DNA of 64,000 nt from Macrostomum lignano. Lineage: Eukaryota. Shown piece by piece: positions 1-64,000 of this stretch (positions are counted from its first letter, which is position 1; each line of letters begins with the position of its first letter). Made by a program: the position numbers and the translations under genes. The stretch spans positions 1-64,000 of the forward strand of contig NIVC01002260.1 in NCBI GenBank assembly GCA_002269645.1, written 5' to 3'. The notes beneath the pieces were generated by a model, which was not told where the DNA came from, made no database searches, and saw only the letters and a program-made list of their open reading frames with translations.

Positions 1-573
1 CCGGCGCTGCTTCTGGCCGGCGAATCGCATCTGCCGGAACTCCCAGAACAGCGACTTCAGCTCCGCCAGGCGAAACGCCGGCTTTGTCTCAACGCACTGA
101 GGTCACTCCGCCTCCCCTCTCCAGCAGCTCCTGCCGGGACTTCACTTTCCTCCGCTCCAGAAACTTCACGAGCTGCCGGTCCGTGTTGCGCCGCCTTCAC
201 GAGTTTTCTCCAGCGCTCTTGGCCCTTTTCTTCGAGGGCCTCCTCGCCAGCCGCTGCTGTAGGCGCTCTCGCGCGGTTCCAAAGCTTGGCGTTGTCCAGC
301 ACCTTCAGGAGCTCGTTGGTGGGAAAGCGCTGCCTCCGAACCCGGCTCGGTCGATGATATCTTGCGATGCTCGACACTGCTGCACATCCGTGACCTGCTG
401 CACCTCGATGAAGTAGTCCCGCAGGCACCTGCGCGTTTTTTGTCTCTTAAAAAAGGTCACGAGATCCTGGCTGACCGGCCGGCTGCCGATTTCCGCCGCA
501 TAGCCGCTCTCGCACTGAGACCCGCGCAGTTGCGGGTTTCTGAGGCGGACTGGAAATCGCTCAGTTCGGACAT
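1..573 (-). pseudogene. Frameshifted (or mis-sequenced) paralog of the adjacent adaptor-like family, probably with two copies of the helical domain; runs off the window edge
   Basis: ATG at 573 (MSELSDFQ). Switching frames yields family-like segments: CESGY, SQDLVTFFKRQKTRRCLRDYF, QRFPTNELLKVLDN, PRESAYSSG, TDRQLVKFLERRKVK and KPAFRLAELKSLFWEFRQMR. These resemble the SLxxFLxxxxxRxL / KFxxxELxxAL segments and the (D/E)S(G/A)Y motif of the genes at 861-4608. Several frameshifts are needed. Confidence 0.5.
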
Positions 574-860
574 GATCGCCCGAGATGGTTCGCTGCTTGG
601 CTACGTGGCGGTTCTGAGTCTTGGCTGGCTGGCTGCTTCGTCATATTTTTTATATCTTGGGTTCATTCCGCATTATAGTGCCTCCCCCTAAAATATCTGT
701 GACTAATAATACCCTCTAAGTGGGCTTTTGTTGTCACAATGTACAGTGCAGACTCGTGCACAATGCCCGGCATAATTTTTATATTTAAAATAGAGCTGGC
801 AGACAGATGCGCCTCCATAGTTTTTGCCCAGAACCGCCGCTTCATCCAAGCAGCTCAGAG

Positions 861-1769
861 ATGAGTGACGTGAGTAGGGCGATTCAGTCCTGGCAGGGCG
901 ACGCGCGGGTGAAGAAGTTCATCATCAAGTCCTGCCCGAAGGGCGACAGCCTCGGCCAGTTCCTCCGGGATGAGAATCTGCGAAGTCTCAACAAGAAAAT
1001 TGCCAAACAGAAAAATGCGAAATTCGCTATTAAAGATGTTGACGCGGCTGTGAACCATCTCAGGGACAGCTGGGCTGCCAAGATGTCGCAAGCCGCACGA
1101 GCGGAGCCGGGCTACGATAGCCTCGCCGAATCCGGCGGCCGAGCGGAGTCGGGCTACGATAGCCTCGCCGAATCCCCCTGCCGCAGCTCAGCCTCTGAAG
1201 CCAGCGCCACCCAGACTTGCAGAAGCGTCTCCTCTCTGGCCAACCGGCCGCTGCCGCCAGTGCCATCAGAGCGGCGGGACTCCGACCGCGGCTACCAGAC
1301 TCAGTCAGGCAGCCTGTCTGATGAGGACTCGCAGGCTGCCGGAGCTGCAGCAGCCCTAGCTGCGACCGCGGAGCCGAGCGTCCAGCCTCCGCGGCCGCAG
1401 CCGAGACGCTCTGCAGTCAGGGTGAGTCACAATGATGCCGCGAGCAGCTCCTGCGGTGCCGCCGAGGCTGCCGAGCAGCTGGTGGCGGACTCTGAGCAGG
1501 ACTCGGCTGGCCGCACCTGGTCGGAGGCCGCGGCAGTCAGAGCTCCGCAGGCCCGGCCGCGGCTCAGCTTGGCCCGTCGTTCCAGCGAGACTCGTGGCGG
1601 CGATGACGCGTCCAGCCTCTCGGGACCCGCCGCCACCGCTGCGGCCCCGCCATCGATCGGTCGGACGCCGGTCTGCCAGAACGGCTTCTTCAACATCCAC
1701 GGCGTCAAAAACGAGATCGATGTCGACCTGGAGGCTGTGAAAATGTTGATGGACTTCAAATCGAAATGA
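861..1769 (+). CDS. Uncharacterised adaptor-like protein, family member 1 (302 aa, intronless)
   Basis: GC3-rich ORF. The N-terminal ~75 aa align by eye with 2371-3105 (WQGDxxVKKF...SLxxF...KF...HLR). A low-complexity Ser/Ala/Pro tail follows, and AATAAA lies at ~1827. Start chosen by alignment to the paralog; the in-frame ATG at 807 is an alternative. Confidence 0.8.
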   Translation: MSDVSRAIQSWQGDARVKKFIIKSCPKGDSLGQFLRDENLRSLNKKIAKQKNAKFAIKDVDAAVNHLRDSWAAKMSQAARAEPGYDSLAESGGRAESGYDSLAESPCRSSASEASATQTCRSVSSLANRPLPPVPSERRDSDRGYQTQSGSLSDEDSQAAGAAAALAATAEPSVQPPRPQPRRSAVRVSHNDAASSSCGAAEAAEQLVADSEQDSAGRTWSEAAAVRAPQARPRLSLARRSSETRGGDDASSLSGPAATAAAPPSIGRTPVCQNGFFNIHGVKNEIDVDLEAVKMLMDFKSK

Positions 1770-2370
1770 TGACCTTCTGATTCATATTTTGCACTGCTCA
1801 ATTGGTCATTTTTTCTCTGTAAAATGAAATAAAAACAATAAATCTTTTCGCGCGATATCTTTTCAAAAATATATTCGAATAACCTCATTGAAATAGTTGA
1901 TCATCGTTTTTTTATTTCTGAGATCCGAATTGGATTGTAAAGTTTCTGTTGTCCTTGCATTTCGTTAACCTTGCCGTGCTGGCGCTGGCCTCGATGCAGT
2001 AAGAGTTTGCAAAATAGTCAAGGCTATTTTTAGAAACCATTGTTGGGAATTTCAAACAGAAGAGCTAATAGTGTCTAATAGAGGCACAACCCTTTTGCCC
2101 AACCCAACCCAACCCTTCTGACCAACCCCAAATGTTTATTCAGGCACCTGACGTCAGGGCCTATTAGGTAGGTGCGAATGTCAAGGTACTTTTGTAATTT
2201 TTTTTTATTCCTGACAATGTTTATTCCGTGTTATTGGAACTGCGGCCTACGGTTCTGTGCTTATTAAATGATATGACAACCCGCAGCCAGCGGCTACCTC
2301 GTATTAAATTTTTTTGCTCCTGATACACTTATAAATGCGCTGCAGACTTTCCAGTACTTAGCGCTCGGAC

Positions 2371-3105
2371 ATGCCAAGCCAGGTGGTCCAGGAGATTCGC
2401 TGCTGGCAGGGCGACCCAGCCGTCAAAAAGTTCGAGTCCGCCTGCTCGAAGTCGACCAGCCTGCAGGCGTTCTTCAGCGAGCGCAAGGATCAGCGACTAT
2501 TGAAGAAGTTCCACGATCAGAAGCCGCAGAAGTTCGAGCGCAACCAGCTGCTAGATGCCCTGCAGCACCTCCGGAACTGCCTGAGTCAGCGGCAACAGCG
2601 CGAGAACGCCACCGGAAGCGCCGCCGGAAGCGCCGCCAGAAGCGCCGCCGGAAGCGCCGCCGGAAGCGCCGCCGGAAGCGCCGCCGGAAGCGCCGCCGGA
2701 AGCGCCGCCGGAAGCGCCATCGGAAGCGTCGAAACCGGCTACTGCAGCGTGAGCACCAGCTCAAGTCTTCCCTTGGACGCAGCTGCCGACCCATCGCTCG
2801 GTGGGCCCGCGGCCTCCGTTCTCAGCCCGGTGGATCCGCAGCCGGCCGAGCCTGTCTACGACGAGCTGTACCCGCGCCGGCGGCTCCCTGCGGCACCAGC
2901 AGCTGTTGAAGCGCCGAAGCCGCGGTCTCGCGCCTCCCTGGCGACGCCTGGCGCCAATCTGGTGGGCTGCGCCTCGCCAACTCCGCCGGTGCCGGCGCCG
3001 CGAGCCTCGAGTGACGCGCGCTGGCGGCAGAGCAGCGGCATCAATATTTCTATAACTTGTCCTGTCCAGCTGCAGACTGAGTGTTATCAAGGACGACTGA
3101 ACTAA
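2371..3105 (+). CDS. Uncharacterised adaptor-like protein, family member 2 (244 aa, intronless)
   Basis: Intact ORF; N-terminal domain paralogous to member 1; (GSAA)n linker, ETGY and EPVYDEL motifs, Pro-rich tail; acceptor-like tttccag just upstream of the ATG. Confidence 0.8.
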   Translation: MPSQVVQEIRCWQGDPAVKKFESACSKSTSLQAFFSERKDQRLLKKFHDQKPQKFERNQLLDALQHLRNCLSQRQQRENATGSAAGSAARSAAGSAAGSAAGSAAGSAAGSAAGSAIGSVETGYCSVSTSSSLPLDAAADPSLGGPAASVLSPVDPQPAEPVYDELYPRRRLPAAPAAVEAPKPRSRASLATPGANLVGCASPTPPVPAPRASSDARWRQSSGINISITCPVQLQTECYQGRLN

Positions 3106-3780
3106 GGAGGAAGAGACACTTAGAGGAAAATAGTAGTATTTGCAGCAGGACAGTCCCACAACCAGTACGCTGGGGCAGTTCTGCCCATTCCGCTGACCCC
3201 TGAGCACATAGAAGTCCTGACTTTCTAATCATCAAGCATGTGCGCTCGTCTGTGCCTTTGGGGGGGGGTTGGCCCTCATGGTTGTGAATTGCGCGAAAAC
3301 CATACACAAAGCCCCAAGTGAACGTGGCCAGGGTGATGCGAGGGTCAGACGCCAAAATGATTTACAAGGAGTGAATATTTCGCAGCCCGAATTCCAGTGG
3401 AATTTATTTATTCTTAATCTTCTACTTAAGCTGCTCTTAGCTATCATATCCCTGATTTTTAAGCCAAATTATTAGAGTCAAATTCATCTTATTGACAGCC
3501 TGTCACCTCACGGTTCGTGTAAATCAATTGTTCAAGTATAGCAGATGTTGAATTGCCATGCAGTTTCATGCGATCTTGCCTGTCCCGTTTGCAGATCTTT
3601 TCAGTAGTTTTTGCAGTTCATTTTTTTCAATTTAAGCGTAGTTTTAATAAGGCACTTAGTAAGCCGCCCTTACTAGTCAGTGTCTAATTATAGACCTATT
3701 GTACATTTAGTAATTTGCACGAGCGTACAGCCTAAAAATGCCGAGCGCTCTCCCTTACAGCCGCACCGACAGCCATCGCG

Positions 3781-4608
3781 ATGAGCTCAAATGCGCTCTT
3801 TCTGATCGACATCGTCCGCGACTCGGGCGGCAGCCGGGAGGCCGGGAATTTCGTCATCAAGAACTTGCCGAAGAACCTCACGGCGAAAGACTTCCTGGAC
3901 AAGAACTACAGCAGGCGGCTGTCTCGTCAGTTCGAGGGCATCAAGAAACAGCCGTGCTCGCAGCGGGAGTTCCAGCAGCTCCTCGGCAAAATGAGGCGGC
4001 TCAGCCAGGCCTCAGTGAGCGGCGGCGAGCGAGACTCCGCCTACGACAGCTCGACAATTTCATCCCGCGCCTCCAGTGCCAACCAGCTGGTGGCGGCAAA
4101 GGCGGCGGAGGCGGCGGAGGCGAAGGCGGCGGAGGCGGCCAAGGCGGAGGCGGCCAAGGCGGAGGCAGCCAAGGCGGAGGCAGCCAAGGCGGAGGCGGCC
4201 AAGGCGGAGGCAGCCAAGGCGGAGGCGGCCAAGGCGGAGGCGGCCAAGGCGGAGGCGGCCAAGGCGGAGGCGGCCAAGGCGGAGGCGGCCAAAGGCAACT
4301 GGGAAGCCACGCGGGTGGTGCAGCCGGCGCAGCGGCTCGGAGCTCCGCCGCCGATTCTGACGCCGGGCTCGGAGAGGCCCGGAGGCGAGCCGCAGCGGTT
4401 GGCTCAGCCGCGGCTGCCCACGGTGCCACCGCAGGTGGCAGATCGGCAGCAGCCGCCGCCTCCGCCGCCGCCGCCATCCGCACCGGCACCTCAGCCGCAG
4501 CCGCAGCCGCAGCCGCAGCCGCAAGCGATCTTCAGGCCAGGCAGAGTCAGGCAGAGCGGTGCCATCAACGTCGTGGGCCACAGGACCAGCATCGCGGTGC
4601 GCGACTAA
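3781..4608 (+). CDS. Uncharacterised adaptor-like protein, family member 3 (275 aa; true start may be ATG 3738 with a 1-nt error near 3800)
   Basis: GNFVIKNLPK aligns with KKFIIKSCPK of member 1; DSAY motif, (AEAAK)n repeat, Pro/Gln-rich tail. Codons from 3738 to ~3800 look coding in another frame, suggesting a frameshift in the ttt run. Confidence 0.7.
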   Translation: MSSNALFLIDIVRDSGGSREAGNFVIKNLPKNLTAKDFLDKNYSRRLSRQFEGIKKQPCSQREFQQLLGKMRRLSQASVSGGERDSAYDSSTISSRASSANQLVAAKAAEAAEAKAAEAAKAEAAKAEAAKAEAAKAEAAKAEAAKAEAAKAEAAKAEAAKAEAAKAEAAKGNWEATRVVQPAQRLGAPPPILTPGSERPGGEPQRLAQPRLPTVPPQVADRQQPPPPPPPPSAPAPQPQPQPQPQPQAIFRPGRVRQSGAINVVGHRTSIAVRD

Positions 4609-5059
4609 GCGGAGATTTAAGGCCGGTGAACTGCGCTGTACATTAACTTTTCTGAATGCCAAACTGACATTAGCCTACTGACTGACCCTGTGTACATTAT
4701 CCAGCATGCGAATAATAAATTTATGATCCGTTCGCTCACAGTATGTAAACTTCTTTTCTGTTGCAAACAATAGCTCTTGGTCCCGCCTTGCCGTTACTTG
4801 AGGAGAGCATCAAAGCAGATGGGGCTGCTACAGTGCAGTGGCAGCGCTAACGAGCTGCTCCGCTCAAGCTCAAAAACGGGAATCACCAAAGCCTCAGATT
4901 TTTAAAAAAGTATCGCTTCGCACAAAGCACACCTGTCCTCCGCGTGCCTTTGTTCGCGCCAAGCTCCTGGAAACGTTGCGTTCAGACCCTGCCTGCCTCC
5001 TTGCCTGCTGCTCTCTTCACTGATAAACACGGCACCGATCTCGTTAGCTCAGACTGCCT

Positions 5060-5270
5060 TATGCTCTGCCTTCTGCTCTGCCCTCTGCTCTGCCTTCTGC
5101 TCTGCCTTCTGCTCTGCCTTCTGCTCTGCCCTCTGCTCTGCCTTCTGCTCTGCCCTCTGCTCTGCCTTCTGCTCTGCCTTCTGCTCTGCCTTCTGCTCTG
5201 CCTTCTGCTCTGCCTTCTGCTCTGCCTTCTGCTCTGCCTTCTGCTCTGCCCTCTGCTCTGCCTTCTGCTC
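5060..5270. repeat. 12-bp tandem repeat (CTCTGCCTTCTG)n
   Basis: Directly visible, about 17 copies. Confidence 0.95.
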
Positions 5271-6011
5271 TCTCCTCCTCCCTTACCTTCTTGAGACTTC
5301 TTGACCCCCCCCACAGCCTCAGATCTCAGGTCTCAGCAGCCCCAGCTCCCCCATCTCAGCAGCTGCCCCATCCCGCAAAATGTGAAAGGCCTCGGCAGAC
5401 CAAAGCAAGCAGTGGTGGGAAAATTCTCCCAACATGGGAGGCTGACCGGACGCTGCCGAGAAGCTGTCTCCACTGTTTTATCGCGAGTTCGAGCGGCGGC
5501 AGGCCGATCAGAATAAATTACTTATCCAAGCACCGAAGCTCCGCAGCTGCCGACTGTTTATTCAGAATTTATCAGCCCCGACCGGCCGCTGCCGCTCCGC
5601 CGATCAAAGCGGAGCTCGGTTCGATTTTGCACTTTTAGCTGCGAAACAAAAAGATTGGAGAAGGTGGATGAACTGAGCAATACAGAGAAGAGGTTTGAGC
5701 AGCAATGAGCCGCGCTGCACGAACCGAGTTATGAAAAACTGGCACTTCTCACCGCCCTTCTCTCCCAGCGGCCTCTGCGCCGCTTTCTTCGCCTTAACAG
5801 AGTTGGGGAGGAGCGCGGGCCGAGGAGCGTCCCCATTCAGTCCGGGAAATATTAGATTTTGCAACCCCCCCCCCCAACTGCAGCTCCCGCCAGGGCTGGG
5901 TGCTGGGCGCTCGTGTCATTTGCTTGATAATGGGGGGGGTCCACCTGCACTGCAGTGCGGCTCCCTGCGTGCGGGACTGGCTGGGTGCGAGCAGGGAGTG
6001 GGAGCGGCCAA

Positions 6012-6390
6012 GTTACAGTGTGTTAGCGAGCCTGTTACAGTGTGTTAGCGAGCCGATACAGTGTGTTAGCGAGCCTGATACAGTGTGTTAGCGAGCCTGT
6101 TACAGTGTGTTAGCGAGCCTGATACAGTGTGTTAGCGAGCCTGATACAGTGTGTTAGCGAGCCTGATACAGTGTGTTAGCGAGCCTGATACAGTGTGTTA
6201 GCGAGCCGATACAGTGTGTTAGCGAGCCTGTTACAGTGTGTTAGTGAGCCTGTTACAGCAGGTGTTCGGGAGGCTGTTACAGCAAGTGTTCGGGAGGCTG
6301 TTACAGCAGGTGTTCGGGAGGCTGTTACAGCAGGTGTTCGGGAGGCTGTTACAGCAGGTGTTCGGGAGGCTGTTACAGCAGGTGTTCAGA
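6012..6390. repeat. Compound minisatellite: ~22-24-bp TACAGTGTGTTAGCGAGCCTG units grading into 24-bp TTACAGCAGGTGTTCGGGAGGCTG units
   Basis: Directly visible. Confidence 0.9.
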
Positions 6391-6994
6391 AAGCCTCAGG
6401 TGCTGGATGGACACATGAATTCATGACCAGCTGTCTTCGGGCTGTGCTCTCGCATATATTTTGCACATTGTCCGTCTGTCTCTGCTCGGGCATTCGCGAT
6501 TTCCCAGCATCACGTGATGGAGCCCTCAAATTCAGGACGCCCGGCTGCATCAGATGAGGCTGGGCCAGGTGGAGAAAGGGTGGGGAGGGCTGAGCAGTTT
6601 GAGCTGCACGCTCATTTCACACCTTCTGAATTTTCCCACGGATTAACCCACAGTTCGACACCTTGCCAGGGGATCTGGGGATGAGGCGGCAGGTAACGAG
6701 GGCAGCGGGACGATCCAGCATCTCCGAATCCCAGACTCGATAATTCCATCATGCTTTATTGATGCCGAAGACTGCAGGACCTCCTCCCCAATGATGGGAC
6801 GCGGAGGCTGGCATTCTTCTCGCTCTCTCAAAGGCTGCCAACAGTCAGTGCCAAGTAATCCCTGCTATTCGCATCCCCGGCAGAGCTGTCCTTGCTCCCG
6901 TGCTCACGTTCTGCCACCCTCGAACTGGCATTTTTTATAACCGGGCCTTAACCCAAACCCCGTGTGTCTCAATCACTGACCTCTACCCCTGGTG

Positions 6995-8200
6995 CAGCTG
7001 CTGAGATGGGGGAGATGCTGAGATGGGGAGCTGCTGAGATGGGGCAGCTGCTGAGATGGGGGAGATGCTGAGATGGGGAGCTGCTGAGATGGGGCAGCTG
7101 CTGAGATGGGGGAGATGCTGAGATGGGGAGCTGCTGAGATGGGGCAGCTGCTGAGATGGGGGAGATGCTGAGATGGGGAGCTGCTGAGATGGGGCAGCTG
7201 CTGAGATGGGGAGATGCTGAGATGGGGAGCTGCTGAGATGGGGCAGCTGCTGAGATGGTGAGCTGCTGAGTCGGGGGAGCTGCTGAGATGGGGAGATGCT
7301 GAGATGGGGAGATGCTGAGATAGGGAGCTGCTGAGATAGGGCAGCTGCTGAGATGGGGGAGATGCTGAGATGGTGAGCTGCTGAGATGGGGCAGCTGATG
7401 AGATGGGGGAGATGCTGAGATGGTGAGCTGCTGAGATGGGGAGATGCTGAGATGGGGAGCTGCTGAGATGGGGGAGATGCTGAGATGGGGAGCTGCTGAG
7501 ATGGGGCAGCTGCTGAGATGGGGAGATGCTGAGATGGGGGAGATGCTGAGATGGGGGAGATGCTAAGATGTGGAGATGCTAAGATGGGGAGATGCTGAGA
7601 TGGTGAGCTGCTGAGATGGGGCAGCTGCTGAGATGGGGGAGATGCTGAGATGGGGAGATGCTAAGATGGGGGAGATGCTGAGATGGGGAGATGCTAATAT
7701 GGGGAGATGCTAAGATGGGGAGATGCTAAGATGGGGGAGATGCTGAGATGGGGAGATGCTAAGATGGGGAGATGCTAAGATGGGGAGATGCTGAGATGGG
7801 GGAGATGCTGAGATGGGGAGATGCTAAGATGGGGAGATGCTAAGATGGGGAGATGCTGAGATGGTGAGCTGCTGAGATGGGGCAGCTGCTGAGATGGGGG
7901 AGATGCTGAGATGGGGAGATGCTAAGATGGGGGAGATGCTGAGATGGGGGAGCTGCTGAGATGGGGGAGCTGCTGAGATGGGGGAGATGCTGAGATGGGG
8001 GAGCTGCTGAGATGAAGGAGATGCTGAGATGGGCAGCTGCTGAGATGAGGAGATGCTGAGATGGGGAGCTGCTGAGATGGGGAGATGCTGAGATGCTCAG
8101 ATGGGGGGCTCTGAGATGAGGGAGCTGCTGAGACGGGGGAGCTGCTGAGATGGGGGAGCTGCTGAGATGGGTCAGCTGCTGAGATGGGAGAGCTGCTGAG
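6995..8200. repeat. Long degenerate minisatellite built from GCTGAGATGGGG(A)G(A/C)T units (~15-16 bp)
   Basis: Directly visible, ~1.2 kb. Confidence 0.95.
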
Positions 8201-9044
8201 GATCAGTTTCTGTACACTGCTGCTTGTCTGCATCAGATGGAGGGGCAGGGGAGAGATGAAGAGTCCCGCCTGTTGCCAGGCGGGCGCGCAGGTAGGCGGG
8301 TCCAGTTTCCGACCAATTTTCTCGCCTCTCCGGGCGGGGCCTTGAGAGAGGCGGAGCCGCATTGGGGACCTGGCGGCAGTGCGATGTCGGGCTTGATTAG
8401 CTCCGGGCATCCGACGTGTCTGCGCCGAGATGGGGCGGAGAGGCTGCAGGGCCGCTGGCTGCTGCATGGCACAGAGGCTTCAATTAAGCAGTTGTCAGAT
8501 GCGGGCCGTCCGGCAGCCTCCCCAACTCCCGCTCTCTGGGCTTCATCGCTTTCACTGCCACTCAGAGGCCCCAGAATTGCAGGCGCAACACGCGGCGGGC
8601 ATCTCAGGGCCACTCAGCCACCGCAGCCTGCCTGGCATCAAGCAAGTCTTGTTCCGCTTTCATCAGAGCCCGGCTGCTGCGGCTGTCAGTCAGGATTGTA
8701 AATTATCGGACAGGTTCACCAGAGAGCAATTAGACTGATTGTAATTAATGTCGGGCCCCGTGGGCATCAGCGAGTCGGACAATTATGATGCAGGGCGGAG
8801 GCTGGACAATGGCCGGTGATGGATCACCGGGGCTCAGAGAGCTCGGCGCACTGCATTGAGCAGACTGCGCAGGCCCAGCCCAGAGCCGGGATGCACTTCA
8901 TATTAGTGACTTCTCACCCAAGCCTCGGCCCCGTTAGTCAAGGCCGCGACAGGCCCTCAGGCAGTGCATTGATATGCCGGATAATTCCACATAGTGATGA
9001 GTACGTGTCATTGTTGTTTGAGACAGGGTCTATTATTGAGACAG

Positions 9045-9460
9045 TGATGAGCAGTGATGAGCAGTGATGAGCAGTGATGAGCAGTGATGAGCAGTGATGA
9101 GCAGTGATGAGCAGTGATGAGCAGTGATGAGCAGTGATGAGCAGTGATGAGCAGTGAGGAGTAGTGATGAGCAGTGATGAGCAGTGATGAGCAGTGAGGA
9201 GTAGTGATGAGCAGTGATGAGCAGTGATGAGCAGTGAGGAGTAGTGATGAGCAGTGATGAGCAGTGATAAGCAGTGATGAGCAGTTATGAACAGTGATGA
9301 GCAGTGATGAGCAGTGATGAGCAGTGATGAGCAGTTATAAGCAGTTATGAGCAGTGATGAGCAGTGATGAGCAGTGATGAGCAGTGATGAGCAGTGATGA
9401 GCAGTGATGAGCAGTGATGAGCAGTGATGAGCAGTGATGAGCAGTGATGAGCAGTGAAAG
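9045..9460. repeat. 10-bp tandem repeat (GATGAGCAGT)n
   Basis: Directly visible, about 40 copies. Confidence 0.95.
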
Positions 9461-10267
9461 CAGAGTATGAAATTCGGCCTGGGGCTGGAAGCCGTCCTGC
9501 GGCTCCTCGCAGCTGGAAGTCTTCAGCCGTGCGACCCATTTTCTGTTTCTAAGAAACAAGGGATTACAGTGAGCCGGTCCCTGCGGCGGCAAGAGAAGCC
9601 ATGGCGCTGGCGGGCGCCGCCCTGCAGATCCCCCGCCCAGCTCAACAGAGGCGGCACTAATGAAGCGGTAATTTGGGATCGCGAGCGGCAGAGCAGCAAG
9701 CACCGAAGTCTGCACTGGAAAGCGGCAAGAGGCTACTAAAGCACAGATCATTTACGATCCGAAACTCCTATTCAGCAATGGAATAAGGCTATTCCTGGCA
9801 TCAAAAAAGAGCAGATCGTGGCCTGCACACGAGTAGGAGAAGGCGAGGCTCAGGCTGGACTCTCAATTATTGCGGTCTGTCCACCACGGCCAGCCTCCTC
9901 CAAGATTTCCCCACTTGCCCCCCCCCAGTCTTCTCCGGCGTCTCCGCCCCCTCCCCCCCCCCCGAGAGCAGCCGCTGCTGCACTTTCAGCGCAGTTGCGA
10001 CTTCTGGGCGATTTGCCAGACACCCCCGGTGCGGGGCGGCAGTGAGCACCGGCTTAGCGAGTCTCCGACCCCCCTCCTCCACCGATCCCCAGGGCCTGTC
10101 AGCTGCCAGTCAGTTGCAAAGCCCCGGAGTGCCTCCCCGCTGAGCTCTCCATGCCAGCAGACTGCCCGAGTGTAAACGGCCCGCTTGGCTCAGTAATCCT
10201 GAGCTTGGAACTGCAACCTCTGCAACTGCGGCGGATCAGCGCTGTCCTCAAATCTGGTCTGCGCGGT

Positions 10268-10440
<173 letters not shown>

Positions 10441-12039
10441 GTGATGAGCACAGTGGCAGGCAATAAGCAGTGAGCTTGCACTGACCGGTGATCCCATGGA
10501 ATCTGCAGCACTGCTGCGGACTCGGGCGTGCCTCCCTTCTTCCCAGTCGCTGCCGGGCAGGTGGCTGCTGCCTCCCCCTCCCCTGCCCCAGAAGGCCGAG
10601 CAGAGTAGCGAGTTTCTGCGCCCCTCCCGCCCTGCTGCAGTCGCTGGGCAAAAAGGGTTCCGGGGAGTCTCCGTGCACTGCAGGACGCGGGCCGCATTTT
10701 CCCCGCAGGAAAGCGCAGCCGTGTTTAGAATGCGCTGCCTGTTTATGTCAAGCAGTTGTGGGTCTGCTGCTGCGACTCCGTGACTACTGCGGCTGCGTCA
10801 GGGAAGCAGATGGCTGTAGCGCTGAAACCCCCGTTCCGTCTCCGCAGGATTTATCACCTGTGCTGCTCCCCTGCTCCCGGTGTCCCTTGAATTCCCCAAC
10901 CCCAGGTTGATGAATCGCCGCGCTGCCTACCTGGCGGAGAAGGCGAGCTGCTGTTAACATAAAAAGTAAATCCACTGTGCTGAGGAGGCGGCGGACGCGT
11001 TAATTTGCCGAGTTATTAACTGCCGACCCCCGTTCGGAGATGCGGGCGGCCGGTCCGGTGTTGCAGGAGGCTGCGCAATCAACTCGCAGGTCTCCGAGGC
11101 CGCCGCCGCTGCTAATGACTGCCCGCCTGGCCTGTCCTGAGCAGCGGGGTGGAGGAGGCCACGCAGCCACGCCCGAAAGCTACATTTTTGGAGATTAACG
11201 CCGCCCCCGCTGTTGCGGGGGGGGGGGGCTCGCCAGACTGAAACTGCAGCCGCCCCGGGGGGGGGCAGCCGACTCTTAGCGGAGTGGCGGCGGCTGACTC
11301 GGCAAAACAATTCCGCTGTATTGACTTGGCCAGCCGCTGGAACAGACTGAGGGGCGGGGGGAGTGGCTGCAGCCTCCGCCAGTTCACGCAAAGCCGCCGC
11401 ACAGACCTGGCCATGTTTTTGCGCTCGCAGATGTTCCACGGCATGGGGGTGGCCTGCAGAGAGTCTGAACTGCGGCTTGTCATTTTTATGCTATTCAAAC
11501 TTCGTCACCGGATTGCGGGGCCCGAGCCCAGCGTCCCAATCCTTCATCAGTCCTGACAGGCTGGGGAGGCTGGGAGGGGCTGCTGGGAGAGGTTAGAGTG
11601 GCTGCAGTAAGCGGCGAGAGCGCTTTTTCGAGTTTGGACATCGAATTCTCTGGAAAGGTGACTGCCCGCGGTCCGGCTAAGTAGAGGGGGACTGCAACCC
11701 CCCCCCCCCCCCGGCGGCAGCTGGGGACAATGGGAGCGGCAGAGGCCGGATAATGGCGATAAGGCCCAGGCAAAACTCTCGGGTGGGCCGGAGACCAGAG
11801 CGGCAATCAGCGCGGATCAATTGGAGGCGGAGGGCGCCTTCTGCTACTAGAAGAAGAAATTGCTTTCCTGGCTGGCTGGCGGTGAGATGGAAAATCTCGG
11901 CCGCTATCGGGAAAAAATCTTTTTTCTTTTATTGCGGGGTGGCTGCTTCTGCTTGCTTTATCTTCTAGTTGCAGCCCCGGCCCGCTTAATCCCCGCCGCC
12001 CCCCGCTGAACTTTCCCAGTGCCAGTATCCACGTTAGCT

Positions 12040-12280
12040 GCTGAGGGAGCAGGGAGAGATGAGCTGGGGACTGAGGGAGGGAGCGGGGATAGATGAGCTG
12101 GGGACTGAGGGAGGGAGCGGGGAGAGATGAGCTGGGGACTGAGGGAGGGAGCGGGGAGAGATGAGCTGGGGACTGAGGGAGGGAGCGGGGATAGATAAGC
12201 TGGGGACTGAGGGAGGGAGCGGGGAGAGATGAGCTGGGGACTGAGGGAGGGAGCGGGGAGAGATGAACTGGGGACTGAGG
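12040..12280. repeat. ~33-37-bp purine-rich minisatellite (GAGGGAGCGGGGAGAGATGAGCTGGGGACTGAG)
   Basis: Directly visible, about 7 copies. Confidence 0.9.
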
Positions 12281-12597
12281 AACTGAGGTGAAGTCGGTTT
12301 GATTTGAGTACCGGTGCGCGGCTTCACTTAAGCGGGCTCGTGTTTATTAATATGGCGCTGGGCACGCAGGCAGGCCGGCCGGGAGACAACACGGGCGGCT
12401 GGACAGCAAGCGGACGCGGTACGAAAGCATTGATAAGCTGCGGCTAATGAGGAGCGATGGAGACAAGCGGGGGGACAAGGACAGACAGACAAAACTAGGG
12501 GGGGGGGTCCAAAGCGGGCTGTCCACATCAAAAATTTGTTTTCGCATTGCGCCTTGTCATTCAATGTCGTCACTCTCTCGGCGGCGCCGCGCCGAGG

Positions 12598-13944
12598 TCA
12601 AACGCGAGTTCCGTTGTCGGAGTCGTCAGCGGCGTCACTGCCGGTTTTAGCGGCCGCCTGGGCGGCAGCTCCGTTGTCGCTGAGCGGCTTCAGCTCCACT
12701 GCCTCAGGCTCGGCCTGCGGCTTCGGCTTCGCCCCGTCGGCGGCCATCAGGGAGACGCCGGCCGAGCGTTCGGTATCGGTGGCGGCGGCGGCGGCGGCAG
12801 CAGCGATGGTGACCCCGGGCCCGGTGCCGGCGTTGCTGCCCCTTCGATCGCCCTTCTGGCAGAGCTCCTTGCGGAACTGCTGGTCCTTGAAGAAGTAGAT
12901 GAAGACGTTGACGCTGGAGTCGGCCAGGGACAGGATGTACGTGAGCTGCGCCGCGCGCATCTTCAGGCTCTGGTCGGGGATGCGGACGAACTTCTCCAGC
13001 AGGTAGAGGGCGGCCCGCGGCAGCTCCAGCAGGGCGAAGGCGAGAGCGAAGATGAACACCATGCGGGTGACGCGCTTGTTGCGCTCGGAGCTGCTGGCCA
13101 TGGCGTTGCCGCGGTGCAGGGAGACGATGAGCACGATGGAGCTGAACAGGATCACCAGCAGCGGGATGATCTGGCTGAGCAGCGTCCAGAGCATGTTCAC
13201 GGTGTTCCAGAACGGCGGCGTGCCGAGCGGCACATGCAGCAGCAGGAGGCCGCCGCCGGTCCAGCCGGCCGAGTCGCACACGTGAAACTCCGGCCGCATG
13301 AAGTTCTGTGCGTCCTTGATGAAGGCGCGGACTCCGCCGAGGACGAGCACCACGGCCACCTTGGCGACGAACATGCCGGAGACGCGGCCGAGGCTGAAGA
13401 GGCGGCTGGCGTTGACGCTGGTCCGCCGTGTGGCCACGTAGGAGCGCAGCAGGGCGGTGAGGCCGACCCAGCAGTTGCGGGAGAACTGCGACAGCACTGC
13501 CAGGTAGTTGGAGAAGCTCAGGAACAGGTAGAAGGCTGTGGCCTGAGCCCGGCCGTCGGTGGGCAGGTAGGTGGAGTAGTAGAAGTCCAGTGTGGTCGAG
13601 TTTTCGCTCAGCAGCGGGTCGAAGCCGACCCAGCGGATTCGCATGCGGTGGCTGAGCATCGCGATGCTGTACGACAGGGTGCTGCCCAGGCAGAAGGCGA
13701 TCTCGCAGATCGTGAGAAAGATGAAGAACAGCAGGAAGTTGTTGCGGCCCCTGGAGTGGCTGAACACCCGCAGAAACACCACTAGGGATAGGATATTGAG
13801 CACCAGGCCGGCCAGGGCGGTGCCGATGGTGAGCAGGATCAGCTTGTCCATGGACTCCTGAGAAGCCCAGTAGGCCGTCTCATTGAGCGGCTCCCCTCTG
13901 GAGCGGTTGCCGCCAAGAACGGTGAAGCACTCGCCGGTCAGCAT
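12598..13944 (-). CDS. Intronless class A (rhodopsin-like) GPCR, probably peptide/FMRFamide-receptor-like orphan (448 aa)
   Basis: Seven hydrophobic segments. TM1 GxxLN, TM2 LTICE, TM3 end LLRSYVA (DRY equivalent), TM6 FALLELP, TM7 DSSVNVFIY (NPxxY equivalent), helix 8 FRKEL. N-terminal NRS sequon. First true ATG at 13944 (the ORF track starts at an upstream GTG). Confidence 0.9.
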   Translation of the reverse strand: MLTGECFTVLGGNRSRGEPLNETAYWASQESMDKLILLTIGTALAGLVLNILSLVVFLRVFSHSRGRNNFLLFFIFLTICEIAFCLGSTLSYSIAMLSHRMRIRWVGFDPLLSENSTTLDFYYSTYLPTDGRAQATAFYLFLSFSNYLAVLSQFSRNCWVGLTALLRSYVATRRTSVNASRLFSLGRVSGMFVAKVAVVLVLGGVRAFIKDAQNFMRPEFHVCDSAGWTGGGLLLLHVPLGTPPFWNTVNMLWTLLSQIIPLLVILFSSIVLIVSLHRGNAMASSSERNKRVTRMVFIFALAFALLELPRAALYLLEKFVRIPDQSLKMRAAQLTYILSLADSSVNVFIYFFKDQQFRKELCQKGDRRGSNAGTGPGVTIAAAAAAAATDTERSAGVSLMAADGAKPKPQAEPEAVELKPLSDNGAAAQAAAKTGSDAADDSDNGTRV

Positions 13945-15519
13945 GGCTGCAGTGCGAGCTCGGGTGGTGCGGCCGGGCCACTGCCACTGGCGAAGTCCTT
14001 TTTCACTGGCACGAGCGCGCAGCTCTACTGGCCTGCGCGGCCCGGCCAATAAGACCGGGGCTGCCCCCCCCCCACCCACGGGGCGGCTCTCTGACGCCGC
14101 GGTAGGCCCCGGGGAAGAGCTGAGCTGCCGGGAGCGCGATTGAAAGGAGCTCAGAGTGTGTGCTGTGGCAACAACTCAATTAATATGTCATTCCAAGCTT
14201 TCAGCTCGCGCACTGTTCCCACTTCATCAGTCCATATTGCGGCCCCGGCGTCCCAGCCTCGCATTTAGTCGGTGGCTGATGAGGCGACTGAGCTGGTCAG
14301 ATCCTGTTTGCCCTGAGCTGTGCGCGATTTCTCTAGACTGCCAGCAGCCCCCCCCCCCCGGCGCGCGACAGACCGGCCGGGCAGGTGCCGGCCGAGCATA
14401 AATCACCCCTGCTCAGAGCTCACCACATCGTGTTTCCCGGCACAGCAGGCTGAGTGGGCGAGTGAGAGTGCTGCAAATTGGCTTCTCAGCTGCCGGCCTC
14501 ACGCGCCCGCACTTTCAATCCGTTTCCACCTGCCCCTCCGCCGCGGGCCGGGACTCGCGCCAAGCACAGTTTCTGTCGCCGCCTTCGTGACAGGCGGGAA
14601 GTTGAATCGAATTCAGTGAGCCGAAGCAGGGGGGGGGTGGAAGCCAGAGGCAACTGCTTCATCACGGGCTTCCCAGCCTGCTAGCCGCTACTTGGCAAGA
14701 TCGATTGCGGCTGCGAGGGCTGGGGGAGGGGATAATTTTCCAAGAAGCGCCGCTCTGAGTTTTACAAGTGAAGCCCGAGCAGTTCTTGAGCGTCACGGCA
14801 GCCGGTGTTGGAGCCCGCGCTAATTTTAGTTGAAGAGCCGGACCTCTCGCGGTTGATCCGGGATGGCGACAGCTCCGTTCCGAGTGCTCGGCTGAGCAGG
14901 TCTCAAAATCTGCTTTCAAGTCCTCCCAGCATGAAACAGTGCGGAGATCAGCCCGGGCGGGGAGCAGAGTGGGGTAGCAACTACAAAGAGAATGCCCCTC
15001 ATCCCCAAGCGGATGTTCGTGTCTTGGGGCCGCAGGTACTGCGTCCTGAGGTACCCTCTAGCGGGATCGGTGGCGGCCAGCTGCCCTGCCCGGCCTCGCA
15101 ATAAATTTTACTCGCTTTAAAATTTCTGTCCAGGGGGAGGGGGATCTGCGGATTCGCGGCCAGATTGGAAGCGCCGCCTGATTTCTGCTTTGCCGGCTTT
15201 CGGGGGATTATCGACCGAGAATCAAGACATTTGTCCCGCGCGCTGTTTATCTCGCTCTCAATTTCCGCAGTTAGCGCGGCGGAGGCGACAGAGAGTGTCG
15301 GCAGGAGCAGAGAAAAATTGTCGAATTCCCCAATCGGGATTTGAAAATTCCCCCCAAAACTAGCCCAGAGAGTTTTGTGCAGGAAAGCGCAGACGCATTT
15401 GACCTCAAAGCTTTCCATCTAACATGGCGAAACTAAACGTAGACAAAACTTCAGAAGATACGAGCGGCAACTGCTTCAGTATCTTCTGCAATCTCGGCTG
15501 CAGGGCTCTTTTCAGTGCC

Positions 15520-15925
15520 TTAGCTGGTACCTCCTACCAGTTCATCCCACAGAGCCTCCAACAGTGTCTCCTGAGGTACCTCCTACCAGTTCATCCCACA
15601 AAGCCTCCAACAGTGTCTCCTGAGGTACCTCCTACCAGTTCATCCCACAGAGCCTCCAACAGCGTCTCCTGAGGTACCTCCTATCAGTTCATCCCACAGA
15701 GCCTCCAACAGTGTCTCCTGAGGTACCTCCTACCAGTTCATCCCACAGAGCCTCCATCAGTGTCTCTTGAGGTATCTCCTACCAGTTCATCCCACAGAGT
15801 CTTCAGCAGTGTCTCCTGAGGTACCTCCTACCAGTTCATCCCACAGAGCCTCCATCAGTGTCTCCTGAGGTACCTCCTACCAGTTCATCCCACAGAGCCT
15901 CCAACATGCCTCCTGAGGAACCTCC
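15520..15925. repeat. 49-bp minisatellite (GGTACCTCCTACCAGTTCATCCCACAGAGCCTCCAACAGTGTCTCCTGA), ~8 copies
   Basis: GGTACC recurs at 15526, 15575 and onward with period 49. Confidence 0.95.
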
Positions 15926-16942
15926 TTAAGCCTGGGCCACAGCCTCGCTGCATTCCTACCCCACAGGATTTGCCGGTGCCCTGTTAGATCAGCTGCGCAA
16001 AGCTCGTGAAACGCATCCAGTCAAAAGACTTCCCGCATCGAACCTCATTATTCCGGCTCCCCGAGTGTCAAAACTGTTTAAGCTGAACAAAGGCAAATTT
16101 TGTCTGTCAGCTGGCAGCAGCGTCAACACCCTTGGCGCCGTCCTGTAAGACTCGCTGCGCGCTGTGCCCAGCTGAGGCCGAGCCTTGCGAAAAGGCGCCG
16201 CATTTTTCTTTGAAAAAAAGTGCAAGATAAACTTTGTCGAGCGATGCCGCTGACTTAACTCCGGAAATGTGTTTATGAGTTCGTGAGTTCATGAGTTCAT
16301 GAGTGAGTTATGAGTGAGTTCATGGAAAGCTTCCAAGGCTCTTCCCTTAGGAAAAAAAGTGGAGCTTTCGACTTAGATTATCGACTGTTCTTCCTGGCAA
16401 TGCCTTTGTGAGAATGTTTGTCAACCGGGTGGAAGCCGGTGAAGTTTCTGCCATGTACTCAAGGGCAGAACAGATCAGCGGTGAACACGTCCGGCTCTCA
16501 CGTCGATTAATTGATTAATTTTTCGATTAATTTTCGGCTTGTTGCGACTTTCTAAGTCTTTTTTTCAGTTCACCTTCACTTGTCGGTTTAACTCTGTTTG
16601 CTCTCTCTGTCTTGTAATTCTTATCTCTCTCCCTCGCCGCCTTCTGATTGGCTCTCCATTTACGCCTCTCTCTTTAGTCGCGCACTCAACCCCTCCTTTT
16701 ATTATTCTGGACTCCACCACCCCCACCTCCCTGTCTTATAAATATACTGGTTCGCCCAACTCACTTTTACTTGTCTCTTATCTCTCTCACTATTACTAAA
16801 TATTTTCTACTTACTAAATATTATTTAGTATTTTATTTACACGATTTGTGCATCAAAATTGGCTTGATCGGATGTTGCTGTGCGATTCACATCCACGGCG
16901 TAGGAGTGTACATGCCAGGTGATGCTCAGGAGTGGGTGGAAC

Positions 16943-17319
16943 CATAGATAAAGTATACCATAGATTCCACCCCTGCCCAGAATGTACACACGCTCGTGTC
17001 CAAACTTTGACCACCATAAAACTCACCGTGCTCTCATTGGCTGGCGCGAAAGCCTTCCTTTCAACACCTTCAATTTCATTCCCTCACCCCTTCCACACAA
17101 GAAAGCTTTATAACTTTAATGCGCGGAACGAAAGGATGTCTTACCAGTTTCAACAGTTAAAGCGGAGATAATAGAAAAGCGGAGTTGGGGGAATGTACAC
17201 ACGTGGACTCAATGTGCATAGCGTGGCCCAGCCAATAGGAGCGCAGTGAATAAAGTGATTGTCACAATTTAGACACTCCGCGGGGGTAGGGGTGGAATCT
17301 ATGGTATACTTTATCTATG
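16943..17319. mobile_element. 377-bp MITE with 32-bp perfect TIRs and 8-bp TSD; P-element-like termini
   Basis: TIR CATAGATAAAGTATACCATAGATTCCACCCCT at 16943-16974, inverted at 17288-17319. GGTGGAAC flanks both sides (16935-16942, 17320-17327). CANRG termini with a 7-8-bp TSD are typical of the P superfamily. Confidence 0.85.
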
Positions 17320-17949
17320 GGTGGAACTGCCTCACCGCTGGATGTGGGGGGACGTCCCCGAAGGCGTCGCGCTAGGGTGGCTGCAGGCCTCTTGAAGTTA
17401 TAGAAATAACAAGCCGAATATCTTGAAACAAGGATTTTTTTATATTTCTGCATGTTATAAATACATGTGTAATATTTAAAAAGCATCCGCATCTACAGAG
17501 TAGCGGGAGAAGCATCCTCACAGACAAGACGGGCGAGACTCGTGTGCTACAGCCGGTTCGCAAGGAAGATCTCACTTTTTAGACTAATTCCTAGCTCGCG
17601 CCGTCACCGCCCCTCCCCAGCCAAGGGACCTGGGCTCGAGGCCCCAAATCAAGGGCCGAGATGTCTTTCAAACGGCTGCACGGACAAACAACTGGATTTG
17701 GCCTGGGGCGAGGACCCGAAATCCACTCGGATCACCTGGAGACTCAATCCATTCTGTGTTAACCCTCGAGTCTGTCTGGGCAGGGAGCCAGAAGGTCTCG
17801 CCCAAAACAATACTGGGAACAAAATAATATAGAAATGGCGTTGCGCTTCACAGCATTTTGAATTTCTTTCATGTCAAAAAGCATCGTGAATATCAAAACA
17901 GCATTTTGTGGGGTCTGTGAGGTCAATGATTTCTCCGATGGCAGCGGAG

Positions 17950-20774
17950 CTACTGCCGAGTCATCTCGCAGACCACAAGGGTCTCCAACTGCTCGCAGGC
18001 CTCCATGTCGTCTGTGAACCTCGCGTAGTCCTTCCGCCGCTCCTCCGGCGGCACGTCCGAGCCCAGGTTCACGACGCTCCGCCGGTAGACCTGCTCGAGG
18101 GGGAAGCCGGACCACTTCACCCGCTCGGCCAGGGCTTCGATGATGCTGTCCGGGACAGTGTCCGAGATGCTGTCGTCTTGGAGGTTGTAGTTCGGGCTGA
18201 TGGCCGGCGGCTGCCGGTTGTTCAACACGCTGTCCACCGCCTCCATCAGGCGGTGGATGCAGCCCCCTGCCTGAGGTGTCAACGTGTCCTCGTAGCTGCT
18301 GCGGTCTTCTTCGAGGTGATACCCGGCACAGTGCTTCACCAGGTGCGCGTTGCTTTGAAGAAAGCGCAGGTCGTCTGCGCAGCCGTTGACTTTCATGTCC
18401 TGCAGGCGGTCGCGGGCCAGCTGGCTGTCCAACAGCTGACTGCAGCTCGCCCGCTTCTTGCGCTCCCGCGCCAGCATGGACGTCAGGAGGGTGTCCAGCT
18501 CAATGGGGTACTCCTTCGGCAGCCGCGGCAGCGGGGAGTCGCCGCACACCTGCTCCTTCAGCTTGTTTGGATCGAACGGCAGTCGCATGGTGCTCATCTC
18601 AAAAAGGGTGCAGCCGAGGCTCCAGACGTCGCACTTGCTGTCGTATCCTACCAAAAGGTAAGTCAGTGAGTGCATTAAAGTCAGTAGTGCTGACTCTTCT
18701 AATAATGGCTACTCCAAATTATTATTGCTTTCCTGTTAACAGTCCGATACGATAAATATGAGGCTAGAGTTTGCAGTTTCGGGGTGCTGTGATGGCGTAC
18801 AATTCTTAAGATTTGTCTCAATTGATGCTCAAGATCTGTCTCGATTGATGCTCAAGATCTGTCTCCATTGATGCTCAAGATCTGTCTCGATTGATGCTCA
18901 AGATCTGTCTCGATTGATGCTCAAGATCTGTCTCGATTGATGCTCAAGATCTGTCTCGATTGATGCTCAAGATCTGTCTCGATTGATGCTCAAGATCTGT
19001 CTCGATTGATGCTCAAGATCTGTCTCGATTGATGTCTTAGATTTGTCTTGATTTGATGCTCAAGATCTGTCTCGATTGATGTCTTAGATTTGTCTTGATT
19101 TGATGCTCAAGATCTTTCTCGAGTGATGCTTAAAATATTTTTGAGCGTGTATTTTTTGAACCGAATAGCTTTAAAAAGAACATCTGAGAAAATATTTCTA
19201 AATGATAGCTTTAAAGGTGGTTGCTGGGGAAGCTCTGATTCAGTATGCGAGGAGACCACATCCTCCTATCTCTACATTTTTACCTACCTTCGACGGGAAC
19301 ATCGACAGTAGCGGTCAGGGTGCCGTTGAGGTTGCTCATGATCTCCGGGCACATGTACATCAAAGTGCCGGCCACTGTCGAGGCGTAGTCGCCCTCGCCG
19401 AGCAGCCGACGGGCGAAGCCGAAGTCTCCAATCTTAGCGGTGGCGTCCTGTTTCAAGAAGATATTCTTCGGCTTGATGTCGCGGTGGATGATTTTGTTGC
19501 CGTGCAGGTAATCCAGTCCAAGCAGCAACTGCAGGAACCAGCGAATAACGGTGTCCACGGGGAATTTCTTGTGCTTCCGGTCCAGGCCGTTGATCCAGGC
19601 GTCCAAGTCGCCGAACTCGCAGAACTCCATGACGATGCAGAAGTTCTTTTCCACTGAAAATTGATCATGGCAAATTTGGAGAAATTCTACGGCTGCTGGA
19701 AGTAGTATCTGTAGCACATAAACAGTAACAAGAGTTCCGACCGCCAACAAAGCCAGCACATTGATGCTCCCCATGGTCATTACCCTTTAAATACTGCATG
19801 ATGCGAACAACTTGCGGGTGGTCCGCCATGAGCATGATCTTCGCCTCGTGAATCCCGTCTCTCTGAATTTCAATCGTGCGACGGTTGGGCTGCGGCCGCA
19901 TGACCTTCACCACGGCTTTGGCGTCCTGGCAGCGGAGGTTTTGTGCCACGAACGCGCAACCGAAAGTGCCTTTGCCGATTATTTCAATGACTTTGTACTG
20001 CCCGTTGAGCACGTCGTTCGACAGTCCCGTATCGCGCTTCACTTCCTCCCTGCAGAAAGCGGAGATTCCTCCTCGATGCTAAAGGTCGTAACTTTGTCGA
20101 AATTTGAAACCTTTAATCAAAAGTCACTGATAAAAAAATCACCTGTGCTCCCTCTCGTCCAGCAGGGCCCTGTAGATCCGGTCACACTTGGACCGCTCCC
20201 CCGGTTCGGCCGAGGAGCGCTGGTCATAGGCGATGTCCTCGGCCGTTTTGCCGCTAGCCGTGCGGTGGGTGAGGCTCGCACCGAAGTCCAGCAGCTGGTC
20301 CACCGTCTTTGGCCGCTTGTTAGACACGGCCAGGGTGAGTGCTGTGTGGCCCCCGCGTTGGGAGGCGACTTCTAGCTCGGCCCCGTGCTGCAGCAGCAGC
20401 AGCGCCAGGGATGTCGCCCCGCGCTTGGCCGCTTTCATCAGCGCCGTGAAGCCGGCCCGGTTGCGGAGGTTCAGGTCGCAGCTGCTCTGCAGCAGGAGGT
20501 GCTTGGCCACAGCCTCGTGACCGCTCTTCACCGACATGATCAGCGCCGTGTCGCCGTTTCGTCCTGATGGCTCGTTGATTCGACAGTCGCTGCACCTGGT
20601 AAGCTCAACCACCACCTGCAAGTGTCCGCCCATCGCTGCCAGGTGCAGCAGAGTCAGCTGGCCACTCCCGTCGCGCAGGTTGGCGTCTCCACCGGCGTCG
20701 AGATACTGGCAGAGCTTCTCCGCATTGCCTGTTCGGGCTGCTTCCAGAGCCTGGTCCAATGTTGGTCGGGACAT
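17950..20774 (-). CDS. Ankyrin-repeat + NEK-like Ser/Thr kinase (4 coding exons, 653 aa)
   Basis: Exons 20774-20143, 20049-19784, 19653-19288 and 18647-17950. All introns are GT-AG and the phases join in frame (1962 nt). About 5 ankyrin repeats (TLLHLAA, TALIMSV, TALMKAA, TALTLAV). Kinase motifs: GKGTFG, AVVK, HRDIKPKN, DFG, GTLMYMCPE, DVWSLG. The IRWFLQLLLGLDYLH segment resembles NEK kinases. Confidence 0.9.
18820..19125. repeat. 23-bp intronic minisatellite (GATGCTCAAGATCTGTCTCGATT)n
   Basis: Directly visible inside kinase intron 3. Confidence 0.95.
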
Positions 20775-21437
20775 TCCCAATATTTCGTGTCTGTTGCGAG
20801 GAGACCAAGAGAGAAATGCGGGAGCTTTAGGTTCAGTGCGTTGAGTCTGTCGGTCTTGCCCTTGAGTGGCCTGTTATATGAAGCACTACGAACTCTGTGA
20901 GGGACTCAGAGAGAGATAAAGACAGATAAACTGCTTTCTTCTCTCTGCCTTTTTCTATTGTTTATCGTACTGGGCAAACACTGCACGCATCTTTGAGTTC
21001 GTCACAGAATGTACTCAGAGCTTGAGGAGAGACGGGCCCTCAGGTTTCTGGTCTCAGCGAGTAGTTGAGTTTGGATTGCTCTGAGGCTTCTGTCTTTTTT
21101 GCAGCTCAGATCCGCAAGATTCGGAAAGTAACTTCATTCTAAAATGGTGGCTCACCTCCTGGTTGAAATATGCAGATAGCTTGAGGATGGTTGGCACCCC
21201 AAAAGGCGCTTAGTTTAAACAGACTTTCAAAACTGTAGGGTGAAAATTTTCTTCTGCCGCGGGAACTCGTGAAAGTTGATGGTTGAAGATTTTATCAGAC
21301 GCACTGTGTGTTCATGCAAGCTTGATAGAAGCGCCTGTTTGCACTGACAGGACGAGACACGTATTTATGGCACACCAGCCAGAGCCAGCTCCATCTTCGC
21401 ATCGCATGCTATCTAGCATTTTACCGGCGGACAGAGC

Positions 21438-22811
21438 ATGGGCGCCGCACCAGCAGCTGGTGTGGCCATCGCTTCGGTGATGAAGCTCGGGCATAAGATC
21501 GTGGAGCTGCAGTTTGCCATCCAGAGACCGGACACATTCAACTGGACAAATGGCAGCTGCCAGAAGCTCAGCGCCAGCTCGCAGGCAACGGAGCATTCAA
21601 CATTTTTCACCTGGATCTGGGGGGCCAGATACCTGCTGCCCGTGCTAGGCGGCGCCCTGACCGTCTCCGGCATCGGCTATGTCCGGGTGCTGAAGTTGGG
21701 CGGCTGTCTCATGCTGCTGTCCGCCACTTTGATGTCTGTTGCAGTTCAAGTCGGCTGGATGTGCACTCGGCCGCAGCTCTGCTTGTTCCTGTGGCTCCTG
21801 CTGCCGCTCACCTTCGCTCTGGTCCATCCAAACGTCATGCACGCGATTTTCCGCTGGCATCGGCCCGGGTCGCGCAACTGTACGATTGTGTCGACCGTCT
21901 ACTGCGGCTCGGCTGTGCTGGGCGAGTGCATCGGCATGCTGCTGCCGGATGTCGCTGGCTCTGGCGTCACCTTCACCGGCGCTGCCATCTCTGTGCTGTT
22001 CCTGTGGCTGTCCCTCAGCCTGCGCGAGGAGCTGGAGTACTCCGTGCCACCAGTGTCGCGCCTGTTCCGCTACTGCTTCCTGTTTGCCGCGCTTATCGTC
22101 TTTGTGATCTCCGTGTCGGACTGCCGGTCCGCAGTCTACCAAGCCGAGATCCGGTACTGGCTGCTGTCTGTCGGCAGCTCGCCTAGTGCGAGCCGCTGGC
22201 TGAAAATTGCGTCGCCCGAGGTTGTCAAACTAATTAGCCTGGCGGCCACCTGCGCCGGGACGGCCATCCTTGCCTGGCGCCTGCCAGTCAGGCGGCTTCC
22301 GAGGCGGCAGCGAGTTCAGGCCGGAATCCTGCTGGAGAGTGGCGTGTCCATCGGCCTGATTCTGGTCAGCTTTCTGCAGCTGCCCAGCGAGACCGCCGTC
22401 TGTGCGGTCTACACGGCCGCCTCCTGTCTGGACGGAGTCGCCACCGGAGTGACGATGGTGGCCGCCTACGAGCTGATGGACGCCATGTCAGACAGGAGCG
22501 CCAAGCCGCTGGTCATTGGCATCGTGTTCACCGTGCTGGGGCTGGCAAACATCCTCGGTCAGCTGATGCTAGCGCTGTTGCGCTCAGTCCCCGTCGCAAA
22601 TCCCGTGCTGCTGCCGCGGGAGGGCAGCCGACCGCTGTTCTACGTGTACCACGTGATCATCCTGCTGCTGCTGCTGCTGTGCCTGGCCTACCACCGCTGC
22701 TTCGCCTTCCGGCTAGCCTCCACAGCCGTTATCGAAGAAGATGAAGAGGATGGTCGGGAAGCAGCCGAGAGGCCTCTAATCGAAGGCGGCCAGCAGGCGG
22801 CCGGCAGATGA
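21438..22811 (+). CDS. Divergent POT/PTR2 (SLC15-like) MFS transporter, paralog A (457 aa, intronless)
   Basis: Polytopic hydrophobic ORF. YLLPVLGGAL...G matches POT TM2 (YLTPILGALIADSWLG in PepT1). TM4, TM5, TM7 and TM10 also align with POT motifs. AATAAA downstream. Confidence 0.8.
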   Translation: MGAAPAAGVAIASVMKLGHKIVELQFAIQRPDTFNWTNGSCQKLSASSQATEHSTFFTWIWGARYLLPVLGGALTVSGIGYVRVLKLGGCLMLLSATLMSVAVQVGWMCTRPQLCLFLWLLLPLTFALVHPNVMHAIFRWHRPGSRNCTIVSTVYCGSAVLGECIGMLLPDVAGSGVTFTGAAISVLFLWLSLSLREELEYSVPPVSRLFRYCFLFAALIVFVISVSDCRSAVYQAEIRYWLLSVGSSPSASRWLKIASPEVVKLISLAATCAGTAILAWRLPVRRLPRRQRVQAGILLESGVSIGLILVSFLQLPSETAVCAVYTAASCLDGVATGVTMVAAYELMDAMSDRSAKPLVIGIVFTVLGLANILGQLMLALLRSVPVANPVLLPREGSRPLFYVYHVIILLLLLLCLAYHRCFAFRLASTAVIEEDEEDGREAAERPLIEGGQQAAGR

Positions 22812-23710
22812 TATCGGGATTTGCAATAAAAGCACTGAGACAATAAATCCGAACTTTTTAATGAATTTTTTAACTCGTCTGACCTGTGCGATCAAACATT
22901 TATCTTACTCTAATAAAGTATTTCATAGTGTTTTAAATGCATTCTCTCTCGTACTTTTCGATTCTCTTTTTCACTGGTTGGGTGAGAACTTGACTTACTT
23001 GACTTAGCTGCAGGTGGCGTCCGGCGGATGCAACGAGGAGGCGGAGGAGACCCCCCATTTCGCTAGCCCCTGGCGACCAATGACTTCCATTGAGCGAGAA
23101 CATTCTCTAAGTGTTTCGATAATGTAGGTGATTTTAGCATAAAAAAGCAGCGTGGGCTTGCGAATACAAACCCCATAGGTGGCCTGAGCATGGCCCCGTA
23201 CAGCCTACTGTTGTAGGCAGCCATAGGCCTGACCGACAGCTTTGATCTGTCGCGGTAGTCACGACACAGCGATTGACACTCCTGCGGATGTCTGCACAGT
23301 GCGCTGAGGTCTTGGCCGTTCCTCAGCCCATCTGATGCCACCTCCGTGCGTTTGAACCGTTCATGATGTCGAGCCCTCTTGACTGAGCTGTTGCTGCTGC
23401 TGTTTCCACCAGTTCTCAAAGCGCAGCAGGATAGGAAATGCTCATCTCACAGCATCTTACAGCAAATATTTTTATAAAAATCTATTAAATTCCAGTAATT
23501 CACGTTTACTGCACTTTTAAAATTGCAATATATTCACAGAAGTCAGTAATATTTCATTTTTTCCAGTTTGGTGTCGAAAACTAGGGCGGAAAAGTATCTG
23601 AATAACAAAAGAACGGTGCATCAATTGACAGAAGGCTTTGAGCATTACATGTAATACTGGCATCTTTTGAGAAACACGAAGAATTAGCCTGCTCGATGCC
23701 GAAAGCGAAG

Positions 23711-25135
23711 TCAGATCACGCCTTCTAACAAGTGTCTCTCCTCCGGATTCAGCCCAGGCTCTCTTGAATCATCATCATCTAACTGCTCGGATTCCGTGTC
23801 ACAGGGCTCGGCGTCCGCGATCTGGACAGAAATCGGCAGCGTGACCAGCTTGTGGTAGAAAAAGCAGGCAGTCAGCGACAGCACCGCAATCAGGTGGTAG
23901 ATGAAGAACGGCGGTCTCGATCCAGCGTGGTATTCATTGATTCCATTTACCATGCAAACCAGACCATGACTCACATAGTTGGCGAGTCCCCAGACTGTGA
24001 ACATGACGCCGAGGATCAGGCACTGCGAGCTGTCTGGCAGAAGCGAGCACCCGAGGTCGTAGGCCGCGACCATGACCAGCAGCTCGGCAGCTCCGTCCAG
24101 AACGGACATCAGGGAGTACACGGCCACAGTTGCAGCTGGAGAGCTCAGTCCAACTAGGGTCACAATGATGAGGCAAACATCAACTAAGCACTTCAGTAGG
24201 ATTCCAGTCAGAATTCGAGACTTTACGTCCAGCTTCCGTCGGCTCTTGACCGCGGCAATTATCATCGGCAGAGCCAGGACGTCAATACTGACGCATTTTA
24301 TCCCGTTAGGTGCCAGCCATGTGTGCGCGACAGCATCCGCGGTCTCATTCATAAAGTAATTCATTTCTGATAGATAAACTTGCGATCGAGAGTCGCTCAG
24401 GAAGGTCATGAACAAAATTAGTGCAGAGAAAATTTGGAAGTACTTCAACATCCTGCTTTTCGTGGGCAATTCGAACGGGTACTCTCGAAGCTCCGGCAGA
24501 AACGCAGTCAGCGTTAGGAAGGCGAGGCTCACGGCCACGAACACGAGGGTGAAGCTGTGTCCGAGCACGCTGACGCACCCAAACTGCAGGAACGGCGAAG
24601 ACACCAGCTCCCCGAAAGCTGCAACGGCATAATAGATTGTTGCGGTCACTGTGCACAGCCTGCTCCTTCTGTGCCAGCAGAACATGGCCATGAGAACGGA
24701 CGGTTGAACGAGTCCAAAAAACACGGGTAGGAGCAGCCAGGTAATGATAACCACCGGCGAGTCCTGGCACATCAGGCCGAGAAACACCGACACGGACATC
24801 AGCACTGTCGACAGCAGCATCACTGCGCCACCAAGCTTGAGGACCCGCTTGCATCCGAACCAAGCACTGGACATGAAGCCTCCAACAATTGGCAGAATGT
24901 AGCGGGAAACGTAAATCCATTCCGTGATTCTGTCTGTTAGCCTGTCAGATGGACTGTCGGCCTGGCTACCATTAAAGTAGCAAGTTTCGCCTGCTGACAC
25001 CATGCCATTGTTAGTAAAGTTACTGCTGCGGTGGAAGTGGGCTGGATTGAACGCTCTGAACTCCCGTTCGACGAGCTTGTTTAGTATCTTCATCTGGGCG
25101 GCCATGACAATGCTTAGCCCTGCTGTGGAGGTCAT
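23711..25135 (-). CDS. Divergent POT/PTR2 (SLC15-like) transporter, paralog B (474 aa, intronless)
   Basis: Intact ORF; YILPIVGGFMSSAWFG, FGLVQPSV, YYAVAAFGEL, GAAELLVMVAAYDL; acidic tail ending EERHLL. Confidence 0.85.
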   Translation of the reverse strand: MTSTAGLSIVMAAQMKILNKLVEREFRAFNPAHFHRSSNFTNNGMVSAGETCYFNGSQADSPSDRLTDRITEWIYVSRYILPIVGGFMSSAWFGCKRVLKLGGAVMLLSTVLMSVSVFLGLMCQDSPVVIITWLLLPVFFGLVQPSVLMAMFCWHRRSRLCTVTATIYYAVAAFGELVSSPFLQFGCVSVLGHSFTLVFVAVSLAFLTLTAFLPELREYPFELPTKSRMLKYFQIFSALILFMTFLSDSRSQVYLSEMNYFMNETADAVAHTWLAPNGIKCVSIDVLALPMIIAAVKSRRKLDVKSRILTGILLKCLVDVCLIIVTLVGLSSPAATVAVYSLMSVLDGAAELLVMVAAYDLGCSLLPDSSQCLILGVMFTVWGLANYVSHGLVCMVNGINEYHAGSRPPFFIYHLIAVLSLTACFFYHKLVTLPISVQIADAEPCDTESEQLDDDDSREPGLNPEERHLLEGVI

Positions 25136-25855
25136 TGCCGATGATCAGCTTGAACTGAATCTGCAAGCAAGCAAGCGCAAAGAGAGCTTTAATTTACAGA
25201 CCCTACTCTCGGTTGTATTTATGGGCACTACACTGTACACCAGCCATTCCTTCCTGCGCTTCTCAAACTGGATTGAGCACGTCCAAGCAGCCTTCCAGCC
25301 TCTTGTCGAGTTCTATTGTGCCAAGCTGTGCAAAAACTGAGATGAAACTGTATAGAAGCCCTAAAAACTTGCCCCCCCGCAACGCGTTTTTAGCGCAGTA
25401 GCATCCTTATTTTATACGAGTGTACTTCGTATATGTCTTCATCGCCTCATCAGAAAGAGCTTAATGTATAATCAGTTTCCTCGCTCTTTGACAATGCAAG
25501 CGGGGTTGCTAAGAAGAGTTTTTTAGCAACTTCAGTGTCCCAGAGCGGCAAACTCGTCAAGGATTTACTCCTGCTGTTTACTCATTGCATTTAATGTGTG
25601 TGGGATGGTTGCTCAACGAAATTAACCAAATTTCACTGCAATCCTTCAATAAAAAATCCGTCACAGCTAAAAAATTGCCAAAAAAAGAAGTTGAAACTCT
25701 AGAAACAACTTCTCTTAGCAAACTTGAATGGGAAGTCCTATAAGGGACAAAAAAGCTTGTATGAAAGTGCAACATCAGGCATACTCGCAATTTAGCTTTT
25801 AAAATATTGCAGGTAGACGCAAGAATGGCTTCACAAACAAAGTAGCACGCAGGCC

Positions 25856-27285
25856 TTAGGGGCGATCAAGCAAAGGGCGCGTTTCTACATCAGAGTCCGC
25901 GTCATCCACGATCTGGTCGTTTTCGGCCGCGTCAATCTCATCTTCCTCGCTGAGGGCGGTCATGTGACTGGCAGTCGGCAGCGTGACGAACTTGTGATGG
26001 CAGAAGCAGCCGATCAGCATCACCAAGGCGATCAGGTGGTAAACGAAAAACAGCGGCTTTGATCCTTTTCGCGAGTTGTTGACGTCGACTAAAAGCCGAA
26101 AGAGTCCCCGACTGACAAAGTTCGAAACTCCTCTGACAGTGTACATGACGCCGAGGATCAGGCACTGCGAGCTGTCTGGCAACAGCAGACACCCGAGGTC
26201 GTAGGCCGCAACCATGACCAGCAGCTCAGCAGCTCCGTCCAGAACGGACATTGTCAAGTAAATGGCAAGTGCTACTGTGACCGAGGCCGAATCGAATGAG
26301 GTGACAATGATGAGGCACAGTTCGATTGCACACTTCAACAGAATTCCAGGCAGCATGCGAGACGGAGCAGCCAGCCTCCGCCTGCTTATGACAGCTGCAA
26401 GCATCAAAGGCAGGGACAGAACCAGAAAACTCGTGCACTTAATAAACTCCGGGGACAGCCATCTCTGCTCCACGATACTAAGAGTTCCATTCAATAGATA
26501 GTTCAATTCGGATTTGTAAACTGCAGGCCTTTCGTCACCCTCAAAGGCTAAAAATAGTATCAGCGCTGAAAAGATCTGGAAGTACTTGATCATCCGTCTA
26601 GTCGTTGGCAGTTGGGAATGGCTCTTCCTCGCGGATTTCTGGCATGAATGCCGTCAATGTAAGAAACGCGATGCTCACCACTATGAACACCAGAGTAAAA
26701 TTGCGTCCAATAATGTGTTCTGATGCGAAATACCTGTACACAAACGGCATGGATATCATCTCTCCAAGAATAGCAAACGCGTAGTACGTGGTAGTCATCA
26801 CAGTGCACAGTTTATCTTTGCGGTGCCACCAAAAATATAGCGAGCAGAATGTTGGGCTGGTTGAGTCCGTAGAACACTGGCAGGAGCAGCCACGTGATGA
26901 TGATAACGGGCGAATCCTGGCACATCAAATCGAACTTCACAGAAAAAGCGAAAAGTACAGTCGACAGTAGCATTGCATTTCCTCCGAGCTGGAGGACTCT
27001 GACGCAGCCGAGCCAGGCGCTGGATACCAGCCCGCCCAGCACAGGCAGCAGGTATCTCCCGGTGTACAGCCATGACGTGGCCAAATGCATGGCTGTGGGC
27101 GCTCCAGCTAAACTGGCATCGAAGTAACACGTCTCTTTGGAGTTTGAGACTGCTGGACCATTGCTTGTGTGGTTCTTTCTATGAAAGTGGGCCGGATCCA
27201 ACGTGCTGAATTCCAGTTCGACAAGTTTGCACATCAGCTTCATCAGGCAAGCCACGAAAATGCAGTGCCCAGCTCGGATTTGCAT
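25856..27285 (-). CDS. Divergent POT/PTR2 transporter, paralog C, broken by two +1 frameshifts (assembly error or recent pseudogene)
   Basis: Three ORF pieces (26812-27285, 26598-26801, 25856-26593) join into a full-length paralog. This requires removing one base from the A5 run at 26831-26835 (gives IFWWHRKDKLCTV) and one from the G3 run at 26614-26616 (gives EPFQLPTTRRMIKY). Confidence 0.8.
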
Positions 27286-28619
27286 GATTTCCTTCTGCAG
27301 AAAATGCTCTTACCGTGCTAGATGATGCTTCTAATACATTTTTGCGATGACGCATAAATCTATTTACTCACTTCAAGCCCGTCGCTGTGCCAATGTGTCG
27401 TACATGCACTCGTTCTGCGCCTCGCGGGGACTGAAAACAGCCTTCTCTCTGTGCATTCCAGTTTCACTCACCAGTGCGCTTTAGACGCCAGTACGACCCC
27501 GAAATGCACAGGCCTCGAGGGACCAATTAGCGTCCTCCTGCGTGTTTGCTGTGCAAACCACTGTGCGCAAACGCTCTGCGGAAGCGTGCAGACACCCTCG
27601 GCCAGCCCACTGCGCATCTCGGGAATAAGTTATTAAGAGCCAGCATCAAAATGTGCATTATTCTATTATTCTTAATTACCATCTGAATAAATATTTTGAC
27701 AAGCATTCGAAATTCCATACGATGGTGTGACACACAACTGGAACTCTGGGGTAAACAGCGTTTGGGAGCTGCGAACCACTCAGTGCCAGCACTGCACAGG
27801 CTGTACGCCACGGCGCCCCCGGAACAACCCTCGGACGCGCCACAATTGCAGCGTCTGTGCGCTTGGCTGTATTTGGCACAGTTGCGGCGAGCCGGGGTAT
27901 GCATGCATATGAACCAGAAATATCTATACGAAAATGCATACTTGCAGCTTCCAAGCGAGTGGCAAGTAGGTAAATGATTAGAATCACCCAGCCCAAACTA
28001 GAATATTTACATCTACACTGCCGATTAAATTTCGTTTCAGTTACATTGGCCGATACAAAAATTCTGTGCAGACTGCGCGCTGACTTATGTGATGGAGGAC
28101 TAGCCCTGCCCCCCCCCCCGTCACTCTGAAGTTGCCACGCTCGTGCGCTTGTAACCACCCGGTAAAATATTAGGGATTTACAGCGGCTTTGAATTTAAAG
28201 GACTCAAAGTTCGTTTGGAGAGATTTTTGCCAGACTAAATATGATCCTTGGATGGATCTGTTGCTAGCCGGTTAATCAATAGAAATAGCGCAGTTTTACT
28301 TTTAGTAAGTTGCAGATAGATTGGGCTCAGATGATGAATATTCAAGCACATTAAATAATAAAAATACCATAGAACGAGCTAATTTAGCGAGCGAGGCGAA
28401 TCAAGCACCCGGGTATGCTTTTATGACAGTTAAAGATCAAGGACCACTAGCACACGATCTTTCAGTGTAACGTCCTGATATACTGCTAGTGGTCCTTGTT
28501 AATGATTTGCATTGTTGTGGCTATAATAAATGTGAGATTAGGAAGTTGAGAAGAACAAAACATATTGTTGCGAAATGGGAGCTGCAACTGAGGTTGGATT
28601 TTCTGGAAAAATTGTGGGG

Positions 28620-28812
28620 ACATGCTGCAGACATGCTGGAGATATGCTTTAGACATGCTGGAGACATGCTGCAGACATGCTGCAGACATGCTGCAGACAT
28701 GCTGGGGACATGCTGCAGACATGCTGGAGACATGCTGCAGACATGCTGCAGACATGCTGCAGACATGCTGGGGACATGCTGCAGACATGCTGGAGACATG
28801 CTTTAGACATGC
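28620..28812. repeat. 11-bp tandem repeat (CATGCTGCAGA/CATGCTGGAGA)n
   Basis: Directly visible. Confidence 0.93.
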
Positions 28813-28986
28813 CGGAGATATTAGTCGAAGTTTTTTCAAGACAAAACCAACAGCTTTATTCGAACCAGTACCCATGGAAGAAAGCTTTTGAAATGCATAC
28901 GACTATTTCCTCGTGAAGTGTCCAGAGAACCTGACAGCAGCACCAAATCCGAAACAAGGACAACTTAAGTTGTCCTTGATCCGAAA

Positions 28987-30420
28987 TCAGTCAAGTATAC
29001 TCCGCAGTTCCGGGTTCGAGTTCTCATTATCAGGATCGTCTTCTAACTGTTCATCGGCGGCCGCATCGAGCTCAGCCTCTTCGCTGAGTTCGGCCATCCG
29101 ATCAGCCATCGGCAAGGTGACGAACTTCTGGTACAGAAAGCCAGCGGACAGCAGCAACAGGGCAATGAGGTGGTAAACGAAGAACAACGGCTTAGATCCA
29201 TTTTGGAAATTATTGAGCTGCTTTGAAACACGAAGCAAGCCCGCACTGACAAAAATTGCGAGGCCCCATACAGTGAAAATGATGCCGAGAAGCAGGGCCT
29301 GCGCGTTGCCTGGCAACAGCAAGCACCCGAGATCGTAGGTCGCAACTGTCACCAGCAGCTGGGCCACTCCGTTGAGAATAAACGTAATGATGTACACGCT
29401 AGCAGTTGTAGTCACGTGTGTCAGTCGACTGAGGTTACAATGAGTAGAGACAGCTCAACTGCACACTTCAGCAGGATTCCAGAAAGCATCCGAGGCGCCA
29501 CGGGAAGTCTCCTACCGCTCATTGCTGCTATCAATATCAGGAGCGGTGCTGTGACAACGAGAGTGACGTCTCTGACCCAGGAAGGCGAGAGCCAAGGACA
29601 TTCAGTAGTGTCGACCGTTTCCCGCATGAAGAAGCTCATTTCAGACAGGCTGATGGCCGAACGGGCGTCATTTAACACAGCAAAAATCGGAATAAGCGCT
29701 GAAAAGATTTGGAAGTATTTTCATCAACCGCTGCTTGCTTGGCAATTCGAACAGACCCTCCTCGGGTACTTGTGGAATGAAGGAAGCCAACAATTGGTAG
29801 GCGAGGCTTATTGCAACGAATGCCAGCGTGAAGTTTCTGAGAACGCTCGTCCTTGGGAAATGCTCGCAGACAAACGCCGCGGACACCAAATCGCCGATTG
29901 CGGCGATAGCGCAATAGGCTGCCGTCACTGCGGTGCACAGCCTGCCTCTTCTGTGCCAGCAAAACAATGCCATCAGAATATTCGGCTGGTTGAGTCCGTA
30001 GAACACTGGGAGGAGCAGCCATGTGATGATGGTGATGGGCGAGTCCTGGCACATCAGGCCGAGGTGCACAGACACGGCCAGGAGGACCGTCGAGAGCAGC
30101 ATTACGGCGCCACCGATCTGAAGAACTCTGACGCAGCCGAGCCAGGCGCTGGACACCAGCCCGCCGAGAACGGGAATCAGGTATCTGGCAGAGTACAGCC
30201 ATGATGTCGTCAGCTGAATGCCTGTTGGTCGATCAGCCTTCCTGAGCTCATAACTGCACAGCCCATCATAGTTTGCTTGTGCCGGGGCATTTTCACTGAT
30301 GTTTTTCCAATAGAAATGCTCAGGGCTCAACAAACTGAACTCAATTTCAACAAGCTTGAACAGAAGCTTCATCAGACTGGCAAGAAGTAAGCACCTCCAA
30401 GGTTGCGCGCTCATAGTCAT
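28987..30420 (-). CDS. Divergent POT/PTR2 transporter, paralog D, broken by one +1 and one -1 frameshift
   Basis: ORF pieces 29668-30420, 29421-29678 and 28987-29415 join into a full-length paralog. There is an extra base in the T4 run at 29718-29721 (removal restores MKYFQIFSAL) and a missing base near 29428. Confidence 0.8.
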
Positions 30421-30972
30421 ATTTTTACACCGTTTGAAGACAGCTTAAACCATGTCGATGAACAAGACAGAGGCAATCAAAGCGGCAGTTGGCGAGCAAG
30501 AGGCGGCGTCAGCAAAATTGATTGCAGAGATGACGAGAGTGGCGAGAGAGCAAAGGCCACGCGGCGGCATAAATATGCACCCCCACAGTTTACAACTCAT
30601 TACTCCGCCCCGCGCGTACATAGGCAAGCCAGTGAACGGAGCAGAGTAATGCGCTCGTTGGCACACATTGAACGCCACCGTTTTGCACGTCCCTGGCGCG
30701 CTCTCTAAACTCTAAAAGCGATCAAAGCCAGTTATGAAATTTTTAAGCCCTTCTGCATGACTGAATGCACTGTTTGTTTACATATTTGTAGGTTCACAGA
30801 TTCGACAATGAATTCAGAAGCTTCATAATCGTAATTCATAATCATAACCGACCGTTTGCCCTGCTCTTGCCTGGCATTGGCTGGTCGCACTCTGACAGAC
30901 TTCACTGCCTCGCCTGCAGCTCTTCAGTTTGTGCTTTCTACATCAAACAGTTTAATTCTAAATCTACATCAA

Positions 30973-31101
30973 AGAGAATATTGAGCATACATAGAATGCC
31001 AACGTAGCTTTTAAAAGTGAAGGCGAACTCCCGGCGGAACGCGAAAATCGGCTTCACTTTTTAAAGCTACGTTGGCATTCTATGTGTGCTCAATATTATC
31101 T
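30973..31101. repeat. Near-perfect inverted repeat/hairpin (~50-bp arms, ~22-nt loop); mini-MITE or hairpin RNA precursor
   Basis: Left arm AATATTGAGCATACATAGAATGCCAACGTAGCTTTTAAAAGTGAAGGCGA pairs with the right arm with only a few mismatches. Confidence 0.85.
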
Positions 31102-32182
31102 GTTATAAACTTCGAATTGCGATAGGATTTACATTTACTGTTTAGTGTTGAATGGGGTTTAGCCATAAACAACTTCATACACTCTGGCCGCTTACCGGTC
31201 TCCGGTAGCATTTCATGAAAATTGTTCGATGAACTTGTGAGTTGCACCTCGGACAAAACAAATGAAATGTTTGTAAATTGTAAAAACATTGCAAGCTTTG
31301 CATCTCGCCAATGCATTTTGTAACGAGAAATATTTACACGACTTGCGAGTGCAGCACCCTTCTGGTTGAGTTGTCCATGGAGAAATCCGTGCTCGAATAG
31401 ACTATCATGGAAACTCTCTCAAATCGATGCAAGTTTGAGAGAGTTTAACAGTGCTCTGCGGAAGAATGAGCAAAGAAGAAGTCACAAACCGACGAAGAAA
31501 GCAAAGGTAAGACTGAAGGTGAGACCAAAACTCCCAACCCAAGTTCCCAGTTTTTATGATCCCAGTTTCTAGGGAAACCATGCCGATTCACAAAAAACCC
31601 TTGTTGTTACCAATAGTAGTACCTGCTCAGCAGCTCTGCTCAGCAAAATTCAGTATATTGAAGGAAATGCGGGCATAAGCCGCTATCGTGAACCGAATTT
31701 CCTAATCGCGAGGTAAAGAGAGTCTTCCTTTGGTCTCGGAGTTAATCACTTTGCATAGTTAGCGAAGGCTTCTGTCATAGACATAAAATGAACCAATAGT
31801 CCATACACATCAAAATTAACTACTTCGAAGTAGCAGTTTATGAACGTGCCACGGAGAGTTTTAGCCTAATTTTACTTGCAGATGTTTGCTATGGTCGAAA
31901 AGTCTTGCTACCACAGACAAAAAGCTCAATTACTTGGCGAACAAACCTTGGGTTAAATTCAATGCGTGCAGGCCCAAATATGGGCTGCAAAAAGCTACAT
32001 TGGCTCTCTTTTCTTATTGCTGTACATATGCTAGGCACATTTATACAGAAATATGAAATTAATATATAGTCAAAGGGATCAAATTTCGTTTTACTATGCA
32101 TTAACAAAATACGCTCGTAGCTGGTACTTGCAAACAAGCGCATTAAAGTCAGTTTCAGATTGCCTCATCATTCACTTCCATC

Positions 32183-32650
32183 CAGGGGCGTCGCTAACGG
32201 GGGGACAGGGGGGACATGTCCCCCCTGTAAAAGATCTGGGGGGACATGCCAATGCATTGTCCCCCCCAACCCCACCTTGTGACCCGTTATGGAAATCAAT
32301 AATGTTGCTGCACGGTGACAAAACATAGTGCCTGCGGCGCTAAAATGAGTGCCTGCGGCGCTAAAATGAGTGCCTGCGGCGCTAAAATGAGTGACCGAGG
32401 CGCCAAAATGAGTGTCTGCGGCGCTAAAATGAGTGACCGAGGCGCCAAAATGAGTGCCTGCGGCGCTAAAATGAGTGACCGAGGCGCCAAAATTAGTGCC
32501 TGCGGCGCTAAAATGAGTGCCTGCGGTGCTAAAATGAGTGCCTGCGGCGCTAAAATGAGTGACCGAGGCGCCAAAATTAGTGCCTGCGGTGCCAGAATGA
32601 GTGCCTGCGGCGCTAAAATAAGTGCCCGTGGCGCAAAAATGAGTGCTGAC
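32183..32650. mobile_element. Possible hAT-like element end (CAGGGGCGTCGCTAAC) followed by a 21-bp minisatellite (GAGTGCCTGCGGCGCTAAAAT)n
   Basis: The repeat at 32330-32645 is directly visible. The terminus resembles the TIR of the 60709 element, but no partner TIR or TSD was found. Confidence 0.4.
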
Positions 32651-32979
32651 AACACCGATTCTGAAAATAATCTAAAAGTTCAGTTAGATGTGATTTTCTA
32701 TAAACAGTTATTTAGATTATAGTGTAACAATGTTTCCAACACGAAAGTATCTAATAGTCCTCACCTATTCAAAATAGCAACTGCAAATACATCAATGATG
32801 GCTATGGAGTATGAAGTGCCAAATATGCAAGCTATGCGCGTGTATTCAAAGCGGATCACACAAATATGTGGCGTTGCTATTCCTCTTTGCTAATCAGCCT
32901 CTGTCCGCTAAATCTGCACGCTAAATCCATTCAACGAGCTCTTCATAGACATTTCGAAAGAGACTGAGAGGTTTCAAAA

Positions 32980-34035
32980 CGGAGTTGAGGCACAGAGCAG
33001 AGTCCGGATCCGAGCGGAGTTGAGGCACAGAGCAGAGCCCGGATCCGAGCGGAGTTGAGGCACAGAGCAGAGCCCGGATCCGAGCGGAGTTGAGGCACAG
33101 AGCAGAGCCCGGATCCGAGCGGAGTTGAGGCACAGAGCAGAGTCCGGATCCGAGCGGAGTTGAGGCACAGAGCAGAGTCCGGATCCGAGCGGAGTTGAGG
33201 CACAGAGCAGAGCCCGGATCCGAGCGGAGTTGAGGCACAGAGCAGAGCCCGGATCCGAGCGGAGTTGAGGCACAGAGCAGAGCCCGGATCCGAGCGGAGT
33301 TGAGGCACAGAGCAGAGTCCGGATCCGAGCGGAGTTGAGGCACAGAGCAGAGTCCGGATCCGAGCGGAGTTGAGGCACAGAGCAGAGCCCGGATCCGAGC
33401 GGAGTTGAGGCACAGAGCAGAGCCCGGATCCGAGCGGAGTTGAGGCACAGAGCAGAGTCCGGATCCGAGCGGAGTTGAGGCACAGAGCAGAGCCCGGATC
33501 CGAGCGGAGTTGAGGCACAGAGCAGAGTCCGGATCCGAGCGGAGTTGAGGCACAGAGCAGAGCCCGGATCCGAGCGGAGTTGAGGCACAGAGCAGAGCCC
33601 GAATCCGAGCGGAGTTGAGGCACAGAGCAGAGTCCGGATCCGAGCGGAGTTGAGGCACAGAGCAGAGTCCGGATCCGAGCGGAGTTGAGGCACAGAGCAG
33701 AGTCCGGATCCGAGCGGAGTTGAGGCACAGAGCAGAGCCCGGATCCGAGCGGAGTTGAGGCACAGAGCAGAGTCCGGATCCGAGCGGAGTTGAGGCACAG
33801 AGCAGAGTCCGGATCCGAGCGGAGTTGAGGCACAGAGCAGAGTCCGGATCCGAGCGGAGTTGAGGCACAGAGCAGAGTCCGGATCCGAGCGGAGTTGAGG
33901 CACAGAGCAGAGTCCGGATCCGAGCGGAGTTGAGGCACAGAGCAGAGCCCGGATCCGAGCGGAGTTGAGGCACAGAGCAGAGCCCGGATCCGAGCGGAGT
34001 TGAGGCACAGAGCAGAGCCCGGATCCGAGCGGAGT
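32980..34035. repeat. 35-bp satellite (GAGTTGAGGCACAGAGCAGAG[T/C]CCGGATCCGAGCG), ~30 copies
   Basis: GGATCC recurs with period 35 (33006, 33041 and onward); nearly homogeneous, with one main C/T variant. Confidence 0.97.
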
Positions 34036-34842
34036 CGAGGTGCGGAGTGGGGTCGGAATTTTGGGCCAGTTTACGTATCTGCGGGTAAATAAAGGCCTTG
34101 ACTTGGTTTTATTGTGGAGTATCATTCATAAAGTCACTGTTACTTGGTACAGGGCCGCTTGACAATCGAAAGCGTATCTACTATCATATTAGGGTGTTAA
34201 TAGCTAAGAAACGTCAGCAAAAGACGCTTGAGCACAAGGTCGCAGCTAAATTGACACACTGGTACAATCTCTGTGCCAGTACAAATGAGGGCACACCAAT
34301 ACGAACTGGGACCAGCAGTTAAAGAATTTACCAGGCGATCAGTTGTTGCTCTACCCGTGCACTTTGCTGGGCAAATAGCGCATAATGAGACAGCAGCTGA
34401 TTAGATACGGGCTATTGGGCTCATCGAGAGCTTTGACTCGCCTGATAACACGAAAGGTTTCGCCTGCGTGCCAAGGAGCTGGGCTGGAGTTGAATTAAAT
34501 TATCATATTTCATTGCTTTGCCTGAAAACAAAGACAACTCGAAGAGCGGCTGCTCAAGCCAACACAAGTTTATTGCACAGAATTGGAAATGCGTTTAGGA
34601 AGAGGCAGGTCTGTAATCAAAAGTGAGAGCTCGAGCTATCGAGCCTGAGCTGCGCCAAATATGGGAGTGGAGCAACGATAAGAAGAAAGAAATCGACCAA
34701 AAGGAGCAAGCAGACGCGATAAGAGAAAGTTAGCGCTATTCGTTACTTAAACAAGCGTACTTTGATTCCCCGTGTCTGCCGCTTCACTAAGTATTCGTTT
34801 ATAGAATTTTTTTGATTCGCAGTACCACCCGCAGGTGTATCA

Positions 34843-36435
34843 ATGAGCCGCGAGTTCCTCCTGGAAGAGAAGATCATCGCCGTCAAGAAGTCGCACTTCG
34901 AAGGCGTTGGAGTGGTCGGTGGCTTGGACAGAGGTACCAAATATTATTATGCAACACTATTTTAAACTAAACATACCAATACTGGTACTTGTGCCTGTAA
35001 GCGTATTTAAAATCTCGGTGCCACCAGGCTGCACGCTGACAAAGGTCCTGTTCAGCACCGTGAAGGATGATGAGCATTACAACCTGCACTTCGCTCTGTT
35101 CAAGAACTCTCACTTCGAGGCCGGCTTGGACTACCTGAAGGAGAAGGGCATGGTTGTTCAGGTACCCGGAGCAAAGCTGCACGTCACTGGAGCTGGTTGC
35201 GACATGCACCGCGAGCTGATCAAGCAGAAGCTGGGACTCGAGTACGTCCCACTGAAGCAATGAGCACACAGAAGTTGGATTGGTAATTAACTCATGCTGC
35301 AAAACTGTCTCTCCCCTATTCAGAATCCAATTCATCAACGAGTTCCTCACGCAAGGCCGCGGCACCCACTGGCTAATAGGGTGCGCTGATGACTCCGAGA
35401 TCTGCTACCCGGAGCCCGAGCTGGATATGTCCGAGTTTGAGGGCCTCCAAGCAAACAACTTCCTACAAAAACTAATCGAAAAGGCTAAGAAAGACCTCGG
35501 AGAGCCCATAGAGGGCCAGAAGTTTCCCTGCATGATGCTGTTCATGGGATCTGGTGGTGGAATAATGAAGGTCAGTTAAAATGGAAGACTTTTGTAGAAG
35601 AATATGCAATAACAGCAAAGTTCACTTGGATCATTCGGTTTTAAACAACAAAAAATCAGATCGAGGAGAACGGAATGTCTGACATGGTCGGTGGACTTTG
35701 GTTCGCCGGTCGCAGCTTCCTTGGCCTGAGCAAGCTGCTGCTGGGCACCGATGACTACGATGAGATCCTGGAGCTGGCCAGCAAGGGAAGGCGAAACAAT
35801 GTCGATACGGAGGTGAAGGACGTCCTTGCCAACGATCCGAACTCGCCGTACGGTCAGCTTCCGCCGAACCTTCCTGTCTTTCCGTTCGGCAAGGCGGTTG
35901 ATACTGACAAGACACGTAAGGGTGTAAAGCACATGTTTAGGAGTGGAAAAGTACGTATGACTGAGTGAAAGTCAACAAAGTTATTACATTGGACCCTAAC
36001 CCATTAATACAGTGGCTGACCTGAGCCGAGAAGACTTGGCGAACTCCATCGTGTTCAGCTTTGCGTACAACGCATTCACAAACTTGGCTTTGGCGGCTCA
36101 GACTTCCAAGATCCCCAAGCTCTACATGGGCGGCAACTTTTTTCGCCACGAGCTCATTCGAGCCGAGATTCTTAAAATCGTGCGCCTTTTCACTGGCGTA
36201 AGCTTCGTTCATTATTCGTAAATATTTTTTGATAACCAGACTTGCCTTTTATCGATTCAAAACTGTTTACTGCTGATGCAATTCGCAGGAGTCAATCGCG
36301 CTGAAGTTTCTGATTACTGGCCACACTGGAGCCATTGGCGCCATGATCAGCAAGCCGGAGGACGAGTTCAAGTACCTGGCCTTCATGCAGCAGCAGGCTC
36401 AGCAGGCGCCCGACGGAGCCAACTCTCCAGCTTGA
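34843..36435 (+). CDS. Divergent type II (eukaryotic, Fumble-like) pantothenate-kinase-like protein (6 exons, 379 aa)
   Basis: Exons 34843-34933, 35028-35241, 35324-35570, 35660-35915, 36013-36197 and 36289-36435; all GT-AG and in frame (1140 nt). Motifs are collinear with PanK-II: DRGCTLTK (DIGGTLVK), VTGAG (ATGGG), NEF (DEL), FMGSG (NIGSG), GRSFLGLSKLLLG (GGTFLGLCSLLTG), PFGK (SFGN), SREDLA, GNFFR and GAIGAM (GAVGAL). Confidence 0.88.
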
Positions 36436-36964
36436 CCAATGGTGGCTGATTGGGACTGAGCATGTTTGAAATTTTCGAATTGTTACAATACAGAGAATTC
36501 TTAAGATTTAGATTATATTCATGTATTTGCACTTGCTGATTTATTTCTGGTATGCTACTCCTACCGAGCTTGGTTGATGAGCGTACAGCCTATACTTTAT
36601 TAAAAACAAAGACTACGCTCGTACCAGTATTTCTGAGAAAATTTAATCAGTCTAAAGTCTCTTCCAGAAAAACCCAGAAAATGCCTGCACTTGTACAGGT
36701 GTAGAGCAGCTATGTACAATATTCATAGCCACCGCTGCACAATACGAATACACTAGCTGCTATTTAAGTACAGTGCGCACATTGATACAATAATGTACGC
36801 TTCCTATTGCTCTTTTTTCAACCCTTTAACGAAATAGACCCGGCTTTCTCACCTAAACAATCGAGTGCTCGCAGTCTCGATGCAATAAAATAAACTGCTC
36901 GCTGCACGGTCAGGCATCAGAACTTTGCGCAGCGGAATCTGTCCTCACAATAACGAATTGAATA

Positions 36965-38338
36965 ATGCAAATCCACGCTCTGAGAGGCGTTCTCTTGGCT
37001 TGCTTGATGAAGCTTTGCACCAAGATAACTGAGACGTTATTTACGATAGAAGATCCATCAAACTTTCGGCTGTCGAACGAAGCCGGCTCTTTAAATGAAT
37101 CGTGCCATTTCTCCACTGAGCTATCAGCAAACAACTCTCAAGCATCAATCACCACGTGGATCTACACCTTAAGATACTCACTGCCAGTACTTGGTGGGCT
37201 GATCTCCAGCGTTTGGTTTGGAACTGTCGCCGTACTTCAGATCGGTGGGATTATTATGCTGCTGTCGACTGTCCTGCTATCCGTATCGGTGTACCTCGGA
37301 TTCATGTGCCAAGCATCGCCAATAATTACAGTCACATGGCTACTGCTTCCAGTGTTCTACGGGCTCACTCAACCGAGCATAGTGCACTGCATGTTCAGCT
37401 GGTTCAAGCGGCCGAAGCTTTTCACAATTGTATCAGCAATATATTATGCAGTTTCCGTAACTGGAAAATACATCGCGCTGTTGTTGTTGCCACTGAACAA
37501 AGCTGAGTGGTTGGGACCTAATTCGTCTGTCATCTACATTGCAATAAGCGTACTGTTCGTTGCCTTGCCGTCTTTCTTCCCGGTAGTGTCCCGCGAAGAA
37601 CCATTCGAAATGCCAACCCTATTTAGAATGAGCAGGTACTTCCAGATCTTCTCTGCCCTCATAATATTCCTTTTTGCCGTCGACGACACCAGATCTGCTG
37701 TCTACGCAACGGAACTTGAGTATTATCTCAATGCGACAGCGAATTTCGAGACCTACTTCTGGCTTTCCCCGAAAACACAAAACCTCACTGCCATGCTGGT
37801 CAGCTGCGTGGCTCTGATAATTGCTGCCTCCATCAGCCGACGGCAGCTTCCCGTTGGGCTTCGGATGCAGGCCGGGATCCTCCTCGGAGCTGCGGTTGCA
37901 GCGAGTCTCACCGTCTTCACCGCGGTCGCTAAAAAGCCCGGCTACTCGGCTGTGGTCACTGTTTACACGGCAGCCTCTATCCTAGATGCAGCTGCTGAGG
38001 TTCTGGTCATGACCGGTGCCTACGACCTGCTTCAGCAGATTACGCCTGGTGGCACCGAGTCTTTCGTCATCGGGATCATGTTCACTGTGTGGGGTCTGGC
38101 CAACCTCGCTAGCCAGGTGGCCCTTCTAACGATGTCTCGATGGCTGCAGCCGCTGGACGACGATCATCCCAAACTGTTTGTGTACCACCTCGTGTCGGTC
38201 ATGCTGCTTCTGGTCTGCTCTGCTTACCACAAAATCATTGCTCTGCCTCTGGCAGCTCAGGTGACCCCTACAGAAATATTGAATGAGGAAGAGACAGTAA
38301 GTGAGCTGCAACCTCTGCTGAGTTCAGATGACGTATGA
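36965..38338 (+). CDS. Divergent POT/PTR2 (SLC15-like) transporter, paralog E (457 aa, intronless)
   Basis: Intact ORF, same motifs as paralogs A-D; tail ELQPLL; AATAAA at ~38361. Confidence 0.85.
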   Translation: MQIHALRGVLLACLMKLCTKITETLFTIEDPSNFRLSNEAGSLNESCHFSTELSANNSQASITTWIYTLRYSLPVLGGLISSVWFGTVAVLQIGGIIMLLSTVLLSVSVYLGFMCQASPIITVTWLLLPVFYGLTQPSIVHCMFSWFKRPKLFTIVSAIYYAVSVTGKYIALLLLPLNKAEWLGPNSSVIYIAISVLFVALPSFFPVVSREEPFEMPTLFRMSRYFQIFSALIIFLFAVDDTRSAVYATELEYYLNATANFETYFWLSPKTQNLTAMLVSCVALIIAASISRRQLPVGLRMQAGILLGAAVAASLTVFTAVAKKPGYSAVVTVYTAASILDAAAEVLVMTGAYDLLQQITPGGTESFVIGIMFTVWGLANLASQVALLTMSRWLQPLDDDHPKLFVYHLVSVMLLLVCSAYHKIIALPLAAQVTPTEILNEEETVSELQPLLSSDDV

Positions 38339-38630
38339 AAGTGACAGATTGATTTTGTCAATAAAGAAATTTACTGTTTTTATGTGTAATACATTTAGTC
38401 GATTTCGACATGCAGTTTTCTCTTTCTGAATGACACCCAAAAGTTCAGTTGTGTTCTACTTGACTTTGTAAACTTTCTGTAGCGACTAAAATACTACCTC
38501 TGATGGATAGAAAATGCTGAAAAAATACTCAATTTGTTCATTCGACTAGTTATAGCTTATTGCATCAAAAACGACCTCGATTTTAAGGAGTTCAGAAATG
38601 AATTTGGAATTCTGGACCTAAGGTGTCACC

Positions 38631-41301
38631 TGTAGAGAGCGAAGCCGAGAGAGAGAAAGTTGTGTTGTGTGTAGCCGATAAAGCCTCAATCCATTGTAGG
38701 CTCTGTGCGATCGATTTATATATTTAGCAGCGACCCTGCAGTCGAGACTGAGTACATTAACAACAGAAAGCCAAGAATATTGGATGTACATCGGAAATGC
38801 ACACCAGGACTAAAAACACTTATTATGCAAGCACTGGGCAGCAGGTGCCTACAATTCTCCCCAACCAGAGAGATCCCAGGGGATAAAAAAAACGAGCTCA
38901 ATTATTCAGTTACTACCGGCCCAAACCCCAAAGCAATCAAAGCGGCCCGCCCACGCACAAAAACCCTAGGATCACAATTTGTAGCTGAGCACTCTGTTAC
39001 GGGCAGCTCTTGGATGTTCTCGCGTGGCGATGCTACCGCTGGGTAGACCGGCGGGCTCTCCGGCAGGTTGGCCGGCAGGTTGGCCGGCAGGCTCTTCGGC
39101 AGGCTGGCCGGCAGGCTGGCCGGCAGGCTGGCCGGCAGGCTCTTCGGCAGGTTGGCCGGCAGGTTCGCCGGCAGGTTTGCCGGCAGGCTCTCCGGCAGGC
39201 TGGCCGGCAGGCTCTCCGGCAGGTTGGCCGGCAGGTTGGCCGGCAGGCTGGCCGGCAGGCTCTCCGGCAGGCTGGCCGGCAGGCTGGCCGGCAGGCTCTC
39301 CGGCAGGCTGGCCGGCAGGCTGGCCGGCAGGCTCTCCGACCAGGGGCCGCAGCTGCGAGACGTGGCGCATGCAGGACTGTTCGCCGCGTTGCAGGACACA
39401 CGTGTTTCCCTGGACCTGCTTGACTGTCCAAGGATGTGGCTCGAACGGCAGCTGCAGTTTGTTACGTGGCTGCTTCTTTCGCAGAACTTTGTTGCCGACT
39501 CTGACGCCGTGCTCCTTGACGCCCTTGCGATCATCGAAGCGCGCCTTCATGTCTTGGACATAGTTTCTGTGCCAGCTCTGCACCTCTTCATGGTTAACGT
39601 CGATGAGCTGTGATGGTTTGATGGTCGGGATGCCGTCGTTCATCGTCCTGCCCATGAGTAGCTCAGCGGTGCGCGGCCGGTCGCTCGATGTGGTGTCGTG
39701 CGGAACGCCAACAGCCAGTCCTCGATAGCCTCCCGCCAGTTACGACCTTCGGCCACTGCCGTCTGAATCACTTTCCCGATGCTGCGGTTGACTCGCTCCG
39801 TCGCTCCATTGGATTCTGGGTGCAGCGGGCAGATGAGGCGGTGGTGAATGCCGTACGAAGCGAGGAAGCTGCGGAAAGCTGCCGAGCTGAATGGCGGGCC
39901 GTTGTCGGTGACCACATCAATCGGGACGCCGTACCTGCCGAACAGCCTCCGCAGGTGGGGGGTCACGCTCTCCGCCGTCGTCGAGTTGAGAAAATTGACT
40001 TCTGGGTATTTTGAAAACAAGTCGGTGGTGACCAGGAGCATCTGGCCCTGCACTGGGCCGTAGAAATCCATACCTAGTAGCAGCCAGGCACCGTCCGGAA
40101 TATCTGTCGGCCTCAATGGTGTCTGTCGCAATCCGGTGGCCGCAGCCTGGCACAGTGTGCAGACGTCGGATGGGTATTTGTCGGGGTTGTACAGCGCGAA
40201 CACATCCTCGTTGACGGAGCCGTCGGCAGCTGTGAATACAGCATTGGTGCTGATTTGCTGCTGTGGGATCCGGCTGCTGTTTGACTGCCGAGGCTGACGG
40301 CAGGCAAGAGCGAGGTGGTTGGGCTTACCGCAGTTGTGGCAGATCTTGCCCTTGGCAGCGTCGCAGGTAGCGTGGCCTTTCTCGCCGCAGCGGTAGCAGG
40401 TGCGCTGCTGCTGGTCGCCGGGCCTGCTGGTCGTCTGAGCCGGGCCACGCCTGTTCGTTCTCACCTTGTCTCACCTTGCGAGTCTGTCTTCTCCATCTGG
40501 GTGGCTTGTTCCTCTGCAGCCTCGAATGCCCTCGCCTTTCGCAAGGCCTCTTCCAGGCTGATGTTCGCCTCCTGAAGCAGCCGCCTGCGCAGCTTGTCAG
40601 AGCTGCAGGTTGCCACGAGCTGGTCTCTGATGAGCGAGTCCTTCAGCTGCTCGAAGTCGCACGGCTCTGCCGCAGTGCGCAGTCTGGCGTACCAGGACTC
40701 GATGGACTCTCCGGTGGCCTGGGTGCATAGGCGGAACTGATATCTGGCGAATACTATGTTCTTTCTTCCGTTGAAGAATGTCTTCAAAGCGTCCAGCGTC
40801 TGCTTGAGGGTGACTTGGCCGTCCTCTGTGGCCGCTGCAGGCTTGGCCTCCTCGCGGATGATGTCGGCGATTTCCTTGCCTGCTGTGTAGCTGAGTAGTT
40901 TGCACTTTTGCTTCTCGTTGGTGATGCCTGATGCATCGATGAAGTCTTCAAAGCGGTCCGCCCATTGACTCCAGCGCTTGCCCGCGTTGTGTGGGTCTGC
41001 TGATACTGAGAATGGCTCAGGTGGGGGCAGTGAGAGAAAGTTGGCTGCCATGATTTGTTTACCGCGCGGTAGGCGGCTTGCGACGCCACTGTAGAGAGCG
41101 AAGCCGAGAGAGAGAAAGTTGTGTTGTGTGTAGCCGATAAAGCCTCAATCCATTGTAGGCTCTGTGCGATCGATTTATATATTTAGCAGCGACCCTGCAG
41201 TTGAGACTGCGTACATTAAAAACAGAAAGCCAAGAATATTGGATGTACATCGGAAATGCACACCAGGACTAAAAACACTTATTATGCAGCAGGTGCCTAC
41301 A
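38631..41301 (-). mobile_element. Gypsy-type (Mag-like) LTR retrotransposon, internally deleted (gag + integrase only)
   Basis: LTRs 38631-38853 and 41090-41301 (TG...CA; by eye 3 substitutions and one 11-bp indel). 5-bp TSD TCACC. PBS-like TGGCGTCGCAAG next to the 5' LTR; PPT GGGGAGAA next to the 3' LTR. Gag 41051-40461, zinc knuckles, integrase DFYGP / TDNGPPF / NGATER. No protease, RT or RNase H. Confidence 0.93.
39050..39335. repeat. 12-bp repeat encoding (PAGQ/PAGE)n in the integrase C-terminal tail
   Basis: Directly visible inside ORF 38972-39655. Confidence 0.9.
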
Positions 41302-42559
41302 TCACCAATGTGTAATAACTGTATCGCAGTGTTGCCTTATAGACTCAGAAAAGCCTCAAAACTGCCTCTAACTCATGTATTTCTTGGAGTCATTTTGTTC
41401 TTTAAAAATTCGATTCAGTAAAGTCTGACCAATTTTAGCAGCACTAATAACAGTTGCGGAAACATGAAATCTGTTATCTACGAAACTTAATAATTTCATA
41501 CATACTGCATTGGATCAAGCGGATGTCTTGCGCTGGCTTAGGCGGGAGGCGCTGTTTATGCCTCATGTCCCACTGGGCCCTGATGCAACAAGATACTTGC
41601 TAGACAGCCGTTCTGCATTGCGCATTCCATGCACGAGTTTAAGCATATGGGGCAACTTGATCTTGATTAGACAAACATTTCAAAACAGGACGCTTTGTTT
41701 TCCATACATGTACAAGGCCTTGTTAATCAGGAGAGGGCTGCATGGCTTCGCCACAAACTATCTTCAGCAGATGTTTCGCTTATCATAACCTCGCTGATTC
41801 CTAGTTCAAGTGCAGCTCCACTTGCCACGCACCAGGACGCAAATGAATTTTCAAAAAAGTTTGTCAGGACTCAGTAAGAATTTACTGCCAAAAAATTCCC
41901 TTGGAGTCCTATGAACTGTTGCGCGACACTTAAAAAATCCACCGAGGAAGTTTTATACGAACGCATTTTCATATTTTTTATTATCAAATTGATTCGAATT
42001 GCTTCTTGGGGTAAATAAGAGAAACTTTGTCTTTCGGTCAGCATTTTTTGCCTACGGCTTCTCAGCGCCGGGGCACCGGCAAGAGAGTTTGAAACACGCA
42101 TTCCCCGAGGGACGCGCTTTTGTAACCATGGACGGGGCATATTTACTGATGTCAGTAGCATGCTGCGCAACTCTGCCCATTTAACCAAGTCAAAGCCACT
42201 CTCTCACCCACTCTCCACCACTCTCTCATCACTCTCTCTAAAATACTCTACCACCAACTCTGTCACCATTCTTTCTGCATCCACTCCAATAAAGGACTAC
42301 TCAGTTAGGAGAGGAAACTATGTTTCTTGGAAAAATTTAGGAGGCAGGTTATATCGAAAAAACCATTAGGGAGAATGGAGGTTAATCACTTTTTCAGCAC
42401 AAAATTTGTAATTTCTTTTGACAGCAGGGAGACCCAATATTCATCTTTTGACATATGCATGACTTGCAGCTGTATTGATATTCGTAGAGCTTGGTACATG
42501 TATATCTACCCCCTCTGCCAGTTACGTCACAGCAACGTTGCTGCAACATAACCTGGCAG

Positions 42560-44940
42560 TATGGGTACGTACACACGTCCTGTGCCTAAAAATCATAAAA
42601 ACGGCACAACTCAGTTGATTTATCCGTTTCATAAAAATTATAAAGCGTGATAAAAAAGATTAAAAACTGAAGTCTCTGGGGTTGAATTTGTGACGTAAAT
42701 GCATTTAGATGCATTTCATACCGGCAAACCAAATGATACTAAGCTCGTTTTTCTGGCTATCAATATTATCTGTGCGTCAACGTACTTTGCTTTTTCTTTT
42801 CTCTTTGCTGCATAATTTGCTTAAATTATATATACCGTCAAATCTTTAATTCGCGAAATTCAACAATTTCATAGAAAATGTTTTACGCTCGAAGACAAGA
42901 CAAGCAAGACATAAGACAACTACGATACACCAGTTAACAAAATATAGTTTAATTCATATTTGTCAAACAGGCTGTCTAGCCTGATCCACTTTATTATTAC
43001 TACTACTGTTACTACTATTACTTAATCGCGTGGATACATGTGACGTGCCGGTTTCAAAACCAGGTCCCCTTCTAAATCTAAATATACTAAATGTCTAAGA
43101 TTTGTATGTTTGAATGCTTGTCCATAATCTAAATATACTAAATATACATACTATATGTCATGTGTATTCACTCTAGCAAAAAATGAATTAACTCAGAAAA
43201 AACTTATCAAAATATTACTCTGGAACTCACTATTAACCTTCTCAATTACTCAATGAACTATTTTAAGGCTTGATACGAGTCAAAATGCATTCTTTTATAC
43301 TATTTTTCCTGGCTAGGCCTAGTTAAGACAAAATAATAATTAGGACTCGAGCTGTATCGAGGTGAAATATTTTGGAAATTATGAGTAGTTAAACAAAACT
43401 GTCCTAATTTTGTAAAAAAATTGCCAAGTTCAGCTTCCTAGTGTCACTGTGAGCAGAATGACATTATTTGTATATATAGGTTATTTTGGCTCCATTTTAT
43501 GAGCTTAAGTTGATAGGCCCTTATAAGCTTTGTCTTTCAATACCTACCTACCTATAGGCTTTTTAGGAAGATCAGTTTGTAAAGAAAGAGGTTTGGTTTG
43601 TTTGGGTCTTGTTTGAATTTTCAAAATGTTGGGATTGTATGTGTAGTGTGTAGGCCTAGTAGGATAGCTGTGGTTGCCAATTATTTTCCAAAAATAATAA
43701 AGTCAATAGCAAGTATAGCAATCAGATTTGAAGTCAAATTGAATAATAATAAGTGAAGTAATTCAATTCAATATGCTAATAACTTGAGCGAGCACTCGAA
43801 CAATTGACTGCAACTGTAACTACTTAGTTGGGCGTTTTTATTAACCTCAATGATCTAATGAAGTAAATTATCTAAACAAGTTCCAGAACCAGAATAATTC
43901 CAATTTTAGAACCAGAATAACTCTAATTCCAGAACTAGAATTGATAAGAAAATGAAAAGCTGGAAAAGACTTTTAATTTTGTTTTTCCTTGACTTTATTT
44001 CTTTTTGGATATGACAAAAAATGGAATAATTATTATAGGCCTATACCACTAATAAAAAAATTGATTATTTCAAATCTATTTTACTATTAAAATATAGACA
44101 TGACAATTGATTGAGAAAATTTCTTGATCCAAATTCCAGAACCAAAACACAGTTCTGGAACCAATTCTAAAAACAGAATAGGCCTAGGCAATATAAAAAG
44201 CTTCGAATCAATTCTGGTTCTAGAATTGGTAATATTAAAAGCCTATTAGTAATGAAGACTAAAGCCTTTTATATAAGGTTGGAGTGCTAGCATTTACTTT
44301 TTTACCAAAATGCAACTTACCAATAAAAGAAACCCTAAATAAAAATTTATGAAATTTTTCCTATATTAGCAAAAGTAGCTATGGCTATTGTATTAAGGCT
44401 AAGTGTCTCAGCATCTAATTAGTACTATAGGCCTATCTGCATTTTGGATAGGCATTTTTGTAACCTATTTTGCTAGGCCCCTTACTAGCTAGCCAGATTG
44501 GCTGGGTATTGCACATGCATGGTAAAGTAAACTAAATTTGTCAACTTGACAAATTAGATATTGACAAGTGTAATAGCAGCTTTATAGATATATCTTTGCA
44601 TTTTGTCTAACACAAATTATATATTGAAAATCTCTGTTGCTTGAGTCTCTAACCTTAGAGACTGAAGAGCTTTCTTAGGCCCTTTGTATTTTGAACTTTA
44701 GTCCCTATTGGTTTCTGATCCTATACAATGTATATACAAGTGTATAGCCTTGAAAATCTCTAATTGCTTGATTTTCTAACAGGCTAAGAACCTCTATATT
44801 CATAACTTTCTATAGCTATAATCTGTAGCTATGACAGAATTGTACTCACAAGTATACTACCAGGTTAGTTATTTAATGGACTGAGTGACTTAATATAAAT
44901 ATTTAGTAAAAAGAACTAGCAATCTTCGCCCCTGATGGAG
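42560..44940. other. AT-rich, CpG-depleted island with repeated TAGGCCTA palindromes
   Basis: Abrupt composition change. I counted only ~4 CpG against ~50 GpC in 43441-44880. TAGGCCTA at 43314, 43651, 44036, 44179 and 44428. Confidence 0.8.
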
Positions 44941-45039
44941 GACATCTGGATAGAATCCCTGGTCTCTACTAGTAACAAAAAGACAGCAAAATAAAGCCTT
45001 CACAAAGACAACAGACATTCCCTCTAAAAGAAAACATCC

Positions 45040-45205
45040 CCAGACAGCAAGCATCCCCCAGATAGCAAGCAACCCCAGACAGCAAGCATCCCCCAGACAG
45101 CAAGCATCCCCCAGATAGCAAGCAACCCCAGACAGCAAGCATCCCCCAGATAGCATGCAACCCCAAATAGCAAGCATCCCCCAGACAGCAAGCATCCCCC
45201 AGACA
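45040..45205. repeat. ~18-19-bp minisatellite (CCCCAGACAGCAAGCAT)n
   Basis: Directly visible. Confidence 0.9.
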
Positions 45206-45520
45206 GAAGTGCCGCAGATGCGCTTTAGACGCAACTCAGTGATTCTAAAATCTACAGCGACCCTGGCATGCCTTAGAATAGAAATCTGTGGCCCCAGAGT
45301 CGTTTCAGAGTTGCAAACAATTATAAGCCTAAAAAATCGACCGCTTGACAAATTTTTGGCCAATGGTACCATAAAGTCTCATATTAGAGTCATTAGAGTC
45401 AACTGTTTCCTATTTTACCTGTGTTACCTGCACCGGGTATCTAAATTTATCTAAGATATTTGGCATTCCTGTTTGCATCTTGCAGGTGTACCTGAAGGCG
45501 GTCACGTGACTCCCGCAGAG

Positions 45521-48500
45521 ATGGCGCTCTACCTTGTGTGCGGGTCCCGTCACCGCAACGTGTACTCCAGCATGGTCAACGAGAGGCTGAGCAAGCACCT
45601 GCCGAAGTCCGGGGAGTCGCTGCACGCCAGCTACTGCTCAGTGGAGGCCCTTGACGACCGGGGCCTGCAGTTCAGCGGCCTGCTGCTCATTTCCGAGGAT
45701 GACTCCGCTTTCACGGACATTGTCAGCGAGCAGCTTCAGAAGCTCAACCTGACTGTGGCGCCGCTGATCGTGCAGGACACCTGGGAGCAGGGCTGCCTGC
45801 CCGGCCTGCTGCTCTTTGAGTGCCGGGAGGATCCGGCAGAATACGCCAGCCGCCTGCGCGAGAAGAGCTGCAGCATTGTGGGGGCGCACCGGATGGGCTT
45901 CTGTCGGCAGCGGAATTCCCAGATGCAGTTCTACGTGAGTCCGCTGTGTGTGGGATTTGCGAATCTCCCTAGTTGGGATTTTTTACCTCTACTTTTGTAT
46001 TTTATACCCTCGTTTAATAAATCTCTGGTTTTGGAATATACAGTAATGCCCGCATTCGTATTTGATTCACAAGTCGGATTTTCGACATCTGCTTAGCTAT
46101 TTTGGGCCCCCAATTTTAGGGTTTTAGATTCTCGATTCCAAATTTTAATAAATTCTAACTTTGGGACATTTGGAATTTCTGATCCCATATTTGGGATTTC
46201 TGATCCCATACTTGTGATTTCTGATCCCATACTTGTGATTTCTGATCCCATATTTGGGATTTCTGATTACATATTTTTGATTTCTGATCCCAGATTTGTG
46301 ATTTCTGATCCCATATTTGTGATTTCTGATCCTATATTTGTGATTTCTGATCCCAGATTTGTGATTTCTGATCCCATATTTGTGATTTCTGATCCTATAT
46401 TTGGGATTTCTGATTACATATTTTTGATTTCTGATCCCATATTTGTGATTTCTGATCCTATATTTGGGATTTCTGATTACATATTTGTGATTTCTGATCC
46501 CATATTTGTGATTTCTGATCCCATATTTGTGATTTCTGGTCCCAGATTTGTGATTTCTGATCCCAGATTTGGGATTTCTGAATCCAGGTTTGGGATTTGA
46601 ACTACATTGCGCAACGTAGATGTGCAGCGTGAAGTAATCAATCATGCATTAATTCTATCCACCCCACCTTGCCCGCAGGTGCTGGTCGTGGTGCTGACCG
46701 GCGGTCCGCAGGCGCTCAGCTACGTGCGCGAATGCCTGACGCGTTTGATCTGCGCCGACCTGCGCCTGGAGCGGGGGCTGTTCGCCAGGCTGAGCCGGCC
46801 CGGCCTGGCCGACAATCCTCCCTACGTGCCCACCGTGGACAGCCGCTGCCTGAAGACCAGCTTCCTGCTGGTGCGGGGCAGCCATTCCTACGCTGACAGG
46901 GTGCAGAGCAAGTTCAAGACCGCCTTCAGGGTGAGGCTCTCGGGTTGCGTGTTTTGGGATTAGTGTAGCTTTGCATCGGGACTTTCACTGGGACTTCGAG
47001 ATCAGAAACATCCTGATTTTTAGATCGATAATTTTTAGTATATGGATCTCTGGATTCCGGGATCATAAATCTCTGGATTTTGGGTTCATAAATCTCTGGA
47101 TTTCGGGGTCATAAATTTCTGGATTTCGGAATCATAAATATTCTAAATTTCAAGATCAAAAGTGTCTGGATTTTCTGATAAAAAATCTCTGGATTTCAGG
47201 ATCATAAATCTCGATTTCAGGATCATAAATCTCTGGATTTGTCGATTATCTCAGAATTATTGTTATATTTTCTGGTTTTCGGAACTTTTTGCACTGACTA
47301 CTAATAGTAGAAGGTTTGACGGATGCTAAAAGGCGCGCCGTTCATTCTGCCCTCCAGATGACCTCGAAGACCGACAAATACTTCGCCATCCTGGCCATCC
47401 TGGACAAGAGCTCCCCGGCCTACCGCTCCGACCCGGAAAGGCGCGCCCTCATGGACCAGCTGATGAGCTACAAGAACTGCCGGGTTGACGAGGTCTTCGT
47501 TTGCCAGCTGGACTGCAACTCCTGCATGGCGCCCGTGACCTATGCTGTCCCGCCTGTGGGCATCACCTGCTCGCCCTACCTCATGCTAGTCACCGACACC
47601 TGGGGCCCCAGCAAGGCCGCCCTGCTCGAAGCCTGCCGCGGGCAGTCATACAGCTGCTTCTTCACCGCCGGCCCGTCTCGCATCGCCGTGATGCACTTTG
47701 CCGACGCCGGGGACCGCCACTCCACCGCGCTGGCCGTCATCGCGCTTGGCGTGCAGGTTTGTTGCTTTTAGCTTGCTGCATTCCCTTTGCTTTTAGCTTG
47801 CTGCATTCCCTTTGCTTTTAGCTTGCTGCATTCCCTTTGCTTTTAGCTTGCTGCATTCCCTTTGCTTTTAGCTTGCTGCATTCCCTTTGCTTTTAGCTTG
47901 CTGCATTCCCTTTGCTTTTAGCTTGCTGCATTCCCTTTGCTTTTAGCTTGCTGCATTCCCTTTGCTTTTAGCTTGCTGCATTCCCTTTGCTTTTAGCTTG
48001 CTGCATTCCCTTTGCTTTTAGCTTGCTGCATTCCCTTTGCTTTTAGCTTGCTGCATTCCCTTTGCTTTTAGCTTGCTGCATTCCCTTTGCTTTTAGCTTG
48101 CTGTTTTCCCTTTGCTTTTGGATTGCTGCTTTGTCTTTGCTTCTAGCCTGCTGCTTTTAGCTTTCTGCTTTTTTGCTTAGGGTTTGCTGTTGGGTTTGCT
48201 GCCATAAGTTTTTTGGGTTGCTGCTTTGTGTCTCTGGTATTATTCAATATCTCCACATGACGCATGTACGGCATCCACAACCGGCTGAGTTGCGCCAACA
48301 ATCGACAAACCCTCATCCAGGTGTACGCCGCCTTCATCAACGACTGGATCGTACACGTGGAGACCGTGCCCCACGGCCCGCTGCGAGACACGCAGTTCCT
48401 GCAGCTGGTCCGGCCCGACCTGCGCAGCCTCGTCCTTCACGGCCCGCCGCCGCCTTCTATGCGCTCTCCGACGTCGCTTCTGCCGACTCCGCCCTGTCAG

Positions 48501-51500
48501 TCGTCGTTGCCAGCGCCGTTGCAGCACTCATTGAAACCAGATGTGGCCGCCTCAGCCTCCACTGCCGACTCCGCCGAGGCTGAGGTGCCTTCAACATCCG
48601 CTGAAGAGCTCGAAGCCGAGCCCGCCGATGACTCGCTCACCGGCTGGGACACTGACCTGGATGCCGGCTCGCCAATGAGCATCGAATCTGACGGCGAGGA
48701 GGTCGCTCTGGAGGCGGCCGTTGGCGTCGGGGAGGCGCCGGAACCGGGGCTGGTGATCGGCGGCGGCTTTCCCCGCGGCCCGAGAACGCCGTCTGAGTCT
48801 TCGGCTGATGATCAGGCAGGTTGCGGGGGGGACGGTGCAGGGGTATCCCTGTTGAAATTTGCTTCTTTTAATTAAGTATATTTTATCAGTTTGAACAAGA
48901 AAATACACAAGATGAAAAATTGAGCAGTTTGGGGGGCACTTAAAGTATTAGCGTATTTGCGATATGAACTAACAACCATAGATATATCGGTACGATACTG
49001 TATTGGATATTTATTGAACTTTCTAGAAAGGGATACGCACAGCTATTTGCATTAAAAATATTAATCAATATTATGTATCTGACAATTACTATATAAAGTA
49101 CTAAAAGTACGAGCTATATACTATAAACAACAATCCCACTTAATTGTCGGAAACTTATCATTGGAAGATTTAAGTTAATCGCGGTAGATTACTCAGTAGT
49201 CTCTGATATTAAAAATGGATGACAATGACATTAGTTACTTCAGTTACTTCAATTCATATCCATACACTTAATACCAAGCATTGATCGCAGATTTTCAAAC
49301 TGATGCCTGGGAATTGGCTTTGTCAGAATGTCCGCCAGCATTTCAAGGATCAGGCGTCCTTTGAATCGTTCAATGTTTCCGCAGCTGTCATGCTTCACTT
49401 TGAATACCCACTTGCTGCCAACAGTCTCGTCCTTCTGGAAGAGAAACTAATTCCCACGTATCATTTTCTATCAGAGAGTTGTATTCCGAGTCTGTTGCTT
49501 CTTTCCATTGTCACAACTCCAAGCCTCGTCAATCGATCTGGGTTCCAAAATCTCCATGGCTCGAAAAGCACGATGTTGTAACTCTGTTGTACTTAGGCTA
49601 GCTACTTCGAAATTCTCATTGTATTGAAAACGCTCTGGGGTTTTCCTTTGTCGCGTGGTCGTTGGCAGAATTTGTTGGATTTCAGTTTCAATTTCTTCAT
49701 TCAGAGTTGTTCGGCTGTTGTGCTCGTCGAGGTTCACTTCCATATGTGAATTTATCTTTTCATTGTTCTGCTGGAAATCATTCAACTTTCCGAAGTCTCC
49801 CTCATTGAAGATGACATCGTAACGAACAACTGTTTTCCTAGTTCTTTCGTCAAACAATCTGTAGCCCTTTTGATTGTCACTGTAGCCAACGAACCTAAGC
49901 TTGGTAGTCTTCTTATCAAGTTTTTGTCTCTCTAATGTAGGAATGTGAGCATAAGCTACACAGCCAAACGTTCGAAGGTGTGAGATGTTTGGCTTTCGTC
50001 CACACCATCTTTCGTAGGGTGTCATCATTGGCGCTACCGAGTTCGTCGGGACTCTGTTTCGGATATACGCGGCTGTGTTGATGGCTTCTGCCCAATAAAC
50101 ATTGCTAAGACCAGCATGAGTTATCATTGTTCTAGCAGATTCGATGAGAGTACGGTTCATTCTTTCAGCAACACCGTTCTGTTCTGGTGTGTGGGCAACC
50201 GAAATTTCGTGTCGAATTCCTTTTGCAAGTAAAAACGCAGAAAATTCCTTGGACATGTACTCTCCTCCACCATCAGTTCGGAGAACTTTTATTGTTTTTT
50301 CAGTCTCATTAGTCACCTGCGCTTCGAATTCCTTAAACTTCTGGAAGACTTCAGACTTAGTCTTCAGAAAATAGACCTTCACAATGCGAGAGAAGTCATC
50401 GATGAAAGTCGCAAAAAATCGATTCCTGCCAAACGACCGCGTCTGCATTGGTCCACAAATGTCACTGTGCACAAGTTGCAGTACTACTGATGAGCGAATT
50501 TCTCCCACTGATTTGTGATTCTTTCGATGTGCCTTTCCTTCAACGCACGCTTCACAGAAATTCATATCACTCACAATGGAAGTGTCAGTACCCTCGACGT
50601 ACCTTTTCTTGAATAGTTGTTCGAGTTGATTTCTGTGGAGATGTCCTAGACGTTGATGCCACAAATTGGCAGTTTCGAGCTCTGACTTTGTAGTCGTTAC
50701 TGCAGCTGTAGCTAAGTTGCAATCTGCATCACACTCAAGTTGGTACAATCGATCAACTAGTGTTCCAAAGCCTACTAGCTTCCCTGTTTGGTTTCGGATC
50801 CAGCACCTAGTGTGACCAAACTGAATGACATTGTTCTTAAGTGTAGCCGCACGTACACTGAACAGATTGCAGGCTAGTCTAGGTACGAAAAGTACAGATC
50901 CAAGTACTGCGTTAGAACGCTCACCACCAGGGAGTCTCGTGACGATGTTCACTCGTCCAGTTCCGTAAGCTTGAACTGTTAGCCCGTCTCCGAGACCTAC
51001 ATTTTCCGGTTCATCGAATTCAGTGTAGTCTTTTAGAGCATTCCTTTGACAGGTCATATGTCTTGTCGCACCAGAGTCAATTATCCACCGTGCAGTTGTG
51101 TCCTGAGGACCAGTTTTTTCAGAGGTAAGAAATGTAGCGGCACTATCGGCTATCTCGTTGTCCAGGTTCGGATTCGAATGACTCGTACTTTCTGCAGTTT
51201 TAGCTTTATGCAGAGTCGATTTTGAGTTTTGCTGCCTGTTGCTCACGTTGAACCTGCACTCTCTACTGAAGTGTCCTTCCTTGCCACATGTGTAGCACTT
51301 AATTGGTCTGCGTCCCTTAAATTTGTCAACACGAAGAGCAGATTCCGAATCACGGGATTCGTATTTCATAGTTTCATTTCTTCATTAAGCAGTGCTTGTT
51401 GAACCGTCAGCAAAGTCAGCTCCTCTTCCTTTTGGGTCTCCAGAGCCGTAACCAGATGACTGTAGCTGTCAGGTAGACTGCTAAGAAGAATCACAACCTG

Positions 51501-53087
51501 GTCTTCGTCAGACACAGCAGCATTATGGACTCCAGCTTGTCAGTTAACTCCTTCAGACAGCGAATGTGCTCCTGAACTGGAGTCCCATCAGTCATCTGCA
51601 GTCTAAATAGTTTTTTCTTCAAAAACAAGTTGTTGGCAGTCGAGTCACGTTCGAAATGACCACATAAAATTTGCCACATCTGCCTCGGATCATCATCGCA
51701 TGTAGTCACAAGGTAGATGTACTCACTGCTGAGAGACAGAACTATCATTGCTGCTGCTCGCTGTTGCTGTTCCTTGAATTCATTGCGTCGTGCTTCATTT
51801 GCGTCTTGCTGAAGAACATCTTCTCCGGTAGCTATGCCCCAGAGTCTTCTTGCGATTAAACAATGTTTCATTTGGATTTTCCACGTCATCCAATTGTCCT
51901 TCGTGAGCTTCTCTATGTGCCATTTTTCTTCGCTTGCAGCCATAGCAACGTAACTGATCGACCGAGCGATCAAGTTTCCGGATGGCACGAAGAACCAGAT
52001 TACCAGAATGATCTAGTACATCGAAGTACTCGCAGTGGCCTCGGCTGGGCCCATAACCTGTTGAAATTTGCTTCTTTTAATTAAGTATATTTTATCAGTT
52101 TTAACAAGAAAATACACAAGATGAAAAATTGAGCAGTTTGGGGGGCACTTAAAGTATTAGCGTATTTGCGATATGAACTAACAACCATAGATATATCGGT
52201 ACGATACTGTATTGGATATTTATTGAACTTTCTAGAAAGGGATACGCACAGCTATTTGCATTAACAATATTAATCAATATTATGTATCTGACAATTACTA
52301 TATAAAGTACTAAAAGTACGAGCTATATACTATAAACAACAATCCCACCTGCAAGCTCGGGTATCTCATACTGCAAGCTCAGGTATCTCATACTGCAAGC
52401 CCGAGTATCTCATACTCCTAACTCCCCACAACTATTCCACAGCCTTTGCAGCTCGAAGTCGCGGCTGACGAAGCCGCATCGTCCGGGCCTTCGCCGTCTC
52501 CGCAGCCGGCGCCGCAGCCGCAGCAGCTCGACCAGGCAGGCGGCCTGCTGAGCAACGTCTGCCTGGAGGTGTTCCCGCTCAGCCAGTCCGTCTCGCGCTG
52601 CGACATCGAGCAGCTGCTGCTGGACCAGCGCTGCCCCAACGACGAGGACTGGCACTACGTGCTGCAGACAGTGGGCAACGCCGGCTTCCAGCGGCTGCTG
52701 CTGTTCGCCGAGGACCCTGGCAGCGACCTCTGCCGCTGCTTCCGCTCGCTCCACTCCGGCGGTGGCGGTAATCGCCGGCTGCCCCCGCCGCAGGTACATC
52801 GCCGCTCCATCTTCCACTCGGAGGCTGGCAGCGTCTGTCCGCTGCCGCTGCGGACCGTCGCCTGCTTTCGGCCGCGCGGGCTCTGGCTGTGCGAGCTGCG
52901 GCCCGGCGAGCTGGCCACCGTGCTCCAGTCCCTGGTTGGCCGCCGCCGACAGGTCTGGGCCGACCGCCGCCGACATTCCGTGCTGATCTGCTTTGAGCAG
53001 CACGAAGACGCGGTCAGCTCGTACCTGCTGGTCTGCGTGCAGTGCACCTACCGTGTCGCCTGCTACCTGTGCTTCGGGATCGACTGA
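45521..53087 (+). CDS. Uncharacterised multi-exon protein (~734 aa) with putative degenerate RRM-like repeats; intron 4 carries a Copia element
   Basis: GC3-rich exons 45521-45934, 46679-46930, 47358-47756, 48321-~48815 and 52443-53087, all joining at phase 0. The exon 4 donor is uncertain (CAG/gcaggt GC-AG, or 48843). The acceptor at 45485 suggests possible upstream exons. RRM-like patterns include LEVFPLSQSVSRCDIEQLL and SVLICFEQHEDAVSSY. Confidence 0.7.
46190..46590. repeat. 21-bp intronic minisatellite (GATTTCTGATCCCATATTTGT)n
   Basis: Directly visible. Confidence 0.93.
47050..47240. repeat. Degenerate ~21-bp intronic minisatellite (CTCTGGATTT..GGATCATAAAT)
   Basis: Directly visible. 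Confidence 0.8.
47771..48110. repeat. 25-bp intronic minisatellite (GCTTGCTGCATTCCCTTTGCTTTTA)n, ~13 copies
   Basis: Period 25 (47771, 47796 and onward). Confidence 0.96.
48850..52341 (-). mobile_element. Ty1/Copia LTR retrotransposon, internally deleted for RT/RNase H
   Basis: 283-bp LTRs 48850-49132 and 52059-52341 (TGTTG...CAACA; 2 substitutions by eye). 5-bp TSD ATCCC. PBS GGTTATGGGCCCAG, the Drosophila copia-type half-tRNA-iMet site. Gag from 51943, CYTCGKEGH knuckle, protease WIIDSGA, LWHQRLGH, integrase DICGP / TDGGGEY / NGVAER. The RT start (RFKGRL) is joined to the RNase H end (MLADILTK) near 49350. Confidence 0.95.
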
Positions 53088-53579
53088 CCTATGAGTGACT
53101 AGATTGGGTTCGAGTGACTAGTGAGTGCCTAGATGGTCACTGCGAGTGACTAGTGAGTGACCAGATAGTCACTGCGAGTGACTGGTGAGTGACCAGACCT
53201 CCTCTATGACTTCTGTTTTTTTGCTTCCTGTTGATTCAGTTCACATTGCATTGCAGATTTTGTGTTGCACTTGCTAGTCTATCAGGTATTGTCGGAGTTG
53301 TAGTTTAATTCTTTCCTGACATTTCTTTGCTTGAATTTCTCCTGAGCAGAGCTCTGACGCATTGCATTTTGTCATAATTTTGTCATCATTATTTACTTGA
53401 GCTGTTGAATTGCTAGTGGAAAAACTTCTATTCCACCTGGCACTGTTCGACTCTGTTTAACTGCAGGCTTAATACACACACTGCTTCTCAAGCACTGGCT
53501 CAACTCAGCCCAGCTGCTCTCTGATGCCTCAACTGCTTCTATGAATTGATTTATCGCTTTTCAATTTCTTTCTCTCTGG

Positions 53580-54140
53580 CCCCCACCAAAGCAGGTGACC
53601 CCCACCAAAGCAGGTGACCCCCACCAAAGCAGGTGACCTCACCAAAGCAGGTGACCCCCACCAAAGCAGATGACCCCCACCAAAGCAGGTGACCCCCACC
53701 AAAACAGGTGACCCCCACCAAAGCAGGTGACCCCCACCAAAGCAGGTGACCTCACCAAAGCAGGTGACCCCCACCAAAGCAGATGACCCCCACCAAAGCA
53801 GGTGACCTCACCAAAGCAGGTGACCCCACCAAAGCAGGTGACCCCTACCAAAGCAGGTGACCCCCATTAAAGCAGGTGACCCCACCAAAACAGGTGACCC
53901 CCACCAAAGCAGGTGACCCCCACCAAGGCAGGTGACCTCACCAAAGCAGGTGACCCCACCAAAGCAGGTGACCCCCACCAAAGCAGGTGACCCTCACCAA
54001 AGCAGGTGACCCCCATTAAAGCAGGTGACCCCATCTGAGCAGGTGACCCCATCTGAGCAGGTGACCCCATCCGAGCAGGTGACCCCATGTGAGCAGGTGA
54101 CCCCATCCAAGCAGGTGACCCCATCCGAGCAGGTGACCCC
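53580..54140. repeat. 18-19-bp minisatellite (CCACCAAAGCAGGTGACCC)n grading into (CCCCATCYGAGCAGGTGA)n
   Basis: Directly visible. Confidence 0.93.
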
Positions 54141-54340
54141 AACCCAAAAATTATCCACTCTGTTAATCCGGATGTTTTTGGTTAGAAAAGAGAAAGTGAA
54201 AAGAAAAGTTTATTTGGCTTCCTGAGTTTTCTATCCGGCCCAGAACTCTGGCTGCACAATAGTGCAGTTTTATTTATATTTCAATCCAAACGCACTGTGA
54301 GCATTGCACAGCCTGGCAAGATATGCCCGGAGCAGTTTCA

Positions 54341-54973
54341 TCAGCTTTGTGCATTAATTTGGCCTTGTGTGGTGAAAATCGCAAGGTTATTAGATAGGCA
54401 TACAATTACTTAGGGCTCTGTGCTTACCTTCACAAACCTTTTTGGCTTGATCGATAGCATTGACACGTTTTCACAGCAAGTGGCAACTCACCCTCCGGGC
54501 AGCTGTAATTCACGAACAGGTATTTGTAGTTCTTGGGGCAGGGATCGGAGCCAAAAGCACTGTTGGATGCGGAGATGCTGCAGGTCTGAGCACCCTCACA
54601 CCGCGACTTTGTGTAGCTGAGCGAGTTGGAGCTCCAGCAGTTGTTCATGGAGCTCGTGTGTCTGACGCAGTCAGTGCTGAACTCCTCTGACTTGCCGAAC
54701 ATAGCGAAGTGGATGTTGATGGAGCCCCGCGGGCACGAGATGGACAGCTGCTGGCCCTCGCACACGATTTGGCTCAGCACAGCGGCTGGAATGAGCGGGA
54801 GACCGAGCTTTGGAGGGGGCAGTTGACCTCCCTATAATTGACTGTCAGTGGAGGGCAGTTGACCTCCCTATTCTTGACAGCGGAGGACAGTTGACCCACA
54901 GTCCATGCAACTCACCCAGTGCTCTGGGCATCCCCAAAATCAGGCCAGTCGCTAGCAGTAGTGTCAGCCTCAT
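54341..54973 (-). CDS. Secreted SUEL-type / rhamnose-binding lectin (single Gal_Lectin domain)
   Basis: Signal-peptide exon 54973-54916 (MRLTLLLATGLILGMPRAL). Domain exon 54785-54492 has the RBL cysteine pattern (VCEG..L.ISCP...AMFGK...C...C.S...CEG...C....SNS.FG.DPC..YKYL.V.YSC). The terminal exon 54363-54341 (GQINAQS*, AATAAA ~70 nt downstream) is tentative. Confidence 0.88.
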
Positions 54974-55599
54974 GTGCCTCAATTTTGCAATGTTTTTTGC
55001 ACTGAACCAAGCTGCAAGCAGAGAGTGTTGGGTGCCATCCCAGCCCGGGTGCGGGTCTATATTTCACTCTATCAGCTGCTCCGCAATTGACAGCCAATCC
55101 CAAATGGCCGGTTCCTGACAGACACCTCCATCAGCTGCAGCTGGCATGTTTGCTAGCAAATTTTGCTTGGCTTGAAGTGGATTGCTGATTGCTCGAGTTA
55201 ATAGTGTACTCGTAGTGATAGTGCTTTTAATATGCAAACTCATATGCCATCCTGCAACACTGGTCTGGGAGATGCTTTAATCCAGTTCTCGAGACAAGTG
55301 AACGCAATGACTGAGAATGAATGTTGCGCAAATACTGAGCTGTTTACACATCATTCTGAGAAATCTGGCGGAGACTTTCGATGGAATTCCCATTTGTCAG
55401 CTGGCACCTCGGTCGCATGCATTCAGCTCGCCAGTGAAGTATGAGACAGGCCAGGCCTATGGGCTAAGGTCTGCGATACTTCACGCCTGCCCCTATCTTC
55501 AGCAGGTTAAGGCTGATGGGAGGTCTGCACCCTCTATTTGCCGCTGGCAGCCGCAGACCCCCCCACGCTCTCTCGCATGTCGACCCAGGGTAATTCTGG

Positions 55600-58240
55600 T
55601 GCAACTCTGAAGAGAGCAGCCGCAGTCTACGCGAGCTTCTGCCAAAGCTGAACTGGCCGCTTTCGCATCTGGATCCCGGCCGGCAGTGCCATTAAGTCCG
55701 GAGATCGGCTTATGCAGATCCTGCTAAAGCTGCACCCTGACCTCGAGGTCAACAGGCTCCTACACCACGCCACTTCCCGCAAGGAGAAGGGGGCCACGGT
55801 GATCCTAGGGCTCTCCGACGCCTGGGCTAAGCGCTTCCCCCCTAAGTCTACCATCCACCTTGGTCTAACTCAGCTGACCATCCTCCGTTGCGAGGAGCGG
55901 AAAGCTGACGAAGCCAAGCATGCTGAGGCTCCTGAAACCGAAACTAGGGCCCAAGCTACTCCGGCAAAGAAGCTGAGGCAAACGGCTGATCCCAAGCCCG
56001 GTAAGGCAGTCAGCGCTGCTGAAACCGGCAATCGCAACCGCAGACCTGCCAGAAACACACGGAGGTCCGATCTGATCCAGCGCGCGTTGGACCTGGCCAA
56101 GAGCCTCCGGGCGTATCGTGAGCGGGCCCGCGCTTCTGCGCTTCACCCCAACAGCCAGAATGCCTGGCTGTCGGCGGGGAGGCGCTGACCGACTGTTTCG
56201 AGTCAGACTCACCAGGAATCTGGCGTCACCCGCATCAACCTGATCGACGAGGCAGAGGGGACGGGCAGTGACAGCACCGAAGCACGCAGGGGAGGCGACG
56301 GTAACGTCCACGCTAGGCTCACGCCCGCGGAGGACTCCACAGCCACCCTAACTGCCGAGGACGCTGAAACTCCCATGGAGGTTTGTGGGCCAACCACCTC
56401 TGAAAAGGAGGAGGATGACCTGCTCAACGATTCCCCAGCTGCGTGACAATGATCAGCAGCCAGGGAATCCACTGCTTGCAGATTAATCTGCAACACTGCG
56501 TCGCAGCTTCGGTCAACCTTATGCGTTACGCCGAGCTCGACACGCCGGGGCTCATCTCGTCCAGGAACTCTGGACCCTCAAAGGGTAAGTCTAAGAACGC
56601 CCCTGCCGGCTACAATTGTTTTTATACCTACCCTCGAGGCCAACCAGCCTCCCAGAGCTTGCATCTTTACGATTAAAATGCTCAGTGCGTGGCTCAGATC
56701 GGACCTGTCTAACAGGGACATCTGCGTCATCTAATCCGAGGACCTCCTTCCTGGGAAGACCACCCTCATAGCCTCGGTCTACCTACCAGGCGATGCTGCG
56801 GTCGTCCCCAGAGCCCTCGCTACGCTGCTCGAGCTCTGCTCTGCTAAAAACTACGAGCTTATGGTTGCCGGCGATATCAACGCCCACCATACTCACTGGG
56901 GCAGCACTGGCATCAATCAGAGAGGCGAAGACCTCCTAGCCTACGTTGCCCATACGACCCTCGAATTCTGCAACTCTGTGTCCACCCCTAAATTTGATAA
57001 CGGACGGTGGTCGGAGGTGATCGACGCCACACTCGGAACACCCAGGCTCTACCAGAGCATTGGGGCGTGGCGGGTGCTTTCAGCGTCCTCACTCTCCGAT
57101 CACAAGTTCATCTCCTTCAACCTGATGGCCGCGCGTAGCGCAACTCGTGTTACGTGGAGACCAGAACGCCAGAAACACTGATTGGGGAACCTTCGGGCTC
57201 GCCCTGAAGAAGTTCCATCGGTCTCCTGGCCAACCACCCACGATCACGTCATGCTACGAAGCGGATGACTTCGCGACTGTTCTAACAGAAACGCTAACCG
57301 CCGCCTTTGAGGCATCATGCCCTTTAAAAGCCTATAAAGGGAAAAAATCTGCGCCGTGGTGGAATCCCGATGTGATGAATACAGTATGCTATACGGCAAA
57401 TAAATTAGGCCCTAAACAAACCTATTTTTGGAGCGTTCAAAGATTTTAAACTATTGGCCCTATTGCCTATCGTCAGTCGGCGAGTTCTACCAATCTTTCT
57501 CCGATAGTTGCAGGTACGGTACAAGTAAAGAAGAAACACGGGTGAAACGATTCAAGCAGATTTAGAGCGTGATAATCCTAGTTTAAGAATGGCTGGCTAT
57601 GCTAGTAATTGACTTAGACGATTTAATTTAGTTACTTCAAATTGATTACAAGTTCTCAACGCAGTTCGCGACGCAGATAAATTTGAGCACGGATAACAAC
57701 GATAATAAATTAATTACGCAACTGGCGAGCGGATCTCAGCTTTGAAGAAGAAGAAGGAACCGAACACGGGACCACGGAGAAAGACTCCTAAACACTGGCC
57801 TAAACCCAGAACCTACTCTCAAACGAGAGCCCTGACGAATTGACGGTTCAGTGGAGCTCTGGCTAAGTTCTACCAGCGCTGCCCTTCAGTGCGACACTGA
57901 GGCCCTCGGGTCAAACTTTGTCAAATCCGCCAGTCTCTATCTAAACCGCGCTTGATAACGACGCCCTCAGGCAAGGTTGCCGTAGGCGTCACGTCACAAG
58001 ACCTTTTTTTGAGAAAAAAAAGTACATTGAAACGGGTGACCAAATAAGCAAAATAATAATTAACAATATGGAAACTAACTAATAAAATGCAAACTACACA
58101 AAAGATGCTCACACTACACCGAGCTCGGTAACCTCCGTCGCAGAGCTAAGAAACTCCACCGCAGAGCAACTAAAACTAAGAGCCCAGCGCAACAAACCGC
58201 CTACCATGAAGCAATCCATGAGTTTAAAAGTCGTATGGAC
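55600..58240 (+). mobile_element. Degenerate LOA/R1-like non-LTR retrotransposon fragment (ORF1 C-terminal part + APE endonuclease; RT absent)
   Basis: ORF1-like RIWIP...LHPDL...GATVILGL. APE motifs LQINLQHC, GDINAHHTHWGS, N.RGE.L, IDAT and SDH. Then NTDW...ASCP...KKSAPWWNP, continuing as ELGNLRRRAKKL after the inserted LTR. Confidence 0.85.
57371..58118 (+). mobile_element. 748-bp solo LTR (TG...CA) inserted in LINE ORF2
   Basis: 4-bp TSD CCGA at 57367-57370 and 58119-58122. Removing the insert and one TSD restores TGG TGG AAT CCC GAG CTC (WWNPEL). Internal AATAAA near 58081. Confidence 0.88.
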
Positions 58241-60708
58241 TCCAAATGAAAAGAATTCAGAAATTTGCAGTTGCCTAAAAATTGTATTTAAAAAGCGCCT
58301 TAGAAGTTGCTGGAAATGTAGTTTGTTTCAAGATCTTCGAAATTAATTTGGTTGCTTTTTAACCTAGTCCGTTATTAACTTCTAAATTGATTTGAAAAAA
58401 GTGCCGCTTCTATTTTAGGTGACTCTCCAGTTGATTGCGAACACAGAGAACCGCTCACATGCACCTGCTTCCAACTCTGCAGTTTCTTGCCTCTCTTGCC
58501 TCCCAGTCTAGCACTTGGCGTCCTCTCCCCTCCCTTTGTGGCTTCAGATCTCTTTAATGGTTTACCGTAAATTAAATATTAAAAGCATCTTCAGGCCTTG
58601 CGCTCGCCTAAAAAATGTAGCCCAAGCTCCAGTCTGCTCCCGGTTTACCTGTAGTTCTTCTTTGCGTCAGTTTTGGGACGCTAAAAATATTATTTCTGTT
58701 TGGACTAAAATTAGGACTACAAAAAAATGGCGACTGCAATTATCCCCAGCCTCTCCCGACTTCTCCCAACCCCGCCAAAGTTTCATGAGGTGGCGACCCT
58801 CTCACAATTTGCTGTCTGCATCCAAGCCAGCATTCTGTGGTTCTATCAATAGAATTTGGTTTAGCTAATGAAGCTGCATGAGAGGCCGCCCAGCTGCAGT
58901 GTTGAATTATTAAGATGTATTCAGAAAAAGCAGTTTTCTCAGCAAGGCTCCATCAAGTTTATACAACAAATTCATCAGCCTCCGGCAGAGCAACCACAAA
59001 GCAGCGCAGGCTCTTATGGCACCCCTGAAAGGGTTAGATGTTAGTAAGATGTTGTTAAATGCTGGTTTCTTATAAAGTTTTGCATCTACAAAATCAATAT
59101 TGCGTATGTGTACGTTTTGAAATGTATAAAAATCATAGAGAATATATTGTACGTATTTACAAGCAAAACATCACAAAAACGAATTCAGCAATAGAAAGCC
59201 TAAAATTGCTAATTTCAAAATCGCTAATTTTGTGCCAAAAGAATCAAAAGTCTTGCAACATCCGCAAACCTAGCCCACAAAATGCTTTCTAAGAAATGGT
59301 TTCCCTCCCTTGGCACAAGCATTCAAAGCTTTGCAGAGCGAAAGACCGAAATCAGAATGATCGAAAATTATATTGACCTACTTGACTTAGCTGCAGGGCT
59401 CCGGGCATCCCGATACAGCGGGGTGTTGAAAGCCCATTACGCTGACACCTGCCGACCACGGGCAGCTGGTTTCCTGGATTGTCGCTCGCCCGGTAGCCCT
59501 TGGGTAGCGGACGAGCTGACAGAAATTTTCGGGCCTGAAAACGTCGGATAGGTCCGGGTTTGGACCGAGATAGGTGAGCCTGTCCTGTCTGTCCGCATTC
59601 TCGACGCTGGAGAGGCAGAATCTTCGATATTCTAGATTCCCTAGAGGTGGCGCTGCCTGGCAAAACAGCCACTGCCTGAAAGGTCCGGATGTCCCTGCAG
59701 TTGGGTCCGGCAATCGGTGGCGTCAGCCCACCTCTTCCTGTGCTTGGATGCCACCCACTGGCTAATTCGAGTGTTGACAACGGCGGTGGGGTAAAAGAAC
59801 CGGTAAAAAACCAGTAAAAGACACGGTCGAGCCAACCATACGAGTATATAGAAACTTGATTGACCAAGCGTGCGACCAACGGTACAGATGCTGCAGTGCT
59901 GGGTGGTCGCAATTCCGCAACTTATATTTCTACCGCAGCTCAGAGCTCCCACCTTATCGCGGCAGGGTGAACTGCAGCTCAAGTTAGCTCGTAATTAGGG
60001 ATACCTTAAAGGTTGCGACGAAAGTTTTCAATTGCGGTACTAACCGGGATCAGTGGGGGCGTAGCGCGGCGCTCTGATGTGCTCGATTCCAAGTGCAGTC
60101 ACATTAAATTGGGACTAAATTAAAATCTCGACTTGGGTCTGCTCGCGCACTTATAGGACCCCCAAAGGCACAGAGAGGGTACGAAAGTCAGGGCCGCTGT
60201 ACATGTGCATGTACACCCTGTGTGAGTACGTATCCGCATGCGCTTGTGCGCCTGCTCAGGACCTCAGCAAATTGGCCAGTAATGCCTCTGGACGGTTGGT
60301 AGAAAGGAAATTTCCTAAATCCCAACAATAGAGGATGCCTTGAACAGAATTCGGAACTTGAAAAATTCACACAAAAAGGTATGATCCGCATTTTGATAAA
60401 AATGTACTCGAAAATACATCATACTTCACTAATCCAAGTGATTGATCGAGTGCAACTTCCACCACTTTCCACCAGCCGCGCACAATGTCCGCAGTTCATC
60501 TGGCAGACCCAGAATCACGCCAGGTGGAGGGATGGGCAGAGGAGGGAGGCAGGGTGGGAGAGGGAGGAAGCATTTTAGCGAGCAGAGCATGCAGAGATGA
60601 AAGCTTTGCTGCAGCTCAGGATGCCACCGGATGAGCAGAGTCCTGCGGGGCGGGAACCCTGTCGCAAGATTAGCAACGAAAAAAGTACGACCTGATTGAC
60701 GCTGCCAC

Positions 60709-61471
60709 CAGTAGCGCAACCAGAAATTTGTTGAGTGGGGGCGGATTCTGGAGGGTAAGGACCCAAGGGGGGGGCAGATTCTGGAGGGTAAGGACCCAAG
60801 GGGGGCGGATTCTGGAGGGTAAGGACCCCAGGGGGCGGATTCTGGAGGGTAAGGACCCAAGGGGGCGGATTCTGGAGGGTAAGGACCCAAGGGGGGCGGA
60901 TTCTGGAGGGTAGGGACCCAAGGGGCGGATTCTGGAGGGTAAGGACCCATGGGGGGCGGATTCTGGAGGGTAAGGACCCAAGGGGGGCGGATTCTGGAGG
61001 GTAAGGACCCAAGGGGGGGCGGATTCTGGAGGGTAGGGACCCAAGGGGCGGATTCTGGAGGGTAAGGACCCATGGGGGCGGATTCTGGAGGGTAAGGACC
61101 CAAGGGGGGGCGGATTCTGGAGGGTAAGGACCCAAGGGGGGCGGATTCTGGAGGGTAAGGACCCAAGGGGGGGGCGGATTCTGGAGGGTAAGGACCCAAG
61201 GGGGGCGGATTCTGGAGGGTAAGGACCCAAGGGGGGGGCGGATTCTGGAGGGTAGGGACCCAAGGGGCGGATTCTGGAGGGTAAGGACCTATGGGGGCGG
61301 ATTCTGGAGGGTAAGGACCCATGGGGCGGATTCTGGAGGGTAAGGACCCAAGGGCGGCTCTGCATTTTGGCGAAAATTCGCTTTGTCCCCCCTTTGATTT
61401 TCTTTTTGGTCTCCGCCTATAATGGGGGGGGGGGGCAAACTCCAACCGCCCCCCCCCTGGTTGCGCCACTG
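60709..61471. mobile_element. 763-bp non-autonomous hAT-like element (MITE) filled with a ~30-bp G-rich minisatellite
   Basis: TIRs CAGTAGCGCAACCAG / CAGTGGCGCAACCAG (1 mismatch in 15). 8-bp TSD GCTGCCAC at 60701-60708 and 61472-61479. Internal (GGCGGATTCTGGAGGGTAAGGACCCAAGGGGG)n at 60735-61350. Confidence 0.9.
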
Positions 61472-61756
61472 GCTGCCACCGAGCGAGATTAATTGCGCGA
61501 CCAATTCTCACATGGCTTCTCCACAGACCCACTTTTGGGGCATAGACAATGAAGAACGAGTCTTCAGTAGCTGGACTCTCCCGCTGAGGACCTTGATTCA
61601 ACTCAGAACATATTTCTTTAAATATTCTAAATATTTCAATCTTTACACATCTTTTACTCATTTTAGAAATACCCTCTGCCAGCTACTGCCAGTAGTTGTA
61701 ACGGCATGCCCGCAGTAGTTTCTGCCCTACCCCCGTTTCGGTCGCGGAAGCGGGCA

Positions 61757-62602
61757 TGAGTCAGAGCCGGCGGGCTGCCCCCGATAAATGCCCCCCCCCC
61801 CCGGAAAAGAGGCCCAGCCCGATATTGAAGCCAGCGAATGCCTGCCTGCCAACAGCTCTGCTGCTGAGGCTGGAGCTAAGGGGAATTCGCTACCGCCTTT
61901 ATGGGTTGCGCGCGCGTTGCTGTTGGCTTGCGCGATTTGTGAACCCCCGGCAGGAACTGCGCGCAAAGTGCGCGAGCCGTCAGCAGATGAGTCACCCATG
62001 CGCTGCCTTCGCAGTCGGGCGCGTTGCGTTCGGTTTAGCGCAAAATTTCGCACTGCCTGCGGAAAAGTTTTTACTCCGATGACGTATGATTGGCCTCCAT
62101 TCCGGTCAAACGGAACTGCAAGATGTGCTGCCTAAAGTAAATAATTGCTGTGCTGGTTGACAGAACCGCTGCCAATGCAAAACAATGCCAAGGAAGTTTC
62201 CTTTTTAACCTTTTTGAACATCTTGTTGAGTGTCAATTCTCTCCTAGCGTTCGTGTGCTTAGACACTGGACTTCGAACTCAGAACTAAGGGGGGGGGGGC
62301 ATCGAATGCTTCAGCATCAGTGAGGTATTCGAGACATTCCAGCTTCATTTTATGCTCGAAAGTCGCAAAGGAGAAGGACATCGAGTGACGTCCCGACAGG
62401 CTGCAAAATCAATTTCTAAGAACAGGTTTGTGCATGTTGCGATGGAGTTTCTTCTCGTGCTGCCATATCGCGTGACGGCCGGGACTGGCGGCATGAGTCA
62501 CCGCATGGCCGCAGTTTTCTGCATGCTTCGCGGTTTAAAAAATCAGCGCTTCGGCGCAATAAAAAACTGCCGTGTTGCGCAACCCGACGCGATCGTGACT
62601 CA
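61757..62602. promoter_or_regulatory. Cluster of four consensus AP-1 sites (TGASTCA), candidate enhancer
   Basis: Sites at 61757, 61988, 62494 and 62596 in non-coding GC-rich DNA. Confidence 0.35.
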
Positions 62603-62934
62603 GCCGCGCGTGGCCAGGGCCGAGGCGTCGCTTCTGCATCAAGCTTCATCCCCAAGTCATTGTCCGAATTCCTCTACAACTGGCCGTTTCACTTCGATGA
62701 GGAATTTCCTGCTGCAGCACTTGCCGCTCATCCGTCATTCAGATTTGGCATCGGCGGCATTGCGGCAGAGCTGAACTGACTCGCCAACTGACTGCGGAGG
62801 CTGCCGTTTGTTGGCCGATCTGGGAATTCCGGATATCGGGTGGCCATCCGGCCATCCGAAATGATCGAAATGGAATTCCGAAACAGGGGATGTCATAAAT
62901 TTTTTTGAGGCCATAGCTTTTCTGTGCGATCATA

Positions 62935-64000
62935 GCCATTCTGTGTGGTCATAGTCATTCTGTGTGGTCATAGTCATTCTGTGTGGTCATAGTCATTCTG
63001 TGTGGTCATAGTCATTCTGTGTGGTCATAGTCATTCTGTGTGGTCATAGTCATTCTGTGTGGTCATAGTCATTCTGTGTGGTCATAGTCATTCTGTAGGG
63101 TCATAGTCATTCTGTGTGGTCATAGTCATTCTGTGTGGTCATAGTCATTCTGCGTGGTCATAGTCATTCTGTGTGGTCATAGTCATTCTGTGTGGTCATA
63201 GTCATTCTGTGTGGTCATAGTCATTCTGTGTGGTCATAGTCATTCTGTGTGGTCATAGTCATTCTGTAGGGTCATAGTCATTCTGTGTGGTCATAGTCAT
63301 TCTGTGTGGTCATAGTCATTCTGTAGGGTCATAGTCATTCTGTGTGGTCATAGTCATTCTGTGTGGTCATAGTCATTCTGTGTGGTCATAGTCATTCTGT
63401 GTGGTCATAGTCATTCTGTGTGGTCATAGTCATTCTGTGTGGTCATAGTCATTCTGTGTGGTCATAGTCATTCTGTAGGGTCATAGTCATTCTGTGTGGT
63501 CATAGTCATTCTGTGGGTCATAGTCATTCTGCGTGGTCATAGTCATTCTGTGTGGTCATAGTCATTCTGTGTGGTCATAGTCATTCTGTGTGGTCATAGT
63601 CATTCTGTGTGGTCATAGTCATTCTGTGTGGTCATAGTCATTCTGTAGGGTCATAGTCATTCTGTGTGGTCATAGTCATTCTGTGTGGTCATAGTCATTC
63701 TGTAGGGTCATAGTCATTCTGTGTGGTCATAGTCATTCTGTGTGGTCATAGTCATTCTGTGTGGTCATAGTCATTCTGTGTGGTCATAGTCATTCTGTGT
63801 GGTCATAGTCATTCTGTGTGGTCATAGTCATTCTGTGTGGTCATAGTCATTCTGTGTGGTCATAGTCATTCTGTGTGGTCATAGTCATTCTGTAGGGTCA
63901 TAGTCATTCTGTGTGGTCATAGTCATTCTGTGTGGTCATAGTCATTCTGTGTGGTCATAGTCATTCTGTGTGGTCATAGTCATTCTGTGTGGTCATAGCT
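62935..64000. repeat. 19-bp satellite (TAGTCATTCTGTGTGGTCA)n, ~55 copies, runs to the window end
   Basis: Period 19 (62941, 62960 and onward). Confidence 0.97.

What the first reader, a model, noticed from the sequence alone, without database searches (positions are those of the whole stretch)
1..4608. Tandem array of an unrecognised adaptor-like gene family (helical N-domain + Tyr motif + low-complexity linker + C-terminal beta motif)
Seen: three intronless + strand genes and a head-to-head - strand relic share a ~75-aa, helical-looking N-terminal domain (SDVSRAIQSWQGDARVKKFIIKSCPKGDSLGQFL... / SQVVQEIRCWQGDPAVKKFESACSKSTSLQAFF... / DIVRDSGGSREAGNFVIKNLPKNLTAKDFL...). After it comes a (D/E)x(G/A)Y motif (within ~15 aa in members 1 and 3, after the GSAA linker in member 2), a disordered linker and a short conserved C-terminal motif. 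The paralogs are very divergent from one another, which points to an old or fast-evolving expansion. I cannot assign the domain. Inference: the pattern weakly resembles a SAM domain (F...G..L...NL..L...A..HL) or a death-fold. Such an oligomerisation module plus signalling motifs is the layout of immune adaptors such as SLP-76, IMD and TRIF.
Basis: partly seen in the sequence, partly recalled or inferred. Interest (0 to 1): 0.75.

Follow-up and report, generated by a model that had tools for sequence, protein, structure and literature searches.

The report
Flatworm-only adaptor-like gene cluster
A cluster of four related genes, so far found only in the flatworm Macrostomum lignano, encodes proteins with a small helical head, a long floppy middle carrying short docking motifs and a conserved tail motif; the family is real and uncharacterised, but neither the immune-adaptor idea nor any other function is shown.

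Summary
The window is Macrostomum lignano contig NIVC01002260.1 from base 1. It carries three tandem single-exon genes: g1 861-1769, g2 2371-3105 and g3 3781-4608. Each encodes the same parts in the same order:
- a basic N-terminal domain of about 80 aa, predicted as five helices;
- a [DE]-[STP]-[GA]-Y-x-S motif;
- a low-complexity disordered linker with an R-x-L-P-x-[VA]-P (SH3-ligand-like) motif;
- a C-terminal motif [VW]-x-Q-[NS]-[GS]-x-Φ-N-[IV] (a Gly two residues later in g0, g1 and g3).

The '- strand relic' (g0, 573-1) is probably not a relic. It is cut by the contig start, where assembly-type indels pile up. The overlapping contig and the homeologous locus show a fourth member with all the motifs.

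The gene models are transcript-derived. dN/dS between homeologs is 0.27 (g2), 0.33 (g3) and 0.83 (g1). No homolog was found outside M. lignano.

Pfam, PDB and Foldseek assign no family. The only decent superposition is the LEAFY SAM domain (TM 0.60, E 2.4-3.9), which is not significant. Death-fold and RHIM readings failed their tests.

The best reading is a lineage-restricted family of phospho-regulated scaffold or adaptor-like proteins. The mechanism is inferred only. Interest is modest.

The parts
1..573 (-). g0: 5' part of the fourth family member, head-to-head with g1. The ATG is at 573-571. The ESAYSS motif is at 270-253, in another frame here. The gene is cut by the contig start and frameshifted in this copy.
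   Evidence: Intact versions are in L001:8858-9847(-) and in L002. Indels are concentrated at window 1-650. The window is the start of the contig.
861..1769 (+). g1: single-exon gene of 302 aa. Two AATAAA signals follow the stop codon, at 1828 and 1837.
   Evidence: Annotated as a gene in the Mlig_3_7 assembly. 83% identical to the homeolog P0001. dN/dS is 0.83.
861..1100 (+). g1 N-terminal domain: a five-helix bundle with net charge +9.
   Evidence: AF2 helices at 3-9, 15-24, 31-34, 37-49 and 57-80; pLDDT 79-93. Charge.
1104..1163 (+). g1 tandem Tyr motifs: EPGYDS (1104-1121) and ESGYDS (1146-1163). The 15-aa unit is duplicated here and single in the homeolog.
1245..1265 (+). g1 RPLPPVP, a class-I SH3-ligand-like motif.
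1671..1724 (+). g1 C-terminal motif VCQNGFFNIHGVKNEIDV.
2371..3105 (+). g2: single-exon gene of 244 aa. The N-domain is at 2371-2610 and the (GSAA)n repeat at 2607-2728.
   Evidence: dN/dS is 0.27 overall and 0.06 in the N-domain.
2731..2748 (+). g2 Tyr motif ETGYCS, after the GSAA repeat.
2878..2898 (+). g2 RRLPAAP, SH3-ligand-like. It is preceded by PVYDELYP.
3022..3075 (+). g2 C-terminal motif WRQSSGINISITCPVQLQ.
3781..4608 (+). g3: single-exon gene of 275 aa. The N-domain is at 3781-4030, the (AKAEA)n repeat at 4128-4292 and a PQ/poly-Pro tract at 4449-4523. An AATAAA signal lies at 4714.
   Evidence: dN/dS is 0.33.
4033..4050 (+). g3 Tyr motif DSAYDS.
4411..4428 (+). g3 RLPTVP: a PxxP core with Arg one residue closer than in g1 and g2.
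4546..4599 (+). g3 C-terminal motif VRQSGAINVVGHRTSIAV.

Best explanation
**What it is (shown).** A four-gene cluster, found so far only in Macrostomum lignano and transcribed. The order is g0 on the - strand, then g1, g2 and g3 on the + strand. The same arrangement is kept in the homeologous subgenome copy.

**What the proteins look like (shown).** They have no signal peptide or transmembrane segment, so they are presumably intracellular. Each has:
- a compact, strongly basic five-helix domain of about 80 aa;
- directly after it, a conserved [DE]-[STP]-[GA]-Y-x-S motif;
- 150-200 residues of low-complexity disorder with an R-x-L-P-x-[VA]-P motif;
- near the C-terminus, a motif [VW]-x-Q-[NS]-[GS]-x-Φ-N-[IV] (a Gly two residues later in g0, g1 and g3) that is rich in beta-branched and aromatic residues and looks beta-prone.

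**How it most likely works (inferred).**
- The proteins act as phospho-regulated scaffolds or adaptors.
- The folded head binds a partner or self-associates.
- The linear motifs in the disordered region recruit other proteins. The PxxP motif would recruit an SH3 domain.
- The Tyr/Ser motif could be a pTyr docking site like SLP-76 DYES. It could also be a relaxed beta-TrCP-type DSGΦxS phosphodegron that controls turnover.
- The tail motif provides a second contact by beta-strand addition or homotypic pairing among the paralogs.
For: **Real genes**
- Gene models exist at the same coordinates in an annotation derived from transcripts (PMC5730564).
- ORFs are intact in both homeologs.
- dN/dS is 0.27 for g2 (N-domain 0.06) and 0.33 for g3 (N-domain 0.19).
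- AATAAA signals follow g1 and g3.

**Homology**.

**Architecture**
- In the AF2 full-length g1 model, the N-domain has pLDDT 82-93 and residues 90-282 fall below 50.
- N-domains carry net charge +6 to +9 and have pI 9.7-10.5.

**Motifs**
- The Tyr-motif and C-motif regexes hit only family genes in the six-frame background.
- The SH3-like regex has 4 background hits in 170,000 residues, yet occurs once in each of g1, g2 and g3.
- The beta-TrCP consensus DSGxxS and the functional variant DSGYNT are taken from PMC2287288.
Against: - No partner, expression pattern or phenotype is known.
- No member matches the strict D-S-G-x-x-[ST] degron. Members have E for D, A for G, or T for S.
- In g3 the Arg of the PxxP motif is out of class-I register.
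- g1 evolves almost neutrally between homeologs (dN/dS 0.83).
- Short motifs in Pro/Ser-rich disorder are easy to over-read.
- AF2 gives the C-motif only pLDDT 52-60, with no strand.
- The structure models rest on a 4-sequence alignment.
Confidence: 0.45

Rival explanations
1. One reading: the N-domain is a SAM or death-fold oligomerisation module, and the family are innate-immune adaptors of the SLP-76, IMD or TRIF type.
For: - The AF2 helix pattern (short, medium, short, medium, long) fits a five-helix SAM topology.
- In two independent models, the best superposition is the LEAFY SAM domain 4ude_B (TM 0.60, rmsd 3.5 A). Its SAM identity comes from PMC4844672.
- The sequence G-Y-D-S, followed by a PxxP motif, recalls SLP-76 DYES followed by a Pro-rich region. 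That recollection of SLP-76 is my own knowledge.
Against: - Foldseek E is 2.4-3.9 and probability 0.28-0.38, with 4% identity.
- No canonical SAM structure appears among the listed matches (47-55 with E <= 10).
- There are no SAM, Death, CARD, DED or PYD hits in Pfam at E <= 1.
- The model has five helices, which excludes a six-helix death fold.
- There is no SH2, TIR, death domain or kinase.
- There are no immune or induction data.
Confidence: 0.1
2. The C-terminal motif is a RHIM-like or cryptic-RHIM amyloid signalling motif. The four paralogs would co-assemble into a functional amyloid signalosome, as in RIPK1/RIPK3 or PGRP-LC/IMD.
For: - Ungapped, g0 GVNQNGGLLNIVGDDNRL matches 7 of 18 positions of human RIPK3 LVNIYNCSGVQVGDNNYL. 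The RIPK3 sequence was verified.
- The motif has alternating hydrophobic and Asn/Gly residues, and it lies in a disordered region.
- Published RHIM definitions are loose: only the Gly is invariant (PMC9387487).
Against: - The core is Φ-N-[IV]-x-G, not (V/I)-Q-(V/I/L/C)-G (PMC13506858).
- No Pfam family, RHIM included, hits any of the four tails even at E <= 10.
- A profile of the motif finds no PDB chain.
- RIPK3 and RIPK1 RHIM queries do not rank the family tails above six-frame background.
- g2 lacks the Gly.
Confidence: 0.05
3. The basic helical head is a nucleic-acid-binding (HTH-like) module. The proteins would be lineage-specific nuclear or chromatin or RNA-binding factors with a disordered effector region.
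For: - N-domains carry net charge +6 to +9 and have pI about 10.
- Low-ranked Foldseek neighbours include DNA-binding helical domains: KorA, a BEN domain, DMAP1 and a sigma factor.
Against: - All those matches have E > 4 and TM of about 0.3-0.45.
- There is no Pfam DNA-binding hit.
- No clear recognition-helix signature is present.
Confidence: 0.15
4. These are young or fast-evolving orphan ORFs with little or no conserved function. The shared 'motifs' are merely remnants of recent duplication.
For: - No homolog was found outside M. lignano in 5.8 billion clustered proteins or in an exhaustive HMMER scan.
- g1 dN/dS is 0.83.
- Low-complexity repeats vary in copy number between homeologs.
Against: - The paralogs are old: 22-37% identity in the head and unalignable linkers. 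They still keep four elements in the same order.
- Purifying selection acts on g2 and g3, most strongly on the head (ω 0.06-0.19).
- g1, g2 and g3 are intact in both subgenomes. g0 can only be reconstructed as intact by combining copies.
- The gene models are transcript-derived.
Confidence: 0.12

Closest known systems
SLP-76 family adaptors (SAM, acidic DYES tyrosine motifs, Pro-rich region, SH2)
   Same: The order of elements matches: a small N-terminal helical domain, then acidic Y-[DE]-S-type tyrosine motifs (duplicated in g1), then a PxxP motif in a disordered region.
   Different: There is no SH2 domain. The N-domain has no SAM sequence signature. There is no detectable homology. A conserved C-terminal motif is present instead. 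The comparison with SLP-76 rests on my own knowledge of its sequence, not on a tool result.
LEAFY N-terminal SAM oligomerisation domain (PDB 4UDE)
   Same: It is the best structural superposition of the AF2 model: TM 0.53-0.60, rmsd 3.5 A over 76-77 columns, with five helices.
   Different: E is 2.4-3.9 and sequence identity 4%. It comes from a plant transcription factor. None of the other listed matches is annotated as a SAM domain, so this is a resemblance in topology only.
SCF-beta-TrCP substrates with a DSGΦxS phosphodegron (Bora DSGYNT; also Emi1 and IkB)
   Same: [DE]-[ST]-[GA]-Y-x-S keeps the acidic residue, the Ser/Thr, the small residue, the aromatic residue and the distal Ser in the degron's spacing. 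A Tyr at the Φ position occurs in Bora (PMC2287288).
   Different: No member has the strict D-S-G. One copy in g1 has Pro in place of Ser. Phosphorylation and beta-TrCP binding are untested.
RHIM and cRHIM motifs (RIPK1, RIPK3, TRIF, ZBP1; Drosophila PGRP-LC and IMD)
   Same: Both are short Asn/Gly/hydrophobic motifs that look beta-prone and sit in a disordered region. A Gly follows the hydrophobic core and an Asn lies 3 residues later, in g0 and g1.
   Different: The core tetrad is not met. Profile and search tests were negative.

Membership tests
SAM domain | Significant match to a SAM sequence profile (Pfam SAM_1, SAM_2, SAM_PNT, SAM_LFY and others). | tested here: not met
   hmmscan of g1, g2 and g3 against Pfam-A at E <= 1 lists no SAM family.
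SAM domain | Five-helix bundle that superposes significantly on solved SAM structures. | tested here: inconclusive
   AF2 gives five helices. Only the LEAFY SAM 4ude_B superposes (TM 0.60, E 2.4-3.9, probability 0.28-0.38). None of the other listed matches is annotated as a SAM domain.
SAM domain | Head-to-tail or other homotypic oligomerisation. | not testable with these tools
   This needs SEC-MALS or a crystal structure, or multimer prediction, which is not available here.
Death-fold (DD, DED, CARD, PYD) | Six-helix bundle of about 85-95 aa with a match to a death-fold profile or structure. | tested here: not met
   The model has five helices in 80 aa. There is no Pfam hit and no death-fold chain in the Foldseek lists.
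RHIM / cRHIM | Core tetrad (V/I)-Q-(V/I/L/C)-G within an 18-25-residue motif. | tested here: not met
   The family core is Φ-N-[IV]-x-G, and g2 has Ser-Ile in place of x-G. The consensus is from PMC13506858.
RHIM / cRHIM | Detectable by the RHIM profile or by RHIM sequences above background. | tested here: not met
   Pfam lists no family, RHIM included, for any of the four tails at E <= 10. A PDB profile search finds 0 hits. hRIPK3 and mRIPK1 RHIM queries do not retrieve the family tails among the top hits in 140,000 six-frame residues.
RHIM / cRHIM | Forms amyloid or homotypic fibrils. | not testable with these tools
   This needs ThT or EM assays.
beta-TrCP phosphodegron | D-S-G-x(2,3)-[ST] (strict consensus). 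| tested here: not met
   The sequences are EPGYDS, ESGYDS, ETGYCS, DSAYDS and ESAYSS. Each deviates at 1-2 constrained positions and fits only a relaxed [DE][ST][GA]ΦxS.
beta-TrCP phosphodegron | Dual phosphorylation, then beta-TrCP binding and degradation. | not testable with these tools
   This needs phosphopeptide pull-down and half-life assays.
Class-I SH3 ligand | [RK]-x-x-P-x-x-P in an accessible region. | tested here: inconclusive
   g1 RPLPPVP and g2 RRLPAAP fit. g3 RLPTVP has the PxxP core, but the Arg is one residue out of register. All three lie in predicted disorder (for g1).
SLP-76 family | C-terminal SH2 domain plus N-terminal SAM. | tested here: not met
   There are no SH2 or SAM hits in Pfam.

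The most novel reading that the evidence does not exclude
The family is a flatworm-specific class of signalling adaptors. The head would be a divergent SAM-like oligomerisation domain. The shared C-terminal motif would be a homotypic (RHIM-like or beta-zipper) assembly element, letting the four paralogs co-polymerise into a phospho-switched signalosome. If so, this would be an independently evolved counterpart of the SLP-76/LAT or IMD/TRIF adaptors, in a phylum whose innate signalling adaptors are poorly known.
Probability: 0.07. Interest if true: 0.75.

Novelty: new member of a known kind. Interest (0 to 1): 0.3.

Why it matters
If the adaptor reading is right, the cluster would be a lineage-specific signalling module in a regenerating flatworm that can be made transgenic. 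It would also show how folded-head-plus-linear-motif scaffolds arise and diversify by tandem duplication.

As it stands, the finding is a cleanly delimited orphan family. It comes with a testable motif grammar and a corrected annotation: g0 is a fourth member, not a relic. It is useful for M. lignano annotation but not surprising, because taxonomically restricted, disorder-rich families are common in flatworm genomes.

Tried and rejected
**Family and homolog searches that found nothing**
- Pfam scans of full proteins, of g0 and of the tails gave only noise, such as Mitofilin on the AKAEA repeat and Shadoo on the GSAA repeat.
- PDB sequence searches with the N-domain and tail profiles gave noise or nothing.
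- Three word-indexed searches of 5.8 billion proteins found only M. lignano copies.
- An exhaustive HMMER scan of 1.84 billion representatives with the N-domain profile found only the M. lignano g2 fragment, plus four repeat proteins at E 3e-5 to 6e-4. I reject those four. Their scores are summed over 4-7 similar internal repeats, so one chance match of about 10 bits is multiplied.

**Structure searches**
- Foldseek against PDB (twice) and against BFVD gave no hit with E < 1.

**RHIM**
- I considered this seriously after finding g0's tail, and rejected it as a membership claim.

**Expression evidence**
- Locus tags were not found in full texts. They were also absent from the supplements of PMC5730564 and PMC12896417.
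- Exact-protein look-ups of the window's ORFs in public assemblies found nothing beyond the Mlig_3_7 contigs.

**Other checks**
- The alternative 302-aa ORF at 3738-4646, which overlaps g3, is rejected. It is the out-of-frame reading of the GC-rich repeat, and it is not open from the same start in L001.
- dN/dS between paralogs was not attempted because they are too divergent. Homeolog pairs were used instead.
- tRNA and Rfam scans of the window were empty.

Full report
**Source and context**

The window is Macrostomum lignano DNA. The g1 ORF hits BOX15_Mlig017204g1 at 83% identity and Mlig010841g2 at 92% identity. A cluster member, P0009, lies on NIVC01002260.1. Its genes are called at 822-1769, 2371-3105 and 3799-4608, which are the window's own coordinates. 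So the window is NIVC01002260.1:1-64000, and window position 1 is a contig end.

Two further copies of the locus were fetched.
- L001 (NIVC01000020.1) is the homeologous copy. It is about 89-96% identical in DNA.
- L002 is the last 5.3 kb of contig NIVC01003958.1. It overlaps window 1-5297, with about 5 real mismatches and about 60 indels.

All three copies have the same order: a PP2C gene, then g0 on the - strand, then g1, g2 and g3 on the + strand, then minisatellites.

**Check of the observation**

The three + strand ORFs are as described: g1 861-1769 (302 aa), g2 2371-3105 (244 aa) and g3 3781-4608 (275 aa).

N-domain homology is solid for g1 and g2, with BLASTP E 4e-12. For g3 it is supported by profile methods. 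hhalign of g1+g2 against g3 gives probability 87% and E 3.9e-6 over 87 collinear columns. The HMM score is 18.0 bits, and 0 of 2000 shuffles reach it. g2 against g3 alone shows nothing.

The Tyr motif can be sharpened to [DE]-[STP]-[GA]-Y-x-S. The instances are EPGYDS and ESGYDS in g1, ETGYCS in g2, DSAYDS in g3 and ESAYSS in g0. The C-terminal motif is [VW]-x-Q-[NS]-[GS]-x-Φ-N-[IV], and a Gly follows two residues later in g0, g1 and g3 but not in g2. Regexes for both motifs hit only family genes in the six-frame translation of all three loci.

I also found a third shared linear motif, R-x-L-P-x-[VA]-P. It appears as RPLPPVP in g1, RRLPAAP in g2 and RLPTVP in g3. Its regex has 4 background hits in 170,000 six-frame residues.

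**The 'relic'**

In the window, g0 (573-1, - strand) needs at least five frameshifts. However, 21 of the roughly 60 indels between the window and L002 fall in window 1-650, and most are bases missing from the window. Beyond position 1000, the missing bases are mostly in L002, which is itself near its contig end there. This is the signature of unpolished contig ends, not of gene decay.

L002 reads g0 in a single frame from DYFIEV... to a stop codon. That reading includes ESAYSS and a tail, VNQNGGLLNIVGDDNRLNVTM, that clearly resembles g1's VCQNGFFNIHGVKNEIDV. L001 has an intact 329-aa ORF for the N-terminal two thirds.

Other evidence for g0 membership is weaker. Its head scores 6.7 bits against the g1-g3 profile, and 5 of 2000 shuffles reach that score. 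Its tail's best non-self hit among 2192 six-frame segments is g1's tail, but that hit is not significant on its own. Taken together with the shared motifs and the position in the cluster, g0 is a fourth member. It has an extra helical segment after the Tyr motif.

**Are they genes?**

- The Mlig_3_7 annotation was built from RNA-seq assemblies (StringTie, TACO, TransDecoder), not ab initio (PMC5730564). The existing gene models therefore imply transcription.
- dN/dS between window and L001 copies is 0.27 for g2 (head 0.06), 0.33 for g3 (head 0.19) and 0.83 for g1. dS is 0.06-0.08.
- g1 still keeps its ORF, with no indel across 968 aligned nt.
- AATAAA signals follow g1 and g3.
- The annotated CDS spans equal the ORFs, so the genes are single-exon.

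**Structure**

AF2 on the 4-sequence head alignment gives five helices at 3-9, 15-24, 31-34, 37-49 and 57-80. Mean pLDDT is 78.9 and pTM 0.62.

In the full-length g1 model, the head has pLDDT 82-93. Residues 90-282 are below 50, so they are predicted disordered. The tail motif reaches 52-60 with no strand, and a tail helix specific to g1 follows.

The heads are strongly basic, with net charge +6 to +9 and pI 9.7-10.5.

**Comparison with known families**

- *Pfam and PDB.* Pfam gives nothing relevant. PDB sequence searches give nothing.
- *Foldseek.* Searches against PDB and BFVD give no hit with E < 1.
- *SAM.* The one good superposition, seen in both models, is the LEAFY SAM oligomerisation domain 4ude_B (TM 0.60, rmsd 3.5 A, E 2.4-3.9). 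Its SAM identity comes from PMC4844672. None of the other listed matches is annotated as a SAM domain, so 'SAM-like topology' remains only a lead.
- *Death-fold.* Excluded by helix count and by the absence of hits.
- *RHIM.* I took this idea seriously because g0's tail matches RIPK3's RHIM at 7 of 18 positions (RIPK3 sequence verified). It failed three tests. The core tetrad (PMC13506858) is not met. Neither Pfam nor PDB profiles hit. RHIM queries do not lift the family tails above background.
- *beta-TrCP degron.* The Tyr/Ser motif fits a relaxed DSGΦxS degron. Bora's functional DSGYNT has Tyr at the same position (PMC2287288). No member has the strict D-S-G.
- *SLP-76.* The motif equally recalls SLP-76's DYES phosphotyrosine sites, which I cite from my own knowledge.

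**Distribution**

No relative was found outside M. lignano in three indexed searches of 5.8 billion proteins. An exhaustive HMMER scan of 1.84 billion representatives also found none. That scan's four marginal non-flatworm hits are internally repetitive proteins whose scores are inflated by repeats.

There is a caveat. The representative library evidently hides some M. lignano copies behind truncated or low-complexity representatives. Other Macrostomum proteomes may also be absent from the databases. So 'restricted to M. lignano' means 'not found', not 'proven absent'.

**Interpretation**

The following is shown:
- an old, divergent, transcribed four-member paralog cluster;
- a conserved domain-and-motif grammar;
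- purifying selection on g2 and g3, strongest on their heads;
- a long disordered linker.

The following is inferred. The proteins are scaffold or adaptor-like. The head would be a binding or self-association module. Phospho-regulated and SH3-type linear motifs would recruit partners. The tail would serve as a second interaction element.

I put about 0.45 on this general mechanism. I put much less on any specific version: SAM-type immune adaptor 0.10, RHIM-like amyloid 0.05, nucleic-acid binder 0.15, and essentially functionless orphan ORFs 0.12.

**Verdict**

This is a real, uncharacterised orphan family. Interest is modest unless expression or interaction data give it a role.

Noticed in passing
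window 1-5297 vs L002 7720-13019: The window's first 5.3 kb duplicates the last 5.3 kb of another contig of the same assembly (NIVC01003958.1). The two differ almost only by 1-3 nt indels, and these concentrate near each contig's end. This looks like an unjoined contig overlap with unpolished ends. It breaks g0 in the window, and g1 and g2 in L002 (P0002 and P0003 are frameshifted or partial models).
   Followed up: yes
L001 3065-6425 (+); L002 1026-4598 (+): A PP2C phosphatase gene lies just upstream of g0 in both copies, on the same strand as g1-g3. Locus tags with the suffix 'g2' for family genes (Mlig010841g2, Mlig010168g2) hint that they belong to polycistronic, trans-spliced transcriptional units.
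   Followed up: no
window 21438-22811 (+) and 36965-38338 (+): Two intronless 457-aa ORFs encode paralogous multi-pass membrane proteins (36% identity, E 2e-80). One has a sub-threshold MFS_1 hit. This is a second divergent paralog pair in the same window.
   Followed up: partly
window 49471-51369 (-) and 39640-40464 (-): These are Ty1/copia-type retrotransposon pol ORFs, with gag zinc knuckle, GAG-pre-integrase, integrase core and retroviral SH3-like domains. The second is a shorter fragment.
   Followed up: partly
window 32974-34125 (-): A 383-aa ORF with Pfam hits to Orthopox_A5L and TSP_1 coincides with a 35-bp minisatellite (32980-34040, 30 copies, 98% matches). The domain hits are most likely artefacts of translating a tandem repeat.
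   Followed up: partly
window 5054-5271, 6012-6387, 6990-8000+, and 13 further arrays: The window is dense in minisatellites with periods of 10-91 bp. The 12-mer array at 5054-5271 (18 copies) is expanded to about 1.4 kb in the homeolog L001 (about 14030-15480).
   Followed up: partly
window 1104-1163; 2607-2728; 4128-4292: Copy number differs between homeologs inside the coding repeats. The 15-aa Tyr-motif unit is duplicated in the window's g1 but single in L001. The window has 4 more GSAA units in g2 than L001. L001 has about 6 more AKAEA units in g3 than the window.
   Followed up: yes
window 3738-4646 (+): A 302-aa ORF in another frame overlaps g3 and starts at an upstream ATG. It reads the GC-rich repeat as poly-GGQGG. 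It is not open from the same point in L001, so it is not a gene, though it could mislead ORF callers that prefer the longest ORF.
   Followed up: yes
P0004, P0007: The best non-flatworm matches of the head profile are bacterial secreted proteins made of 4-5 repeats of LTEEQ..KI..K....EI.AAV..L..SWGI. That pattern overlaps helices 4-5 of the head (FLRDENLRSLNKKIAKQKNAKFAIKDVDAAVNHLRDSW). This is probably chance inflated by the repeats, but the shared helix-loop-helix pattern is curious.
   Followed up: partly

What the first reader, a model, noticed from the sequence alone, without database searches (positions are those of the whole stretch)
21438..38338. Five-gene cluster of minimal, highly divergent POT/SLC15-like proteins that have lost the proton-coupling and peptide-binding motifs
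Seen: five intronless paralogs of ~460-475 aa. By-eye alignment to PepT1-type proteins holds across TM2, 4, 5, 7, 8, 10 and 11. However, the TM1 ExxERFxYY motif is replaced (LMKLxxKLVExEF). The TM4 GGIKP Lys becomes GLxQP (HP in A). The TM5 FYxxIN Asn is lost. The TM10 Glu is kept in B, C and E but not in A or D. Established: ExxER, the TM4 Lys and the TM10 Glu drive H+/peptide symport in POTs; SLC15A4 acts as a lysosomal signalling scaffold and plant NPFs diversified to non-peptide substrates. Inference: a lineage-specific expansion with new substrates, uncoupled transport, or a receptor/scaffold role.
Basis: partly seen in the sequence, partly recalled or inferred. Interest (0 to 1): 0.7.

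Follow-up and report, generated by a model that had tools for sequence, protein, structure and literature searches.

The report
Divergent flatworm peptide-transporter-like gene cluster
The window holds a tandem cluster of five copies (three intact, two frame-broken) of a very divergent membrane transporter family, found otherwise only in the flatworm Macrostomum, that descends from the proton/peptide transporters (POT/SLC15) but has replaced almost every residue those transporters use to bind protons and peptides.

Summary
The observation largely holds. Five paralogs (33-55% aa identity) lie at the stated coordinates. A, B and E are intact single ORFs (457/474/457 aa). C and D each need two 1-bp frame corrections, so "five intronless genes" is overstated.

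No copy reaches the Pfam PTR2 threshold. A family profile nevertheless hits only POT proteins among solved structures (SLC15A3 7e-7, PepTSo2 3e-6, SLC15A4 1e-5, DtpD 9e-5, NRT1.1 1e-3); the next MFS scores E>1. hhalign against E. coli DtpA/B/D gives 96% over 402 columns, against LacY, GlpT and MdfA under 1%. AF2 (pLDDT 87) gives a 12-helix MFS fold, with the best TM-scores to SLC15A4/A3.

In 1.84 billion proteins the only relatives are about eight Macrostomum lignano proteins. One of them, P0007, still carries xxxER..YY, GGxxAD and the TM4 Lys, and bridges to canonical POTs.

New conserved intramembrane charges, dN/dS of 0.2-0.4 and a conserved acidic di-leucine tail point to functional, probably endolysosomal, transporters with altered substrate or coupling. 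That function is inferred, not shown.

This is a new variant of a known kind, of moderate interest.

The parts
21438..22811 (+). Copy A: intact 457-aa ORF, the most divergent copy (about 35% identity to the others). TM4 His130, TM10 Thr336 but Asp332 kept. Tail ends 'AERPLIE', with the Glu at -3 rather than -4. Shares a 6-residue TM11-12 loop insertion with M. lignano P0001 and P0002.
23711..25135 (-). Copy B: intact 474-aa ORF. K16/K20/E23, Q144, D248/R250, D347/E351. C-tail EERHLL.
25856..27285 (-). Copy C: homologous over its full length but split over three frames (27285-26836, 26834-26628, 26611-25859). The breaks are 1-bp insertions in homopolymers at 26831-26835 and 26614-26616. No internal stop codons otherwise. 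C-tail ETRPLL.
28987..30420 (-). Copy D: homologous over its full length but split into three pieces (30420-29719, 29720-29427, 29424-28990). It has a +1 in an A4 run at 29718-29721 and a -1 near 29424-29427. Both TM10 acidic residues are lost (N351, Q355). Tail ELRSIL.
36965..38338 (+). Copy E: intact 457-aa ORF and the protein that was modelled. 12 TM helices plus a beta-hairpin in the TM1-TM2 loop.
37010..37033 (+). Copy E, TM1 'KLCTKITE' (K16..K20..E23). This is the position of the POT E1xxE2RFxY motif, here charge-inverted.
37361..37375 (+). Copy E, TM4 'GLTQP'. It aligns to POT 'GLFKP', so the conserved Lys is Gln136.
37457..37459 (+). Copy E, TM5 Val165 at the position of the Asn in the POT 'YYxxxNxG' motif.
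37685..37693 (+). Copy E, TM7 'DTR'. The Asp/Arg pair is conserved across the family and aligns under SLC15A4 'QMQ'. This alignment is tentative.
37985..37999 (+). Copy E, TM10 'DAAAE'. E345 sits at the POT TM10 Glu position. D341, one helical turn earlier, is the better conserved of the two in the family.
38303..38320 (+). Copy E, C-terminal 'ELQPLL'. This is an acidic di-leucine [DE]xxxL[LI] motif preceded by an acidic stretch, and a candidate endolysosomal sorting signal.

Best explanation
The five loci are tandem paralogs of a fast-evolving, Macrostomum-restricted branch of the POT/SLC15 (PTR2) family of MFS transporters. They are stripped to the minimal 12-helix core.

Shown: homology to POTs specifically, the MFS fold, the lineage restriction, long-term purifying selection, and the replacement of the canonical residues (ExxER to KxxxK, TM4 Lys to Gln/His, TM5 Asn lost, TM10 Glu variable).

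Inferred:
- The intact copies A, B and E encode working carriers, not relics. The lost POT residues are replaced by a new, conserved set of intramembrane charges: TM1 K16/K20/E23, TM7 Asp-x-Arg, TM10 Asp at i-4, and a TM10 Tyr-Asp/Glu.
- Their cytosolic tails carry a conserved acidic di-leucine signal and their luminal loops carry N-glycosylation sequons, so they most likely sit in endolysosomal or vesicular membranes, like SLC15A3/4.
- With both peptide-terminus clamps and the ExxER/Lys proton relay gone, they most likely no longer perform canonical H+/di-tripeptide symport. They probably move a different small polar or charged solute by facilitated diffusion or a re-wired coupling.
- C and D are either recently inactivated copies, as in birth-and-death evolution of a tandem array, or victims of homopolymer assembly errors.
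For: POT homology:
- The family profile A2 against all PDB sequences hits only POTs: SLC15A3 7e-7, PepTSo2 2.9e-6, SLC15A4 1.3e-5, DtpD 9e-5, NRT1.1 1.3e-3 and DtpA 8e-3. The next MFS protein, EfpA, scores E 1.2.
- hhalign of A2 against an E. coli DtpA/B/D alignment gives probability 96%, E 4.9e-9 over 402 columns.
- Single-sequence controls: DtpA 82.6%, DtpD 55.9% and DtpB 23%, against LacY 0.2%, GlpT 0.6% and MdfA 0.2%.
- The profile built from window copies only pulls Pfam-PTR2 proteins P0008-P0010 at 8e-6 to 6e-5 from 1.84e9 proteins.
- The bridging member P0007 keeps NLLERSVYY, GGVLAD and GFCKPS, and alone hits only POTs (alignment).

Fold: AF2 gives pLDDT 87.2 and pTM 0.88 with 12 helices. 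The highest Foldseek TM-scores are to SLC15A4 (0.74, 0.72, 0.71) and SLC15A3 (0.71).

Lineage restriction: every family hit is from M. lignano. The neighbouring GPCR also has a single hit, in M. lignano, at 50% identity.

Selection: dN/dS is 0.22-0.41 with dS saturated. There are no stop codons in C or D outside the four indels.

New conserved charges and the graded loss of POT residues across the family.

Sorting and topology:
- [DE]xxxL[LI] occurs at the aligned C-terminal position in B, C, E and P0001-P0003, and in the N-terminal tail of P0004 and P0011.
- The PHT-like POT outgroup has an N-terminal ExxPLL consensus.
- An N-terminal dileucine in SLC15A4 is linked to AP-3 trafficking (PMC9169117).
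- N-glycosylation sequons lie in the TM1-2 and TM7-8 loops.

Role of the lost residues and precedents for atypical POTs: PMC4675897, PMC9309889 and PMC6048437.
Against: - No single copy passes Pfam PTR2. Only weak MFS_1 hits were found: 24 bits for E, below the 33.4-bit gathering score.
- Foldseek E-values do not separate POTs from other MFS folds; Sialin and VGLUT2 rank first by E-value.
- There is no expression, localisation or transport evidence of any kind.
- The di-leucine is imperfect in A (ERPLI) and D (ELRSIL), and it sits at the opposite terminus from the SLC15A4 signal.
- I could not inspect model coordinates, so it is not shown that the conserved charges line the central cavity.
- Atypical POTs such as DtpC (QxxEY) remain proton-coupled peptide transporters, so loss of the motif does not by itself prove loss of that function.
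- dS is saturated, so the dN/dS values are rough.
Confidence: 0.6

Rival explanations
1. They belong to a different MFS family in which these residues are normal. The POT resemblance would then be generic MFS similarity (motif A, a Gly-rich TM11).
For: Pfam gives only a sub-threshold MFS_1 hit and no PTR2 hit for the window proteins. Foldseek ranks Sialin, VGLUT2, OxlT and GLUT3 among the top hits by E-value.
Against: All 15 PDB sequence hits with E<0.01 are POTs, although the PDB holds many other MFS families. hhalign controls with LacY, GlpT and MdfA give 0.2-0.6%, against 23-83% for single Dtp proteins and 96% for their alignment. P0007 carries the ER..YY, GGxxAD and KP motifs.
Confidence: 0.05
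2. They no longer transport anything and act as membrane receptors or scaffolds. The model would be SLC15A4 recruiting TASL, or a 'transceptor'.
For: The canonical coupling and substrate-binding residues are gone. The tails carry conserved short linear motifs. The literature describes SLC15A4 as having scaffold functions (abstracts).
Against: Conserved charged residues inside TM1, TM7 and TM10 and conservation concentrated in the TM helices are what is expected of a carrier cavity. The only conserved tail element is a sorting-type motif, and no docking domain was found.
Confidence: 0.15
3. They are still proton-coupled di-/tripeptide or histidine transporters and use alternative residues, as the atypical POTs DtpC and DtpD do.
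For: DtpC and DtpD lack E1 and R (QxxEY) and still transport peptides (PMC9309889). B, C and E keep the TM10 Glu. All copies but D keep an acidic residue one turn earlier, and all keep the 'GLE'-equivalent acid. A TM7 acid aligns with the POT TM7 acidic/polar motif.
Against: Here E1, E2, R, both Tyr, the TM2 Asp, the TM4 Lys and the TM5 Asn are all replaced at once. That is far more than in any characterised atypical POT that I found.
Confidence: 0.15
4. The whole cluster is a decaying pseudogene array of no function.
For: Two of the five copies are frame-broken. The proteins are absent from the public protein collection. The region is dense in repeats and retroelements.
Against: There are three intact ORFs of 457-474 codons. 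dN/dS is 0.2-0.4. Motifs are conserved with M. lignano proteins at about 30% identity. C and D have no stop codons apart from the four indels.
Confidence: 0.05

Closest known systems
SLC15A3/SLC15A4 (PHT2/PHT1), the endolysosomal peptide/histidine transporters of the POT family
   Same: They are among the best sequence hits in the PDB (SLC15A3 7e-7, SLC15A4 1.3e-5) and give the highest structural TM-scores (0.71-0.74). The TM2, TM7 and TM10-11 blocks align. Both have a 12-TM core without the bacterial HA/HB helices and an acidic di-leucine motif in a cytosolic tail.
   Different: The window proteins are about 120 residues shorter. ExxER, the TM4 Lys and the TM5 Asn are replaced. The di-leucine is C-terminal in the window copies rather than N-terminal. 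No Pfam PTR2 hit is obtained. Assignment to the PHT subfamily rather than to POTs in general is not resolved, because PepTSo2 scores almost as well.
Atypical POTs and NPFs that lack ExxER: E. coli DtpC/DtpD (QxxEY) and plant NPF7.2/NPF7.3
   Same: They are POT-family members whose TM1 proton-coupling motif is altered, with changed substrate preference or coupling (PMC9309889, PMC6048437). The DtpD sequence read here shows QIWEYFSFYG.
   Different: Those proteins keep E2, the Tyr pair, the TM4 Lys and the TM10 Glu, and they still match Pfam PTR2. The flatworm family has lost essentially the whole set and has positive charges (K...K) where E1 and R sit.
Macrostomum lignano uncharacterised 'MFS domain-containing' proteins (PAA64170.1, PAA65691.1, PAA70215.1, PAA78052.1, PAA85781.1, A0A1I8G6K8)
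   Same: They are true family members: 82-355 bits for P0001-P0006 and 38-56 bits for P0007 and P0011 against the window profile. They share the architecture, the TM1 MKLxxK motif and the C-terminal ExxxL[LI].
   Different: Identity to the window copies is only 21-35%. The set includes less derived members (P0007, P0011, P0004) that keep parts of the POT motifs. None has been characterised or named as POT.
MFSD1-GLMP, the lysosomal dipeptide uniporter (MFS, non-POT)
   Same: It is a functional analogy for the proposed mode: a lysosomal MFS carrier that exports digestion products without canonical POT proton coupling (PMC11252000 and PMC10990142 abstracts).
   Different: No sequence relationship was detected; it is not among the PDB profile hits. 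This is analogy only.

Membership tests
POT / PTR2 / SLC15 (Pfam PF00854) | Match to the Pfam PTR2 model above the gathering score | tested here: not met
   No PTR2 hit for A, B, E or the C and D pieces at E<=1. Only the M. lignano member P0007 gives a sub-threshold hit: 15 bits against a cut-off of 27.
POT / PTR2 / SLC15 (Pfam PF00854) | Specific, statistically significant sequence homology to bona fide POTs, over and above other MFS families | tested here: met
   The PDB profile search returns POTs only, down to E 8e-3. hhalign gives 96% and E 4.9e-9 against DtpA/B/D over 402 columns. The LacY, GlpT and MdfA controls score below 1%. The bridging member P0007 hits only POTs.
POT / PTR2 / SLC15 (Pfam PF00854) | TM1 E1xxE2RFxYY proton-coupling motif | tested here: not met
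   All five copies read K-x-x-(H/N/T/C/F)-K-(I/L)-x-E-x. The motif is partly kept in P0007 (NLLERSVYY) and P0011 (CALERCTFY).
POT / PTR2 / SLC15 (Pfam PF00854) | TM2-3 signature GGxxADxxxG(R/K) | tested here: inconclusive
   LPvLGG...G..RvL is kept and is the best-scoring aligned block. However, Ala-Asp is Ser-Ser or Thr-Val in the window copies. The Asp is kept only in P0004, P0011 and P0007.
POT / PTR2 / SLC15 (Pfam PF00854) | TM4 conserved Lys (GxxxKP) | tested here: not met
   It aligns as gLvQP under PepTSo2 GLFKP. The residue is Gln in B-E and His in A, and the Pro is kept.
POT / PTR2 / SLC15 (Pfam PF00854) | TM5 FYxxINxG motif with the peptide-binding Asn | tested here: not met
   The YY....G framework is kept, but the Asn position holds V/A/V/I/A.
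POT / PTR2 / SLC15 (Pfam PF00854) | TM10 Glu that binds the peptide N-terminus | tested here: inconclusive
   It is present in B (E351), C (E349) and E (E345), and absent in A (T336) and D (Q355). An Asp at i-4 is conserved in A, B, C and E.
POT / PTR2 / SLC15 (Pfam PF00854) | Proton-coupled di-/tripeptide (or nitrate/histidine) transport | not testable with these tools
   This requires uptake or electrophysiology assays.
Major facilitator superfamily (MFS) | 12-TM fold made of two six-helix bundles | tested here: met
   The AF2 model has pLDDT 87.2, pTM 0.88 and 12 helices. Foldseek finds 288 PDB matches with E<=1e-3; the 50 listed are all MFS-type carriers, with TM-scores of 0.53-0.74.
SLC15A3/4 (PHT) subfamily, endolysosomal | Cytosolic acidic di-leucine sorting signal and lysosomal residence | tested here: inconclusive
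   [DE]xxxL[LI] is conserved at the C-terminus of B, C and E, with variants in A and D, and occurs at the N-terminus of P0004 and P0011. In SLC15A4 and the PHT-like proteins the signal is N-terminal. Localisation was not tested.

The most novel reading that the evidence does not exclude
A flatworm-specific family of endolysosomal carriers in which the POT proton-relay was charge-inverted rather than lost. E1xxE2R plus the TM4 Lys became KxxxK..E plus a TM4 Gln, with a new TM7 Asp/Arg pair. This would create a mechanistically new coupling mode or substrate class, for example an anionic or zwitterionic digestion product. The expansion would have occurred in tandem in animals that digest food intracellularly in gut phagocytes. 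The graded M. lignano series (P0007, P0011, P0004, P0003, then P0001 and the window copies) would then record the stepwise re-wiring of an MFS coupling site.
Probability: 0.2. Interest if true: 0.65.

Novelty: new variant of a known kind. Interest (0 to 1): 0.42.

Why it matters
If the intact copies are working carriers, the family is a natural experiment. It would show how far an MFS/POT scaffold can drift (21-35% identity, invisible to Pfam) and how a proton-coupling site can be rebuilt with opposite charges. The M. lignano relatives supply evolutionary intermediates for that process.

It would also add an orphan group of probable lysosomal solute carriers in a regeneration model organism that has transgenesis. 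It is also a reminder that 'hypothetical' and 'MFS domain-containing' flatworm proteins can be assigned by profile methods.

The finding does not bear on a long-standing open problem, and no function has been demonstrated.

Tried and rejected
- Single-sequence searches led nowhere. Pfam gave only sub-threshold MFS_1. The word-indexed search of 5.8e9 proteins with copy E gave no hit. phmmer of E against the PDB gave only noise, thioredoxin at E about 1.5.
- The exact proteins are not in the public collection and no encoding contig was found, so the source organism could not be named.
- The first AF2 run used only window sequences and was unusable (pLDDT 55). It was replaced by the run with the 17-row alignment.
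- Foldseek E-values do not discriminate among MFS families, so I relied on sequence profiles and used TM-scores only as supporting evidence.
- hhalign against the PHT-like set A3 gave only a local TM10-12 match at 86%. That outgroup is itself atypical, so canonical E. coli Dtp proteins were fetched instead.
- The hhalign alignment of TM7 to DtpA runs into the bacterial HA/HB insert and was disregarded. Its gapped TM1 and TM10 alignments were replaced by the ungapped register, which HMMER and P0007 support.
- dN/dS cannot date the C and D inactivation because dS is saturated.
- Literature searches for Macrostomum plus SLC15, and for the M. lignano locus tags, returned nothing.
- Assignment to the PHT subfamily rather than the PepT or bacterial subfamilies was considered and left open, because the scores are too close.


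Full report
**1. What is in the sequence**

The window is eukaryotic. It contains copia- and gypsy-type retroelement ORFs, a multi-exon ankyrin/kinase gene, an intronless GPCR and dozens of minisatellites.

Between 21438 and 38338, tblastn with the intact copies finds exactly five homologous loci and none elsewhere:
- A: 21438-22811 (+)
- B: 23711-25135 (-)
- C: 25856-27285 (-)
- D: 28987-30420 (-)
- E: 36965-38338 (+)

A, B and E are uninterrupted ORFs of 457, 474 and 457 aa.

C and D are homologous from end to end, but each is distributed over three reading-frame segments.
- Reading the junctions, C carries two 1-bp insertions, one in an A5/T5 run at 26831-26835 and one in a G3/C3 run at 26614-26616.
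- D carries a 1-bp insertion in an A4/T4 run at 29718-29721 and a 1-bp loss near 29424-29427.
- Outside these four indels there is no stop codon in either copy.
- B-C, B-D and C-D show dN/dS of 0.22-0.27.

C and D were therefore under constraint for nearly all of their history. They are either very recent pseudogenes or the product of homopolymer indel errors in the assembly. I cannot tell which. "Five intronless paralogs" is right for the loci and wrong for two of the reading frames.

**2. Which family**

Single-sequence methods fail:
- Pfam gives only a sub-threshold MFS_1 hit, 24 bits for E against a 33.4-bit gathering score, and no PTR2 hit.
- The word-indexed search of 5.8e9 proteins returns nothing.
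- phmmer against the PDB returns noise.

A profile of the window copies (A1) was then searched exhaustively against 1.84e9 representative proteins and found only 11 hits.
- Eight are family members. All those with a source name are uncharacterised Macrostomum lignano proteins.
- Three (P0008-P0010, E 8e-6 to 6e-5) are POT proteins by Pfam. A JGI source names close relatives of P0010 'peptide/histidine transporter 3/4'.

Adding the M. lignano members gave profile A2. Its results are as follows:
- Against every PDB sequence it hits POTs only: SLC15A3 7e-7, PepTSo2 2.9e-6, SLC15A4 1.3e-5, DtpD 9e-5, NRT1.1 1.3e-3, DtpA 8e-3. The first non-POT MFS protein (EfpA) scores E 1.2.
- I fetched canonical E. 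coli POTs and three other MFS carriers as controls. hhalign of A2 against the DtpA/B/D alignment gives 96% probability and E 4.9e-9 over 402 columns.
- Against single sequences it gives DtpA 82.6%, DtpD 55.9% and DtpB 23%, versus LacY 0.2%, GlpT 0.6% and MdfA 0.2%.

**3. Bridging members**

The MAFFT family alignment and the site table show a graded series within M. lignano.
- P0007 still reads NLLERSVYY in TM1, GGVLAD in TM2 and GFCKPS in TM4, and keeps the TM10 Glu.
- P0011 reads CALERCTFY, with AD in TM2 and GLVRPS in TM4.
- P0004 keeps only the TM2 Asp.
- P0003, P0002, P0001 and the window copies have lost nearly all of these, though P0001 keeps the TM10 Glu as B, C and E do.

P0007 as a single sequence hits only POTs in the PDB: NRT1.1 3.8e-5, PepTSo2 6e-4, SLC15A2 1.5e-3 and SLC15A1 8e-3. 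This transitive chain fixes the alignment register in TM1, which the local HMM alignments do not reach.

**4. Fold**

With the 17-row alignment, AlphaFold2 gives a confident model of copy E: pLDDT 87.2, pTM 0.88, 12 helices and a small beta-hairpin in the TM1-TM2 loop. The model built from window sequences only was poor (pLDDT 55).

Foldseek against the PDB returns the generic MFS fold, and its E-values do not separate families. The highest TM-scores are to outward-open SLC15A4 (0.74, 0.72, 0.71) and SLC15A3 (0.71).

**5. The residue claims**

All of them are confirmed on tool alignments.
- TM1: E1 becomes Lys in 5/5 copies; E2 becomes His, Asn, Thr, Cys or Phe; Arg becomes Lys in 5/5; the first Tyr becomes Glu in 5/5.
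- TM2: Ala-Asp becomes Ser-Ser (Thr-Val in A).
- TM4: Lys becomes Gln (His in A), with the Pro kept.
- TM5: Asn becomes Val, Ala or Ile within a preserved YY....G frame.
- TM10: Glu is kept in B, C and E, is Thr in A and Gln in D.

The tools add three points.
- The substitutions are not random decay. TM1 keeps three conserved charges of changed sign (K16, K20, E23).
- TM7 carries a conserved Asp-x-Arg that aligns, tentatively, under SLC15A4 QMQ.
- An Asp one turn before the TM10 Glu is better conserved than the Glu itself, and a Tyr-Asp/Glu aligns with the eukaryotic GLE(F).

According to the literature read here, ExxER is highly conserved and needed for proton coupling (PMC4675897). E1, E2 and R interplay with the peptide carboxyl terminus, and the atypical DtpC has QxxEY (PMC9309889). 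NPF7.2 and NPF7.3 lack ExxER (PMC6048437). So there are precedents for altering the motif, but none that I found for losing the whole set.

**6. Topology and sorting**

The poorly conserved, acidic C-terminal tails end in an aligned [DE]xxxL[LI].
- Exact matches: EERHLL (B), ETRPLL (C) and ELQPLL (E), plus EETPLI, EDRPLL and ELQHLL in P0001-P0003.
- Variants: A has ERPLI and D has ELRSIL.
- P0004 and P0011 carry the motif in the N-terminal tail instead (ESTELL, EATMLI).

The PHT-like POT outgroup has an N-terminal ExxPLL consensus, and the N-terminal dileucine of SLC15A4 has been linked to AP-3-dependent endolysosomal trafficking (PMC9169117). N-glycosylation sequons fall in the TM1-2 loop, and usually also the TM7-8 loop, which are the predicted luminal loops.

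This fits an endolysosomal or vesicular residence. That conclusion is inference from motifs, not a localisation result.

**7. Lineage**

The window proteins are only 21-35% identical to the M. lignano members, and their exact sequences are not in the public collection. The neighbouring GPCR (12598-14079) has a single database hit, an M. lignano protein at 50% identity.

The source is therefore most likely a macrostomid flatworm other than the sequenced M. lignano strain set. This too is inference.

Copy A shares a six-residue TM11-12 loop insertion with P0001 and P0002, so at least two subtypes predate the split of the two species.

**8. Best explanation and rivals**

The best-supported reading is a Macrostomum-restricted, fast-evolving POT offshoot. 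Its intact members are working, probably endolysosomal, carriers with a re-wired charge network. They have most likely lost canonical H+/peptide symport.

I put about 0.9 on the family assignment and about 0.45 on the functional part.

Rivals:
- Another MFS family (0.05).
- A non-transporting scaffold or receptor (0.15).
- Still a proton/peptide symporter using alternative residues (0.15).
- A dead gene array (0.05).

No literature on this family was found.

**9. Verdict**

It is a new, very divergent variant of a known transporter family rather than a new kind of system. Interest is moderate: it offers an attractive natural series for studying how an MFS coupling site is remodelled, but there are no functional data.

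Noticed in passing
window 807-4608 (+): Three tandem ORFs (807-1769, 2371-3105, 3781-4608) share a roughly 70-aa N-terminal domain (WQGDxxVKKF...; 40% identity, E 2e-10 for the first two). It is followed by low-complexity Ala/Ser/Gly/Pro-rich tails. The first two have no Pfam match; the third was not scanned. This looks like a second small tandem family of unknown function.
   Followed up: partly
window 12598-14079 (-): An intronless 493-aa rhodopsin/Srw-type GPCR. Its single hit in the 5.8e9-protein collection is a Macrostomum lignano protein at 50% identity, which independently points to a macrostomid flatworm as the source.
   Followed up: partly
window 17950-20780 (-): A multi-exon gene encoding ankyrin repeats (20139-20780) followed by a protein kinase domain split over at least two exons (19280-19780 and 17950-18675). 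It lies immediately upstream of copy A on the opposite strand.
   Followed up: no
window 39640-41051 (-) and 49471-51988 (-): Retroelement remnants. One is an integrase/zinc-knuckle plus gag-like ORF, of unassigned retroelement type, adjoining a 12-bp (PAGQ-coding) array at 39048-39333, just downstream of copy E. The other is a Ty1/copia-type gag-pre-integrase/integrase ORF of 632 aa.
   Followed up: partly
whole window, e.g. 6999-8200, 32980-34040, 53580-54144, 60737-61358, 62920-63998: The window has an unusually high density of minisatellites: 25 TRF rows scoring 300 or more. Some lie inside the cluster, at 28615-28818 between C and D, and at 32326-32646 and 32980-34040 (35 bp x 30 copies, 98% identical) between D and E. 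These arrays create long spurious ORFs in several frames.
   Followed up: partly
proteins P0010, P0017-P0135 (outgroup; ENA/JGI assemblies): The POT proteins nearest to the family form a large, expanded PHT-like group, with over 2600 hits. Their consensus has an N-terminal ExxPLL and FGMDQLHD, and it does not show a canonical ExxER in TM1. This may be another atypical POT expansion in unidentified invertebrate assemblies.
   Followed up: no
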